Shown here in pieces: positions 1-47,491 of a stretch of DNA of 47,491 nucleotides. Source of the DNA: a virus; IMG/VR virus record IMGVR_UViG_3300037722_000333, positions 1 through 47,491 of that record, one strand, 5' to 3'. Made by a program: the position numbers and the translations under genes. The notes beneath the pieces are model-generated. The model was not told where the DNA came from and made no database searches. It worked only from the letters and a program-made list of their open reading frames with translations. Each line of letters begins with the position of its first letter. Position 1 is the first letter of the stretch.

Positions 1-127
1 TTCTGAAGACGCAAGGCGCAGCTGCTGATCCGATTTGGGATACTGTTATTGCGGGATTGGTGCCGATTGAGAGGAAAGCTAGTTTAACGGATGCTGCGTC
101 GCTTGATTTTATTACTGGAATTGATGG
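1..127. repeat. terminal direct repeat, copy 1 (identical to 47365-47491)
   Basis: Base-by-base comparison of both ends gives 127/127 identity. Confidence 0.95.
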
Positions 128-590
128 GACATATCGTAGTTATATTATAAAAGGATGGGCGCAACCTGCGACAGACAATGTGGAATTGATCTTACGCACT
201 GATGGTGATGGTGGCGCATCGTTTGATGCGGGTGCGTCTGATTACACATGGAGTACGATAAATAAAACTGCGGGTGTTGCGTTGGCAGAAAGCAACGATG
301 CGACAGACCCGCAAATACCGATTATCAGGTCGAATTCAGGTATTTCAGTTGGTAATGCTGCTGATGAACGGTGCATGTTTACTATAACGTTTGAAGATCC
401 AAGCAATGCGGCGTTTAAACCTCAGATACAAAGTACCGGAATGTTTATTAGTCGAGATGCTGCCGTAGGTTATTGTATGACTTTCGGTGTTAGAAATACT
501 GCCGGAGCGATAAATGCGATTCAACTGCTGTTTTCCAGCGGCGATATCTCCGCATATGATGTAACCCTTTATGGAGTTACTAACGCATGA
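1..590 (+). CDS. tail fibre protein, C-terminal part (same ORF as 46647..47491; the linear window is cut inside this gene)
   Basis: The frame is open from base 3. Bases 1-127 equal 47365-47491 and keep the frame of the ATG at 46647. Stop is TGA at 588-590. The joined product is about 435 aa. Confidence 0.75.
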   Translation, partial: LKTQGAAADPIWDTVIAGLVPIERKASLTDAASLDFITGIDGTYRSYIIKGWAQPATDNVELILRTDGDGGASFDAGASDYTWSTINKTAGVALAESNDATDPQIPIIRSNSGISVGNAADERCMFTITFEDPSNAAFKPQIQSTGMFISRDAAVGYCMTFGVRNTAGAINAIQLLFSSGDISAYDVTLYGVTNA

Positions 591-826
591 GTAAGGTTAA
601 TCGCGGTACGGATAAGGATGGTAATCCAATTCTGGAAGATCCAACGCCGGAGTTTGAAGCGCAGCGATTGCTGGATCATGCGAATTGGGAAGCGCAGAGA
701 AACAGAACGCCGCCAGTTACGTTGCAAGATGTGACGAAAGCGGTGCTGGTTGAATTGGGCAAAATGGAGCAACTTGCAGGTTTGGAAATTCTGCAAACTT
801 GGATAGCTGAGCAAGATGGAAATTAA
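587..826 (+). CDS. hypothetical protein (79 aa), translationally coupled to the tail fibre gene
   Basis: Its ATG overlaps the upstream stop (ATGA at 587-590). Same strand, inside the late operon. No recognisable motif. Confidence 0.55.
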   Translation: MSKVNRGTDKDGNPILEDPTPEFEAQRLLDHANWEAQRNRTPPVTLQDVTKAVLVELGKMEQLAGLEILQTWIAEQDGN

Positions 827-1727
827 AGCACTACACGAGTTTCTCTCCGGTATTGCTGAGTTGGGCCGCAATGGCGACACTATGCTTGCGCATATTACAA
901 AAGCTGAGGCGAAGAAGTTAGAGAAAGCTGGCGGTAGCGGGAGTCGTAATCCAGTAACGGGATTGCCGGAATTCTTCATGGGTGGCGATGAGGGTACTAC
1001 CGACTCGATAGGTGACGCATTAGGCGATGAACAGGGAAATGCTGATAGTGCGAATTCACTAGGTCAAGGTGGATTTGATTATGGTAATGATGCGCTAGGA
1101 GGAATTTCTGATACGGTAGGAACTTCAGCTGAAGATGCGCAATCTATTTCTGAAGCCGAAGATGTTACATTTGATCTTGAAAATGTAATGGATTTGGATC
1201 AACTTTCATTAGCTATTCGTGATATGGAAGAAACTAGTTTTCTTGAGTCGATCGGTAATGTATTTGGTTTTGGGCAAACTTTGGGATTAACTCCTCAGGG
1301 ACAGCCTGAAACACAGAATACGTTCAGCATTGACCCAATGGGTATTGCAATTGGAATGGCAATGGGGCCTATCGGCTCTATGGCATATTCTCTTGGAACG
1401 AAAGCGGCCAACTTTAATTCGCCAACCGCGGTTTCATTTAATCTCTCTACTGGGCAATTTTCTATGCCAAATTATGATGCAAATGCACAATCAATGGAAG
1501 CGCCGGCTCAAGATAATGCATCGGATGCCAGTCCTGAAAAAGAGGAAGACCCGATCCTTCCAGTAGATAGTCCATTCTACAGTGCAGCAGATATTAGCTC
1601 GGATTTTGGTGATACGGTTCTCTCAATCTTAGATCAAAATGAGCAAGAGAGTATTTTCAAATTCCCTGATTTTCAATTACTCCCGCAGTTTAATAGTACT
1701 ATCCTTGGCGCTGAGATTGGAGACTGA
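816..1727 (+). CDS. acidic virion-module protein (303 aa), possible internal virion protein
   Basis: ATG at 816. The N-terminal motif GDTMLAHITKAEAKKLEKAGGSGSRNPVTGLPEFF is one I recall recurring in podovirus structural modules (memory only). The rest is D/E/G/S-rich low complexity. Confidence 0.55.
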   Translation: MEIKALHEFLSGIAELGRNGDTMLAHITKAEAKKLEKAGGSGSRNPVTGLPEFFMGGDEGTTDSIGDALGDEQGNADSANSLGQGGFDYGNDALGGISDTVGTSAEDAQSISEAEDVTFDLENVMDLDQLSLAIRDMEETSFLESIGNVFGFGQTLGLTPQGQPETQNTFSIDPMGIAIGMAMGPIGSMAYSLGTKAANFNSPTAVSFNLSTGQFSMPNYDANAQSMEAPAQDNASDASPEKEEDPILPVDSPFYSAADISSDFGDTVLSILDQNEQESIFKFPDFQLLPQFNSTILGAEIGD

Positions 1728-1729
1728 TT

Positions 1730-2611
1730 ATGGGCATCTTTGATTTTCTCACCGGCAGCGATAGTACACAGACTCAAACAGTTGAAACTGTCGAAAATCA
1801 AAAAGTTAAAGACTCCACTATACAGGGCAGTACGCAAACAGGCATATCTGAGAAAGGTACGGTAGCTGCCAGTGAGAAAAGTGAGACGCAATCGCAAGTA
1901 GTTGATCAGAGTTTTCTAGACTCTGAAATTCAATCACTGCTGGGAAATTTGATAAGGGGTATCGGCGTTAATGCGGGGTCTGCGCCAGCTGTTAATCCGG
2001 CCAGCCCGTTAACCGCTAATCAAGATTTGCTCGGGGTTATTCAGCAACGCGCGATCGGTCTACCACAAACTATCGATGAGAAGATAGCTGGAATTATCGG
2101 AGAAGCGCGTCGTTCAGGAGAAAGCCAATTAACTTCGGCCGTTAGTAATACGGCGAGGTCTGCCGGAAGTGCCCAAAATAGCTTAGTAGCTGATGTGAAT
2201 GCGTCAGGTAGAGCTGAGTTGGAAACAAGGCTGGCTGGGTTACAGGGACAATTGGGACTGGCTGGTGTTGACGCTACTGAACGCGCGCTTGCTTCGGCAT
2301 TTGCTGCTGGCGATACTCAAACTAAGACTGCTGTTGAAGTTGGAGATAACCCGGTTAATCAGATTGCGCAATTGGCGCAAATTCTCAAAGGCGCTACTGC
2401 GACGGGGACGACACAAGCTACTGGGCAAAGTTCGCAAGTAGCCGAGGAGCAACAAACCGCGGCATCGATTGAGAATTTAATTAGCGTACTTGAGAGATTG
2501 CAAGAAGGCACAACTACACGCAGTTCTTCTGGTACAACTACAGGAAGTTCGACTGGCAGTATTTTGGACATTCTCAATACAGTTAGTCGATTTATTCCGA
2601 CAGGAACATAA
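1730..2611 (+). CDS. hypothetical structural-module protein (293 aa, Q/T/S/A-rich)
   Basis: ATG lies 2 nt after the upstream stop. Long ORF in the operon. S/T/G-rich C-terminus (TRSSSGTTTGSSTGS). Confidence 0.6.
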   Translation: MGIFDFLTGSDSTQTQTVETVENQKVKDSTIQGSTQTGISEKGTVAASEKSETQSQVVDQSFLDSEIQSLLGNLIRGIGVNAGSAPAVNPASPLTANQDLLGVIQQRAIGLPQTIDEKIAGIIGEARRSGESQLTSAVSNTARSAGSAQNSLVADVNASGRAELETRLAGLQGQLGLAGVDATERALASAFAAGDTQTKTAVEVGDNPVNQIAQLAQILKGATATGTTQATGQSSQVAEEQQTAASIENLISVLERLQEGTTTRSSSGTTTGSSTGSILDILNTVSRFIPTGT

Positions 2612-2614
2612 CAA

Positions 2615-5059
2615 ATGGCTGAGATTGATCCAACTCGCGATCCGTTACTGGATGTATTTTTGGACCCCGCAGTTGCTGGCCGAGACTATATGTCGGAAAG
2701 TACCGATGTTATGGAACAGGCGGCGAAGTCGAAATCTGTACTTACGCAGACTTCCGCCGATCTATCTAACGCATTGGGCGGGTACTCTGCATTTATGAAA
2801 GAGACTGCCCGAACTGAGGCGCAATCGCTTGCTGAAATTACTCGTCAGCGTGAGCAGTTAACGAAGTTGGATGGTAATCTGGAAATCGTTAACGGCGTTA
2901 TGAGTATATTCGATCCCAACTATAGCCGCAGATATGTGCAGTCGAAGATACTCACGGAGACGTCTAAGTTAAATACGACGCAAGTTGCTAAAGAAAATGC
3001 GCGAGTTAACCTATCTACGCAATTGAACCTTGCAGAAAATCAGGCAAAAACTGCACTTAGCCAATTGGGAATTGAAGGCACTGAACGAGACGCAGCGAAT
3101 TTGCGACTGGAAGCTGCGCTGAATTTTCCAGGGAAAATGCGAGAGTATGCAAGTAACGTATTCAATAGTCATTCGTTGCGTGATCTACAGCGGTGGCAGC
3201 AAGACCCAAAATCAGCGCCGGCGGATGTTAAGGATTTAGTTGCTAGACAGCCCGGCGCATTGGATAATATCGTCACAATTAAGAAATCTGGCGTTATCAG
3301 TCTTGATGCAGCTGAGATCGCACTTGCCAACAGTAAAGCAAAGTTCCGTGATGATATCATTGATCGGACACTTTCCGGTATTCCGAATGCTTTGCTGAAT
3401 GCCGCAGCGGCAAATCCTGCAGGTAGTGAAGCGGCGAAAATTCTCAAAGCAAAAGTTCCGGGTTTAACGGATAACGAAATAGCGGCTAGTATTGAACAGC
3501 GTAATATGTCTATGAAGGCTGCTGAGCTGTCGTTACAGAATGCAGCTAACTCAGTTGCATCTGGAGATAAGCGACTTGAGCAGGAGAATATTGCGTCGGC
3601 ATTAAAAGAATTCAGCTTATCTCAATTGCAGGGTATGGTCACACTTGCAGGTCAGAAGATGGGCGCGAAGTTTTTCACTGTGAAAGCCGCTAATGGCGCA
3701 GAAGTGAATATCCCGTTGGAAGAATTGCAATCTGCCGCCGCTGCTAAATCCGCAGCAAGACAGAAATCACTTGACTTAGCCGCAACATCTGCTACTCAAG
3801 CTGCGGAAGCACGCTCCATCGTTGAGAATGCTGAAACGCAAGCTTCACGAGTTGCAAGTATCGGTAGGCAAGGGCCGACAAATCCGAATAATAAGTTGGA
3901 GGGTTTGCCAACTGACGAGATCCGTGATCTCACAGTTAAGCTGCAAACCACAAAAGCCGCACTGGCAGGGGGTTCTACCTCTGTAGCTGTGGCGAATGCG
4001 AAAGAACTTGCTAAGCAAATTGAAGGATTGCAAGCTAAAGCACTCGCCCGTATTCCAGAAGGTGGACGAGCCGCAGTTGAGGAATATATCCAAACTGGGC
4101 GAATGTCTTCAGCTAACGCATTTCAATACCTGCCAACTGCTGATCTTGAATTTGGCGTGTCTAACTCATATCTTGCGCGGGGCGCACTCACACTACAGAA
4201 TGCAATCACAAATCGCGTGACGGCAGCGAGTTTGGGAACTGAGACTATCGGCCAAGTTGGCACGTTGAAGAAAGACAATACAAAGGGTGGTAGCGTTTTC
4301 ACAGTTGAAAAACCGAAAGAGATGGTCCCGGAAGCTGATATCCGCAAGATGATTAAGGATATGGATTTGGATGTTAAGTTTAATCAGAGAAATCTGGAAG
4401 CGGTAATGATCGCTACTGTTGAACAACTGAATAAGGAAATGGGGGCGGCTGAGAATGAGTCACCGTACTCTATCGTAGCAAGGAATGGTGTTAGAAATTC
4501 TGCGAACAACGATAAAGACGGCAAATTTAGTAACGCCTTAATGTTTGAAAATCTCACCAAAGCAAGTGTTACTGCGAGGCAAGAAGGATTAATTGGCGAG
4601 GATGATGATTACTCACTCATGTTCTTGCAAGCTATGAAGAAAGTTGCGCCGCAATTCGTGGATCAAGCACTGACGCCGCAAACTCCTGAGGAAGTCGCCT
4701 ATCTGCAAGTTCTCAATGGTGGGCAAACTCTCACGCGATTGAATGCGGCTATTCAGGAATTGCAAGGTATAGCTCAATCGACAGTGCCGCAGGCTGAGGC
4801 TGCGTTTACTCGCGAAGTAGCTGAAAAAGTTTTACGCGAAGATATGGTTAATCGAGCGACGGCTCAGTCAATTGGCCAGAATAGCCCTCTAGTTCAGCAA
4901 ATACTTCCACCAAATACGCCGTCAGTTGACTCAGGAATAGCCCCGAATTTATTAAAAACTGCACAAGAGCGGTTTGGGATTAAACCTGTGCCTGACGAAA
5001 ACAACGTGATTAAAATAATTGAAAATATATTTCGTGGCGGTAACGGACAAAGCAAATGA
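2615..5059 (+). CDS. internal virion / ejection protein (814 aa, A/Q/E-rich, coiled-coil-like)
   Basis: Large ORF immediately upstream of, and ATGA-coupled to, the 1894-aa gene. Size, composition and position resemble gp15-like core proteins of podoviruses. Confidence 0.55.
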   Translation: MAEIDPTRDPLLDVFLDPAVAGRDYMSESTDVMEQAAKSKSVLTQTSADLSNALGGYSAFMKETARTEAQSLAEITRQREQLTKLDGNLEIVNGVMSIFDPNYSRRYVQSKILTETSKLNTTQVAKENARVNLSTQLNLAENQAKTALSQLGIEGTERDAANLRLEAALNFPGKMREYASNVFNSHSLRDLQRWQQDPKSAPADVKDLVARQPGALDNIVTIKKSGVISLDAAEIALANSKAKFRDDIIDRTLSGIPNALLNAAAANPAGSEAAKILKAKVPGLTDNEIAASIEQRNMSMKAAELSLQNAANSVASGDKRLEQENIASALKEFSLSQLQGMVTLAGQKMGAKFFTVKAANGAEVNIPLEELQSAAAAKSAARQKSLDLAATSATQAAEARSIVENAETQASRVASIGRQGPTNPNNKLEGLPTDEIRDLTVKLQTTKAALAGGSTSVAVANAKELAKQIEGLQAKALARIPEGGRAAVEEYIQTGRMSSANAFQYLPTADLEFGVSNSYLARGALTLQNAITNRVTAASLGTETIGQVGTLKKDNTKGGSVFTVEKPKEMVPEADIRKMIKDMDLDVKFNQRNLEAVMIATVEQLNKEMGAAENESPYSIVARNGVRNSANNDKDGKFSNALMFENLTKASVTARQEGLIGEDDDYSLMFLQAMKKVAPQFVDQALTPQTPEEVAYLQVLNGGQTLTRLNAAIQELQGIAQSTVPQAEAAFTREVAEKVLREDMVNRATAQSIGQNSPLVQQILPPNTPSVDSGIAPNLLKTAQERFGIKPVPDENNVIKIIENIFRGGNGQSK

Positions 5060-8000
5060 CCGATGAGCTAATCTTCGCTGAGGATATTGGCCGATCTCGT
5101 GCTGAGGATGATTACGCGCCAACTACTTTGGACGCTACTTTTGATCCAGATCGACAAATCCTCACGCCGAATGAGAAATCATCTCAATTCCTTCAATATG
5201 GATTGCCTGCGGCTCTCGCAGGATTTGCGGATACCGTTGGCCAATCACTCGGCTTGATCGACGAAGAGCAAATGGCCGGCGCATTGCAGAACGTATTTCC
5301 ACAATTCGGCATGTTCTATAAGGAACATCAAGAAGGTGCGCAAGTTGCTGGTGATATGGTCGGAATGTTTATTCCGGGGATGCTTGCAGTTAAAGGAGTG
5401 CGAGCGGCCAGTAGTTTGGCTAGACAGATTTCTCCAAACTCCAAACTTGTGCAATCTCTCTTTACATCTGGGAAAGCTGCCGATGAATTAGTGGCGACAG
5501 TTGCTGCACGAGATCAGTTTCTCGCCGGTCGGGGATTGCAATTGGGCGTAATCAAGGATGATGTGCGAAAAGGGCTAGTTTACGCAGCAAGAAGGACGAA
5601 GATACTCGACAGTTTTAAAGAAGCTGCCGCTTTCGAATTGGGCGTTGCTGCTACAATGAACCAATCGGAAGTTCTCTATCCCGATGAATTCTCAGTGATG
5701 GAGAATTTCTTGCTAGCGGCGGCACCGGCTGGCGCATTTATCGGTGCAGAAGCTGTCTACTTCAATCGATTGCTGCGGAATTCACTCACTAATATTGAGG
5801 GATTAGCACTTCGAGGTCTCGACCCGCAAGATATGCTGGGTGCTGAACGCACTTCTAAACCTGGCAATCGCGACGTTAAAGTTACGATCAATGCGGTTGC
5901 CGCATCTGCTAATCAGAAGGCTCTGCAAGATATTATCGATAAGCACGCTCGCGGAGTTGGGATTGCGGAAGAGGACACACTCGCAACTTCGGCTCATAAC
6001 TCATTTATACAGTCGTTAAACGCGGATACCCGGCATGAGATCGATGCAATGGCTGGGGACAATCCATATCGATTTACTAGCCGAGTTCAATTAAATGAAG
6101 GTGAAGCGTTGACGCTTATGGCGCAGGTGACTGATCCCAGTACTGGCAGTCCGGTCGCTCTCTTTGGAGTTCAATCGATTGAGCATATGCCCACTTCGCA
6201 AGTTGATATCGTCTCGCTTATACGAAAGCGTGAGAGTTCCATAACTGGGATTGAGAGCGAGATAAAGGAGCTGGCGGATGATCCAGCAACTTACAGCGAT
6301 AAGGGCAAAATTAAGAAACTGGGTGATTTGCAAGAAGAGCTGAACCGCCATAAGGCAAGTCAATTTATCGTATATGAACCGAATGGTGGAATGACAACTC
6401 TGCAAGATTACCGCATTGGTTTCCACGATACCGACGGTAGATTGCGAAAGACGAACCGCACGCAGATTGAGCCAGGCATATGGAAGATTGATTTCAATGA
6501 TGGACAACGGCACCCCACTATCGGGATTGATGAGGAATTTAATCTAGTTCTGCCCGCTATTAAAGATGTGGTGGTTAACGGGGTTAACGTAACTCACATA
6601 CTTCCGCTGAATAAGACGTTTAAGGCGGGGGAAGATTTCTCGCTGATCTTACTTGATATGGGTTATGATTGGCATTTCATGAAAGGTACTCGTGGTAAGG
6701 ATATATTCGAGTCTCTACCAAGAGAGATTCAATCTGAAATCCACAACTGGACTGGTTCATCTAGCTCTAGTAAAATTCGAGAGTGGGTAGAGTCTGGTGA
6801 TCCAAGAGCGCAGTTGATCTATCAAGCGTATGAACCAATGCGTATGCGATTGAAAGAATTGGCTGATCCAGATGGTACGATTACACTTATGCGGGGTGAG
6901 CATAGTTCTGAAACTAAAGCTATTGAAGCTGGGGCTGATAATGTAAATGATGTAGTATCAATGACTTCTGACCCGGGGATTGCTAAATCATTTGCAGATC
7001 GTGATGGATATAATGTACTGACTCGCCGTGTGCCAATCGAAGATGTGATTATGATCGTTGGCGGTAGCGGTCACGAGTATGAATACATCGTAAAGGGCAA
7101 TTCCCGTCGTTCGTTGGGTGAGAAGATAACCCCCCAATCTTGGGAAGGTCTCGAATATAAGGAAAAAACAGCTATCTGGTATGGAATTCAGGAGGCGATA
7201 GATAAATTCGATAGCCATAATACGAAATTCATCCTAAACCCCAATGACCACTATACTAAGCTGGATGCAGTCACTCGTTTGATAGAACTGCACGGCGATG
7301 ACGCATTGCGAAGTATTGATTTTGGCTCGTTTAAGGACGTTAAGCAAATCCAGTTCGCTTCGTTGGCGCAGAAATTTCAAGATTACGTTCGCGCGAGAAC
7401 CGTGCAGAATAGCACTGTCGGCGATAATCCCATACTCAAGCTGGTGAAAGATAAGAAACCCACTATCGGCGAATTAGTTAATCAATTCAATCTCCCCGCT
7501 ATGTTACCTGATGGGCGTCTCGACCCTACCGTGGAACTTTTCGAAGCGCTATTTACGGAAGGTCGTACTAAGCTATCGGATGCATTTAACACACTGGATC
7601 AGTTTGAACAGGCGGTACTTCGAGTTCAACGCCCCTACGAAGTTATTGAATTTCTAAATCGTCCAGTTCGTACGATGGGGAGGATGCTGGAGTATAATAA
7701 AAAGGCGAAGCCGGTACTTGGAGTTATGATCCCACCCCAAGTAACCGACTATACCCACGATGCGCTTATGAGAAAATCCGCGGCTCTCAATATGGAGAGG
7801 TTGAGTAAGCTAAGATCTGCGGATCAATCCGGCGCATTTATCGTCAAGACTATCGCCGACGTAATGGATAGCATTCCCGCTACTCAAGCGGCTAAGCAGG
7901 TTCATCTACTTCAGGAAGGTGAACAACGTGGTACCGGACTGGGCCGTCCACAATCAGAAGTATTTCGCGAGAGCGTTGCGTTGCGTGGTAGCGATGAGTT

Positions 8001-10740
8001 AGCGAGTAACGTAGATCGACAAGCCAACACGTTAATCAATGAGAGAATTTTCGCACCCCACACAGGGACATTTTCACGTTTGCGTGGTGGACAGAATACC
8101 GGATCGCTGGAAAGTTTCAACTTACTGATGCACGCTAATCGACAAGGATGGGATTTGGCGGAAGAGGTGGTCGATCTCGGCGAAGGCAAATTTGCATATG
8201 AGCTACTGGACACATCTCGTAATCGCGAACTTTGGCGCAATAATGGATTTGATGAGCGCCACTTAAACTTTGATACGCAAATGCTTATGCCAGCACCGGC
8301 TCGCGGAGACGGATTTCCTACAGCTGCGGTTGGTGACGAGTTAGCTATCGAAGCGTTCTCCGCAATTACATCCATGTCACGGCAAGCCGGTATTGAGAAC
8401 AACGCGATTAATCGCGCGTTGAGTTTGCCGGAAATTCACTTGAAGAACCACCATGTGCCGCCGCGGAATTTTCTTGGCAAGGAGGTGATCTATCTTGCCG
8501 ATGATCAGAATAACATAATCGGCATGGTATCAGGTAAGACAAAAGGCGAGGCTCAATCATTCGCACAGAAGGCCGAGGCAAACTATCGAGAGGAAGGCCG
8601 CGCAATTCATCAACTCACTTCGGATGATATATCAAAACATCTGGAGGCCAAGGACTTGTTCTTCGAGTCTGGGTTAAAAGATTTCTCAGATAGCTTCCGT
8701 CAAACTGGAAAAGCGCGGGGCCGTTCTGGTAGCTCAATTATCGAAACTGGTACTGGTGTTCTCGACGGCGCAATCGAATCCCTGCAACGGCAATTTCAAT
8801 CTACCATCCGCAGAACCCGTGCAGCTTATCTTGATCCGCAGATTGGCTTTGTTAAGCAACTTCACAATGCCGCTAGTCCGGAGAGTAGCAAAACCGGTCA
8901 AGATGTATACCAGCGGTGGCTAGCTAATGTATATGGGAATACGCAAGTTAATCCGAACGACGCCATCACCCGCATATACAATGCTATTGAGAGTGGTTAT
9001 GACGATGTACTGAATGCATTGGCTACTCGACAAACCCAATTACTCGGCAGGAACGCTAACGTAACTCGTGACGATAAGAAGCGCTTTGAAGCGTTGGAGA
9101 AGAAGTTAGGTGCCTACAATCCATATGAGTCAACTCTCGATTTCATGGAACGTACACATCGAGTTAAACCGCCAGCGTCCATGCGTAAACATATGGCAGC
9201 TCTCAATAATTTAACCACCTTCTTAACCCTGGGAATGTTTGAAGCTGGACACGCGTTATTGAACCTAACCTCGCTCGCTGCTACAATGCCCGGCGTTATT
9301 AAAGCAATGAATAGGCTGCCGCACGAAACTCCGGAACAATTCGGCGCACGTATTGGCGCATTCGGTACAGCCGTAACTGACGGCGTTGGAATGTTCTCAC
9401 CAGCACGCGCTATTGCAACTGGCATACACGATTGGTGGCAGCCAGAGTTTCGTGAGCAAATGCGACGTGCTGCGAATAAAGGATACTTCCGTCAAGAAAT
9501 TGCTGAAATGGTTCATTCGATAACTGAGCCAAGACAGAACTATGCAGCTTCGATAGCGCAGAAATTCGTCGATATTACCTCTGTGCTATCTCGCAAATCA
9601 GAAGAACTCTCCCGCACAATCGCGTTCGCTACCGGAATATCGATTGCAAAGCGTGGACTTAAGTTGGAGAACGAAGATGCGATGTTTGCATTCGCTCACC
9701 GTTTTGCAAATGACGTGATTGGCGATTATCGTCCCTCGAACAGACCTCGCATGTTCCAAGGTGCAGTCGGTATGCCACTTGGACTTTTCTCTACATTCAT
9801 GCTGAACTACTATAACCGCGTTTTCAATATGATTGAAAACCGTCAACTTGGCGCATTAGCTACACAGTATGCAACACAAGCTAGCGTATTCGGCGCACAG
9901 ACAGTTCCGGGGTTTGATCAGTTTTCGCAAATCTTCGCAAGCAATTATGACGGTACTGTGAACCCGGTTGATGGATTTCGTAAGCTAGTTGGCAATGACG
10001 ACATTACTGACGCAATCATGTACGGTAGTCTGTCCACCCTGCCGAAACTATTTGGCGCGGAGGACGGTATTGGTATTACGACACGAGGTGACATTAATTT
10101 TGTTCGGGTTCCAACATTATTTACTCCCGCTTCCGCCCCCGGAATTCAAATGGTTGTTAACTTTGGTACAGCATTGCGGAAAACATTCGAGGGAATTCGT
10201 CAGGAAGGTGGTATTTCTCAACAGCAAATGCTGGAGATAGCAGGCAATTACGCGCAAAACCGAGCGCTAAAGAATATGGCGATGACTTGGGCGGGCTATT
10301 CTGTTGATAAGCGCGGACAAGTTATTGACGACGATATCCGCGACGGCCTATCGATTTCAGCCCACGTAATGGGAATGCGCACGCTGCAAGAAGTAAAGAA
10401 GTTAGAAACTCTCCAGCGAGTACGGACCGCGAGTCTATCACAACGTGATCGCGCATTGCAATTGCAGGATAATCTCGGCGCGAAGATACGCGCTAATGCG
10501 CAGGGAACCCGCGATCTAACCGGGGAAGATATCGCTAATGCAGTTGGCGAACATATGCGATATGGCGGTTCACCTAGCGGGATCGGACAGTATCTAGCTA
10601 ATCAGCACAAACGCGCATTAGTTGATACGCCTACGCGGCTACTCATGGATAAGATGCGCATCCCAAGTGAGTCAGCTAATGTTGAACGCCTTATGTCCAT
10701 AATGGATTTGCCAGCTAATGATCCAGAGTTTACAGATTAA
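5056..10740 (+). CDS. giant internal virion / ejection protein (1894 aa) with embedded ADP-ribosyltransferase-like domain
   Basis: Last gene of the late operon. Hydrophobic segments near both ends. R-S-ExE signature: R613 in TLMRG (nt 6892), S635-M-T-S in VVSMTSDPGIAKSF (nt 6958), E674-Y-E676 in GHEYEYIV (nt 7075-7083). Confidence 0.7.
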   Translation: MTDELIFAEDIGRSRAEDDYAPTTLDATFDPDRQILTPNEKSSQFLQYGLPAALAGFADTVGQSLGLIDEEQMAGALQNVFPQFGMFYKEHQEGAQVAGDMVGMFIPGMLAVKGVRAASSLARQISPNSKLVQSLFTSGKAADELVATVAARDQFLAGRGLQLGVIKDDVRKGLVYAARRTKILDSFKEAAAFELGVAATMNQSEVLYPDEFSVMENFLLAAAPAGAFIGAEAVYFNRLLRNSLTNIEGLALRGLDPQDMLGAERTSKPGNRDVKVTINAVAASANQKALQDIIDKHARGVGIAEEDTLATSAHNSFIQSLNADTRHEIDAMAGDNPYRFTSRVQLNEGEALTLMAQVTDPSTGSPVALFGVQSIEHMPTSQVDIVSLIRKRESSITGIESEIKELADDPATYSDKGKIKKLGDLQEELNRHKASQFIVYEPNGGMTTLQDYRIGFHDTDGRLRKTNRTQIEPGIWKIDFNDGQRHPTIGIDEEFNLVLPAIKDVVVNGVNVTHILPLNKTFKAGEDFSLILLDMGYDWHFMKGTRGKDIFESLPREIQSEIHNWTGSSSSSKIREWVESGDPRAQLIYQAYEPMRMRLKELADPDGTITLMRGEHSSETKAIEAGADNVNDVVSMTSDPGIAKSFADRDGYNVLTRRVPIEDVIMIVGGSGHEYEYIVKGNSRRSLGEKITPQSWEGLEYKEKTAIWYGIQEAIDKFDSHNTKFILNPNDHYTKLDAVTRLIELHGDDALRSIDFGSFKDVKQIQFASLAQKFQDYVRARTVQNSTVGDNPILKLVKDKKPTIGELVNQFNLPAMLPDGRLDPTVELFEALFTEGRTKLSDAFNTLDQFEQAVLRVQRPYEVIEFLNRPVRTMGRMLEYNKKAKPVLGVMIPPQVTDYTHDALMRKSAALNMERLSKLRSADQSGAFIVKTIADVMDSIPATQAAKQVHLLQEGEQRGTGLGRPQSEVFRESVALRGSDELASNVDRQANTLINERIFAPHTGTFSRLRGGQNTGSLESFNLLMHANRQGWDLAEEVVDLGEGKFAYELLDTSRNRELWRNNGFDERHLNFDTQMLMPAPARGDGFPTAAVGDELAIEAFSAITSMSRQAGIENNAINRALSLPEIHLKNHHVPPRNFLGKEVIYLADDQNNIIGMVSGKTKGEAQSFAQKAEANYREEGRAIHQLTSDDISKHLEAKDLFFESGLKDFSDSFRQTGKARGRSGSSIIETGTGVLDGAIESLQRQFQSTIRRTRAAYLDPQIGFVKQLHNAASPESSKTGQDVYQRWLANVYGNTQVNPNDAITRIYNAIESGYDDVLNALATRQTQLLGRNANVTRDDKKRFEALEKKLGAYNPYESTLDFMERTHRVKPPASMRKHMAALNNLTTFLTLGMFEAGHALLNLTSLAATMPGVIKAMNRLPHETPEQFGARIGAFGTAVTDGVGMFSPARAIATGIHDWWQPEFREQMRRAANKGYFRQEIAEMVHSITEPRQNYAASIAQKFVDITSVLSRKSEELSRTIAFATGISIAKRGLKLENEDAMFAFAHRFANDVIGDYRPSNRPRMFQGAVGMPLGLFSTFMLNYYNRVFNMIENRQLGALATQYATQASVFGAQTVPGFDQFSQIFASNYDGTVNPVDGFRKLVGNDDITDAIMYGSLSTLPKLFGAEDGIGITTRGDINFVRVPTLFTPASAPGIQMVVNFGTALRKTFEGIRQEGGISQQQMLEIAGNYAQNRALKNMAMTWAGYSVDKRGQVIDDDIRDGLSISAHVMGMRTLQEVKKLETLQRVRTASLSQRDRALQLQDNLGAKIRANAQGTRDLTGEDIANAVGEHMRYGGSPSGIGQYLANQHKRALVDTPTRLLMDKMRIPSESANVERLMSIMDLPANDPEFTD

Positions 10741-10773
10741 AAAAGAAGGGAGCCGCCCGATAAGACCGCTCCC
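10739..10773 (-). terminator. candidate intrinsic terminator of the leftward block
   Basis: In the minus sense: GGGAGC-14 nt loop-GCTCCC followed by TTCTTTTTT. Short stem and large loop. Confidence 0.4.
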
Positions 10774-10834
10774 CCAAGTTAAGGACGTTGCTGATAATTA
10801 ATTCAACTCAGTTTAAGCTCTCTCCTAGGCTGAG

Positions 10835-11419
10835 TTAACTTGCGGGGCTTTCGGGTCCCGCATTTTTTGTAGGCATTAGAACGCCCCATGTGGTGAATAC
10901 CAACATGCGTATCTGTATGATGCAATCGATCTTTGCATCGTGTTTGCCGGCAAGATCACAGTGTGTTTGTACCTCTTTTACATCCATACCGTTGGTGTCT
11001 ATGTAGGTGTACACATCCCGCGCACTGCGATGTGAGAATGGCCAACTCACATTGTCGTCACGGAAATGTTTCTGCAACATTGGGATATCGAATGCGGTGG
11101 GTTTTGCCCAGATTAGCGTGTTCTTAAGTTCGTCGTCGTAGTATTCTTCCAACCAATATTTGATTTCTTCTGGGGTCATTTGCGGTAAACCGGCCTCTCG
11201 CAAATCAATTTCATGCTTATCGCGGAATTCTTGTGTGGAATGGTAACACTCATACATTGTACTAACATCCAACCTAGCATGCAGGATATTATCATAATCG
11301 ATAATCTTATCCAACTCCGGCGTAATCCCAAACGGCACCATCGCAAGGCTACTAACACCATGCAGCGCTGTATCTAATCCAAACGTTTCCACATCCAACA
11401 TGATATTCTTATACGTCAT
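10835..11419 (-). CDS. DEDDh-type 3'-5' exonuclease (194 aa)
   Basis: ExoI IMLDVETFG, ExoII AFDIPML, ExoIII HDAKIDC. The start is placed at ATG 11419, preceded by AAGAGGAG, rather than at the GTG at 11449 in the track. Confidence 0.7.
   Translation of the reverse strand: MTYKNIMLDVETFGLDTALHGVSSLAMVPFGITPELDKIIDYDNILHARLDVSTMYECYHSTQEFRDKHEIDLREAGLPQMTPEEIKYWLEEYYDDELKNTLIWAKPTAFDIPMLQKHFRDDNVSWPFSHRSARDVYTYIDTNGMDVKEVQTHCDLAGKHDAKIDCIIQIRMLVFTTWGVLMPTKNAGPESPAS
10842..10868 (+). terminator. intrinsic terminator of the late operon
   Basis: GCGGGGC-6 nt loop-GGTCCCGC (7 pairs including one G.U) followed by ATTTTTT. Lies inside the 3' end of the convergent exonuclease gene. Confidence 0.6.
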
Positions 11420-11852
11420 TTTGCAGTACTCCTCTTTTCTGAAACTCACGATATATCACCATGATATATTTAAACTGTCCTTCAGACAAACGTTTTCCAG
11501 ATTGGATCCAATCGAGCATATCGCAGATGAAGATTTCCCAATCTTCGGGAATTCCATCAACTGCATCGATCATTGAATAGATTTGTCTAACGATACGGTT
11601 AGCATCAACAACCTTTCCCGGCGTACGGGGGTTGATCGCGATTTGCTTAGTAGCGAGTGCCGTCATATTGATGACAAGGTGGACCGCCTCAAGGATAAAA
11701 TCCGCAGCTTGCTTAATCACCTTCTCATCAGCGCCGGTAGTTTTCAACTGCGCGAGTCCCGTTTTCTTATCGAACGCAATCACCAGCACGGTTGAGAATT
11801 CGTAGGTTTTTGCGATATAGTCTGGCACGTTCTGCGGAATTTCCTTGGGCAT
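11409..11852 (-). CDS. hypothetical protein (147 aa)
   Basis: ATG 11852 overlaps the upstream stop (TAATG) and is preceded by GGAGAGGAA. The track's longer start (11885) would overlap the upstream gene. Confidence 0.6.
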   Translation of the reverse strand: MPKEIPQNVPDYIAKTYEFSTVLVIAFDKKTGLAQLKTTGADEKVIKQAADFILEAVHLVINMTALATKQIAINPRTPGKVVDANRIVRQIYSMIDAVDGIPEDWEIFICDMLDWIQSGKRLSEGQFKYIMVIYREFQKRGVLQNDV

Positions 11853-13150
11853 TATTGCAGTTCCTCTCCGGTTAAACTTTGCCAAATGTCCAACGCTTCC
11901 GTAGTCTTTGGATCATTATACACATAAGTAATACCATGCACTTCGCTAGTTATCTGAGTGATCTTCGCCGCAGCTTTCATCTCCTCCAACGAATTCATAA
12001 AATCTGCACGCTTCATATCACTGCCCATAACTCCCCATAGTACTCTCTGCGATACTGGACCACGCGCATACTGCAGAAACTCGATCATCTTCTGCCTTGC
12101 AAGTGAGATGGGCGAGAGACCAAATTCTCCCAGCGCTTCTGGCATTCCAACTTCAGTTTCCTCCAGTATCGCCAGTGCGTTCTGAACGTCTTCCTCCACG
12201 ATAGTCATGGACAGCCGCGATAACGCTAGGCAGCTTGCCAATTTCTTCACATGGATATGGCGCCTATCCAGATAGTAGATAAATCTTGGATCATTCAATT
12301 TTGTTCTCACCTTATAACTCTGCCTAAATAACTCTCTCGCACCGTGAGTAGGCTTTAGCACGCCATCCATCTTATAGAATATCGTCGAATACACCGATTT
12401 AATCTGCGCGGCCATCTGCTTATCCAATGGTGCTGGTTCTGCTACATCTTTATACGGGCGATTATCATATACGAGAACTAGCCTACTAGTAAAACCGTGG
12501 TCAACACTAGTAGGCGGGAGGATTCCAGCCATGCTAGTGGGAGTTGTTCCGGCGAGAATACTCATGAGCGGCTTCGGCAACACCATTCTCGTATTCTTTA
12601 GCCGATACTCATACGCCTCTCCATCGAAACATTTATTTAGAAGCGTAATAATCTCCATAGAATTCTGCCCCATAAGACTGCCGAATTCGGTAGCAACTGC
12701 ATATAGGCAATTATCATCCCGCGAGTCAACCCGGATTTGCTGTTCTCTCAACTTAAGCAATAACGCTTCCTGGGAAATTTCCTTACCGCTAATTAACATA
12801 TCTGCCACAGCATCAAATTCCCCTGGTTCCTCAATATCGCTACCATCCAATGCCGCAATCAGCCCTTGTCGCTTTCCGCCCGTATCATCTGGAGCAAACT
12901 TTACCTCAGTAACTTCGCGGAGCATTTTCGTCATTATGTTGATTGCCGTATTCTTTCTGCTAGCCGGCGGCCCGACAAGTATGATATAACTATTCGGATA
13001 GATTTCTTCGATACCGAAATCATAGTAAATCCGCCTGCCCGCGCACGCAGCAATCCCTGATAGGGCACACCAGATGTGAAAGAGTCTTGGGCTTTCGGTA
13101 TCTTCCACATAATCGAGATATAGCTTGAGAAAGTCATTGGCGATTTTCAT
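11852..13150 (-). CDS. P-loop NTPase, putative replicative helicase (DUF3987/D5-like?)
   Basis: 432 aa with the Walker A-like ILVGPPASRKNT. Sits in the replication module. Family assignment is from memory only. Confidence 0.45.
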   Translation of the reverse strand: MKIANDFLKLYLDYVEDTESPRLFHIWCALSGIAACAGRRIYYDFGIEEIYPNSYIILVGPPASRKNTAINIMTKMLREVTEVKFAPDDTGGKRQGLIAALDGSDIEEPGEFDAVADMLISGKEISQEALLLKLREQQIRVDSRDDNCLYAVATEFGSLMGQNSMEIITLLNKCFDGEAYEYRLKNTRMVLPKPLMSILAGTTPTSMAGILPPTSVDHGFTSRLVLVYDNRPYKDVAEPAPLDKQMAAQIKSVYSTIFYKMDGVLKPTHGARELFRQSYKVRTKLNDPRFIYYLDRRHIHVKKLASCLALSRLSMTIVEEDVQNALAILEETEVGMPEALGEFGLSPISLARQKMIEFLQYARGPVSQRVLWGVMGSDMKRADFMNSLEEMKAAAKITQITSEVHGITYVYNDPKTTEALDIWQSLTGEELQ

Positions 13151-13161
13151 TGGATTGGTAC

Positions 13162-13734
13162 TTACTCAACTGCGATTAATCCAATTTTCCTCATTATCCT
13201 ATCCAGCCGTGCGTATAATTCGAGTTTAGTTCCGTTATTCAACAGCGGTGTTACGACATCTGAAGTTACATAATTACGGCTGTCGTTGTCGAATGAACAT
13301 CCATCACGATAAATTTGTATAAGCGTAAACTTAACAAATTTCAATTTTTGTAGACAGTTTACCTCTTCCTGAAAGCCAATATCGGATATTGAACATATAC
13401 GATAGTCCCTGGGATCGCTACCTACGTATTTTTCTATCCAAAGCTTAGTAAATATATCTTTCCCAAACAGCGGCTTATAGTATTGCTCACTTAGCTGTAT
13501 AAGACATTGCCGCGGAGTTCTATTGTAAAACTCCCCCAACGGTCTATCTTTATTTTCTTCGAAATAGAATTTATGATTTGACGGCGTATTCCCGATCTTA
13601 TGCAACGCGAACAATCTCTCTTTCAAAACCGCGGCCATCTTGGTTTTCTTAACTCGGTACTTCTCAAATAAATAATCCGCTGCAGTATCCTTACCGCAGC
13701 CCGGCGCACCATTCAACATGATAATCATCCGCAT
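13162..13734 (-). CDS. deoxynucleoside monophosphate kinase (T4 gp1-like)
   Basis: N-terminal P-loop MLNGAPGCGKDTAADYL matches the GxxxSGKDTxAD start of phage dNMP kinases. 190 aa, in the replication module. Confidence 0.6.
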   Translation of the reverse strand: MRMIIMLNGAPGCGKDTAADYLFEKYRVKKTKMAAVLKERLFALHKIGNTPSNHKFYFEENKDRPLGEFYNRTPRQCLIQLSEQYYKPLFGKDIFTKLWIEKYVGSDPRDYRICSISDIGFQEEVNCLQKLKFVKFTLIQIYRDGCSFDNDSRNYVTSDVVTPLLNNGTKLELYARLDRIMRKIGLIAVE

Positions 13735-13738
13735 TTGC

Positions 13739-14374
13739 TCAATCCCCCAGCTTCGCGTTATTGAAAACTTTATCTATTCCATCTGGCGATTTTACATAGC
13801 CATAAAATGGATAACCCCACCCATTTCGCCTATCGCGTTCGTGCGTATTGTAGTCGCAGAGATCGGAGAACTTGTTAATCTTAACTTCGATACCGAAACC
13901 TTGCAAGAGTCCAATCCAATAGCAAGTACAAGCTTTCTCCTCATCGCGCAAGATGTTGTCTGCAGAAAAATCAATTCCATGTAGATGGATTTCTTCATAT
14001 CTATCAATAAGCGCTGCGTGCAGTAACGCGTATACGACCGTATTGTTTATCCAATTCCAACGACAGTGGGGAAAATAGCTTCCAAGTACTGCCATTAATT
14101 CTCTCAACGGATATCCCTTAATCCATGGGTACTCTACAAACGTATCCGAGGAGATAATCTCAATCTTTCCCTCTTTCAGAAACTCTGCCCATCCTGGAGT
14201 AACCTTCTCTGTGATTGCAAAACTATCCATCCAAAATGTTTTAGTCGGCAATTCCCCATATTTCCGCCGATAAACCTCGCACATCATATTGATTGCATAG
14301 GTATCGCAAGTCTCATCATGAACATAGTAGCTAATGCTGAAACCGCGCCCGAGAATTTCTACCGCGTTTTTCAT
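13739..14374 (-). CDS. Rossmann-like enzyme resembling GT42 sialyltransferase / DUF115 (MptE-like) proteins
   Basis: 211 aa. VEILGRGFSI .. TYAINMM .. YFP .. NNTVVYALLHAALIDRYEEIHLHGIDF aligns by eye with Cst-II VIIAGNGPSL .. VFRCNQF .. YFP .. ITSGVYMCAVAIALGYKEIYLSGIDF (recalled sequence). Confidence 0.35.
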   Translation of the reverse strand: MKNAVEILGRGFSISYYVHDETCDTYAINMMCEVYRRKYGELPTKTFWMDSFAITEKVTPGWAEFLKEGKIEIISSDTFVEYPWIKGYPLRELMAVLGSYFPHCRWNWINNTVVYALLHAALIDRYEEIHLHGIDFSADNILRDEEKACTCYWIGLLQGFGIEVKINKFSDLCDYNTHERDRRNGWGYPFYGYVKSPDGIDKVFNNAKLGD

Positions 14375-14406
14375 ATCTGCTCTCGTTGATCTAGTCGATA
14401 AAGGGT

Positions 14407-14457
14407 GTTCGCCCGGATCGTACTAACAGGGGGGTGCCAATACGAATCCGGGCGAAC
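14407..14457 (-). promoter_or_regulatory. long intercistronic stem-loop (attenuator or RNA-processing site candidate)
   Basis: Perfect 12-bp arms GTTCGCCCGGAT / ATCCGGGCGAAC, extendable by CGTA/TACG with one bulge. No clean U-tract. Confidence 0.5.
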
Positions 14458-14465
14458 GGTGCTAC

Positions 14466-14729
14466 CTATGCAGTGGGGGCTGCATCCACGGCGGCACGAA
14501 GGGCTGCAATTTCTGCCTGAATTTTCGCGGCAGTATGCGGCATGATCTGATCGAAGTCAGTGAGAGACTCACGTTCTCCGGAACTGCCGATTGCAACAAC
14601 TGCGCCGGTAGGCAGAAGCGCTACCAGCTTATCGATTTCTTCTAGAATACGCGTCCGAGACGTATCCCCAATCACGGTACTTACGTCAGCGAAACCGCCG
14701 AAAGTACCGCCAGTCAGTAGATCAGCCAT
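14466..14729 (-). CDS. hypothetical protein (87 aa, Ala/Gly-rich, locally GC-rich)
   Basis: ATG preceded by GAGGTAAAGGACA. Followed by a long perfect hairpin. No recognisable motif. Confidence 0.55.
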   Translation of the reverse strand: MADLLTGGTFGGFADVSTVIGDTSRTRILEEIDKLVALLPTGAVVAIGSSGERESLTDFDQIMPHTAAKIQAEIAALRAAVDAAPTA

Positions 14730-14783
14730 TGTCCTTTACCTCATCTTTTATCTGTGAGAGTTTGCAGATTATCTGCTAATGAA

Positions 14784-17303
14784 TTAACCGTAATTTCGGG
14801 TCTGCATTTCCATCTCATGCTGCCGCATCTTATGCAACAGTTCGCTATCTGCCAAATCAGGATTAAACCCCACCATCCACTTATCTCCCCACGAAAATCC
14901 GCACTTACCTTCTGCGGGCACTGTGAATTCCCGTCCCTTTATCATACACGGTTGTTCCATCAATGTCAAGCACTTTCTTGCTAAATCGATACGATCAATC
15001 GGGATTTGCCATAAGATGCTGTCATGAGTTTGTGTAAGAAACATGGTTCCATGTTCTTCCAAATCAGAACGGTAATAATAATCGAGTAGGGTTTTATTAA
15101 TGGCGCCGCTAGTTCCACCCTGTCCATAATATGCGCTAAGCTCTCGTTGAATATCAGGGGATTTTGCCATATTTCCAAAGAACAGTCGAGTACGACCGAA
15201 CGCACAGGTTGCTTTATTTCCATTGGCAATCGCATCATCGAGTGATTTACGAAACCAGGGGCGTAATCGCGGGTAAAGAACATGATAACTATCCAGAAGT
15301 TTTTGGCAGAAGGTAACCAACTTATCTAATCCCCAAGTACCGGCATCGACATAACCAAGTTGAATTGCGGCAGCTATTGCAGCATCGTGCTTCATCGTTA
15401 TATACAGAGTAAAGCCGCTCATCTGGAAATTGCTTCCGTGCACAATCCGCTTGGTGTTTTGCCGTACACCTTTCAACGGATGGACGACCCAATCTTCTTT
15501 CCTCTTATATGCCTCATATATCTTATCATATGGAACTTTAAAGAAATGCTCTGCATGAACACAGTGTGTATCTCTATCTCCCAGCATAGTCGCGATATAT
15601 TTCTCATCCTCCGCTTCATGTGCAACGTAGTAAGCGTCAGATTGTGAGTAATCTATCTCAAGAAAGAAATAGCCTTCATCAGCAACCACCATATCTTTTA
15701 TCCTATCCGGAACATTCTGGGCAGCTTGTCCTACCCAGAATTGATGGCCCTTCGAATTAAATCTTCCAGTTTCGGTCCCCGCTGCGCCAAGTGCATACAG
15801 CCATCTACCATTCTCCAGCCGCATACCAATCCATTTCTCTTTCCCATTCGCATCTTCTATCGTATGTAGCGGTCCATACTTGCTGATATTATTCGCAGGT
15901 TTCTTAGCTTCCCAGATTTCATCTATATATACAGCGAATAGCTGATGCTTAATTCTGATATTCTCCAACACTTTCTCATCAACAGATCGCGAGCTTTTCT
16001 TATTCTTACCCCTCTGCGGTATTGGCTTAGCGCCGAGCACATCATATATTAAACTAGCAACCTGATATGGTGAGTTGGGATTGAATTCTTCATTATCTAC
16101 CATGATCCGCAATTTCTTCAATGCCGCTTCAGACTCCTCTTGCCAAGCCTCCTTCTTCTGCCATTGCCGTTTACGGTCAACGCGAAATCCTCGCATACTC
16201 CCAGCTAGCGCGGGTCCAACCTGTAAACTGAATTCGACATTATAATTACTTCTTGCCCAATCCAACTTCGCTATTATGCGAACGAGCCAAATCGTATCTA
16301 ACAAAGTGTGCCATGTATCAAGTGCGCCATATCGCCAATAGCGCCACAAACGTTCCGGGTCTTTCGGTACTGTCTCATCCTTATCTCCTTTACTTTCATC
16401 CTTCCAGTATTGACAGTGATCCAGCAACATACTGGAGATAAAATTCAACTTCTTGGGCGCTTCTGTCCATATCGAATGAAATAAATGCAGAGAGTCCAGC
16501 AGGTAATTATTCAAAGGGATACGATACTTAATAAAATAAGCACAATCGTATGCACCATTCTGAAGAGTTTTGATAACTGCATTTCCATTAATTGATTTAC
16601 AGGCATTCCATGCGGCCACTTCCAAGTCTGGAGTATCCCAATAAATGCCACCAGCTTTTGTCGGGTCGATAAATGGGAATACATATGTCACCACCTTTCC
16701 ATCTGGCATGAGTGCGGAGTATTGGATAGAGGATAGCATCCCAAGTGCAGTTTCGCTATCCACCGCTATCAAATGTGCGTTGGCGCAATCACTAACGCAA
16801 CGGTCAATATCACTCTGATTAGCAACAACTTGATAACTAAACTTAGGTTCTTTCCTCCGTTTATCTTCCACCCATCGATTAATCTTCTTGCAATCTTCAT
16901 GCATCACCCAATTAAAATGGTTAACCGTGTTCAATTTAAGAATATTGTCAACTACGATACAGGGAATTTCCCCATACATGTATACACTGCCACGGCATAG
17001 ATCGAGACTGCGGTATCCGGTGAAAAATTCCAACGTCGCCTCGTCGTTAATTACGATAACTTTCGCCTGCAAATTAGCTAGATAGAATTCGACCCGCTTC
17101 TTAACCGCATCCATTCTCTCCGGGTTGAGTATCCAAGTTCCAGAAGTTCCTTTCTTCAGCACTTGCATATCTGGGATATTACGATGCAACGAATGAAACG
17201 CAATCGTTGCCGTATTAATACCGGCGGCTCGCGCGGATAGTTCTACCATCATGCGTTGAGCAGATGAGAAACCGCCACGTGTAAACCATAGGATATCAGA
17301 CAC
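14784..17303 (-). CDS. family-A DNA polymerase with 3'-5' exonuclease domain and an N-terminal extension
   Basis: 839 aa. Exo motifs LIAVDSETAL and QNGAYDCAYF. Pol motif A EIDYSQSDAYY, motif B RQNTKRIVHGSNFQMSG, motif C LTQTHDSILWQ. GTG start at 17303, so the start is uncertain. Confidence 0.9.
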   Translation of the reverse strand: MSDILWFTRGGFSSAQRMMVELSARAAGINTATIAFHSLHRNIPDMQVLKKGTSGTWILNPERMDAVKKRVEFYLANLQAKVIVINDEATLEFFTGYRSLDLCRGSVYMYGEIPCIVVDNILKLNTVNHFNWVMHEDCKKINRWVEDKRRKEPKFSYQVVANQSDIDRCVSDCANAHLIAVDSETALGMLSSIQYSALMPDGKVVTYVFPFIDPTKAGGIYWDTPDLEVAAWNACKSINGNAVIKTLQNGAYDCAYFIKYRIPLNNYLLDSLHLFHSIWTEAPKKLNFISSMLLDHCQYWKDESKGDKDETVPKDPERLWRYWRYGALDTWHTLLDTIWLVRIIAKLDWARSNYNVEFSLQVGPALAGSMRGFRVDRKRQWQKKEAWQEESEAALKKLRIMVDNEEFNPNSPYQVASLIYDVLGAKPIPQRGKNKKSSRSVDEKVLENIRIKHQLFAVYIDEIWEAKKPANNISKYGPLHTIEDANGKEKWIGMRLENGRWLYALGAAGTETGRFNSKGHQFWVGQAAQNVPDRIKDMVVADEGYFFLEIDYSQSDAYYVAHEAEDEKYIATMLGDRDTHCVHAEHFFKVPYDKIYEAYKRKEDWVVHPLKGVRQNTKRIVHGSNFQMSGFTLYITMKHDAAIAAAIQLGYVDAGTWGLDKLVTFCQKLLDSYHVLYPRLRPWFRKSLDDAIANGNKATCAFGRTRLFFGNMAKSPDIQRELSAYYGQGGTSGAINKTLLDYYYRSDLEEHGTMFLTQTHDSILWQIPIDRIDLARKCLTLMEQPCMIKGREFTVPAEGKCGFSWGDKWMVGFNPDLADSELLHKMRQHEMEMQTRNYG

Positions 17304-17466
17304 GATTTACACAGCGTTTAAGAGGCCGACATACATTTGAATTTGGACAGCCCTCAGATTCAACACAGGTAATTTCAATAATATCACCTGTATCATCGCG
17401 AGTTAAAATGTGTGTTACTCTTGGCCATCCGGGAATTGTCGTGTTTTTCTTTGAGATATCACTCAT
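17296..17466 (-). CDS. small Cys-rich protein (56 aa, below the track cutoff)
   Basis: Hand translation: MSDISKKNTTIPGWPRVTHILTRDDTGDIIEITCVESEGCPNSNVCRPLKRCVNRV. ATG preceded by AGGAAAAATC. Its TGA overlaps the polymerase GTG (GTGTCTGA). Confidence 0.4.
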   Translation of the reverse strand: MSDISKKNTTIPGWPRVTHILTRDDTGDIIEITCVESEGCPNSNVCRPLKRCVNRV

Positions 17467-17494
17467 GATTTTTCCTATTTTAACGAAAGAGACT

Positions 17495-17526
17495 GGGAAC
17501 CGCCAGCCAACTCACCAACGGTTCCC
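17495..17526 (-). promoter_or_regulatory. intercistronic stem-loop / weak terminator
   Basis: Perfect 8-bp arms GGGAACCG / CGGTTCCC. In the minus sense it is followed by AGTCTCTTTCGTT. Confidence 0.4.
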
Positions 17527-17538
17527 ATCTCTCACCGG

Positions 17539-18051
17539 CTACGCAGCCGAAACCGGCATCATCTTCGTGCGGTCGATGTTCACATACGGGCGATCTGCAT
17601 CATCCTTATTCCGGCGATGCACAATCGGGGCAATAAACTCGTGTCCCTGATAGCCCGCAAGAACTTCCTGCAAACTACCACTCGCTGTGTAACCCGTATC
17701 TGCGGCGAAAGCCTTGAAGTAGCCAATCCAATCCGTCTGCTTCTCCGGATTGTATCGGAAGATTTCCTTACGAGTTTCGCCGATGATTTCCTCCGGTACT
17801 ACGACAGCGCCCTTTGCCAACGCCTGTATGTTCTTCACTTGGCATTCGACAACGATGGCCGGAACTTTCTTCTGTGTTCCGGAGATTTCCATCATATCCA
17901 GCCCGGCTTCCTTCACAATCCAGTGATAGACTCCGACAGGCATTTGGACGAAGCGCTTCTCGGCAATCTCACTGATATCAATTCCCGCGATATCAGCGAT
18001 GGAGAGATCTTCAGTTTCGTCAACTGCGGTATCAATCGTATCATCAACCAT
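17539..18051 (-). CDS. DUF669-like protein (possible ssDNA-binding protein)
   Basis: 170 aa with an acidic N-terminus, then FVQMPVGVYHWIVKEAGLDM..VPAIVVECQV, which resembles the DUF669 pattern. Adjacent to a Sak4-like ATPase, as is common. From memory only. Confidence 0.4.
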   Translation of the reverse strand: MVDDTIDTAVDETEDLSIADIAGIDISEIAEKRFVQMPVGVYHWIVKEAGLDMMEISGTQKKVPAIVVECQVKNIQALAKGAVVVPEEIIGETRKEIFRYNPEKQTDWIGYFKAFAADTGYTASGSLQEVLAGYQGHEFIAPIVHRRNKDDADRPYVNIDRTKMMPVSAA

Positions 18052-18113
18052 GTTCGTTTTCCTTAGTAGCTCAATTTGGGAGTTTCAGTTTGGAGGATGG
18101 CCCTGCTACGCGC

Positions 18114-18290
18114 TCAGCTTCCGCCGCGAATAATCAATCCATCCTCAGTTTCTTCCACATCATTGATCGCGATTGGATCACTGCCATGGAACGACAAAAA
18201 CACCGGACTATCCAAGTCCTGAATTTGTCGTACTAACGCCTGCAAAAGATCGCGAGACGTGAGTTCCTTCGTAATTACTTCATTAGGCAT
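18114..18290 (-). CDS. hypothetical small protein (58 aa, below the track cutoff)
   Basis: Hand translation: MPNEVITKELTSRDLLQALVRQIQDLDSPVFLSFHGSDPIAINDVEETEDGLIIRGGS. Its ATG overlaps the upstream stop (ATGCCTAA). Confidence 0.45.
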   Translation of the reverse strand: MPNEVITKELTSRDLLQALVRQIQDLDSPVFLSFHGSDPIAINDVEETEDGLIIRGGS

Positions 18291-19299
18291 TCTTCACTCC
18301 TAGGCTTGCTAAAGTTGGTTTCTTAACAGCTTCAATAATTCCACTCGCAGGCTTAGCTTTATCTTTTGCGGTCGCTAATGCGTTATTCAGCTCTCCAGGT
18401 GGATAAAAAATAAATGCCGGGCTTGGACCCCTATCTTCGATATTGGGAATATAGCTCATTTCGCAAATTTTCGCATAGGATAGGTCAGCATAACCGTAAA
18501 TCCCCGGCTTTATACTGCGCGATCCGCCGTCTGCATTGAGTAACGGACGAACGTCGATTTTGTTATTTCCCATACTGTCTATTTTGAATTGCAGTACGTG
18601 TCCAAATAACGTCGGCAGCTTCACCGCATGATTTCCCGTTACCGATATTAGCTGAGTTCGGCTACTCTCCACTACCTGCTTACCGCTGGCATCATCTTTC
18701 CGTTTTTCATAAACCGTACTATGGCCAATCATGACGAAATTACTAGGCATTGCGAAGAATTGCTTAACTGCGAAATCGGCAATCATCCCCGCATGACGGA
18801 AGTATGTCCAACGATCACTCTCCAGATCATGTGGAGAGGACAAATCGATATTGTTTACTTCCGCATAATCTGCCACAATCGAGTCAATCAACCTTGTCCA
18901 GCTATCCATGCCGATGATAATGTCGGCATTCACCAGCCTCGGATTAATTTGCCAGAAAGCATCTTCGCTATTAAAACCCTGCCCGAGATTAACTTCAATC
19001 TGGCGCTTCGTGTCATTCCAGATGAAGGGTTTTCCCTGAATAAATTTCGATACGAATTTCTGAAAATTACTTCCGCCCCATGTATCCCAGCAATTGATTA
19101 CGTGAATTCGCGATTGAAGTTCAGCCGGCATTCTCATAATCACCTCCAGACTGCCTTGATCCCCATCTATATAGTACAGGTGTCGGCCAGTTTTCACAGC
19201 TTCGGTTAGCCAGGATGTCTTGCGAGTTTTCCCATAGCCATAGATCAATATCTTGAGTAGCTTATTCGGGTTTTGCTTCTCATATGCGATATCACCCAT
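18283..19299 (-). CDS. Sak4-like / AAA_24-type recombination ATPase
   Basis: 338 aa. Walker A-like ILIYGYGKTRKTS near the N-terminus and Walker B-like DIIIGMDSW. Sits in the recombination-module neighbourhood. Confidence 0.5.
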   Translation of the reverse strand: MGDIAYEKQNPNKLLKILIYGYGKTRKTSWLTEAVKTGRHLYYIDGDQGSLEVIMRMPAELQSRIHVINCWDTWGGSNFQKFVSKFIQGKPFIWNDTKRQIEVNLGQGFNSEDAFWQINPRLVNADIIIGMDSWTRLIDSIVADYAEVNNIDLSSPHDLESDRWTYFRHAGMIADFAVKQFFAMPSNFVMIGHSTVYEKRKDDASGKQVVESSRTQLISVTGNHAVKLPTLFGHVLQFKIDSMGNNKIDVRPLLNADGGSRSIKPGIYGYADLSYAKICEMSYIPNIEDRGPSPAFIFYPPGELNNALATAKDKAKPASGIIEAVKKPTLASLGVKNA

Positions 19300-19302
19300 A
19301 TC

Positions 19303-19395
19303 TCAATCCTCACTTCCGAGTATAATTGCAGCTACTGCAATGCCGCAGATAAACCCCGCAATAATTCCGAGAACTATTAAAACGAAAATATCCAC
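19303..19395 (-). CDS. micro-ORF encoding a 30-aa transmembrane peptide
   Basis: GTG start 9 nt after AGGAG. Product MDIFVLIVLGIIAGFICGIAVAAIILGSED. Fills the gap between two genes. Confidence 0.35.
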   Translation of the reverse strand: MDIFVLIVLGIIAGFICGIAVAAIILGSED

Positions 19396-19396
19396 T

Positions 19397-19759
19397 CTAA
19401 TGTACTCCTACAATTCCAGTGATATTCCCAACCTTATCAAATCGGATACTATCATTCTGAGGCAGCGAGGGAAAATCCATAATCTCACACTGCCTATCAA
19501 TGTGTTTCCAAAACTTAATCATCTGCTCCGGTTTCACATTGTACATCAATCGCACCGAATTAAATAAATCCTTATACACTGGCGGATAATGAGTTGTGCC
19601 CTCCAAGATAATTGTTTCTTTCGAGAGTTCTAGTTGTTTCTTCGCAAGCAAGTAATAATACCAAAGTGCCTGACAAGCTGGATGCGGTGCAAGTGCGCCA
19701 TGCGGCTGCGTATGGCCTGTGAATGCTGGCGGATCGTAGCGAACTTTGTACTTAATCAT
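19397..19759 (-). CDS. hypothetical protein (120 aa)
   Basis: ATGA overlap with the upstream gene. No recognisable motif. Confidence 0.6.
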   Translation of the reverse strand: MIKYKVRYDPPAFTGHTQPHGALAPHPACQALWYYYLLAKKQLELSKETIILEGTTHYPPVYKDLFNSVRLMYNVKPEQMIKFWKHIDRQCEIMDFPSLPQNDSIRFDKVGNITGIVGVH

Positions 19760-19974
19760 TCTTTGTATACCTCAACGATCCATTTTTGTACTTCTGTCGC
19801 TGCCGCTAAATACTCAGCACTTGGATTTTTATCTATCTCTTGTCCAGATCGATAAGTTGCCCAGATTTTATCTCTCAATTGTTTTGGCAATTTAAACCAA
19901 TGTGATTTACACCCCCACAATTTTGGCGGTACTTCAACACCACATCCGGGCCAATGGCAGGTATGTTTAATCAT
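19756..19974 (-). CDS. small zinc-binding protein (72 aa)
   Basis: CHWPGCGVEVPPKLWGCKSHW gives a C-x4-C ... C-x2-H ligand pattern. ATGA-coupled on both sides. Confidence 0.55.
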   Translation of the reverse strand: MIKHTCHWPGCGVEVPPKLWGCKSHWFKLPKQLRDKIWATYRSGQEIDKNPSAEYLAAATEVQKWIVEVYKE

Positions 19975-20204
19975 GATTTATTCTCGTTATCTGTTTCTTG
20001 CTCGTTTAATTTAAATCTTATCTTTTCAAGATTTTTATAAAACATATGCATTATACCGTGTTCCATTTTTGTAAATTCTGTCGGTTTACCTATTTTCAAA
20101 CTCTCTATCAATCTATGAAACATATCATGAGCAACGCAAAGTTCTACTCGATCAAGCGTCAACATGATTTTCTCAGTTTTCGTAACTTTCGATTCGATTT
20201 TCAT
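19971..20204 (-). CDS. hypothetical protein (77 aa)
   Basis: ATGA-coupled ORF in the operon. Confidence 0.55.
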   Translation of the reverse strand: MKIESKVTKTEKIMLTLDRVELCVAHDMFHRLIESLKIGKPTEFTKMEHGIMHMFYKNLEKIRFKLNEQETDNENKS

Positions 20205-21169
20205 GCCGCAATCTCCAAATCCAGCTTAACCCAGGGTTCAATCTTACTCTCATAGTAGTCGCGATTATCCATCGCAATCAGCGTCTTAACCTGCTCTACC
20301 GTATCATATTGACAAACATCCCAGAATTGACACGGCCTGTTATATGCAAAACATCCACTACTTTGCCTGCGAAATCTCTGGCTATTGAATTGCAATTTTA
20401 TATTATAGAGATCAACCATCAAATCCTCTGCCCATGAGCGAATATCATAACTTGTGCGGTGAAAATCTAACATCCTCGATTGTGGATTAACTAAATCCAC
20501 ATATACACAGAGATACTTAAACGAGAGATTATCTACCTGCTCATTGAGAACATGCTCCAACACATACGCATACGGCAGAAGCTGCTCATCGAATGTATAC
20601 TTATACCCGGCAACAGATAAATCTTGCCTTGTCGTTTTCAAATCAACCACAACGTATTCACCTGTAAGTCGGTTGAACATAATCGCGTCGATAAACCCAT
20701 CGTAATATACCTCAATCGGCTTAACTGGCCGCAGCAATATCTGCCGTTTTGCCCGCAAATCAAATCCCTTCATCCTTATACTGAATGGAACTTCCACTGC
20801 TGGACGTAGCGAACCGTCGAGACAGCGTACTTGCGCGAGTTCGTACTCAACCAAATGACCTGATCGGCACAGCATTTTCATCGTAGCATAGCAGGCTTCC
20901 GGCGAGTAGTTGTATGCGGGATTGCTTACTAAATGTATCGGATGATGGACTAGCATTTTACCGATAGCCATATCGAGATTGCCTGATTGGAGGAATTCCT
21001 GATATCCAACATGGAGGGCTTTTCCTACTTCCGCCGGGATGCTTTCATCGCTACCGGGGTGGCGGAGAAATTTGCGAAATTCCAGTTTACGGTTGCAGCT
21101 ATGGTAGAGAGCCAGCGATGAGTGGGATAGGTGCAGTTCTGATATGTTATAGGATGTCATAATTTGCAT
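20201..21169 (-). CDS. PD-(D/E)XK nuclease, Cas4/RecB-like with probable Fe-S cluster
   Basis: Motifs GFIDAIMF, VVDLKT (D-x-K) and EQLLPYAY (QxxxY). One N-terminal Cys (YHSCNRK) plus C-terminal CFAYNRPCQFWDVC. Confidence 0.7.
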   Translation of the reverse strand: MQIMTSYNISELHLSHSSLALYHSCNRKLEFRKFLRHPGSDESIPAEVGKALHVGYQEFLQSGNLDMAIGKMLVHHPIHLVSNPAYNYSPEACYATMKMLCRSGHLVEYELAQVRCLDGSLRPAVEVPFSIRMKGFDLRAKRQILLRPVKPIEVYYDGFIDAIMFNRLTGEYVVVDLKTTRQDLSVAGYKYTFDEQLLPYAYVLEHVLNEQVDNLSFKYLCVYVDLVNPQSRMLDFHRTSYDIRSWAEDLMVDLYNIKLQFNSQRFRRQSSGCFAYNRPCQFWDVCQYDTVEQVKTLIAMDNRDYYESKIEPWVKLDLEIAA

Positions 21170-21763
21170 TTACATCCGCAAGTCAAAGCTAAAATCAGCG
21201 AGAATTTCTTTCATCTCATTCGCATCTTTCGCACGCTCGGTTACTTTCTGCTGCTTAACCTGCTTAGTCGCAATGACTCTGCCGTAGTTCTCTCGTAATC
21301 CACGTACCATGAGGCCAAAGCATTCCGGCGCCAGTATATCCCGCAAGTTAGGGTTTTCTTGTAGTTTACCTACTAGCTGTTTAATCGCATCCCCTATTAA
21401 CTCCTTATGCGTTAGCGAATTCTCCAGTACGTTGACCGCCCGTAGAATTTCGTCGATTGTCTCTTGTGGATATTCCTCAATTTGCCCCGGAAAGGTAAAT
21501 GTCTTTTCCATTAGCGATTGGCGGTTTTCATCCGTTACGTTAGCAGACGGCGTATCGCCCGTATTGACTTCCATCGCCAATAAGGTTTGTAGGGAATTGT
21601 CTAATACCGGGGCCGGTGTGCTTTCCGTTACTTTCCCCGCTGAGGGTTTATCCACTTGCTTACGCAATGCCATTAGCGGGTTTACCTTAACCGCCGGAAC
21701 TGCGAATTTCGCTTCATCAGCAATCGCAGGCTTTCCTTTATTAACCAAATCGCGTAGGTTCAT
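21170..21763 (-). CDS. hypothetical protein (197 aa)
   Basis: ATG preceded by GAGGGGA. Abuts the next gene (TAAATG). Confidence 0.6.
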   Translation of the reverse strand: MNLRDLVNKGKPAIADEAKFAVPAVKVNPLMALRKQVDKPSAGKVTESTPAPVLDNSLQTLLAMEVNTGDTPSANVTDENRQSLMEKTFTFPGQIEEYPQETIDEILRAVNVLENSLTHKELIGDAIKQLVGKLQENPNLRDILAPECFGLMVRGLRENYGRVIATKQVKQQKVTERAKDANEMKEILADFSFDLRM

Positions 21764-21782
21764 AATTTAACATCCCCTCAAT

Positions 21783-22139
21783 CTAAAGCACAAGATCATC
21801 CAGAATATCTTTCAATTCCGGATCGATAACCATTCGCTTACCGCGTTGTATCCTCACTACGGTTTCTGAGTTCGTCCCCAGTACATTGAGCAAACTCGTA
21901 TCCTTCACTTTACGTTCCTCGACGCTAACCACAATCATCTTGAAATGCTTCGGCTGCTTATTCGATACCCGTCTTGCAGTCGTTCTTAGCCGGGACAACT
22001 CAACCCGCATTGCATGAACGAATTTATCCGCATTTTCTTTTCCGCCGGGTAGTACAAATTGATAATCTTCTCCGTCCTTCGTCTTGCGGAGAAAATCTAT
22101 CAGCTTTAACTTAACCGGGGATGTGGATTTCTGTTGCAT
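21783..22139 (-). CDS. hypothetical basic protein (118 aa), apparently leaderless
   Basis: The ATG at 22139 has no SD and lies 6 nt downstream of a TTGACA-N17-TAAACT promoter. Confidence 0.55.
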   Translation of the reverse strand: MQQKSTSPVKLKLIDFLRKTKDGEDYQFVLPGGKENADKFVHAMRVELSRLRTTARRVSNKQPKHFKMIVVSVEERKVKDTSLLNVLGTNSETVVRIQRGKRMVIDPELKDILDDLVL

Positions 22140-22145
22140 CGCAGG

Positions 22146-22174
22146 AGTTTACCTTATCCAATGGCATTTGTCAA
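22146..22174 (-). promoter_or_regulatory. sigma70-type promoter (TTGACA-N17-TAAACT) for the replication-module operon
   Basis: Minus-sense read: ttttacTTGACAaatgccattggataaggTAAACTcctgcgATG. AT-rich upstream flank. Confidence 0.5.
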
Positions 22175-22192
22175 GTAAAAAATTTCATGTGA

Positions 22193-22462
22193 TTAACAAC
22201 GGCGGCTTAGATAATTCTCGTGCACGAATGCTATCACGGCATGGCGCGTATTTGCCGCATCGCTAGTTGCGCAGATTGGCAATCGCTGCAATTGCTCCAC
22301 TCGCGCAGAGAGAAGTTCGTCCGATTTCATGGCGATGATATCCTCTAATAGAGTGATTGTCATTTCACAGTGATTGCAGATTAGTGGTGGGAGTGCTTGT
22401 GCTGTGATAGCGATAGCGATACGGCCATCGCAGATAGAACAGAATATAGTGCGGGATTTCAT
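22193..22462 (-). CDS. zinc-ribbon protein (89 aa)
   Basis: CSIC...CNHC pairs. ATGA-coupled to the upstream ORF. Confidence 0.5.
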   Translation of the reverse strand: MKSRTIFCSICDGRIAIAITAQALPPLICNHCEMTITLLEDIIAMKSDELLSARVEQLQRLPICATSDAANTRHAVIAFVHENYLSRRC

Positions 22463-22680
22463 CGCTCCATTTTCCGTAAAGGTTTGAATCGTTTCCTTAT
22501 CGTTTTAAGGAATTGATAATGTCCAGTTACTTTCCCAACGTCATCGTAAACCAAATATCGCGTTTCTCTCGGTATCCAATTCTCCGGAATCATATCTGAC
22601 TCATATATTGTAGGGCGGTTATTCCGATAATATCCGCCAGTGGTAATCTTACGATAGAAATAGATTGGCAATTTTTTCAC
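22459..22680 (-). CDS. hypothetical protein (73 aa)
   Basis: GTG start in the track. Basic and Tyr-rich. Start uncertain. Confidence 0.45.
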   Translation of the reverse strand: MKKLPIYFYRKITTGGYYRNNRPTIYESDMIPENWIPRETRYLVYDDVGKVTGHYQFLKTIRKRFKPLRKMER

Positions 22681-22813
22681 TCCATTCTAAGGTATGCATA
22701 ATTATAAATGCCCCTACGATGATACAAAAAGTACTATCCCAATCTCTTATTAAATATAATCCTGCACCCGTTAATATACCAGCTAATCCTATTTGTAATA
22801 AAATTTCTATCAT
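22649..22813 (-). CDS. small membrane protein (54 aa, below the track cutoff)
   Basis: Hand translation: MIEILLQIGLAGILTGAGLYLIRDWDSTFCIIVGAFIIMHTLEWSEKIANLFLS, with two hydrophobic segments. ATGA overlap with the upstream micro-ORF. Confidence 0.4.
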   Translation of the reverse strand: MIEILLQIGLAGILTGAGLYLIRDWDSTFCIIVGAFIIMHTLEWSEKIANLFLS

Positions 22814-22893
22814 TGTAGCCAATCCCAGATAATGAGAATAAGGAATGTGAGTCCGAACGCTAGTAAAATGTCAACCACGGGAACGAGTAGCAT
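22810..22893 (-). CDS. micro-ORF encoding a 27-aa transmembrane peptide
   Basis: MLLVPVVDILLAFGLTFLILIIWDWLQ. The ATG lies 9 nt after GAGGAG. Confidence 0.35.
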   Translation of the reverse strand: MLLVPVVDILLAFGLTFLILIIWDWLQ

Positions 22894-22896
22894 GGT

Positions 22897-23181
22897 TCAA
22901 TACTCCTCATAAGATAAGGGACGTTGTCCATTAAGTATCATCTGCTCAGCTTTTTTAATCGCAGCGTTTAATTTTCTAAGATTTAATACATATATTGTCT
23001 CATCATTTGTTATTGAATAGTTATCCAAAAGGACTGTTAGAGAATAACCATTTATAGACAGTATCGATATCTTCGTATTGTCTGGATATCCAGATTTTAC
23101 ATAGCTGATTGAATATGCATCACGTTTATCTTCTTTAAAATCCTTTTTAATTAAGAAATTATGTAAACTGTGTTTATTCAT
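22897..23181 (-). CDS. hypothetical protein (94 aa), AT-rich island
   Basis: Start moved to ATG 23181, preceded by GGAGGATAAGATT. The track start (23196) is TTG. Confidence 0.55.
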   Translation of the reverse strand: MNKHSLHNFLIKKDFKEDKRDAYSISYVKSGYPDNTKISILSINGYSLTVLLDNYSITNDETIYVLNLRKLNAAIKKAEQMILNGQRPLSYEEY

Positions 23182-23244
23182 AATCTTATCCTCCAAATAC
23201 TAGCATTCGCACTAACCATGCGATGATTGTTTCTAGTAGGCTCA

Positions 23245-23463
23245 TTATTTATCTTCCCAAATTACATCAATAGTATTCTTATATTCTCCGTCTTTTGTAG
23301 TGTGGATTTTGGAAAATCTTCTAGTTGTTATATCATTATGTGTATGATACCACTCAGTTTCAAAATTTTCATTTTTGATTGCATCACAAATCAATACTTT
23401 CATATAATAATGACTATGACCAGATATTTTGATTTCTGTTTTATGTTCAGTTAGTTTATTCAT
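23245..23463 (-). CDS. hypothetical protein (72 aa), AT-rich island
   Basis: ATG preceded by AAGGAATAGGATT. No motif. Confidence 0.5.
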   Translation of the reverse strand: MNKLTEHKTEIKISGHSHYYMKVLICDAIKNENFETEWYHTHNDITTRRFSKIHTTKDGEYKNTIDVIWEDK

Positions 23464-23467
23464 AATC

Positions 23468-23668
23468 CTATTCCTTTCCAGTGCTAGACAGTTTCCCCAA
23501 ATCCTTTACCGCAATTCGCCGATAGTGTTTACCTTTCTTATTCCAGCGATAGTGTGTGTTGTGAATTTGGATGAATTCCGGGTTAGCGAGTCCGGGGATG
23601 AAACGATCTCCATCTTGCACGATGGTTCCGTCCGAATTACGTAGTTCGACACTATGTCCAGCGATCAT
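23468..23668 (-). CDS. hypothetical protein (66 aa)
   Basis: ATGA overlap with the upstream gene. Confidence 0.5.
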   Translation of the reverse strand: MIAGHSVELRNSDGTIVQDGDRFIPGLANPEFIQIHNTHYRWNKKGKHYRRIAVKDLGKLSSTGKE

Positions 23669-23988
23669 TTTAGCTTCCTTTCTTGGATAACTATTCTACG
23701 GTTATTTCCATCAGGTTTAAATTTTCCTTCAAGTATATCATTATCTTCTTGAAATATAAATCCAGCCTTTTCTAAAAAATGAATAAATTCTATTTTTACA
23801 GATGTTATACCTAATTGGTATTTTCCAGAAAATGTAATAGTTATATCTGCGTTATTGCTTAAAATTTCTATCTTTTTTAATTCTTCTCGAAATGTATTTT
23901 GAGCAACTTTTGACCAATTTATTTCTGGATGAAATTTCATCGCGTCCTGCAATTCTTTTGGAATTGATATTGTTTTTCTCTGTGTCAT
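23665..23988 (-). CDS. ribbon-helix-helix-like protein (107 aa)
   Basis: Start moved to ATG 23988, preceded by AAGGAG. The N-terminus MTQRKTISIPKELQDAMKFHPEINWSKVAQNTFREEL fits a CopG/RHH strand-helix-helix pattern. Confidence 0.45.
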   Translation of the reverse strand: MTQRKTISIPKELQDAMKFHPEINWSKVAQNTFREELKKIEILSNNADITITFSGKYQLGITSVKIEFIHFLEKAGFIFQEDNDILEGKFKPDGNNRRIVIQERKLK

Positions 23989-24028
23989 TTCGGCGCTTCT
24001 CCTTCGTTTAAATTTGAATTTTGCGATA

Positions 24029-24244
24029 TCAATGTATACTATTTGTTTCTCCAGATAAAATTTCAATATATAAGGTTTCATTGAATCTTTTACTAAGCAC
24101 ATTTAAAAAAGTTCGACATTGAATTAATGTGTTAAATTTTACTGCCTGTTGACTATCAGCAGTGAAATACAATTTATCGGGAAGTAATCCCTCAGTTACA
24201 TACTTTATTGGGTTGGTTTCACAATTACGAATTACATATATCAT
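24029..24244 (-). CDS. hypothetical protein (71 aa), AT-rich island
   Basis: ATGA overlap with the upstream HTH gene. Confidence 0.5.
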   Translation of the reverse strand: MIYVIRNCETNPIKYVTEGLLPDKLYFTADSQQAVKFNTLIQCRTFLNVLSKRFNETLYIEILSGETNSIH

Positions 24245-24666
24245 GGCCTATCTCCTTCTTTCACGAGATTTATCTCAACGTTGTACCCAACGCATCTGCA
24301 TATGTCTAAATATGTATACCAGTTAAAATTTTTCGTTTCATCCAATATGCCTCTAATCGTTCCGGGATTATGCCCTGTACATTCTGACAGATATGCGATT
24401 GATATTTCCTTTTCTATCAGCGTCTCCAGAAGCACTCTCGTAAATTGCCGTTTTGCATTTTTCAGCTTATTCTTTAAATTCTCCAATGATTTATTTTTTA
24501 TTGAATCACTCAAATTATTCTTCGCTCTGCAAAGTGGGCTGCAAATCATTGGTTCTCTTGCCATACGCAAACGTTCTTCCGTAAATGGTCCGCCGCAGAT
24601 TATACATCTTATTTTCCGTTTCCTTCTATCTTCTATACGTGCGATAATCATATCTTGAGTTGTCAT
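24241..24666 (-). CDS. Zn-ribbon + XRE-like helix-turn-helix protein (141 aa)
   Basis: CIICGG...CSPLC at the N-terminus. The C-terminal ISIAYLSECTGHNPGTIRGILDE...YLDICRCVGYNVEINL resembles an XRE HTH. RBS is GGAGAG. Confidence 0.55.
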   Translation of the reverse strand: MTTQDMIIARIEDRRKRKIRCIICGGPFTEERLRMAREPMICSPLCRAKNNLSDSIKNKSLENLKNKLKNAKRQFTRVLLETLIEKEISIAYLSECTGHNPGTIRGILDETKNFNWYTYLDICRCVGYNVEINLVKEGDRP

Positions 24667-24668
24667 GG

Positions 24669-25214
24669 CTACTCTCCAATCAAGTCAGCTATCTCAATGA
24701 ATACGTCCGCAGTTTTTCGCAATTCTTCTGACATGATTGGCGGGGTTATCTTGATGCTGGACATTACCGCTACTCGGATATTGCGGTTTTGCGCATATTT
24801 GACAAGTGGGGTAAAATCGCCATCGCCAGTTGCGAGGATTATTGTATCTATGCCATGTTGGCATGTTTCGATGAAATCCAATGCGATCTCGATATCCATA
24901 TTTCCTTTTTTGCTAATGCTTCCATCTTTTTGAGTGAAAGTTTTTCCATTTTTAGTCACTACATTATATCCATGATAGCTGAGAAAGTCCAACAACGGAC
25001 GTAAACGGTCAACGCCATTTTCATCAGTTATCACAGCGGTGTAGTAGTTAATCTTGCGAAGATTGCAAGCTGCGGATAACGTTAGCTGGAATTCCTCAAA
25101 ATCGAATTTTCGCCCAATTGCATTTACCGCAGTGTAGAAATTGCTCCCATCGATGAAAACCGCTACTCGTTCATCGTGGCGGAAATCGATTGTGCTCAAG
25201 TTTATCATAATCAT
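24669..25214 (-). CDS. NYN-domain (LabA-like) nuclease
   Basis: VAVFIDGSNFY ... NMDIEIALD ... ILATGDGDFTPLV ... IRVAVM reproduces the NYN/LabA pattern with the acidic residues intact. Its ATG overlaps the helicase stop (ATGA). Confidence 0.75.
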   Translation of the reverse strand: MIMINLSTIDFRHDERVAVFIDGSNFYTAVNAIGRKFDFEEFQLTLSAACNLRKINYYTAVITDENGVDRLRPLLDFLSYHGYNVVTKNGKTFTQKDGSISKKGNMDIEIALDFIETCQHGIDTIILATGDGDFTPLVKYAQNRNIRVAVMSSIKITPPIMSEELRKTADVFIEIADLIGE

Positions 25215-27142
25215 TTACTCGCTATCAGTTTGGGTTCCGGGAAATTCGGTTTCGGCTCATCCGGGTCAATATCAAACTGCGTATATGTTTTAATCTTATC
25301 CGCAATCGTCTTGCCCTTTATCTCTTGCCGCTGTATCGCTTTCTGCAATCCGCGATCATTCGCCAGTATGACAACGCGAAATTTAGCGCGAGTTGCCGCT
25401 GTGTACAGCCATTCACGGGTTAGCATTCTCGCATTAGCTGAGTGACATACGATTACAACGGTGCGGGCTTCACTACCTTGCATCTTGTGGCAAGTCATTG
25501 CATATGCATGGCAGAGTGTGCGATATTGGCCTGCTGTTGAGAATGTTACTTCGAGGTCTTCCGTCCCGTTATTGAATACGGCAGTTACTACGTGGGAAGA
25601 TGCGCGTTGGTTAATGTCGCCATCGTCTTCCAGCACAGTAACGTGCAGATCATCGGCCAAATTCGTGAGATCGAGTGAAAATCCGCTATCGAGTTTGACC
25701 GCATCATGCGTACCGATACCTTTGTTCCCATCATATTCGCCATTTAGGGAGATATCAACAATACGGCCCATCATGCCGTTGGAAAGTGAGCGTTTGCGGT
25801 CATTCTGAAGTAACATAATCTTATCATCGACTGCATAAGTAACTTGCGTTAATCCTGTGGTGATAACGATACGGCGATTGGTTTTATCAGGTTTCTCGGG
25901 ATTAAAGAAACGAACCAATTCTTCATTGATATTCAGCTGCCCGAGGACTTCTTTATTCTGCGGCACAATCAATGCGTCTTGAAATGGATCAAATGTGCCA
26001 TTCTTACTCATATATTTAATAACGTTAATCACTTTATCATATGCGGACAGACTTCCGTCCGGTAATTTCATAATGACGAATTTTTCCTTATCTTGAGTTG
26101 GGTAAAAACCTTGCAAGATATTGTGCGCTTGTTCTGCAATTACGCCCGCATTGCGATGCAATTTCTCCAGCGCATACACTGGCCACTTTATCATTGCATA
26201 ACCTAGCGCAGATTTGCCCATGATTGGCGTGAGTTGGTTGATATCGCCGATAATGATAATACGGCAATCGTCCGGCAATGCGGCTAGCAGTTCATTCGTT
26301 AGCGGAATATTCATCATTCCGCCTTCGTCTAGTACGCATATCTTGAAAGGTAGCTTATTCTCAACGGTGAAGGATGGCCGGAATATTCGTCTCTCGCGCC
26401 ACTCTTGCGTATCTTCATCGAGGAAATCTTCCATTACCGGAGCGTATCCGAGAGTGGCATGTACGGTGTTTGCCATTGGATGAAATTGCGGCGGTAGGTT
26501 GAGCTTCATTTGCTGGACTGCGCGCCCTGTGAATGCGCAGAAGCATATTGCTACGTTATATTGTTCTGGCGCCTTCTCATCTATCGCAGATGCGAGTTTC
26601 GTTGTATTCAGATTGATCGTTGGTAGCGTATTCTCTAACTGGCGCACTAGCTGTTTAATCGTTGTTGTCTTGCCCGTACCAGCAGCACCGATCAGCACAC
26701 CGTATTTCTGCTGCGAAAGTCCGGCTAATGCGGCAAGTTGGAATTCGTCCAATTGCACATCGCTTGGCGCCGGCGCTAGTCGCAAAACCGGCGGTTCATC
26801 GATTTCATCGTTTATGTTTTTTATTATCTGCTGAATTTCAGAACCATTGATTAAATCATTGGATTGACTATTTTCGTTAATTTCGAAATTTTCACTGGTT
26901 GTATTGCGCGCGGCTTCCGTTGCATTCGCTGCCTGTGGTTCCTTCGATTTTTTAATTAACTGCATTAGCGACATTGTCTTCAGCGCCGCCATGTCTTGCT
27001 TTTCAACAGCGCGGTTTGCCTGCTCTGCAATTCGCTTGGTTATACCCGTACCATAGAGGATATCATCCTTGCGAGTGGCGATAACGGATTTCGCCGCAGT
27101 CTCGGAAGGCGTGGATTTCTTTATCAGAAGGGGATTGCGCAT
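25211..27142 (-). CDS. RecD/Dda-like SF1B DNA helicase
   Basis: Walker A GAAGTGKTT, motif II VLDEGGMM, motif III IIIGDINQLTPI, C-terminal AMTCHKMQGSEARTVVIV. About 130 aa of low-complexity N-terminus. Confidence 0.85.
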   Translation of the reverse strand: MRNPLLIKKSTPSETAAKSVIATRKDDILYGTGITKRIAEQANRAVEKQDMAALKTMSLMQLIKKSKEPQAANATEAARNTTSENFEINENSQSNDLINGSEIQQIIKNINDEIDEPPVLRLAPAPSDVQLDEFQLAALAGLSQQKYGVLIGAAGTGKTTTIKQLVRQLENTLPTINLNTTKLASAIDEKAPEQYNVAICFCAFTGRAVQQMKLNLPPQFHPMANTVHATLGYAPVMEDFLDEDTQEWRERRIFRPSFTVENKLPFKICVLDEGGMMNIPLTNELLAALPDDCRIIIIGDINQLTPIMGKSALGYAMIKWPVYALEKLHRNAGVIAEQAHNILQGFYPTQDKEKFVIMKLPDGSLSAYDKVINVIKYMSKNGTFDPFQDALIVPQNKEVLGQLNINEELVRFFNPEKPDKTNRRIVITTGLTQVTYAVDDKIMLLQNDRKRSLSNGMMGRIVDISLNGEYDGNKGIGTHDAVKLDSGFSLDLTNLADDLHVTVLEDDGDINQRASSHVVTAVFNNGTEDLEVTFSTAGQYRTLCHAYAMTCHKMQGSEARTVVIVCHSANARMLTREWLYTAATRAKFRVVILANDRGLQKAIQRQEIKGKTIADKIKTYTQFDIDPDEPKPNFPEPKLIASK

Positions 27143-27148
27143 GGTGAG

Positions 27149-27439
27149 TTACTCTCGATTAATGTTGGCTATATATGGTTTGCAAATACGCATTGCCCAA
27201 TTTTCGCCTTCGTCAGCTTGATCGATAATACGTAATGCATCTTCTAACGTATAATCATTCAAAAGTTTTGGCAATATTTTAATTAAATCGGTGCGATAGC
27301 AAAATCCGTCATACCAGAAATTAGCCTGTTCAGCGAGTTCTTCTTTTGTATAGTCCTCCATTTGACTATATCGAATAAATCGTTTTTGCTCCATTTCGAT
27401 TTTTGAATTGTCGATGAAAATCGTTTTGTAAATTTTCAT
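27149..27439 (-). CDS. hypothetical protein (96 aa)
   Basis: ATG preceded by GAGGAGTGAAAGAAA. Confidence 0.6.
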   Translation of the reverse strand: MKIYKTIFIDNSKIEMEQKRFIRYSQMEDYTKEELAEQANFWYDGFCYRTDLIKILPKLLNDYTLEDALRIIDQADEGENWAMRICKPYIANINRE

Positions 27440-27445
27440 TTTCTT

Positions 27446-27721
27446 TCACTCCTCTATCAACGCTGTTTGAATTGCATTTAACCCAAATTCGATATTTGAT
27501 ACGTCTAAATCATTGTCAATCATTTGCTGTATAACTGCATAGCTGATTGCATGATAATTTATCATATTGGGTTCCCAAGGGATGATATAGAATGATATTT
27601 CTTCATTATATTTAGATAACGCGATAATATTTTTTGTGATTGAGCGAGTTAATATAACATCATTGAATGTTTTATTTATTTTTCTTTCAGCGAATGAGAG
27701 AGTGTTATCTTGAGTTTTCAT
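27446..27721 (-). CDS. hypothetical protein (91 aa)
   Basis: ATG preceded by AGGACATCAATT. Confidence 0.55.
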   Translation of the reverse strand: MKTQDNTLSFAERKINKTFNDVILTRSITKNIIALSKYNEEISFYIIPWEPNMINYHAISYAVIQQMIDNDLDVSNIEFGLNAIQTALIEE

Positions 27722-27731
27722 AATTGATGTC

Positions 27732-28700
27732 CTAATCGGTCAGTTTACGGAAAAGCTGCAATCCCGATTTTGGCGTTATCACATTCTGCTTAATCGGCTT
27801 TTCCAGCACTGGCGAAGTACGTTTCATTTGTCCATGTCCATATCGGCTTTCACGATAACCAACGGTTGCAGCTTTTATCTTCGCGTCTTTTGCTTCCTTA
27901 TTCAATATTTCGCCAATCTGCAAAGAGAAAATCTCATGATCTAAGAAACCACGAAATTTTGCCTGTTGACGAAAATTGCTATATCCGCCGAATTTAGCTT
28001 GTAATTTATGTCCATCAGACGCATTCGTATATGGATTAGCTATTCGATGCTTTACGCAATATTCGCCAATGCGTCGCAGGTTTGCGATTAGATCAGCTCT
28101 GATTATACTGGTTGTAAGTTTCTCAACTGAGGTTTTGCTGAATTTCACCAATTCTCCTACCTTGCCAGTATGTACGATAGAGAGATAGCGAGTAGCGAAT
28201 TCATTGATTTCGTGAATTTCCGCGATAGGAATTTCTGCGGTCTCAATCTGTTTCCGCAAACACACAACGAATTGAAATCTTGCAAACTTTATCTCTTTCT
28301 CGAACTTTGGATTATGCTGGGTATAGGTTTCTTTCATGTATACCCTATTATATACACGAGAGATAGCATAGATAAAATAACCAATCGGGTCAATCAATTT
28401 CAACTTTTCCAACGCCTTTGCATCAGTGTGTAGCCATAACGGATGTGTGTATTGCATAGCCGACACTATCAAAAGCTCTTGTGCTCGTTTACTTCCATGA
28501 ATATGCAAGAGCCCCCGATATTCTTCCGTGCTGATACTGGCCAGATATTTCCCAGTTTTATTGCAATATATCTTACAGCTATCGAAATCTATCTCTTCCG
28601 CGAATTCAATATGCGAAAGTATCGCCGTTATCTTCTCATTCAATTCGCTGATATTGAAATTAACCAATTTATCAACTGTCGTTGCCGTAGGCATATGCAT
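27732..28700 (-). CDS. hypothetical protein (about 320 aa), first gene of the leftward block; weak primase-polymerase-like motifs
   Basis: EEIDFDS (DxD) followed 26 aa later by RGLLHIHGS (sGxGxH-like) and then LHTD. The start may be the second ATG (28694), which is better spaced from GGGGGA. Confidence 0.6.
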   Translation of the reverse strand: MHMPTATTVDKLVNFNISELNEKITAILSHIEFAEEIDFDSCKIYCNKTGKYLASISTEEYRGLLHIHGSKRAQELLIVSAMQYTHPLWLHTDAKALEKLKLIDPIGYFIYAISRVYNRVYMKETYTQHNPKFEKEIKFARFQFVVCLRKQIETAEIPIAEIHEINEFATRYLSIVHTGKVGELVKFSKTSVEKLTTSIIRADLIANLRRIGEYCVKHRIANPYTNASDGHKLQAKFGGYSNFRQQAKFRGFLDHEIFSLQIGEILNKEAKDAKIKAATVGYRESRYGHGQMKRTSPVLEKPIKQNVITPKSGLQLFRKLTD

Positions 28701-28737
28701 AATTCCCCCACGTGCCCAATTCTACCACCGAAGATGC

Positions 28738-28766
28738 ATTCTCTCACACTTCTGCCAATTTGTCAA
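28738..28766 (-). promoter_or_regulatory. candidate leftward early promoter (TTGACA-N17-GAGAAT)
   Basis: Minus-sense read, with a perfect -35 and a 4/6 -10. Bracketed by the 7-bp inverted repeat CTCTCAC (28741-47) / GTGAGAG (28781-87). Confidence 0.4.
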
Positions 28767-28823
28767 CAGGAAAATTCAAAGTGAGAGATATTTTTTCCTG
28801 TTGTTACTAACATGAAACATTTC

Positions 28824-28859
28824 ATAACAAGTTTCCTAACAAGTTTCATAACAAGTTTC
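28824..28859. repeat. three exact tandem 12-bp repeats N-TAACAAGTTTC
   Basis: TAACAAGTTTC occurs at 28825-35, 28837-47 and 28849-59. A degenerate fourth unit (GAAACATTTC) and an inverted TTGTTA lie just upstream (28801-28823). Confidence 0.9.
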
Positions 28860-29009
28860 ACGCATTTTGGGCGGGAGCGGTGCGTTGGTGGCATTTTACT
28901 TACTTGCAGCTAGTATGATTTATGTTAGTAGCTATTCACTAACCAATGAGAGTTATCTACATAAGGGGTATGTTTAAAAAATATCTGTTTATCTATATCC
29001 CATACTCGT

Positions 29010-29018
29010 ATTATAGCA
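29010..29018 (-). promoter_or_regulatory. candidate extended -10 promoter (TGcTATAAT), leftward
   Basis: The minus-sense sequence gcTGcTATAATacg has a perfect -10 with a TG extension. The -35 is poor. Confidence 0.3.
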
Positions 29019-29181
29019 GCTAGCATCATCGGGAACTAATCCGCTACTAACTAATCCATATCAGCTCACAAGTAACTAAACAGCCCTTGAGGGGGTGCGA
29101 CGGGTCGGAATGACGTGTAATTTGTTAGGTTAGGCGTTATGAAATATATCATGTTATTTTCATCGATTGCGAACTCCGGGC

Positions 29182-29210
29182 TTGACATATGCGGCGCTTT
29201 TCCATATAAT
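29182..29210 (+). promoter_or_regulatory. perfect consensus sigma70 promoter TTGACA-N17-TATAAT
   Basis: TTGACA at 29182-87, an exactly 17-nt spacer, TATAAT at 29205-10. Lies 64 nt upstream of ATG 29274. Confidence 0.7.
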
Positions 29211-29273
29211 AGGTCTACCAAAGCGGGATTGCCCCGCAGCGGAAAAAATCGAACCCCTAGGAGAAAACCGAAA

Positions 29274-30086
29274 ATGACCAACACAGCAGAAGTTGAGACG
29301 ACTGACGAAGCGCAAACCGAGAATGCGCCCTTCGCAGAAATGAAGCAGGTAGATCGCTGCTATTTCCCGCCTTCGGAAGTTGCAGGAGCCGGACAGACCT
29401 ACCTCAATCGCATTGCGGCAATTCCCGGCATCATGGGAACGGAAGAAAAGGGCTATAAGGATAGCCTGCTAAAGACAAACTACGATGTCGAGAGTTTCGA
29501 TTTCGGCGAACACCCCACATACGGCTTAGCCGTGATCCCTGTCGGTGTCCGCTTGGAAGGTGAGAACAAAGGAACCGAAATTAAATCCATCGTCATCGCC
29601 GCAATTCCCGATCCCGCTAGCGTTCTCGCCGATTCGGCTGGGCGCGAATTCGTTCTCGACAATATCTCTACCGCGTTCATGACTAAACTTGCGAATGCGG
29701 TCCGCCCAAAAGACGGTATTCAGCCCAAGCTTCCGTTCACACTCACGGAATTCATCACCATCACACGTGGTCGTGAGAGCCTCAAAAGCTACGCTGAACT
29801 TGCACCGTCCATGGTTACTTCGCTCAAGGAACGCGGCCTCAAGCATATCACTGTTCCCATCTTGCGGCAGTGTTTGCGCTCGCAGGCCGAAGCTAACATG
29901 CGTTTCGGCGATGCCGTTACTGCCCCCGCTTGGGAAAATGTCATCAAGGCATTTATCTCTGGCGCAGAACGCAAGGGTCTCGATTCGGCTATCTTCCATC
30001 GCTGGTTGGAAACTCGCGAACAGGCCGTTGACGAAATCGAAATCGATGGCGACTTCTCCGATCTGGATTTTAACCCGGCAGAATAA
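29274..30086 (+). CDS. acidic orphan early protein (270 aa)
   Basis: ATG 29274 lies behind AGGAGA and downstream of a perfect sigma70 promoter. The track's longer start (29139) would include the promoter. Acidic N- and C-termini (..EIEIDGDFSDLDFNPAE). Confidence 0.7.
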   Translation: MTNTAEVETTDEAQTENAPFAEMKQVDRCYFPPSEVAGAGQTYLNRIAAIPGIMGTEEKGYKDSLLKTNYDVESFDFGEHPTYGLAVIPVGVRLEGENKGTEIKSIVIAAIPDPASVLADSAGREFVLDNISTAFMTKLANAVRPKDGIQPKLPFTLTEFITITRGRESLKSYAELAPSMVTSLKERGLKHITVPILRQCLRSQAEANMRFGDAVTAPAWENVIKAFISGAERKGLDSAIFHRWLETREQAVDEIEIDGDFSDLDFNPAE

Positions 30087-30121
30087 CTCGTCAACCTACG
30101 CTATCGCAAACTAACCTACCA

Positions 30122-30164
30122 ATGCCCTGGCGAGTTTAACCACTTTCCGGGGCATTTTCTTTTC
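30122..30164 (+). terminator. intrinsic terminator after the 270-aa early gene
   Basis: ATGCCCTGG / CCGGGGCAT 9-bp stem (one G.U), 16-nt loop, then TTTCTTTTC. Confidence 0.55.
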
Positions 30165-30193
30165 ATCCTCTGTAATTTCACTCATTTTCTTAT

Positions 30194-30222
30194 TTGACAA
30201 TCATTGTAGTTTTTGCTATTAT
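30194..30222 (+). promoter_or_regulatory. sigma70 promoter TTGACA-N17-TATTAT
   Basis: TTGACA at 30194-99, 17-nt spacer, TATTAT at 30217-22. Directly after the terminator and 38 nt before ATG 30260. Confidence 0.6.
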
Positions 30223-30259
30223 CTTAATCTCGTTATTAATCAACTTGTGAGATACAACT

Positions 30260-30520
30260 ATGCTAAACGTTCGCTACAAAGGCAAAATCGGATTAGCCGA
30301 ATACGCTAATCGTAAGCCCTTCATTCGCGGCTTCACCGACGCGCGCAAACACTTACCACTCGGCACGTTAATCCGCGATGTAACTGCGGCAGTCGACTAT
30401 GAACGCGGCAGACTATTCGCCGCTTGCTACTCTGGCCCGTTGCGAGACGACAATTTCAAACTCTCGAAATCTGCGCAGCAGGCATGGAATGCTGCTGTTC
30501 AATCTCACGCAATCATCTAA
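30260..30520 (+). CDS. hypothetical early protein (86 aa)
   Basis: First ORF after the promoter at 30194. Confidence 0.55.
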   Translation: MLNVRYKGKIGLAEYANRKPFIRGFTDARKHLPLGTLIRDVTAAVDYERGRLFAACYSGPLRDDNFKLSKSAQQAWNAAVQSHAII

Positions 30521-30545
30521 TCTCAATCCACCAGGAGTAAACACA

Positions 30546-30806
30546 ATGTACATCTGGAATTACAACGGTATTCAAGTTTTCGATATTATCACAGTACACG
30601 CCTCAACCAACTCTGTCATCCTGCACGGTATAGGCATGGCATACAATCGCCATTTCGCATGGCAAGCACAAGCACAACAACATGGCTGGCAGATTATCAT
30701 AATCTCAGCTACCAACAAACGTATGCAAATTGACGGCTCAACATTCAATCTCGGGCTTGAAGTCTACGCCGCAGCTAAACGATTTCTCGGACTCAATCCG
30801 GAGTAA
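30546..30806 (+). CDS. hypothetical early protein (86 aa)
   Basis: ATG 30546 lies behind GGAGTAAACACA. The track start (30399) overlaps the previous gene. Confidence 0.55.
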   Translation: MYIWNYNGIQVFDIITVHASTNSVILHGIGMAYNRHFAWQAQAQQHGWQIIIISATNKRMQIDGSTFNLGLEVYAAAKRFLGLNPE

Positions 30807-30811
30807 ACACA

Positions 30812-31033
30812 ATGCACTCTACCAACCTGCGACATACGCAACGCATAAGCTACTGGTTTCAATTTTTCACGGAAATCAGTAATCATGATTATGATTATGC
30901 GATACAGAAGGCTGTACGAAATGCAATATGGATAAAAGCTGTCCGTACTCGCCCAATCAACGAAACGCTCCGAGAACGAAATACACGAATTGTCACTGCA
31001 ATCGAAAACGCTGAAAAGGACATGAAAGAATGA
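30812..31033 (+). CDS. hypothetical early protein (73 aa)
   Basis: ATG lies behind the identical GGAGTAAACACA initiation region. Confidence 0.55.
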   Translation: MHSTNLRHTQRISYWFQFFTEISNHDYDYAIQKAVRNAIWIKAVRTRPINETLRERNTRIVTAIENAEKDMKE

Positions 31034-31143
31034 TCCCAATCGATCCCGATGATCCCAAGATAAACCTACTGGACGCACTCGCTATCCTGCTAGGCGTTGC
31101 ATTCGGAGCCTTCATCCTTCTCGCTATCATCTTCGCAATCTAA
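31030..31143 (+). CDS. micro-ORF encoding a 37-aa transmembrane peptide
   Basis: ATGA overlap with the upstream stop. Product MIPIDPDDPKINLLDALAILLGVAFGAFILLAIIFAI. Confidence 0.4.
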   Translation: MIPIDPDDPKINLLDALAILLGVAFGAFILLAIIFAI

Positions 31144-31161
31144 CCCGCAGAGGAAATCGCT

Positions 31162-31362
31162 ATGCAACATCCATTTACCAAAATCATTCCCAACCTACAC
31201 TACATATTCACAAGATCACCAGACCCTAACTCTATCGATTACCATATCCACTACGCTATCGGCGCTGCACGTTTCTACGCTGCACTAAATAATCGTCAAG
31301 GCATGGCGAAAGCAATTCAATGCGAACTGAATGCATTAGCTGATCTGCGCTCTCACAAGTAA
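31162..31362 (+). CDS. hypothetical early protein (66 aa)
   Basis: ATG preceded by AGAGGAAATCGCT. Confidence 0.5.
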   Translation: MQHPFTKIIPNLHYIFTRSPDPNSIDYHIHYAIGAARFYAALNNRQGMAKAIQCELNALADLRSHK

Positions 31363-31394
31363 CCATCTATCAACCACAAACCGGAGAAACCACT

Positions 31395-31568
31395 ATGTAC
31401 AATCTCGCCGAAAAAATCGAAGCTCAGATCTTCGTCGACACATCTTTATTCGTTTTCAGCACTCACCTATCCACGCAGCAGAAAATCGCAGTACTAAACT
31501 ATCTGCGCTGTATAAAAACTACATGCAGGCTTCTGGAAGATGTAGTTAATCGCAAGTCTACTGAGTAA
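31395..31568 (+). CDS. hypothetical early protein (57 aa, below the track cutoff)
   Basis: Hand translation: MYNLAEKIEAQIFVDTSLFVFSTHLSTQQKIAVLNYLRCIKTTCRLLEDVVNRKSTE. ATG preceded by GGAGAAACCACT. Confidence 0.4.
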   Translation: MYNLAEKIEAQIFVDTSLFVFSTHLSTQQKIAVLNYLRCIKTTCRLLEDVVNRKSTE

Positions 31569-31624
31569 GTATGGCGTATGCGAAAGTATTCAGGCTGCGC
31601 GTAATAAATCACTCGCACTAACTC

Positions 31625-31660
31625 AATCCCGCAGTTTGGCAGATTGCTAGCTGCGGGATT
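31625..31660 (+). promoter_or_regulatory. perfect 10-bp stem-loop closing the small-gene operon
   Basis: AATCCCGCAG (31625-34) / CTGCGGGATT (31651-60) with a 16-nt loop. No U-tract on either strand. Confidence 0.4.
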
Positions 31661-31689
31661 AGCTTATGCGGTGTTCACGAAATTGTGAA

Positions 31690-31718
31690 TTGACAGCGGA
31701 ATGCAAGTGTGGTAGTGT
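31690..31718 (+). promoter_or_regulatory. candidate promoter TTGACA-N17-TAGTGT (TG at the extended -10 position)
   Basis: Perfect -35 and a weak -10 preceded by TGG. Overlapped by TAGTG(T/A)GT repeats at 31713, 31724 and 31732. Confidence 0.4.
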
Positions 31719-31762
31719 GTTGATAGTGAGTTAGTGAGTTAACCAGCTAGGGAGTTAAGCAA

Positions 31763-32047
31763 ATGAGTTTCTTTGGTGGCGATCATACGAAATCACACTA
31801 CAGTGTGCAGCTTCTCTATAACGCATTTAAAGGCGAAACTACAGTGCAACGTCGCGACCGTCGTTGTGTAGAGTGGGCAACGATAAATTTATATGATCCT
31901 AACTTTCGTAAAACCAAGTACTGGCAATTTACGAATGGTGATTTAAAGGCTAAGCGATATGCACAAAAACGGGCAGAACAATACGCGAGAGACATTACCG
32001 ATAATACAGGCGTCATCGTGGAAGTTGTTGAGGGCAGCTTTCTTTAA
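31763..32047 (+). CDS. basic orphan protein (94 aa) in its own promoter-terminator unit
   Basis: ATG preceded by GGGAGTTAAGCAA. Followed by a strong terminator. K/R-rich. Confidence 0.6.
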   Translation: MSFFGGDHTKSHYSVQLLYNAFKGETTVQRRDRRCVEWATINLYDPNFRKTKYWQFTNGDLKAKRYAQKRAEQYARDITDNTGVIVEVVEGSFL

Positions 32048-32068
32048 TCCGATAGCAGCTAACCACGA

Positions 32069-32097
32069 GGGGGGGTAATGCCCCCCATTTTTTATTT
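32069..32097 (+). terminator. strong intrinsic terminator
   Basis: GGGGGGG-TAATG-CCCCCC followed by ATTTTTTATTT. Confidence 0.8.
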
Positions 32098-32273
32098 GGG
32101 GCCACCTGGGTATAAATACTTGCTCACCGACACTGCCACAAAAATCCAAAAAATTGTTGATTGCTAATTTAAATTAATTCGTTGATAATGGTTGGGAGAT
32201 AAAGAAAAAATAAAATTTTAAAAATAAATAAATGAAGTAAATGGAAGATGTAAAAATAACATGAAGATAACGA

Positions 32274-32302
32274 TTGCAGATGTATTAGATTAGATGTATA
32301 AT
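32274..32302 (+). promoter_or_regulatory. candidate late-operon promoter TTGCAG-N17-TATAAT
   Basis: Perfect -10 and a 4/6 -35, preceded by about 150 bp of A-tract-rich DNA. Overlapped by the AGATGTAT direct repeat (32278-85, 32292-99). Confidence 0.45.
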
Positions 32303-32350
32303 GCGGGTTAGTTAATGAGGAGGTGGGTTAAGCTGGGTGGTTGGAAGTTA

Positions 32351-32364
32351 GGAAACTTGTTAGG
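32351..32364 (+). promoter_or_regulatory. single copy of the 12-bp motif (GGAAACTTGTTAGG) overlapping the terS RBS region
   Basis: Its reverse complement CCTAACAAGTTTCC matches 28835-28848 in 13/14 positions. It ends 10 nt before ATG 32375. Confidence 0.8.
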
Positions 32365-32374
32365 AACATAAGTT

Positions 32375-32962
32375 ATGAGTAACCAGGACATCGCAGACGC
32401 CAAGATTGAGAAGATCGTTAAGCTGATCAATTATGGCGCAACCAATGCGGAGATAGCACAAGCTACCGGTTTGGAAGAAGCGGAGATTGTGCAAGTGCGG
32501 GCGATGCCGGCTTTCATTGCGAAGCTGGCAGATTCTGCATATGAGGAATTCGACAATTTCACTACTATGAACGATGCTTGGGACAAGTTGGAACAGATGT
32601 CCCTGGTTAATGTACTGCAAGTTGTGGAGTATAATAAGGATCCGGATTTCAACCTCAAAGTGGCGATGTTGGCTAATAAAGCTCAGCGGCGCGGATTGAA
32701 AACTAATAAGCCGATACAAGCTACTGCGCCGACGCGGACAGTTATAGTTATGAATCAACAGTTTGTGGAACTTCTGCAAGCTGATGGGAGAAATCGTGCG
32801 GTGATAACCGGGGAGTCTACTTCGGTAATTGAGCAGATTGAAAATAACGTAAAATCGCAAGATTTCCTTAACCCGGAGAAAGTTGAGCGTATGCTGCATC
32901 CGGAAAATCATATGCGGAATGCGATCGCCGGGATTGAAATCAATGGATCTCTGGATGAATAA
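32375..32962 (+). CDS. terS: terminase small subunit
   Basis: 195 aa, directly upstream of terL. N-terminal HTH-like LINYGATNAEIAQATGLEEAEIVQV. First gene of the late operon. Confidence 0.6.
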   Translation: MSNQDIADAKIEKIVKLINYGATNAEIAQATGLEEAEIVQVRAMPAFIAKLADSAYEEFDNFTTMNDAWDKLEQMSLVNVLQVVEYNKDPDFNLKVAMLANKAQRRGLKTNKPIQATAPTRTVIVMNQQFVELLQADGRNRAVITGESTSVIEQIENNVKSQDFLNPEKVERMLHPENHMRNAIAGIEINGSLDE

Positions 32963-32965
32963 CCA

Positions 32966-34411
32966 ATGGCGTTAGCTCAAGTACAAGTCAATACCGGTGA
33001 TTTGAAACATGCGTTAAAAACGCATGCGGAATTTTTTATCCAATTCCATTTGGGCGAATTGCTGACTCTCGCAATTCCGATTTTTCATCCGGCGGTATTC
33101 GCCAAGATGATCGCGATGGAAATTTCCCGCTTTGTTTGTGCCATACCACGAGGACATGCTAAGACCACACTAGCGAAACTCGCATGTGTATGGTATTTTT
33201 GGTTTACCGATTATCGATTTATTGTTTATGTTAGTAACACTGCCAGCACTGCGCAGTTGGCGGCGTTGGATATTATTAATTTCCTGGAGAGTGAGAATTC
33301 ACAGTCTATATTTCCGATAATTGAATGGGAGATACGGCGGCCGGGTGATGGATTGTATGTATTCCATATAGGAAATAAGAAATGCATTCTGCGCGCATTG
33401 GGAGCTGGGCAGCAGATACGTGGTATCAATATCGATAATCAACGTCCGCAGTTAGCAATTGTGGATGATTTGGAAGATAATGACAATATCGCTACGAAGG
33501 AATTACTAGATAAGTTGATAGGTTGGTTTTATGGACCGTTTGAGAAATGTCTCGATTTGATACATAATAAAATTATCCATATCGGGAATATGATATCCAA
33601 TCAATGTCTACTTAAGAAACATTGTGAAGACCCAGATTGGCATTCTATTCGATTTGGTTGTTTATTGTCAGATGGTACACCATTGTGGCCTGATATTTGG
33701 CCTGTTATAGAACTACAGAAGGATTTCCAACGCTACGTACGTATGAATAAGGTTGATAGCTGGTTTGCGGAAATGATGAATTTGCCAATGGCCAGCAGTT
33801 CGGGATTGATACGCGCAAGTGAAATCTACTATCGGCCGCAGATATATCCTGGCAATCATGATGCTGCATTTATAACGATTGATCCGGCAATCAGTGAAAG
33901 ATCTTGGGCGCATAAATCGGTAGTTGCTTGCTCAGCTAGATTTGATGGTGTATGGCAAGCGGTGGATTATGAGTTATTATCCGCAGTTGATCCGATTATG
34001 TTATTTGAGTCAGCGTACAAAATGGCTATTAAATGGCGATGTCGTCATATCGGTATCGAGTCAATGGCTTATCAAGCATCGATTGAGCCGGTGTTTAAGT
34101 TTCTTTCGGAAATGCGAGGGATCAAATTTTTGGAATTTCATAAGCTCATGAGTTATAAACAGAAGACTGAACGGATATTGACGTTCGCTGGTATGTTAAA
34201 GATTAAGGAATTCGCACTGAACGATGGTGAGTATCCTATCACAGTCCAGTTATTGGAGTACAATCCTAGTAAGCGTGATAATGATGACGATATCATCGAT
34301 GCGTATGGTTATGCTCCTGAGATGATAGCACAAGGTAAAGTACAGTTGATAACGAAAGCTAAAGCAGTTGCAAGTTTGATTAAAACCTCTTATGAAACGT
34401 GTGATATCTGA
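32966..34411 (+). CDS. terL: terminase large subunit
   Basis: 481 aa. Walker A-like AIPRGHAKTT, Walker B LAIVDDLED. Nuclease-type acidic motifs AFITIDPA and IIDAYGYA. Confidence 0.85.
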   Translation: MALAQVQVNTGDLKHALKTHAEFFIQFHLGELLTLAIPIFHPAVFAKMIAMEISRFVCAIPRGHAKTTLAKLACVWYFWFTDYRFIVYVSNTASTAQLAALDIINFLESENSQSIFPIIEWEIRRPGDGLYVFHIGNKKCILRALGAGQQIRGINIDNQRPQLAIVDDLEDNDNIATKELLDKLIGWFYGPFEKCLDLIHNKIIHIGNMISNQCLLKKHCEDPDWHSIRFGCLLSDGTPLWPDIWPVIELQKDFQRYVRMNKVDSWFAEMMNLPMASSSGLIRASEIYYRPQIYPGNHDAAFITIDPAISERSWAHKSVVACSARFDGVWQAVDYELLSAVDPIMLFESAYKMAIKWRCRHIGIESMAYQASIEPVFKFLSEMRGIKFLEFHKLMSYKQKTERILTFAGMLKIKEFALNDGEYPITVQLLEYNPSKRDNDDDIIDAYGYAPEMIAQGKVQLITKAKAVASLIKTSYETCDI

Positions 34412-36303
34412 TGGCTGAGAAAAGTAAAAGAATTCGTCTTTCTGAGAATGTTGTTATTTCCCAGAAACAGCATGATGATTTGCTGCGTTTTATCACAGCG
34501 CGGTTGCAGTTCGGTAATGAAATTCGCGATGAGATGTTGGATAAATTTGAGCAGATTGACCGCGAATTGAACGGTAGTATTCAACTGGATCAAGATGATA
34601 AGAAGAGGGATCGAGATAATAAGAAGGGGAAATCACCGAAACCTGTGGATACGAATTTACCGCTTACGTTAATTCAGATTGACGACGCGGTTACTTACGC
34701 GCTCTCTATACTGTGTCCAGATGGTGGAATGTATCAGGCTATAACTGACAGTGATCGGCAGGAAATTGCTCAAGGATTTGCTCGGCTTATGAATGAGCAA
34801 GCACGAGAATTCAGTCATTACACAGCCTACGCGCGATCGTTGAGGGATATGTATACCTATAATATGGGCGGATTGATTGTAGAATGGAAAATTCTCAACC
34901 GTCCTCAAGTTGCGAATAATCCAAATGGTGCGATTGAAATTAATAATGAGGATCAATTTGTGGGGAATAAGTTGATCCCAATTGATACGTATAATTTCAT
35001 TTGGGATTGGACTACATTGCCGACAAAGCTATATTGTGAGGGAGAGTTCTTCGCTACTGTGGAAGCGTATACGCAATTTAAGATACGTAAGGCTACTAAT
35101 GCTAAGGATATGTATGGTGCTGAGGAATTTTTAAAAGATGCCGACTTGACTCCGGCTAACAGTTCAGTTAGATATCTACGTCAACGACCTGAAATTGGAG
35201 TTGAAGGTTCCACCGGAGATAGAAGTCGAGGCTCGCAGGATTTTGATTCTCTACTATCGCAGGGAAATTATCAGAAAATTGGAGGAATTTGGGAGAAGAT
35301 TGACTTCTACGGATGGATAATCCCGTCGAAATATGGGCTGTCCACGGATGATGAATTGCAGATTTGGCGAATTCGTTTGCTCACGGATGGGAAAATTGTT
35401 AATGCCGAGCCATTGCGTAATGCGCATGGACAGCTACCGGCGGTAATCGGAATGCCGTGGGATGATGGGTTCGATCTTCATACTCGCAGTTATGCAGATT
35501 TGTTACTTGCACTCAATCGATTTGCTAGTTTTCAGATGAATACACATCAACGAGCTGCGAGGAAATCTCTCTATGGATTGACTTTCTACAACAGTAATAT
35601 GGTGGATTTGGAAGGTGTGGATGATTTATTGGCGGGGAAAATCCCGGTTAATCTAATGGGCAGTGATATGGATATCCGAAAGGTTGTTCATCAAATAACA
35701 GATGTGCCGGATACAGCCAATACGTTGCAAGATATCAAAGCAATTCGCGATATTATGCAGGCTATCTTACCGACGGATATTATCAACAATATCACAGGGT
35801 TGGAACGCGCTACTGAATATCAAGCGGCGGCAACTGTGCAAGGTAGCAATCGACGTGGTCATAAGATAACAAAAACTACTGATGATCAAGCATTTGCACC
35901 TGCGCGTGGAATGATGTATCTCAATACCCGTGAGTACGCTATTGAGATGGAGATTATCGATGAAAATGGCAATACTACGAAAATTAGCCCAAAGGAAATC
36001 CGCGATATTAAGATGAAGTTCTCTATTAACGATGGATTGAAAGGAATTGATAAGCTAATCGTTACGCAGGGGTTGAAGGAGATTATCGGGATGATCCTTC
36101 AATCTCAAGAGCAGAGCAAGGTGGATATTTTGAAACTGGTGGATTACTGGACAGATTTAATTGGGGATAAGACTGATTTCACTACTTTCAAATATAAATC
36201 TCCAATGGATGCGTTACCGCCTGAACAGAAGGAAATAGCAATGCAGCTATTGCAGAACTATATTCAACAGCAGAAGGGCGGGAGTCAGCAGAATGTCGTA
36301 TAA
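34411..36303 (+). CDS. portal protein
   Basis: 630 aa. The start overlaps the terL stop (TGATG). Canonical position between terL and scaffold/capsid. Confidence 0.7.
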   Translation: MAEKSKRIRLSENVVISQKQHDDLLRFITARLQFGNEIRDEMLDKFEQIDRELNGSIQLDQDDKKRDRDNKKGKSPKPVDTNLPLTLIQIDDAVTYALSILCPDGGMYQAITDSDRQEIAQGFARLMNEQAREFSHYTAYARSLRDMYTYNMGGLIVEWKILNRPQVANNPNGAIEINNEDQFVGNKLIPIDTYNFIWDWTTLPTKLYCEGEFFATVEAYTQFKIRKATNAKDMYGAEEFLKDADLTPANSSVRYLRQRPEIGVEGSTGDRSRGSQDFDSLLSQGNYQKIGGIWEKIDFYGWIIPSKYGLSTDDELQIWRIRLLTDGKIVNAEPLRNAHGQLPAVIGMPWDDGFDLHTRSYADLLLALNRFASFQMNTHQRAARKSLYGLTFYNSNMVDLEGVDDLLAGKIPVNLMGSDMDIRKVVHQITDVPDTANTLQDIKAIRDIMQAILPTDIINNITGLERATEYQAAATVQGSNRRGHKITKTTDDQAFAPARGMMYLNTREYAIEMEIIDENGNTTKISPKEIRDIKMKFSINDGLKGIDKLIVTQGLKEIIGMILQSQEQSKVDILKLVDYWTDLIGDKTDFTTFKYKSPMDALPPEQKEIAMQLLQNYIQQQKGGSQQNVV

Positions 36304-36580
36304 TCTCAAACTCAATTATTCACGATTTGATGATGTGCAGAAATTCGAAATGCAGCATCTTGGATTAATTCCAGAATTTCGCGAATTGTTAGCGCAGACG
36401 ATTCTCGGTATTCGAAATGATATGTCATCTACATCATGTACAGATGGTAATACGGTACAGTATACACTCAATATGTCTTATCTACGCGGAAGGCTGGAAG
36501 CGTTGGAAGAACTCCAGCAATTGATTATACAAATAAGAAATGAGTCCAACTTAGAAATCGTGGAGAGAGAAAATGGCTGA
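36293..36580 (+). CDS. hypothetical head-module protein (95 aa)
   Basis: Overlaps the portal 3' end and the scaffold 5' end, so it is coupled. Confidence 0.5.
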   Translation: MSYNLKLNYSRFDDVQKFEMQHLGLIPEFRELLAQTILGIRNDMSSTSCTDGNTVQYTLNMSYLRGRLEALEELQQLIIQIRNESNLEIVERENG

Positions 36581-37307
36581 GCAGTCTAATGGCAGTGTTC
36601 CGAATTCGGGTAATCGTGGGCAGGAGAACCCGGAACAGATGCGGGATACTGGAAATAACCAAAATTCAGGAAATAACGGTACGGATAACGTTGATCCTCT
36701 CAGGAACTTCTGGGATAATAAGGTAACAACTCCAGAGAATAAAACTCCGGAAACTGTTTATGTTAAAGAGCAGCAGAATAAAACGCCGAGTGACGAATGG
36801 CAGGAACATGTTAAATCGTTGGGGTTCGATGATATTGATTTGGATGGAATTCAATCAGATATCATGGAGGGTAAGACTGACTCGCTTAAGACTGCATTTG
36901 CAGCTATGGCTGAGAAGGTATATAAGAGCAGTTTGCTCACAAACAAGTCGGTTATTGATAATGCGGTTAAGGCCGCAGTTTCTGAAGCGGTGAGTAAGGC
37001 AGTTGGCACTACTAGCTCAAACGCAGCTCTCGAAATGATGCATCAGCAGCTTCCATTTACTAGCGATGCAGCTATTGAGCCGGTGGCGAAAGCTGTACTG
37101 GCTAAATCATTGAAAGATGGTAAGAAGCCGGCTGAAGCTATCGAAACTACGCGAAAATTCTTCGAACGTATGCAGAATATTACTGCGAAGGAATTGAACA
37201 AAGGTAAACCGCCTCGATCTTCCAGTAATTCTGATTTTGCCAATATGTTTGGTGACCAGGAAGAAGAAACTGACTGGACAGCATTACTCACTGGCACTCA
37301 AGACTAG
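36573..37307 (+). CDS. scaffolding protein
   Basis: 244 aa. N/G/Q-rich N-terminus, then a helical A/K/E-rich region. Immediately precedes the capsid gene. Confidence 0.55.
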   Translation: MAEQSNGSVPNSGNRGQENPEQMRDTGNNQNSGNNGTDNVDPLRNFWDNKVTTPENKTPETVYVKEQQNKTPSDEWQEHVKSLGFDDIDLDGIQSDIMEGKTDSLKTAFAAMAEKVYKSSLLTNKSVIDNAVKAAVSEAVSKAVGTTSSNAALEMMHQQLPFTSDAAIEPVAKAVLAKSLKDGKKPAEAIETTRKFFERMQNITAKELNKGKPPRSSSNSDFANMFGDQEEETDWTALLTGTQD

Positions 37308-37334
37308 CGGTGCTACTAACTAGAGGAAAAGAAA

Positions 37335-38525
37335 ATGGCAGTTAAGGGCGTGTTTACGAGTGACGCCGGAATTGTGGGTGATAGGAAAGGCGATTTCGCA
37401 TCGTCCCTTCTGCGGGTAATGCCTACAGGTTCGGCACAGCTATTGGCGCTTTCGTCGGGTATGGAATCTCATCCTGCGATGGATCCGGTAGTTACGTGGT
37501 TTGAAGAGAACCATATCTCCGGGCGTATCAATGCTACCAACAGTGCGGGAACGGGTTCAACCGTAATCGTCAGCGATGCAAGTTTCGTAATCGCTGGCAG
37601 CGTGTTTCTCGTCGAAGCATCTGGCGAGCATATCTTCATTAACAGTGTCAGCGGCAGCACGCTTACTGTTACTCGTGGATTTGCTGGAACTACGATTACG
37701 TCATTCGACGGCAGCTCTACGCCGGTTCCGATCCAACGAATTGGTACTGCGTTCGAAGAGGCCAGTTCGCGGCCGACGGGCGTGGCAAATCTCGGATATC
37801 CGCGCTACAATTTCGTGCAGATTTTCCGAAATGCCTGGGATGTTTCGGGAACTGCTAGGCAAGTTCAGTTCTACACTGGCGATGTGGTTGCTAAGAACCA
37901 AGCAGATGCGGGGTTCTTTCACGCGGAGGATATCGAGCGTGCGCTGTGGTTCAGTAAGCGTTCGGTAGGTCATCTCAATACTAAGCCATTCCGCACGATG
38001 GACGGTATTGACTCGCAGATTACCGTGAACGTGGAAGCAGCGACAACTCCGGTTAGTTACGTTGATTTGCGCAATTTTCTGGAGGCGGTATTCGCTCGAA
38101 ATATCAAGGGCAAGCCGAATGAGCGAATTGCTTTCTGCGGAAATACGGTACTCGGCGTGATCGATACACTCGCAATGACATTCGGTGTCATGAATTTGAA
38201 ACCGGGCGCTACTGAATTCGGCATGAAGGTCACAAAGTGGATGACGCCATTTGGCGATATCTCACTTATGACGCATCCGCTGTTCAATGAGTCGCCGCTG
38301 TGGACGAAGGATTTGTATGTTCTTCATCCTGGCGCCATTCGTATGCGTTGGTTGCGGCGTACTAAGCATGATCCGTATGATCGTGACGGAAGTCGTGCTG
38401 GTGTTGATGCTGATTTCGGCGTTTATACGTCGGAACTTTGCATTGAATATAAAGCAGATGCAACCGGTGGAAAGTACACTGGCATTGATACTGCCGCGGT
38501 TGCTGGTCTGGATGCTACAGCATAA
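37335..38525 (+). CDS. major capsid protein
   Basis: 396 aa with a strong RBS (GAGGAAAAGAAA). Position after the scaffold. Followed by a terminator-like hairpin. Confidence 0.75.
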   Translation: MAVKGVFTSDAGIVGDRKGDFASSLLRVMPTGSAQLLALSSGMESHPAMDPVVTWFEENHISGRINATNSAGTGSTVIVSDASFVIAGSVFLVEASGEHIFINSVSGSTLTVTRGFAGTTITSFDGSSTPVPIQRIGTAFEEASSRPTGVANLGYPRYNFVQIFRNAWDVSGTARQVQFYTGDVVAKNQADAGFFHAEDIERALWFSKRSVGHLNTKPFRTMDGIDSQITVNVEAATTPVSYVDLRNFLEAVFARNIKGKPNERIAFCGNTVLGVIDTLAMTFGVMNLKPGATEFGMKVTKWMTPFGDISLMTHPLFNESPLWTKDLYVLHPGAIRMRWLRRTKHDPYDRDGSRAGVDADFGVYTSELCIEYKADATGGKYTGIDTAAVAGLDATA

Positions 38526-38544
38526 GTAGCGCGGAAGTTAATTT

Positions 38545-38578
38545 GGAGAGTTGGCACTCGCTGGCTCTCCTCTTTATT
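38545..38578 (+). terminator. terminator/attenuator after the major capsid gene
   Basis: GGAGAGTTGG-CACTCG-CTGGCTCTCC (10 pairs, three of them G.U) followed by TCTTTATT. Confidence 0.5.
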
Positions 38579-38610
38579 CGATAGTTGGGTTTAACGGATT
38601 GGAGATTATC

Positions 38611-39120
38611 ATGACGGAAATGGAAACGTACGTTTCGCCAAAAGCGAGATCGCTTAAATTGAAAATCGGCGGCGGAAGAAAGCCTATCCAATTCGTGGAA
38701 GGTGAATTTCGGACAGATGATCCGGAAGTTATCGCCTTTCTCGACGAGAGTATTAAATTGCCACATGTTTCTCAGCTGGTGCGTAAGGTTGATGTGGCAG
38801 AAGCTGAGCGGATTTCTAAAAGTTATCAGCGGCAGGCTGCGGCAGTTAAGGGGCCGTTCACTGCTGAACATGCGGCAGCGCCGGCTCGACAGGCACTTGA
38901 AGCACGCGATGCTGAGCTACTGGCCAGTGGTGCAGATGCCGCTAGTTTGGCCAAGATGCGCGAAGAATTGAATGAACAGGGATTAATGCTTACTGAGAGT
39001 GTTGATCCCGAGAAAACTGCGGTTAAGGCAGATGATGGGTTTATCCCGGAGTCGAGGCAAACACCAGCTGAAAATGCGCAAGTGAAGAACATGCTCGGAT
39101 TGGGGAAGAAGGCCGAATAA
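38611..39120 (+). CDS. hypothetical head-associated protein (169 aa)
   Basis: Start moved to ATG 38611, behind GGAGATTATC. The track start (38551) lies inside the terminator hairpin. Confidence 0.55.
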   Translation: MTEMETYVSPKARSLKLKIGGGRKPIQFVEGEFRTDDPEVIAFLDESIKLPHVSQLVRKVDVAEAERISKSYQRQAAAVKGPFTAEHAAAPARQALEARDAELLASGADAASLAKMREELNEQGLMLTESVDPEKTAVKADDGFIPESRQTPAENAQVKNMLGLGKKAE

Positions 39121-39827
39121 TGTTCAGTGAACTCATCGACAGTTCGTTAGTACGGTCGGGGCGTCCAAGTAAGTTATTGGACGCTACCGCTTTTCTTCTC
39201 GGCAGTATTCGAGAATGTGAGACATTGGATTATTGCGCATTTCGTAAATCTCTGATTGAGGATACGATAACAGCTACGGCTGATCCGCATATATTCATCC
39301 CGACTGATTTAATTAGAATTGTGCAGACAGTGAAATATCCTGCATATGGTATTTTCCCGAAATTCATTCCGCCGGGTAGACGACAATTGGGAGAGGATTA
39401 TTACTATTATGGTGCCGGGAATTATTATGTATTTGAAGGTGCGGCAGTTGATGATGAGATAGATATCGCATACTATATATTTCAGCCTGCATTGCTTTAT
39501 TATGAAATTGGTGAGCGTCCTGCGGTTTTTCATGGATATCCTACTACGGCTGCTGATGTATTGAATGATACGGGAGATTGGTTATATCTCCAGCCTGATA
39601 ATTCATATGCAGTTTCTCTATCTGGTGGCGCTACTGCGGAAGAAGCGGCGCGAGCACTCGTTACGAATTGGTTATTGGATGGATGGCGTCATGTGCTAGC
39701 AGAAGGAATTCACGCGAAAATACTGAATGACCACAATGACGATAGAGCGCCGAAATCATTCGCTCTATATAAGTCATATCAGAAAGATTTAAAAAACGCT
39801 GAAAACCATGTGAGTTTGATGCAGTGA
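39120..39827 (+). CDS. putative head-tail adaptor / tail tubular A-like protein (235 aa)
   Basis: TAATG coupling. The call rests on position and size only. Confidence 0.35.
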   Translation: MFSELIDSSLVRSGRPSKLLDATAFLLGSIRECETLDYCAFRKSLIEDTITATADPHIFIPTDLIRIVQTVKYPAYGIFPKFIPPGRRQLGEDYYYYGAGNYYVFEGAAVDDEIDIAYYIFQPALLYYEIGERPAVFHGYPTTAADVLNDTGDWLYLQPDNSYAVSLSGGATAEEAARALVTNWLLDGWRHVLAEGIHAKILNDHNDDRAPKSFALYKSYQKDLKNAENHVSLMQ

Positions 39828-40189
39828 AATTCTCCCTGAATGAAGTTATGGGCATCATGGGGATTTTCACGGGGATGATAGTGCAGGTTTTTGCTGTTAT
39901 CCGGTTCTTCAATACGAAGATAGATGATGTGTCGGATAAGCTAGATAGGAGGATTTCTGCATTGGATGATGAGTTAGCTAAAAAAAACGCCAGACAGCAC
40001 GAGAGGATGGATGTTGCGTTCAAGGAGATTGAATTATCGCATCGTGATTGCGGGGAAAAATATGCACAATTGGGTGTTCAAGTAGCTAGATCAGAAGCAC
40101 ATTTAGCAAATGCCATTACACAACTATCCGATTTGAATAGTAAATTGCACGGGCAAATTCCAGATAGATTGAAAAATGGTGGCGATTAA
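39824..40189 (+). CDS. membrane-anchored coiled-coil protein (121 aa)
   Basis: N-terminal TM segment VMGIMGIFTGMIVQVFAVIRFF followed by a heptad-like charged region. GTG start overlaps the upstream stop (GTGA), so the start is uncertain. Confidence 0.45.
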   Translation: MKFSLNEVMGIMGIFTGMIVQVFAVIRFFNTKIDDVSDKLDRRISALDDELAKKNARQHERMDVAFKEIELSHRDCGEKYAQLGVQVARSEAHLANAITQLSDLNSKLHGQIPDRLKNGGD

Positions 40190-40481
40190 ATCAGCGAAAG
40201 ACATCCAGTCAGAATTTTTTAGTCCGGCTTCTGAGATAGATGCAGATTTTCTTCGTTATGTGTATGAGAACTTCCAAATCATTAAGGACATTCTCTACAA
40301 TGGAATTACAACCCAGTTCGTCACAGTTAATGACCAACTGCTTACGGTGGTTGGTGGAATTCTGGTGGGGATTGAGCCCTCGTTTGACGGTGTAGCAGAT
40401 GCAATGTTGTTGGAAACTGGGGATTATCTCTTGTTGGAAAGTGGCGACAATCTCTTATTTGAAGAAACGGTCGTTATCTAA
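40176..40481 (+). CDS. hypothetical tail-module protein (101 aa) with LLE(T/S)GD tandem repeat
   Basis: The C-terminus AMLLETGDYLLLESGDNLLFEE is encoded by a 24-nt tandem duplication. Confidence 0.5.
   Translation: MVAIKSAKDIQSEFFSPASEIDADFLRYVYENFQIIKDILYNGITTQFVTVNDQLLTVVGGILVGIEPSFDGVADAMLLETGDYLLLESGDNLLFEETVVI
40407..40454 (+). repeat. 24-nt tandem duplication inside a CDS
   Basis: ttgttggaaactggggattatctc / ttgttggaaagtggcgacaatctc, 20/24 identical, encoding LLETGDYL / LLESGDNL. Confidence 0.85.
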
Positions 40482-42118
40482 TGGCTGACACTAAGCTATC
40501 AGCATTATCGGAGGCTATCACAATTTCAGGCGGAGAAGGCCTGTATATGGTGGAAGATATTGCCGGTACTCCGGCCAGTAAGTTACTCCCGATTGCTGTA
40601 CTTGAAGACTACATCGAAACAATTATCGGGGCAATGGTTGCTAGCAATACCGAGACTAGAATAACGGTTACATTCTCGGCAGGTAAGCTGAATTTCGTGG
40701 TGGACTTGCAATCTGCGAATGATTTCACGAATACGCTCAAGACGAAGTTGGATGGGATTGATGCAGGTGCGAATGTAAACCCAAGTACAATTTCTCAAGC
40801 TGAAGCTGAGGCGGGAACTGCTACTACGGCGAGATTGTGGACTGCTGAGAGAGTTGCGCAGGCAATTGCTGCATTAGAAAGTGGCGGCGGTGGTGGAGGT
40901 AGCGGGGATGTAGTTGGCCCCGCAAGTGTAATCGATAATCGTGTAGTTAGATGGAATGGAACAACAGGGAATTTAATCCAAGAGTCAACCGTAACTATCG
41001 ATGATAGTGGCAATATTTCTGGTATTGTTAATATAACATTATCGGGGACGGTGGATGGACGGGATATTGCAACAGACGGAACAAAACTCGACGGAATTGC
41101 AACTGGAGCTACCGCTAACGATACCGATGCAAACTTACGTGCGCGAGCAAGCCACACTGGAGCTCAGGCCCTTGCAACCATATCGGATGCGGGTGCCCTT
41201 GCTGCATTGGATACAGTTGGAACTTCTCAAGTAGATAACCTGGCGATAACTTATGCAAAAATACAGAATGTATCAGCAACTGCAAGACTGCTGGGTCGAG
41301 ATACTGCTGGGGCCGGGGTAGTTGAGGAACTAGCTGCTGCGACAGTTAGAACTATGTTGAATGTTGCGGATGGGGCTGAGGCGAATACTGTAGACAGTGT
41401 TAATGCGGCGACTGGCACGGTAGTGTTGGACCCAGATGACTTAGATGATACCGCAACGACGAATAAGTTTACAACTGCGGCGGAGATTAGTAAGCTTGCG
41501 GGGATTGAAGTAAGCGCTGATGTAACGGATGCTGCTAATGTTGACGCAGCCGGCGCAGTTATGGAAGCCGACTTCAATGCCAATACTGTACTAGCGGCTA
41601 CAGGTGATAATACGCCGGCCGCTCTTACGGTGGCAGAGCAGACGTTAGTGGGGCGGATTACAGCGGGGAATATCGCGGCTCTCACTGTTTCGCAGATTAG
41701 GACCTTGCTTAATATCGTAGATGGTGATTTGTATGCTAGGAAATTGGATAATCAGGAGACGACCAATCTAACGACGGAAGCCGCTACGAGTTTCACGATT
41801 GGGCAACTTGGATATGTAGACAGTAGCGGAACAGTGTCAGCTGCGGATGCCAGTGCAGAAGCTACTGGCGGGGATGTTATGTTGATAATGGCTGCGGGGA
41901 CTGTCGGAACTGCTGCGGCTGCTGATTTTGTTACTCGTGGAATTATCACACTTTCAGGTTTGACTGCCGGTGCGCTGTACTATCTGTCAGAGACGGCAAA
42001 AGCGATAACAGTTACGGCGCCGAGTACAAGTGGTGCGATTGTTCGACCGGTTGGTTATGCGTTGACGACGACTAAGTTTATGTTCAGTCCAAGTATGAGT
42101 TGGGGAGAAATTACATAA
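40481..42118 (+). CDS. tail fibre protein 1 (545 aa)
   Basis: Repeated K-L-x-G-I-x-x-G-A-x-x-N motifs (KLDGIDAGANVN, KLDGIATGATAN, KLAGIEVSADVT). Poly-Gly linker SGGGGGSGD. Shares a module with the 46647 fibre. Confidence 0.7.
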   Translation: MADTKLSALSEAITISGGEGLYMVEDIAGTPASKLLPIAVLEDYIETIIGAMVASNTETRITVTFSAGKLNFVVDLQSANDFTNTLKTKLDGIDAGANVNPSTISQAEAEAGTATTARLWTAERVAQAIAALESGGGGGGSGDVVGPASVIDNRVVRWNGTTGNLIQESTVTIDDSGNISGIVNITLSGTVDGRDIATDGTKLDGIATGATANDTDANLRARASHTGAQALATISDAGALAALDTVGTSQVDNLAITYAKIQNVSATARLLGRDTAGAGVVEELAAATVRTMLNVADGAEANTVDSVNAATGTVVLDPDDLDDTATTNKFTTAAEISKLAGIEVSADVTDAANVDAAGAVMEADFNANTVLAATGDNTPAALTVAEQTLVGRITAGNIAALTVSQIRTLLNIVDGDLYARKLDNQETTNLTTEAATSFTIGQLGYVDSSGTVSAADASAEATGGDVMLIMAAGTVGTAAAADFVTRGIITLSGLTAGALYYLSETAKAITVTAPSTSGAIVRPVGYALTTTKFMFSPSMSWGEIT

Positions 42119-42181
42119 TGATTGAATTTCAATATAATCCGTTTCGTTGTAGCGGGTTTTTCGTGTCTGCGAGGTGATTTG

Positions 42182-42586
42182 TTGGACTATTACGAGATTC
42201 TCAACAGCGAGCTGACGGTCGATCCGAGGGGCATCGGGTATTTAGGCTTGTCCAATGCTGACGCGGCGATGGCATTCAATCTACCTCGCAATGTTGAGCG
42301 CGACTATCTCAGCGGGTCGGAGATATACAATGCGATCGCCCCGACTGAATTCACGGCGCTGGCCGATCCGCAGAAGCAGCTTGTCCGGGACATTTTCAGC
42401 CTGGGCGATGTCATAGACGTGCGGACAAACACCAATGTCAGGGCTGTCCTGCTGGCCATCTTCAACGCGCAATCCACGACGCGCGCTAATCTGGCCGCGG
42501 CGATTGCGACGCAGAAAAGCCGGCCCGCTGAACTTGGCATTTTGGAAGCGAGCGAATCCGACGTGGCGCGCGCGAGGTCGATGTAA
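42182..42586 (+). CDS. hypothetical protein (about 134 aa), first gene of the GC-rich cassette
   Basis: The track ORF begins at TTG 42122. I favour TTG 42182 (or 42179) behind GAGG at 42171. Start uncertain. Confidence 0.45.
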   Translation: MDYYEILNSELTVDPRGIGYLGLSNADAAMAFNLPRNVERDYLSGSEIYNAIAPTEFTALADPQKQLVRDIFSLGDVIDVRTNTNVRAVLLAIFNAQSTTRANLAAAIATQKSRPAELGILEASESDVARARSM

Positions 42587-43104
42587 TGGCGACAGGCGAT
42601 ATCAGCCAGAAATGGGCGGCTGACACACAATTAACAATTACTCTGGCATCGCTTGCGAGCGACACGAACCTGCTTGCGGGTCGAGAATCCGCGGCCTACC
42701 AGATCGACGGGCTGAGTTTTGTTGAGGACGTGTTGCTGTCCGGCAAGATCACAACAGGCACCAGCCCGACCGATGCCCGAAAAATCGAGGTATGGGTTGC
42801 AGCACCGATCAACGACACGCCGACATGGCCGGACGTGTTAGACGGCACGGACAGCGACGAGACCATTACCAGCGAACAGATAAAATTCGGCGCATTACGA
42901 TTGGCGGCGGTTCTCCCAACGAACAATGCTAGTGACACTACGTATCCGTTCGCGCCTGTCTCGGTCGCTTCTCTTTTCGGCGGCGTTTTGCCGACAGATA
43001 TCGTCGTATTCGTGGTTCACAACACGGGCGTCAACCTGAATTCTACAGGCGGAAACCATGAAATAAGCGTCCAGCCGATCTATCGGAACGCAGTTCTGGC
43101 GTAA
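42586..43104 (+). CDS. hypothetical tail-module protein (172 aa), GC-rich cassette
   Basis: TAATG coupling on both sides. Confidence 0.55.
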   Translation: MATGDISQKWAADTQLTITLASLASDTNLLAGRESAAYQIDGLSFVEDVLLSGKITTGTSPTDARKIEVWVAAPINDTPTWPDVLDGTDSDETITSEQIKFGALRLAAVLPTNNASDTTYPFAPVSVASLFGGVLPTDIVVFVVHNTGVNLNSTGGNHEISVQPIYRNAVLA

Positions 43105-43940
43105 TGCAGTTTTCAGGTAACAGGTTTCCCCCGCCGCCGTTTCGGGTCAACCGTGCCCACCCGTTGGCACGGGGTCTGGTCGGCGCGTGGTTTCCGAATA
43201 TCAGCCTCGCCTATCAGGGGTTGATGTTGGATATCAGTGGAAACGGCTTCAATGCGAGCCAGCCGACGGCGGGAACAAACTCGCACTCGACTATAGACCG
43301 GTTGTCCGCGATTGGCGTTATTCCATCAGCGGACTACCGTGTTACCTTGCCGTCCTGGATTGACCTGACCGCAGGTTACACAATGGCGGCGTGGACGGCG
43401 GTTCCGGCGGTTAATACCTACGCGATGGCGCTCGGCGATTCAGTCACGAACAAGGGGCCGCACCTCGGCCGCTTCACGACAGGGCCCTTCCGGCATGGTG
43501 TTTGGGGCGACGGGGTGATTGATGTAACGCCGACGATCTCGGCCAACGAGCCGCTGCTGCTGGCGGGCGTATTTGACGCGAGCGGTGCGGGCTCACTGTA
43601 TGAAAACGGTCGTCAGATAGGCAGTGGTACACTCACTTTCACGACGCCGACGAACAATTACGTATGGCTGGGCTCGCTGCCTAATGGCGCGTCGAATGCC
43701 ACGGTGCCTGTGGCTGCGTGGATGTTGTGGAGCAGGCCGTTAAGTGCGGCGGAAATGTGGTCGCTATACGCACCGCAAACGCGGTGGGGGCTTATTTCTA
43801 AACCAGACATGCGTTCTGTTGTTCCGCTTGTGGCAGCGGGCGGCGCGGCAACCATCCTACCGTATAATATTGCGAATTTATCAAAAATTGATGGAGTTTT
43901 ATCTTCAGGAATGAGTAAATTTTTAGGTGTTGATCTTTAA
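43104..43940 (+). CDS. LamG / concanavalin-like lectin-fold protein (278 aa)
   Basis: The core ..WTAVPAVNTYAMALGD..HLGRF..GVWGDG..PLLLAGVFDASGAGSLYENGRQIGSGT resembles the Laminin_G_3 pattern. The last ~27 codons are AT-rich, unlike the rest. Confidence 0.45.
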   Translation: MQFSGNRFPPPPFRVNRAHPLARGLVGAWFPNISLAYQGLMLDISGNGFNASQPTAGTNSHSTIDRLSAIGVIPSADYRVTLPSWIDLTAGYTMAAWTAVPAVNTYAMALGDSVTNKGPHLGRFTTGPFRHGVWGDGVIDVTPTISANEPLLLAGVFDASGAGSLYENGRQIGSGTLTFTTPTNNYVWLGSLPNGASNATVPVAAWMLWSRPLSAAEMWSLYAPQTRWGLISKPDMRSVVPLVAAGGAATILPYNIANLSKIDGVLSSGMSKFLGVDL

Positions 43941-43966
43941 CAGTGTTGCAGCTTAGGAGATAAGTT

Positions 43967-44410
43967 ATGAATACGCATAAACAGTACCTGTTGGGAGGGG
44001 GCTATCTAATCAGGAAAAGTAAGGTTCTATTTATAGCGGTCTTACTGGGAGCATGTACTACAAATGCTGAACAGTTGCAAGAGATAAACGCTAATTTGAT
44101 GACAAATCAAGCTTTTGTCTTATCGGATATTGAAAGTGCGCGAAAAATTGCAATTGCTCATGATGATGTGCTTGCTGAGAAATGCTATGATGTATTGTAT
44201 GTGTATATTGAAACCGCAAAAGTAGAATTCTCTTCTGCGGCTGGCGCAATTACTGCATATCAGAAAGCTAGAACATTAAGACGGAAAGCGCAAGCTGGAC
44301 TGCCTGATGATGTTCGTATGTGGTGCGGAGCGTTGGTATCAGATAGTAGACGTTCATTGACAGGTATCGCCAGTGAGCTTGGGTTGAAACTGATAATTCC
44401 AGGATTGTAG
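43967..44410 (+). CDS. lipoprotein (147 aa)
   Basis: Basic n-region (IRKSK), hydrophobic VLFIAVLLGA, and lipobox L-G-A-C. RBS AGGAGA. Confidence 0.6.
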   Translation: MNTHKQYLLGGGYLIRKSKVLFIAVLLGACTTNAEQLQEINANLMTNQAFVLSDIESARKIAIAHDDVLAEKCYDVLYVYIETAKVEFSSAAGAITAYQKARTLRRKAQAGLPDDVRMWCGALVSDSRRSLTGIASELGLKLIIPGL

Positions 44411-44413
44411 AAA

Positions 44414-44905
44414 ATGCTAAGCGGACGATTTACGCTACTTGATAAGTTCGGAAACCCGCAATCTGTAGTGCAAAACACAGTCGTGGATGAAGGGCAAGAA
44501 GCGTTCGCTGGAATGCTTATGCGGGGGCTGACAACGCCAGTAGCTGCGGGGGCTGATTTCTTTCTCGGTCTCTGCGGCGCAAGTGTAGATCAAGCCGATA
44601 CACTCGCTGATGTATTAGGTGAGTTATCCTCCGCCGGCGGATACGCGCGAGAGGCTATTTCACGTGATGCAACTGGATTTCCAACTATCTCAAAAGTGAA
44701 TGGAGTTTATCGTGCGCTTAGCAAAGTCGTTACCTTTACTGCTTCTGGAGCTAATTTTAGCGCCACTTTTCGTCGTTGCTTTCTTTGTTCAGTTTCTTCT
44801 GGTACTAGCGGGGCTCTCTTTTCATACTCGGGGCCATTCCCGGCAATCCAAATCAACGATGGTGAAAGTCAACAAATAACCTGGGAGTTGTTTTTCAATT
44901 GGTAA
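44414..44905 (+). CDS. hypothetical tail-module protein (163 aa)
   Basis: ORF in the operon. No recognisable motif. Confidence 0.55.
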   Translation: MLSGRFTLLDKFGNPQSVVQNTVVDEGQEAFAGMLMRGLTTPVAAGADFFLGLCGASVDQADTLADVLGELSSAGGYAREAISRDATGFPTISKVNGVYRALSKVVTFTASGANFSATFRRCFLCSVSSGTSGALFSYSGPFPAIQINDGESQQITWELFFNW

Positions 44906-46629
44906 GTTCTCTTAATCGAAGCACTACGCAGTTTAAAGGGCTGGTGCCTGCGTTAGATGCACGGCAAGTTGAGGAAGTGAATGTTCTCAATGGGCGGAAT
45001 TTTCTTATCGACGCTGAGGGGCCTTATTCAGCATTTGGCACTGACCTCATTACCTATCAGAAGATCGCTGAGCCAGAGGGGAATGCCACTTTCAGAGTAG
45101 ATGGGGAAATCTTCCATTTCACTGCTGGCGCAGTTCTAGCATATGATAGTGTGGCTGGCTATTACTATCCACTGATAACGTTTACCGATGATGGGTCAAT
45201 TGCGCCTTGGTTTCATACGATAGTTGGGGGCATCCATTACTTTGCAAAGAAAGGTGTTGGCTTACTTCGATATGCGCCGAATTCCAATTCGTGGAGTTTA
45301 GAGTCTGGTGGAGATTATCCGGCGGGCATTGTTTCAGTAGCTGAGTCTGAAGATCGCCTAATCATTCTTGGAACTGAATATGTAGCTTGGTCTGCGGTTT
45401 CTGATGGTACCAACGTAACCACCGATATAGATACCGGGGCTGGGCGACAAGCTCTCACTTTAATTAGTGGTGGGAACCCTTATGCGGTGTTATCGGTAAC
45501 TGACGGTTTCATAACAATCACTGATCGTGGCAGTATGAAATCGCAGTTAGTTAACACGCAGACGATTTTCCGTCATGAAAGTATGGATATTGAGTCACAT
45601 GTACCAATTAATCCATTCGCTATTTGCTCTATCGGGGGAGATAGCTTAATCTGGTTAACCAAGGTGGGGTTCGTAACTACTACGGGTAAACACCCCGTAG
45701 TATGGCAGCCGCTTATGAGTGAGTATTTTACACGCAAACTTATGCCGACGCTGGATTTAACTAAGCCATCGGTAATTACGATGCATTATAACCATGATAG
45801 ACAACTGGTTTTTGTTTCGATTGGGACAAATGCCAATCCGAGATTATACACATATGCGTTCGCTCTTTACTTGCCGAGAGACGAATGGGGCATTTTCAGT
45901 CATACGCATACCGCATTTGGCGAAATCAATATTGCTGAGGGTAGTGATGCGGGATTTAATTTTGGGTATCTTTCTGAGGACGGTAGCGTAAACGCATTCA
46001 ATGATGTAAATCGTGTGCAAGCGGTGCCAGATTTATCAGAATTCGACGGTATCCGTCATACAACGCATGAAATACTTGGAAGATTTGACGGAGATATCCT
46101 GCGGACGAGTACGAATTTAAATTTATCCAGTTGGGATCGAAATGCTTATCCGAATATTTATAACATCTACCCGAATTTTACACCAACGCAAGGGTCTATC
46201 GACGCGTATGTAGATGTGGGACTTTTCCGGTTGGTTAACAACCAAGACAACGCAATCGCCAGCCAGATATATGATCTCACTATCGGAATGAATGACGATA
46301 TCGATGTGGAAAATGAGGATTGGTTGCTACTCTCGGGTGATGAAGATTGGTTAACTGAGACTGGTGACGAAGACTGGGGATTGGATTTTCTTACCGACGT
46401 AGATTATGATGTGTCGGTTATCCCAACTCTGGATGGCAAGAAAGCTTGGCAAAATCAGCTGTTTACCGGAATGATAATCCGAGAAGATGGCGCGGTTCGT
46501 TTCTATGATATCGGCGGAAGTATCGGTATCTATCAAATCGTTAGAATTGAAGCATTGGAAACATCGCAATCATTTCACTTGAAGTTACTGGATGTGACAG
46601 CTATACTAGCTGGTGAAATGATACCTTAG
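44899..46629 (+). CDS. large tail protein (576 aa), possible nozzle/tail tubular B-like
   Basis: Size and position. TTG start in the track (the alternative is a GTG 42 nt downstream). Acidic (N/D)EDW repeats near the C-terminus. Confidence 0.4.
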   Translation: MVSSLNRSTTQFKGLVPALDARQVEEVNVLNGRNFLIDAEGPYSAFGTDLITYQKIAEPEGNATFRVDGEIFHFTAGAVLAYDSVAGYYYPLITFTDDGSIAPWFHTIVGGIHYFAKKGVGLLRYAPNSNSWSLESGGDYPAGIVSVAESEDRLIILGTEYVAWSAVSDGTNVTTDIDTGAGRQALTLISGGNPYAVLSVTDGFITITDRGSMKSQLVNTQTIFRHESMDIESHVPINPFAICSIGGDSLIWLTKVGFVTTTGKHPVVWQPLMSEYFTRKLMPTLDLTKPSVITMHYNHDRQLVFVSIGTNANPRLYTYAFALYLPRDEWGIFSHTHTAFGEINIAEGSDAGFNFGYLSEDGSVNAFNDVNRVQAVPDLSEFDGIRHTTHEILGRFDGDILRTSTNLNLSSWDRNAYPNIYNIYPNFTPTQGSIDAYVDVGLFRLVNNQDNAIASQIYDLTIGMNDDIDVENEDWLLLSGDEDWLTETGDEDWGLDFLTDVDYDVSVIPTLDGKKAWQNQLFTGMIIREDGAVRFYDIGGSIGIYQIVRIEALETSQSFHLKLLDVTAILAGEMIP

Positions 46630-46646
46630 TTTGTGGAAATCTGTAA

Positions 46647-47491
46647 ATGGTAAAACGCGTACAACGTAATCGCCACAGTACAACGGCATTGGCAGATGCT
46701 TATGTCGGTTTGGAAGGCGAGATTACTGTCGATTTGGAAGCTGATGAATTGCGATTGCATGACGGTGCAACTGCTGGCGGTGTGAAAGTTGCGCGTGCTG
46801 ATTTAGTCAATGCGTTGGCTGCGACAGTTAGTACGCCCGGAACTATGTCAGCTGCTGATAAGAGTAAGCTGGATGGAATTGAGACTGGAGCTACGGATGA
46901 TTTAACTGGAGCTGAGATAAAGGTTCTCTACGAGGCGGAGAGCGATACTAATGCCTATGACGATGCGGCTGTCGCGAAATTAGCTGGGATTGAAGCGTCG
47001 GCAGATGTGACTGATGCCACGAATGTAAATGCTGCTGGCGCTGTGATGGAAAGTGATTACGATGCGCAGAGCATTCTGATTGCGGTTGCAGATAATACAC
47101 CGACGGTTTTGACGGTTGCCGCTAGTAGGCTGTTGGGGCGGAAAGCAAGTGGCGATCTCGGTGTAATGACAGTTGCCGAAGCTAAGACGCTGTTAGCAAT
47201 CGCAGCTGGTGATGTATCGGGATTGGGGTCGTTCGCGCTATTGAGTAATGTGCCGGATAATGAAATTACATTAGCGAGATTAGCACATCTTACGCAGGGG
47301 TCGATCCTCTATTATGCAGCAACTGGCACGCCAACGGAGTTAGCTGCCGGGACTGCTGGACAATTTCTGAAGACGCAAGGCGCAGCTGCTGATCCGATTT
47401 GGGATACTGTTATTGCGGGATTGGTGCCGATTGAGAGGAAAGCTAGTTTAACGGATGCTGCGTCGCTTGATTTTATTACTGGAATTGATGG
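46647..47491 (+). CDS. tail fibre protein 2, N-terminal part (continues at 1..590 after circularisation)
   Basis: ATG 46647, with no stop to the window end (hence absent from the track). The N-terminus MVKRVQRNRHSTTALADAYVGLEGEITVDLEADELRLHDGATAGG resembles the conserved tail-fibre N-terminal motif (Mtd_N / hyaluronidase-type). KLDGIETGAT repeats are present. Confidence 0.75.
   Translation, partial: MVKRVQRNRHSTTALADAYVGLEGEITVDLEADELRLHDGATAGGVKVARADLVNALAATVSTPGTMSAADKSKLDGIETGATDDLTGAEIKVLYEAESDTNAYDDAAVAKLAGIEASADVTDATNVNAAGAVMESDYDAQSILIAVADNTPTVLTVAASRLLGRKASGDLGVMTVAEAKTLLAIAAGDVSGLGSFALLSNVPDNEITLARLAHLTQGSILYYAATGTPTELAAGTAGQFLKTQGAAADPIWDTVIAGLVPIERKASLTDAASLDFITGID
47365..47491. 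repeat. terminal direct repeat, copy 2 (identical to 1-127)
   Basis: As above. 127 nt equals a common assembler k-mer overlap. Confidence 0.95.

Follow-up and report, generated by a model that had tools for sequence, protein, structure and literature searches.

A predicted divergent R-S-E ADP-ribosyltransferase domain within the putative giant ejection protein of a podovirus

Does the giant protein whose gene closes the structural module of this short-tailed phage bring an enzyme into the host cell together with the DNA? The question was raised by a sequence-only reading of the window (the whole 47,491-nt stretch of viral DNA analysed), which had located an R-S-ExE signature in the middle of an 1894-aa protein and had attributed it to the C3/VIP2/Alt-type mono-ADP-ribosyltransferases (ARTs). 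The best-known packaged ARTs are T4 Alt and the H-Y-D-type domains of polyvalent proteins, and ARTs occur in only ∼3% of podoviruses according to a survey from 2022 (PMC9503650). We consider it moderately likely that residues ∼532–722 of the giant protein form a divergent ART, which is delivered by the virion and modifies host proteins before the expression of phage genes.

The genome of ∼47 kb belongs to a podovirus and shows the order terminase-portal-capsid-tail-giant, the giant being the largest and final gene of the structural module in the ORF list. The start of the giant and the stop of the 814-aa ORF ahead of it share 4 bp (Table 1). The series of 293-, 814- and 1894-aa ORFs resembles the small, medium and giant genes of T7 gp14-gp15-gp16. 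As the largest gene, closing the structural module behind two smaller ones, the giant has a gp16-like position, and its place at the end of the terminase-portal-capsid-tail module is also the late or virion-gene location that characterises polyvalent proteins. Neither the 293-aa nor the 814-aa ORF had a match in Pfam or PHROGs; judged by their position, both may be ejection proteins as well. Two domains were recognised in the giant, the ART-like one and a C-terminal module of the PLxRFG type, and no second effector domain was recognised. The C-terminal module also matches NCBIfam NF032893 (E 7e-6, under the cut-off of that model), includes the strongest conservation peak of the giant (residues 1551–1600) and is common to the giant structural proteins of PaMx41, 119X, PaP2, Tiera and EBPR podovirus 3, as found by tblastn. 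Outside these two domains the giant had no match in Pfam, PHROG, NCBIfam or PADLOC.

Table 1. Positions in the window of the giant ORF, its neighbours and the features of its predicted ART-like domain
Feature	Position (nt)	Strand	Remarks
Two upstream ORFs, 293 aa and 814 aa	1730..5059	+	in series ahead of the giant
Giant ORF	5056..10740	+	1894 aa, one open frame without stop; putative internal virion/ejection protein
Two moderately hydrophobic N-terminal segments, residues 97–115 and 218–236	5344..5763	+	Kyte-Doolittle 19-aa means 1.40 and 1.58
Predicted ART-like domain, residues 532–722	6649..7221	+	AF2 model, Foldseek, hhalign, conservation
IHNWTGSSSSSKIREWV, residues 562–578	6739–6789
TLMRGEH, residues 610–616	6883–6903		contains R613
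Motif span R613 to E676	6892–7083
R613, predicted 'region 1' arginine	6892..6894	+	context L-[YFLW]-R-G-E; kept in 44/44
VVSMTSDPGIAKSF, residues 633–646	6952–6993		contains S635, T637 and S638
S635-M-T637-S638, S-x-[ST] motif	6958..6969	+	second strand; S635 kept in 43/44
D663, invariant aspartate	7042..7044	+	short turn between predicted strands 3 and 4
GSGHEYEYIVKG, residues 670–681	7063–7098		contains E674 and E676
E674-Y-E676, E-x-E motif	7075..7083	+	entry to fifth strand, after Gly-rich loop GGSGH
Moderately hydrophobic segment, residues 1400–1418	9253..9309	+	Kyte-Doolittle mean 1.23
C-terminal conserved module, PLxRFG-type domain, residues ∼1450–1843	9403..10584	+	phrog_16165, E 8e-30

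The strings and positions given for the R, S and ExE residues of the 1894-aa protein were all found where the sequence-only reading had placed them, and the order and spacing hold as well, with 22 aa between R and S and 39 aa between S and E. The bare motif alone is not beyond chance, as the loose pattern R-x(15-50)-S-x-[ST]-x(30-45)-E-x-E occurred at least once in ∼48% of 2000 shuffles of the giant. The motif is nevertheless judged to be real because of its conservation in homologues. An exhaustive HMMER search yielded ∼40 homologues of roughly 1900 aa; a word-indexed search with the domain or with the alignment retrieved none, not even the query protein. Among 44 distant homologues with 25–55% identity, R613 is kept in all, S635 in 43 and G614, directly behind the arginine, in 43; S or T stands at position 637 in 43. 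The helix behind S-x-[ST] carries A643 and F646, which are each kept in 40/44. E674 is kept in 42 of 43 homologues, with Q as the exception, and E676 in all 43. No polar residues of the giant are better conserved than these two glutamates, R613 and S635. When 40 giants were aligned over their full length, just 8 of the 1894 columns proved invariant, three of them being R613, D663 and E676, and within the N-terminal two-thirds of the giant the conservation peaks at residues 551–700. A lack of conservation at the R, S and E positions had been set beforehand as refuting the ART reading; these positions proved to be essentially invariant, in favour of it. The turn with D663 may perhaps be equivalent to the phosphate-nicotinamide loop of C3-like ARTs.

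A model of the domain was obtained by AlphaFold2 on a 41-sequence family alignment (pLDDT 88.7, pTM 0.77); the model calculated without alignment was useless (pLDDT 37). It predicts an N-terminal helical bundle (∼532–603) followed by a beta core (∼607–680). R613 lies on the first predicted strand (model residues 77–85), S-x-[ST] on the second (103–106) with a helix at 109–115, D663 (model residue 132) between the strands 121–129 and 133–136, and ExE on the fifth strand (145–148). After E-x-E the model continues with one strand and then a low-confidence stretch, and the final canonical strands of the ART core are absent from the modelled segment. A structure search had also been set beforehand as a check of the ART fold, and all best 50 Foldseek matches in the PDB were ART-superfamily or ART-like folds. 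They include CDTa (the best match, probability 0.82), C2-I, C3bot1, C3larvin, Plx2A, Certhrax, Tpt1/KptA, PARP10/14, TreX and PltA, and the non-catalytic ART-like folds IcmQ and CNF are also among the matches. The scores of these PDB matches were weak (best E 0.042, TM-scores 0.35–0.39, probabilities up to 0.89). Matches in BFVD comprised annotated viral ARTs, VIP2 proteins and MuF fusions, with ARTs at E 4e-3 to 0.1. Four features of the R-S-E clade are found in the domain: an ART fold, with its NAD+-binding split beta-sheet core (in the model, with weak scores), a strand-1 Arg that follows a hydrophobic or aromatic residue, S-x-[ST] on strand 2 followed by a helix, and [QE]-x-E where strand 5 begins behind a loop.

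Profile comparisons place the domain nearest to T4 ModA/ModB, a family covered by PF26816 in the precomputed Pfam annotation. Alignment by hhalign with an 8-sequence ModA/ModB alignment reached a probability of 82.8% (P 9.4e-6) over 36 columns only, with R and S-x-[ST]...A..F in register and ExE outside the aligned columns. R613 aligns with the R of 'LYRG' in ModA/ModB and of 'tlyRg' in Alt. The match to the Alt-family profile was weak (P 0.0022, probability 13%); here the N-terminal helix motif, R and STS were in register, and ExE too at low stringency. In a control alignment ModA/ModB and Alt matched each other with P 0.0018 and 14.8%, so that our domain is no worse than these accepted paralogues. 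No hhalign match was obtained to T4 Alt as a single full-length sequence. PF03496 (Alt/VIP2/C3) gave no match to the window protein at E up to 10 and none to the 41 family members (E up to 1), while T4 Alt as positive control scored 124 bits in the same library. The only recurrent Pfam family was DRAT (PF07357), found over the R-to-S region in 11 of the 41 members (best E 0.0018); the domain of the window itself scored 12.6 bits against a gathering cut-off of 25 (E 0.14), and every DRAT match was under the gathering score. Beyond this weak match, single-sequence scans of the domain against Pfam, NCBIfam, PADLOC and PHROG returned nothing, and a PHROG scan of all 41 domain members matched no ART-annotated family. 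Searches of PDB sequences with phmmer and two profile HMMs found no ART, only helical noise on the N-terminal bundle, and no match to a characterised ART was individually significant. In the profile search against PF03496 and Alt/ModA/ModB that had been proposed as a check, PF03496 was never matched, and ModA/ModB over R and S-x-[ST] only. Of the claim of a C3/VIP2/Alt-type mono-ART, the R-S-E ART is supported by conservation, fold and profiles, but the PF03496 membership is not (0/41). The sequence and model data support a divergent R-S-E ART, which is not demonstrably of the C3/VIP2/Alt family.

The C3-like and binary-toxin ARTs CDTa of C. difficile, C2-I, C3bot1, C3larvin, Plx2A and Certhrax are the best structural matches (170–195 columns) and share the N-terminal helical region and the beta core, but with TM-scores of 0.35–0.39 and identities of only 12–15%, and they are secreted bacterial toxins directed against eukaryotic actin or Rho. 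Their distance from STS to ExE (∼38–40 aa) is that of the phage domain, while R to S spans ∼45 aa instead of 22 aa. T4 Alt has an insertion of ∼60 aa between STS and ExE that is missing here, and in ModB this distance is ∼72 aa. In ModA/ModB the L-Y-R-G and the S-x-[ST]...A..F are nevertheless shared; unlike our domain, these proteins are small (200–207 aa), free-standing and not packaged. DraT (dinitrogenase reductase ADP-ribosyltransferase) is an arginine-specific R-S-E ART. It is a cellular regulator paired with DraG, whereas no ARG or Macro partner was found here among the scanned ORFs of at least 150 aa.

Could the motif have arisen by chance in a domain unrelated to ARTs? The shuffles and the fact that no curated threshold was passed would allow for this. 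Conservation, the all-ART set of the best 50 structures, the recurrent DRAT matches and the in-register profile alignments concur against it, and we regard it as barely credible; it was rejected on conservation and fold. It is also very improbable that the domain has kept an ART-derived fold for structure or binding without catalysis; such modules are known from binary toxins, whose N-terminal ART-fold domain is inactive, and from IcmQ with its ART-like domain. The weak structural scores, the C-terminal strands missing from the model and the presence of IcmQ and CNF folds among the matches fit such a module, but inactive ART folds lose the triad, which this family has retained: R613 and E676 do not vary, and 98% of 40–44 sequences have S635 and E674. 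A different chemistry is unlikely, though less so: as an active NAD+-using enzyme the domain might be a NAD+ glycohydrolase, which lowers NAD+ or destroys NAD+-derived signals, or it might modify nucleic acids such as the incoming DNA end or host DNA or RNA, in the manner of the pierisin/Scabin-type R-S-E ARTs and of the RNAylating ModB. Fold and triad are equally compatible with these reactions, Tpt1/KptA RNA enzymes are among the Foldseek matches, and the closest profile match is ModA/ModB, of which ModB also transfers NAD-capped RNA (PMC9503650). On the other side, the Tpt1/KptA matches span only ∼90 columns compared to 170–195 for the toxin ARTs. Within the R-S-E clade a strict E-x-E is typical of arginine-specific protein ARTs, so that this form of the motif speaks for a protein ART and suggests arginine as the acceptor.

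If the domain is a protein mono-ART, it could still act at another time than proposed, either late in the producing cell, as ModA/ModB do after their expression, or on phage and virion components or on itself during assembly. The gene lies within the late structural module, and ModA/ModB, to which the domain is closest in sequence, are not packaged (PMC5512222); both points would suit late action. However, the domain belongs to one polypeptide chain with the rest of the giant, whose homologue in PaMx41 carries a structural annotation, and the gene occupies the position of podovirus ejection proteins (PMC8954989); we hold late action to be improbable. A virion-packaged ART has precedents in T4 Alt, which is also injected, and in ART domains of virion-embedded polyvalent proteins (PMC5512222; PMC9503650). 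T4 Alt is likewise an R-S-E ART, made late and carried in the virion, and would share with the giant, if the latter is packaged, the logic of modifying the host before phage transcription; it is a head protein of its own (682 aa) in a myovirus, whereas our domain is embedded mid-protein in an 1894-aa podovirus giant. Polyvalent proteins of phages and plasmids unite several effector domains in one very large polypeptide (Iyer et al. 2017, PMC5512222). Their ARTs belong to the Tox-ART-HYD2 clade; the example in Roseovarius Plymouth podovirus 1, within its virion RNA polymerase, also lies inside a very large podovirus protein that is delivered by the virion, and is predicted to act early in infection (PMC5512222). 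Their active site is H-Y-D (PMC5512222) and that of our domain R-S-E, which separates it from this clade.

A virion location of the giant is suggested by a single annotation, that of PaMx41 ORF23 as 'structural protein', and delivery into the host together with the DNA is probable, as ejection proteins occupy this gene position in podoviruses (PMC8954989). The comparison with gp16 made by the sequence-only reading applies to the gene order, but not to homology, since neither T7 nor P22 gp16 was matched in Pfam or PHROGs. The hydrophobic segments at both ends of the protein were weakly borne out, with three Kyte-Doolittle peaks (1.23–1.58), none of which is a strong transmembrane signal; these segments may insert into the membrane. 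T7 gp16, too, is the product of the largest and last internal-protein gene after two smaller ones and carries an enzymatic domain within an ejection protein, and its central part, flanked by two membrane regions, reaches into the cytoplasm (PMC8954989). The enzyme of T7 gp16 is a lytic transglycosylase that acts on peptidoglycan in the periplasm, whereas an NAD+-dependent reaction would need the cytoplasm.

We propose that residues ∼532–722 form a catalytically intact R-S-E ART, with a helical bundle ahead of a compact beta core, in which R613 and S635 would hold NAD+ and E676 together with E674 would serve as catalytic pair. The giant would probably be made late, enter the capsid as an internal (ejection) protein and be expelled into the cell together with the DNA. 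Like the central part of T7 gp16, the ART domain, lying between the N- and C-terminal hydrophobic segments, would then reach the cytoplasm with its NAD+ and mono-ADP-ribosylate one or more host proteins ahead of any phage gene expression. The data establish the motif, its conservation, the prediction of an ART-type fold and the occurrence of the domain throughout a family of giants that includes PaMx41 ORF23; packaging, ejection, topology, catalytic activity, acceptor residue and target are inferred. Since no phage RNA polymerase was found among the scanned ORFs of at least 150 aa, an early dependence on the host polymerase is plausible. A Macro or ARG gene for immunity, hydrolysis or reversal, which could protect the producing cell from the ART, was not found among the same ORFs, and this speaks against the proposal.

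A more far-reaching extension, which we consider speculative and rather unlikely, would make the ejectosome itself the enzyme. The giant protein would hold the ART at the cytoplasmic mouth of the DNA channel, where the ART would ADP-ribosylate the first contacts of the entering genome, such as host RNA polymerase, an exonuclease, a restriction protein or another defence protein, or the DNA end that enters first. Entry would thereby be coupled to a local disarming of the host that is independent of expression, as an ancestral trait conserved in the podovirus lineage of the PaMx41 group and many uncultured relatives.

At least 44 sequence clusters of giant proteins have conserved the domain, and so have cultured phages of Pseudomonas aeruginosa. 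It is present at the same syntenic position in PaMx41 ORF23 (ANA48986, 1849 aa; domain at residues 637–784) and in gp20 of EBPR podovirus 3 (1844 aa), both of which show the same gene layout as the 293/814/1894-aa series. Against phage records, megablast of the giant gene gave no match, tblastn of the domain gave two chance-level matches only, and tblastn of the whole protein found the C-terminal module only. Missed by Pfam, PHROGs, NCBIfam and PADLOC, the domain was previously unannotated, and a preprint of 2026 still terms PaMx41 ORF23 an 'unknown structural protein'. As virion-packaged phage ARTs are already known, the embedded R-S-E domain would be a divergent addition to them. If it is active, it gives a function to the giant protein of this lineage and brings an R-S-E ART to the enzymes of ejection proteins, so far mainly peptidoglycan hydrolases and the N4-type RNA polymerase. 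With an active domain, the modifications that a phage needs to make within seconds of the start of infection could also be studied in a genetically tractable system. PaMx41 is a current model for anti-CBASS work, and with its cultured Pseudomonas relatives the idea is testable in the laboratory. The PaMx41 group is classified in the Fredfastierviridae.

The candidate ADP-ribosyltransferase (ART) domain occupies residues 532-722 of the 1894-aa putative ejection protein. The sequence-only reading had named R613, S635-x-T-S and E674-x-E676 as the R-S-E pattern (Arg, S-x-[ST], E-x-E) of ARTs, and all strings it quoted lie at the residue numbers it gave and within nt 6700-7100. Taken alone the bare pattern means little, since a loose version arises by chance in ∼48% of shuffles of the giant protein. 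A word-indexed protein search returned no homologues of the domain, and an exhaustive search with HMMER against 1.84 billion representatives (E up to 1e-3) gave 44, including the window's own protein (100% identity); 40 of them exceed 1600 aa and carry the domain equally placed. Counted over HMMER homologues at 25-55% identity, R613 is conserved in 44/44, G614 and S635 each in 43/44, S or T at residue 637 in 43/44, A643 and F646 each in 40/44, E674 in 42/43 (the sole deviation being Q) and E676 in 43/43. Q at the first position of ExE is a known ART variant. The full-length alignment of the 40 giants has only eight invariant columns, R613, D663 and E676 among them, and conservation within the N-terminal two-thirds peaks at residues 551-700. 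No polar residues of the protein proved better conserved than the R, S and E residues, which had been picked from one sequence without an alignment, and no other single finding argues as strongly for a putative catalytic site as this conservation of blindly picked positions. Outside the domain N1056, P1373, P1564, G1613 and P1618 are invariant, and the polar residues R272, D458, E1312 and R1513/E1516/R1520 are near-invariant in regions without family assignment. The parts of the giant around these other conserved residues may harbour additional functional sites.

AlphaFold2 modelled the domain with pLDDT 37 without an alignment, and with the 41-sequence family alignment residues 532-722 reached pLDDT 88.7 and pTM 0.77. 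The model runs through six helices and then five strands, with R613 on strand 1, S635 on strand 2 ahead of the helix bearing A643/F646, D663 in the turn joining strands 3 and 4, and E674/E676 at the start of strand 5 behind a Gly-rich loop. The modelled segment does not show the final strands of a canonical ART core, because the ExE strand gives way to a stretch of low confidence and a subsequent helix. Foldseek against the PDB gave no match at E up to 1e-3, the top match being CDTa (E 0.042, probability 0.82, TM-score 0.39). In agreement with the proposed ART fold, the best 50 PDB matches are nevertheless all ART or ART-like: the toxins CDTa, C2-I, Plx2A, Certhrax, C3bot1/2 and C3larvin, further Tpt1/KptA, PARP10/14, TreX and PltA, and, from IcmQ and CNF, their ART-like domains. 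The strongest BFVD matches (E 5e-7 to 1e-4) were to five uncharacterised viral proteins; named ARTs were weaker, headed by an iridovirus ART exoenzyme (E 3.7e-3) and followed, as far as E ∼0.13, by a C3-like ART, VIP2 of phage Gumball and MuF ('head morphogenesis') fusions. Two of the best BFVD matches are free-standing proteins of ∼230 aa (A0A6J5L165 and A0A0F6R7E8 of Sinorhizobium phage phiM9), so phages may also encode the unit of helical bundle plus core as a protein of its own.

The assignment as a C3/VIP2/Alt-type ART stands as to the R-S-E pattern and predicted fold, but not as to the Pfam family invoked for it: PF03496 (Alt/VIP2/C3) matched none of the 41 family members, while T4 Alt scored 124 bits on it in the same library. 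The sole recurring Pfam family was DRAT (PF07357), with only sub-threshold matches in 11 of 41 members (best E 0.0018), and profile HMM searches found no ART match in PDB sequences. By hhalign the family aligned with the T4 ARTs ModA (P 3e-4) and ModB (P 1.8e-4) and with a small ModA/ModB alignment (82.8% probability, P 9.4e-6), L-Y-R-G and S-x-[ST]...A..F being in register. Against an Alt-family alignment built from eleven phages the match was weak (P 0.0022, probability 13%); the accepted paralogues ModA/ModB did no better against the same profile (P 0.0018, 14.8%). The weak alignment nevertheless appears meaningful, since the N-terminal helix motif W-x-G-S-S...[IL]-R-x-W lines up with Y-x-G-S-x-Y..I-N of Alt, the R and STS motifs line up with their counterparts and, at low stringency, so does G-x-x-E-x-E-F-I-V with E-x-E-V-I-L-P across a ∼60-aa Alt insertion. 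We consider the domain very probably a homologue of R-S-E ARTs and probably catalytically active.

Virion-delivered ARTs are an established concept, with Alt, MuF-ART fusions and polyvalent proteins as examples. In polyvalent proteins, as described in 2017, the active site of the ARTs is H-Y-D (PMC5512222), in contrast to R-S-E here. The giant's domain is set apart by R-S-E, by missing the PF03496 and DRAT thresholds and by its mid-protein position in a podovirus ejection-type giant. In the R-S-E clade the E-x-E form points to an arginine acceptor, which the E-x-E of the giant likewise suggests. The giant would be synthesised late, packaged and, by analogy with T7 gp14/15/16, expelled to form a DNA conduit. 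Hydrophobic segments proposed at both ends are present at 97-236 and ∼1400, though weakly hydrophobic, and the domain lies between them. In T7 gp16 the segment between two membrane regions reaches into the cytoplasm (PMC8954989); with such a placement the domain could access cytoplasmic NAD+ and modify host proteins ahead of phage transcription. T4 Alt likewise acts on the host at this stage, modifying RNA polymerase (PMC5512222, PMC9503650), but matches PF03496, unlike the domain described here. We think it somewhat more likely than not that the domain serves as an early effector injected into the host. Among the scanned ORFs no RNA polymerase of the phage could be recognised, which makes it plausible that the phage depends on the host polymerase early on.

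The family profile also detects the domain in two ∼1850-aa giants with the gene order of the window: ORF23 of the cultured Pseudomonas phage PaMx41 (residues 637-784, 40.5 bits; LYRG, S-Y-T, E-R-E) and gp20 of EBPR podovirus 3 (residues 660-750, 35.7 bits; LLRG, S-F-T, E-M-E). ORF23 is annotated as 'structural protein', and a 2026 preprint still terms gp23 'unknown structural protein'; we found no paper assigning an ART to the protein in a search that left aside the original PaMx41 paper and the 2022 survey supplement. The C-terminal module is best conserved around N-R-P-R-M-F-Q-G (residues 1551-1600). It matches phrog_16165, stays below cut-off with the NCBIfam 'PLxRFG domain' model, occurs by tblastn in 19 phage records, mostly of the PaMx41/119X/PaP2 group plus Tiera, and is common to the giant structural proteins of PaMx41, 119X, PaP2, Tiera and an Aeromonas phage.

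Bases 1-127 and 47365-47491, the first and last 127 of the window, are identical; the window is therefore either an assembly of ∼47,364 bp that closes into a circle or a genome whose termini carry a short repeat. The window ends fall within the structural module, and by the mapped gene order the 1894-aa ORF (5056-10740) is its largest and final gene, with a 4-bp overlap between its start and the stop of the preceding 814-aa ORF. The giant is present on one public contig (Logan assembly, run SRR12682375, 47,382 bp).

Features of the window and of the giant protein
Feature	Position (nt)	Strand	Remark
R613	6892-6894	+	predicted ART arginine
S635-M-T637-S638	6958-6969	+	S-x-[ST] motif
E674-Y-E676	7075-7083	+	E-x-E motif
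C-terminal conserved module	9403-10584	+	residues ∼1450-1843 of giant; most conserved part
Rv2179c-like 3'-5' exoribonuclease domain protein	10835-11449	−	replication gene; directly downstream of giant gene, convergent
Primase	11852-13150	−	replication gene
DNA polymerase A	14784-17303	−	replication gene
PD-(D/E)XK nuclease	20201-21169	−	replication arm
NYN-domain protein, 181-aa ORF	24669-25214	−	predicted RNase; Pfam E 2e-30; adjoins Dda-like helicase, early/replication arm
Dda-like helicase	25211-27142	−	replication gene
Large terminase	32966-34411	+	
Portal	34411-36303	+	
Major capsid protein, SU10-type	37335-38525	+	
Tail genes		+	part of terminase/portal/capsid module
ORFs of 303, 293, 814 and 1894 aa		+	continuation of module past window start

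No tRNA genes were found in the genome. The block at 42-44 kb has a G+C content of 55% vs ∼45% in the remaining genome and contains a 278-aa ORF (43104-43940, plus strand) with a concanavalin-A-like lectin/glucanase domain (Laminin_G_3, E 4e-13); this ORF region is likely a receptor-binding module, and the lectin/glucanase module may have been horizontally acquired. The lowest G+C of the genome (36%) lies at 22001-24000, where there is no ORF of at least 150 aa; this stretch may serve in regulation or be an early region made up of small genes.

Follow-up and report, generated by a model that had tools for sequence, protein, structure and literature searches.

The analyzed stretch of DNA (the window) is a whole phage contig of 47,491 bp, in which a 573-bp divergent intergenic region (28701-29273) holds a short repeat array. 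The structural genes lie on the plus strand from 32375 to the end of the contig and continue over 1-10740. A leftward replication block (10835-28700) encodes a primase/DUF3987 protein, PolA, a PD-(D/E)XK nuclease, an NYN-domain protein and a RecD/Dda-like helicase, and a few rightward ORFans occupy 29274-32047. The intergenic region and its flanking genes contain the following features; the promoters P_L and P_R, like the late promoter described below, are consensus predictions throughout.

27732-28700, minus strand: A1, a conserved basic ORFan of 322 aa (pI 9.4), first gene of the leftward block
28738-28766, minus strand: predicted early-left promoter P_L (TTGACA-17-TGnGAGAAT), which would drive A1 and the replication block
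28801-28824: degenerate promoter-proximal units, the palindrome TGTTA-C-TAACA and then TGAAACATTTCA
28808-28848: left arm of a long inverted repeat, imperfect over 41 nt (78% complementarity with 29116-29156), the two arms lying 267 nt apart
28825-28860: three 12-bp tandem units, TAACAAGTTTC(C/A), from sequence, word search and repeat finding
28946-28986, plus strand: central conserved box ATGAGAGTTATCTACATAAGGGGTATGTTTAAAAAATATC, consisting of TATA, a G/C run and then an A/T tract
29116-29162: right arm, with TTGTTAGG (29122-29129), GTTAGG, CGTTATGAAAT (29135-29145) and CATGTTATTTTCA (29150-29162)
29182-29210, plus strand: predicted early-right promoter P_R (TTGACA-17-TATAAT, 12/12 in the consensus scan)
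29274-30086, plus strand: A2, a conserved acidic protein of 270 aa (pI 4.8), first rightward gene, with an acidic DFSDL tail

The three tandem units read, in order, TAACAAGTTTCC (28825-28836), TAACAAGTTTCA (28837-28848) and TAACAAGTTTCA (28849-28860); read towards P_L, the units correspond to TGAAACTTGTTA. A preliminary description of this DNA had reported a triple TAACAAGTTTC at 28825, 28837 and 28849 with an exact 12-bp period, preceded by a degenerate unit and a TTGTTA half. Direct reading and TRF (period 12, 3.4 copies, score 75) bore out the triple, and both preceding elements are present: TGAAACATTTCA (28813-28824) agrees at 8 of 12 positions and directly precedes the three exact units, and TTGTTA (28801-28806) together with the following C-TAACA forms the palindrome TGTTA-C-TAACA. 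The 11-mer ATTTCATAACA at 28819-28829 is identical in the window and four relatives. A 43-aa ORF that crosses the array on the minus strand (28763-28894) was rejected as a gene, as it is not conserved in the relatives.

A word search of the window for GAAACTTGTTA with at most one mismatch revealed 7 matches where 0.82 were expected, a count attained in none of 100 shuffles; the array is beyond chance. Four of the matches are exact and belong to the array and to the copy at the terminase gene terS. The three matches with one mismatch (13332, 35391 and 43118) are isolated and lie in coding DNA, as expected by chance. The genome-wide search proposed in the preliminary description limited exact copies to the array and terS. 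An exact two-unit scan of IMG/VR matched only coding repeats of an unrelated AT-rich virus. In two IMG/VR contigs (L003, 3340-3460; L004, 6895-6935), exact tandem copies of GAAACTTGTTA encode KKLV/KKPL peptide repeats, and their resemblance to the array is a coincidence.

The array forms one half of a larger structure. A motif-blind search gave the inverted repeat formed by the left and right arms a score of 15, compared with a shuffle maximum of 12. The right arm has the sequence TTGTTAGGTTAGGCGTTATGAAATATATCATGTTATTTTCA and ends 20 bp short of the P_R -35, and a second inverted pair (28890-28906 and 29069-29085) is nested inside the arms. The preliminary description had missed the right arm at 29116-29156, as well as the central box and the units that precede the late -35. 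In P_L, the consensus scan placed the -35 (TTGACA) at 28766-28761 and the -10 (GAGAAT) at 28743-28738. The array is located approximately 94-129 nt upstream of the predicted P_L start site and therefore would not be part of the leftward leader. Thus, of the earlier placement in the leader or upstream region of the leftward block, the upstream position stood and the leader position did not. The consensus scan predicted no inward-reading or rightward promoter before the array, and no central sigma70 promoter was predicted between the arms.

Two further features were seen near the early promoters. A perfect 11-nt inverted repeat (CAACAGGAAAA, 18 bases, TTTTCCTGTTG; 28764-28774 and 28793-28803) overlaps the P_L -35, possibly as an operator in its own right. 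Further to the right, a strong promoter-like site with rightward orientation (30194-30222, TTGACA-17-TGnTATTAT, 11/12), the second of this kind, is found upstream of the ORF at 30260, and no TAACA/TGTTA units were noted there.

No other non-coding element of the family is as conserved as the central box. Most relatives have a single copy in the divergent intergenic region (L005 6722-6760, L006 7533-7570, L010 1400-1440 and L011 5918-5955). The box consists of an oriented TATA, a 4-7-bp run of G or C, a few bases and AAAAT(T)T, and an A/T tract (AAAAATTT and its flanks) lies 3' of it. L007, L038, L042, L044 and L062 have C in this run and some other lineages G, with the flanks constant in orientation. 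The box is not a sigma70 -10 because position 6 lacks a T; possible roles are an origin core and an unusual promoter. For the TATA-GGGG box to be a phage promoter, a phage RNA polymerase would be needed; none was found in the 814-aa or 1894-aa proteins, the latter searched with Pfam and against PDB sequences. A search of Rfam over 28600-32500 gave one match, to RAGATH-32, which was sub-threshold.

The second set of units lies approximately 3 kb to the right, at the start of the late operon.

32070-32095: conserved terminator, GGGGGGTAATGCCCCCC followed by a T run
32257-32273, plus strand: two units, TAACA (32257-32261) and TAACG (32268-32272), 11 bp apart and abutting the late -35
32274-32302, plus strand: candidate late promoter with a weak -35 (TTGCAG, 32274-32279, 3/6), a 17-bp spacer and TATAAT (32297-32302)
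32347-32377, plus strand: terS leader units, namely GTTAGG, GAAACTTGTTAGG (19/20 to the array) and GTTATG, which contains the start codon
32375-32962, plus strand: putative small terminase gene terS, assigned by its position upstream of TerL (32966-34411)

Besides GTTAGG and GTTATG, the leader contains the TTGTTAGG that is also present in the right arm. The preliminary description had pointed to a reverse-complement copy of the array motif at terS that overlaps the AGGAA ribosome-binding site upstream of ATG 32375, and both statements agree with the sequence. The copy is exact over 32352-32362, and the match is longer than had been noted: 28833-28852 (TTCCTAACAAGTTTCATAAC) and the reverse complement of 32347-32366 are identical at 19 of 20 positions. 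In particular, GGAAACTTGTTAGG at 32351-32364 overlaps AGGAA (32362-32366) and ends 10 nt before the ATG. Directly after the terminator, at 32100-32123, we also observed a conserved element composed of GGGGCC, 5-6 bases and GTATAAATAC, approximately 150-200 bp upstream of the late promoter; it recurs in L005 (~9170-9195), L006 (~9243-9265), L007 (9240-9262) and L011 (8600-8625).

The comparison covered 21 uncultured relatives with TerL proteins 40-62% identical to that of the window phage: seven initial genomes (L005-L012; 49-62%) and 14 non-redundant genomes from a metagenome scan, with approximately 10-21 kb examined in each. A protein database contained many metagenomic TerL relatives, on contigs of 44-50 kb. 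No close isolate relative was found in the isolate-phage collection, and megablast and tblastn searches of isolate phages with the locus, A1 and A2 gave no match; TerL identity is ~27-29% to EBPR podovirus 3, Polaromonas phage Tiera and the Pseudomonas 119X/PaMx41 group, the last two being the nearest isolates (~27-30%). Pattern scans of IMG/VR for A1, A2 and TerL gave no match, and a helicase scan of IMG/VR returned two distant or cut loci only (L001 and L002), which were uninformative. Host labels from the genome-collection scans are MAG bins only, one relative being binned with a Gammaproteobacteria MAG. The relatives share one order of the locus: a leftward A1-family gene, a divergent intergenic region of 0.5-1.3 kb, a rightward A2-family gene and a few small genes, followed by the conserved terminator, the late promoter, terS and TerL.

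Conservation of the sites in related phages, a check proposed in the preliminary description, was found at the level of layout, as nearly all of the 21 relatives have two arms in the same intergenic region. Among the first seven relatives, TAACA/TTTCA units occupy the left half of this region, with the reverse complements in its right half (TAACA-type/TGTTA-type units, 30/14 on the left and 5/21 on the right; Fisher p=1.5e-4). The motif-blind search found a long-range inverted repeat that beat all 20 shuffles in 17 of the 22 genomes, and in 21 of 22 the pentamer density of the intergenic region exceeds that of the remaining locus (Wilcoxon p ~1e-6); since these genomes share descent, such statistics describe conservation and not independent trials. 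The pair ATTTCATAACA (left) and TGTTATGAAAT (right) is inverted over 227-316 bp in the window, L005, L006, L007 and L010, and within the sequence examined these exact 11-mers are confined to the intergenic region. In L011, the two copies of a perfect inverted pair of 17 nt, ATTGTTAGGTTAGTTTT, are separated by 287 bp.

The words that fill this layout vary. Most of the 22 genomes have the TAACA/TGTTA core, and the arms consist of TAACA/TTTCA in most, of TTTCA only in L038, of ACTAACT-type words in L057 and of CTTGCAATGTCA in L066; L054 and L066 have 12-bp tandem repeats of their own, of independent origin. The unit spacing is 12 bp in the window array and 11 bp in the window late-promoter pair, the right arms of L005 and L010 and the pairs of L006 and L007. 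TAACA is on the left in 14 of the 18 genomes that contain both words, and the orientation is reversed in L050 and also in the distant phage Tiera, which has the same layout with another word (TGTTCGTTAT/ATAACGAACA) and in which no A1 or A2 homologs were found. The arms stop short of the P_R -35 by 20-30 bp in most genomes and by 100-137 bp in L006 and L007. The divergent intergenic region of Tiera (L013 5929-6072; 43928-44071 of the record) additionally contains a perfect 72-bp tandem duplication, each copy ending in ATATAACGAACA, which pairs inversely with TGTTCGTTAT 355-427 nt away.

The late-promoter sites are also shared. In L005, L006, L007 and L010, a plus-oriented unit pair, 11-12 bp apart, is positioned just upstream of the late -35, and the units abut the -35 in the window, L005, L006 and L010; five genomes combine the plus pair with a minus pair in the terS leader. 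Promoters equivalent to the candidate late promoter are present in the relatives, and the late -35 is weak (3-4/6) in most genomes, compared with 12/12 for P_R. Six of 8 genomes have TGTTAG no more than 35 nt from the terS ATG (chance ~0.01 each) and, likewise in 6 of 8, TTGTTAG is present 3-32 nt upstream of it; in several genomes this copy overlaps the ribosome-binding site and AUG. Paired pentamers are 41-fold denser in the intergenic region and the 200 bp upstream of terS than elsewhere. The 16-20-nt identity between array and terS leader is found only in the window phage, and the relatives share cores of 7-12 nt, often in the same sense.

The observed features, namely the sites, their conservation, phasing and orientation and their positions relative to the predicted promoters, suggest a phased cluster of DNA binding sites for one sequence-specific protein that would act as a transcriptional switch, the likeliest function, to which we give an even chance. 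Sites for a protein at the DNA level are indicated because the cores are short, the phasing is 11-12 bp, the arms are inverted over a long range, units lie upstream of a -35 and the words are lineage-specific. The geometry at the weak late promoter is the main support for a switch. The lineage-specific words also fit a co-evolving binder, which would therefore be encoded by the phage rather than the host, and we regard this as probable. Of the readings offered in the preliminary description, a single regulator for early-left and late expression is consequently the best-supported class, given the conserved cores, the phasing and the weak late -35, and overall it is supported in part.

In this layout, left units (TAACA..TTTCA) and right units (TGAAA..TGTTA) enclose the central box, with a predicted outward sigma70-like early promoter beyond each arm, and a smaller copy of the same design surrounds the late promoter, formed by the pair abutting the -35 and the reverse-oriented units of the terS leader. 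The protein would bind tandem units cooperatively on one face of the DNA. At the late promoter, the -35-proximal units would let it help RNA polymerase, and the leader units would provide a second contact, through looping or as a roadblock. In the early region, it would modulate or shut off P_L and P_R. Together, early modulation and late help would constitute an early-to-late switch, and the same protein could also mark an origin.

That a protein binds, which protein it is and in which direction it regulates are inferred, and several results sit uneasily with a switch. No binder was found, and A1 has no detectable DNA-binding domain. The distance from arm to P_R ranges from 20 to ~137 bp among the relatives, unlike that of an activator with a fixed position, and the early promoters are near consensus and should need no activation. 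The arm orientation is reversed in L050 and Tiera. Moreover, a purely transcriptional model does not explain the central box and A/T tract, which suit an origin.

Near the element, family-wide occurrence is limited to four proteins, namely A1, A2, the helicase and TerS. Of these, A1 is basic, whereas A2 and TerS are acidic, and A1 is therefore the candidate binder of the array. It has no match in Pfam, PHROG or PDB and no fold match; a database search with alignment returned only three other proteins, and its AF2 model (pLDDT 38) was unusable. For A2, an exhaustive search at E up to 0.001 gave 261 representative relatives. AF2 modeled A2 with confidence (pLDDT 89.6), the model has no structural neighbor in PDB or BFVD, and no function was therefore assigned; judged from this model, the fold may be new. 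The acidic tail, reminiscent of phage SSB tails, raises the idea that A2 could be SSB-like. The small early ORFs showed no family-wide conservation of the kind expected of a conserved regulator, and no winged-helix or response-regulator domain was present among the scanned phage ORFs.

Among known systems, direct-repeat operators of the OmpR/PhoB family are similar to the array. ArcA sites consist of 2-5 repeats of 10 bp with a TGTTA core, spaced 11 bp centre to centre (PMC4173790). The phage units share this core and likewise form 2-5 tandem direct repeats. Such operators space their repeats by roughly one helical turn (10-11 bp); among the phage sites, an 11-bp period is seen in the right arms of L005 and L010, TGTTATGAAAT-TGTTATGAAAT, in the window late-promoter pair and in the pairs of L006 and L007, and a 12-bp period in the window array. 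Like direct-repeat operators, which have at least two repeats with a short core, the array has three exact units and degenerate ones, and these sites are situated at predicted promoters, being upstream of, abutting or downstream of them as in ArcA regulation. In contrast to ArcA, the window array has a period of 12 bp, the arms are paired as long-range inverted arrays and the unit words change by lineage. Host ArcA is disfavored because of the 12-bp period and the lineage-specific units. A different parallel is offered by phi29, in which the phage proteins p4/p6 occupy several sites of a divergent region, repress early promoters and activate a late promoter with a poor -35. The multi-site divergent control region and the poor late -35 match the present proposal, but in phi29 the early and late promoters share one region, whereas here the late promoter is 3 kb away with its own flanking sites, and p4/p6 have no homology to proteins of this phage.

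A replication origin, with the arms as iterons for a phage initiator (A1 or the DUF3987 primase-helicase) that flank an unwinding core and load replication bidirectionally, is a serious rival that we consider less likely than the switch. The arrays are symmetric about the conserved core, and an A/T-rich tract lies 3' of the box. The G/C run occurs on either strand while the TATA and AAAATTT flanks are fixed, which points to a duplex-level feature. The element heads the replication module (RecD-like helicase, NYN, PD-(D/E)XK, PolA and primase) beside the basic ORFan, and iteron-type origins are likewise next to replication genes. Opposed arrays of initiator sites around an A/T-containing core, sometimes between divergent promoters, are known from oriC (DnaA boxes), SV40 (T-antigen pentamers) and HSV oriS. 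The P4 ori/crr comprises two distant site sets, the second kilobases away, as are the terS sites here, which would then be a secondary or regulatory set.

Other features do not fit as well. The phage units (5-12 bp) are shorter than classical iterons of 17-22 bp, A1 resembles no known initiator in Pfam, PHROG or PDB, and homology to known initiators and a conserved DnaA box are lacking. The DnaA-box-like TTATCTACA (8/9) at 28953 sits in the central box, but it is not conserved as such, its CACA end differing in the relatives. The cumulative GC-skew minima fall between the intergenic region and terS, vary among genomes and are not consistently at the intergenic region, and GC skew was set aside as an uninformative marker of an origin. 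The rightward early genes (29001-32000) have a negative skew like the leftward block although they are on the plus strand, and the skew is positive only from the late operon, ~32.0 kb. Finally, the units that most relatives have at the late -35 and in the terS leader are not predicted by an origin alone. The iteron origin raised in the preliminary description thus gains from the symmetric arrays and loses on DnaA boxes and initiator homology, and it is partly compatible with a regulator, because an initiator could double as a transcription factor.

Precedents for one protein that initiates replication and regulates early and late promoters are T antigen and DnaA. By analogy with SV40 T antigen, one fast-evolving A1 might combine origin recognition with the early/late switch, binding two opposed iteron arms around an origin core and the miniature copy at the late promoter; we regard this as doubtful. 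If true, a large family of uncultured environmental podoviruses would couple replication to the expression of packaging genes.

It is improbable that the units are an RNA operator, UUGUUA(U/G)GAAA, bound at the terS start by a RegA-like translational repressor, with the arrays as RNA sites or decoys. The overlap of the terS copy with the ribosome-binding site and AUG in several genomes would suit such a repressor, and both arms would have the sense of the terS leader if transcribed outward from the center. The terS copy also resembles the SELEX consensus of T4 RegA operators, aaAAUUGUUAUGUAA (PMC3014915), and the T4 RegA UUGUUAUG at the start codon resembles the terS-proximal units. However, the predicted transcripts do not include most of the phage units: each array precedes its predicted outward promoter, the scan for sigma70 promoters placed none in the center, and the late RNA cannot contain the units that precede the late -35. 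The 11-12-bp phasing and long-range inverted arms are features of DNA sites, and no RegA homolog was found by Pfam in 30 scanned ORFs (E up to 0.01 or 0.001), a set that left out a few ORFs of <80 aa. Two positions weaken the earlier suggestion of an RNA element shared by both leaders: that of the array, upstream of the predicted P_L, and that of the units before the late -35, which cannot be part of the RNA.

We consider a pac- or cosB-like recognition site, in which TerS would bind units around its own promoter and 5' end as well as the intergenic arms, very improbable. Units are indeed immediately at terS, and repeated TerS sites at the terS 5' region are known from lambda cosB and SPP1 pacL/pacR. 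Against this, the early control region, 3.5 kb away from terS, holds the largest arrays, the contigs of the relatives break at unrelated positions and so indicate no terminus at the arrays, and the Tiera record begins at terS and not in the intergenic region.

An antisense RNA from the array that pairs with the terS initiation region, or a neutral slippage repeat, is hardly credible: the 19/20 complementarity in the window phage speaks for pairing, but no promoter reading rightward into the array was predicted, Rfam gave no match, the long complementarity is absent in seven relatives, in which only the 7-12-nt cores are common, and a neutral repeat is ruled out because the architecture is conserved across 22 genomes. 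The proposal of RNA seeds against terS in the preliminary description is weakened because no rightward promoter was predicted and the 16-20-nt complementarity is phage-specific.

The array is most likely an ordinary kind of element in an unstudied phage family and not a new type of mechanism. The comparison defines a conserved control locus for a widespread family of uncultured podoviruses, with hundreds of TerL relatives in metagenomes, that is made up of a pair of opposed arrays with short phased sites, a strongly conserved central box and corresponding sites around the late promoter. This signature can be used for annotating family genomes, and it supplies candidate cis elements, with A1 as the candidate trans factor, for an early-to-late switch, an origin or both.

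Two other proteins of the window were noted. The 1894-aa structural-module protein (5056-10740) matches only PHROGs of unknown function, with one match to the C-terminal part of a family of 3431 positions. Within 24669-27142, the NYN-domain protein is encoded directly downstream of the RecD/Dda-like helicase, and this pairing is kept in L005, L006, L007 and L011.
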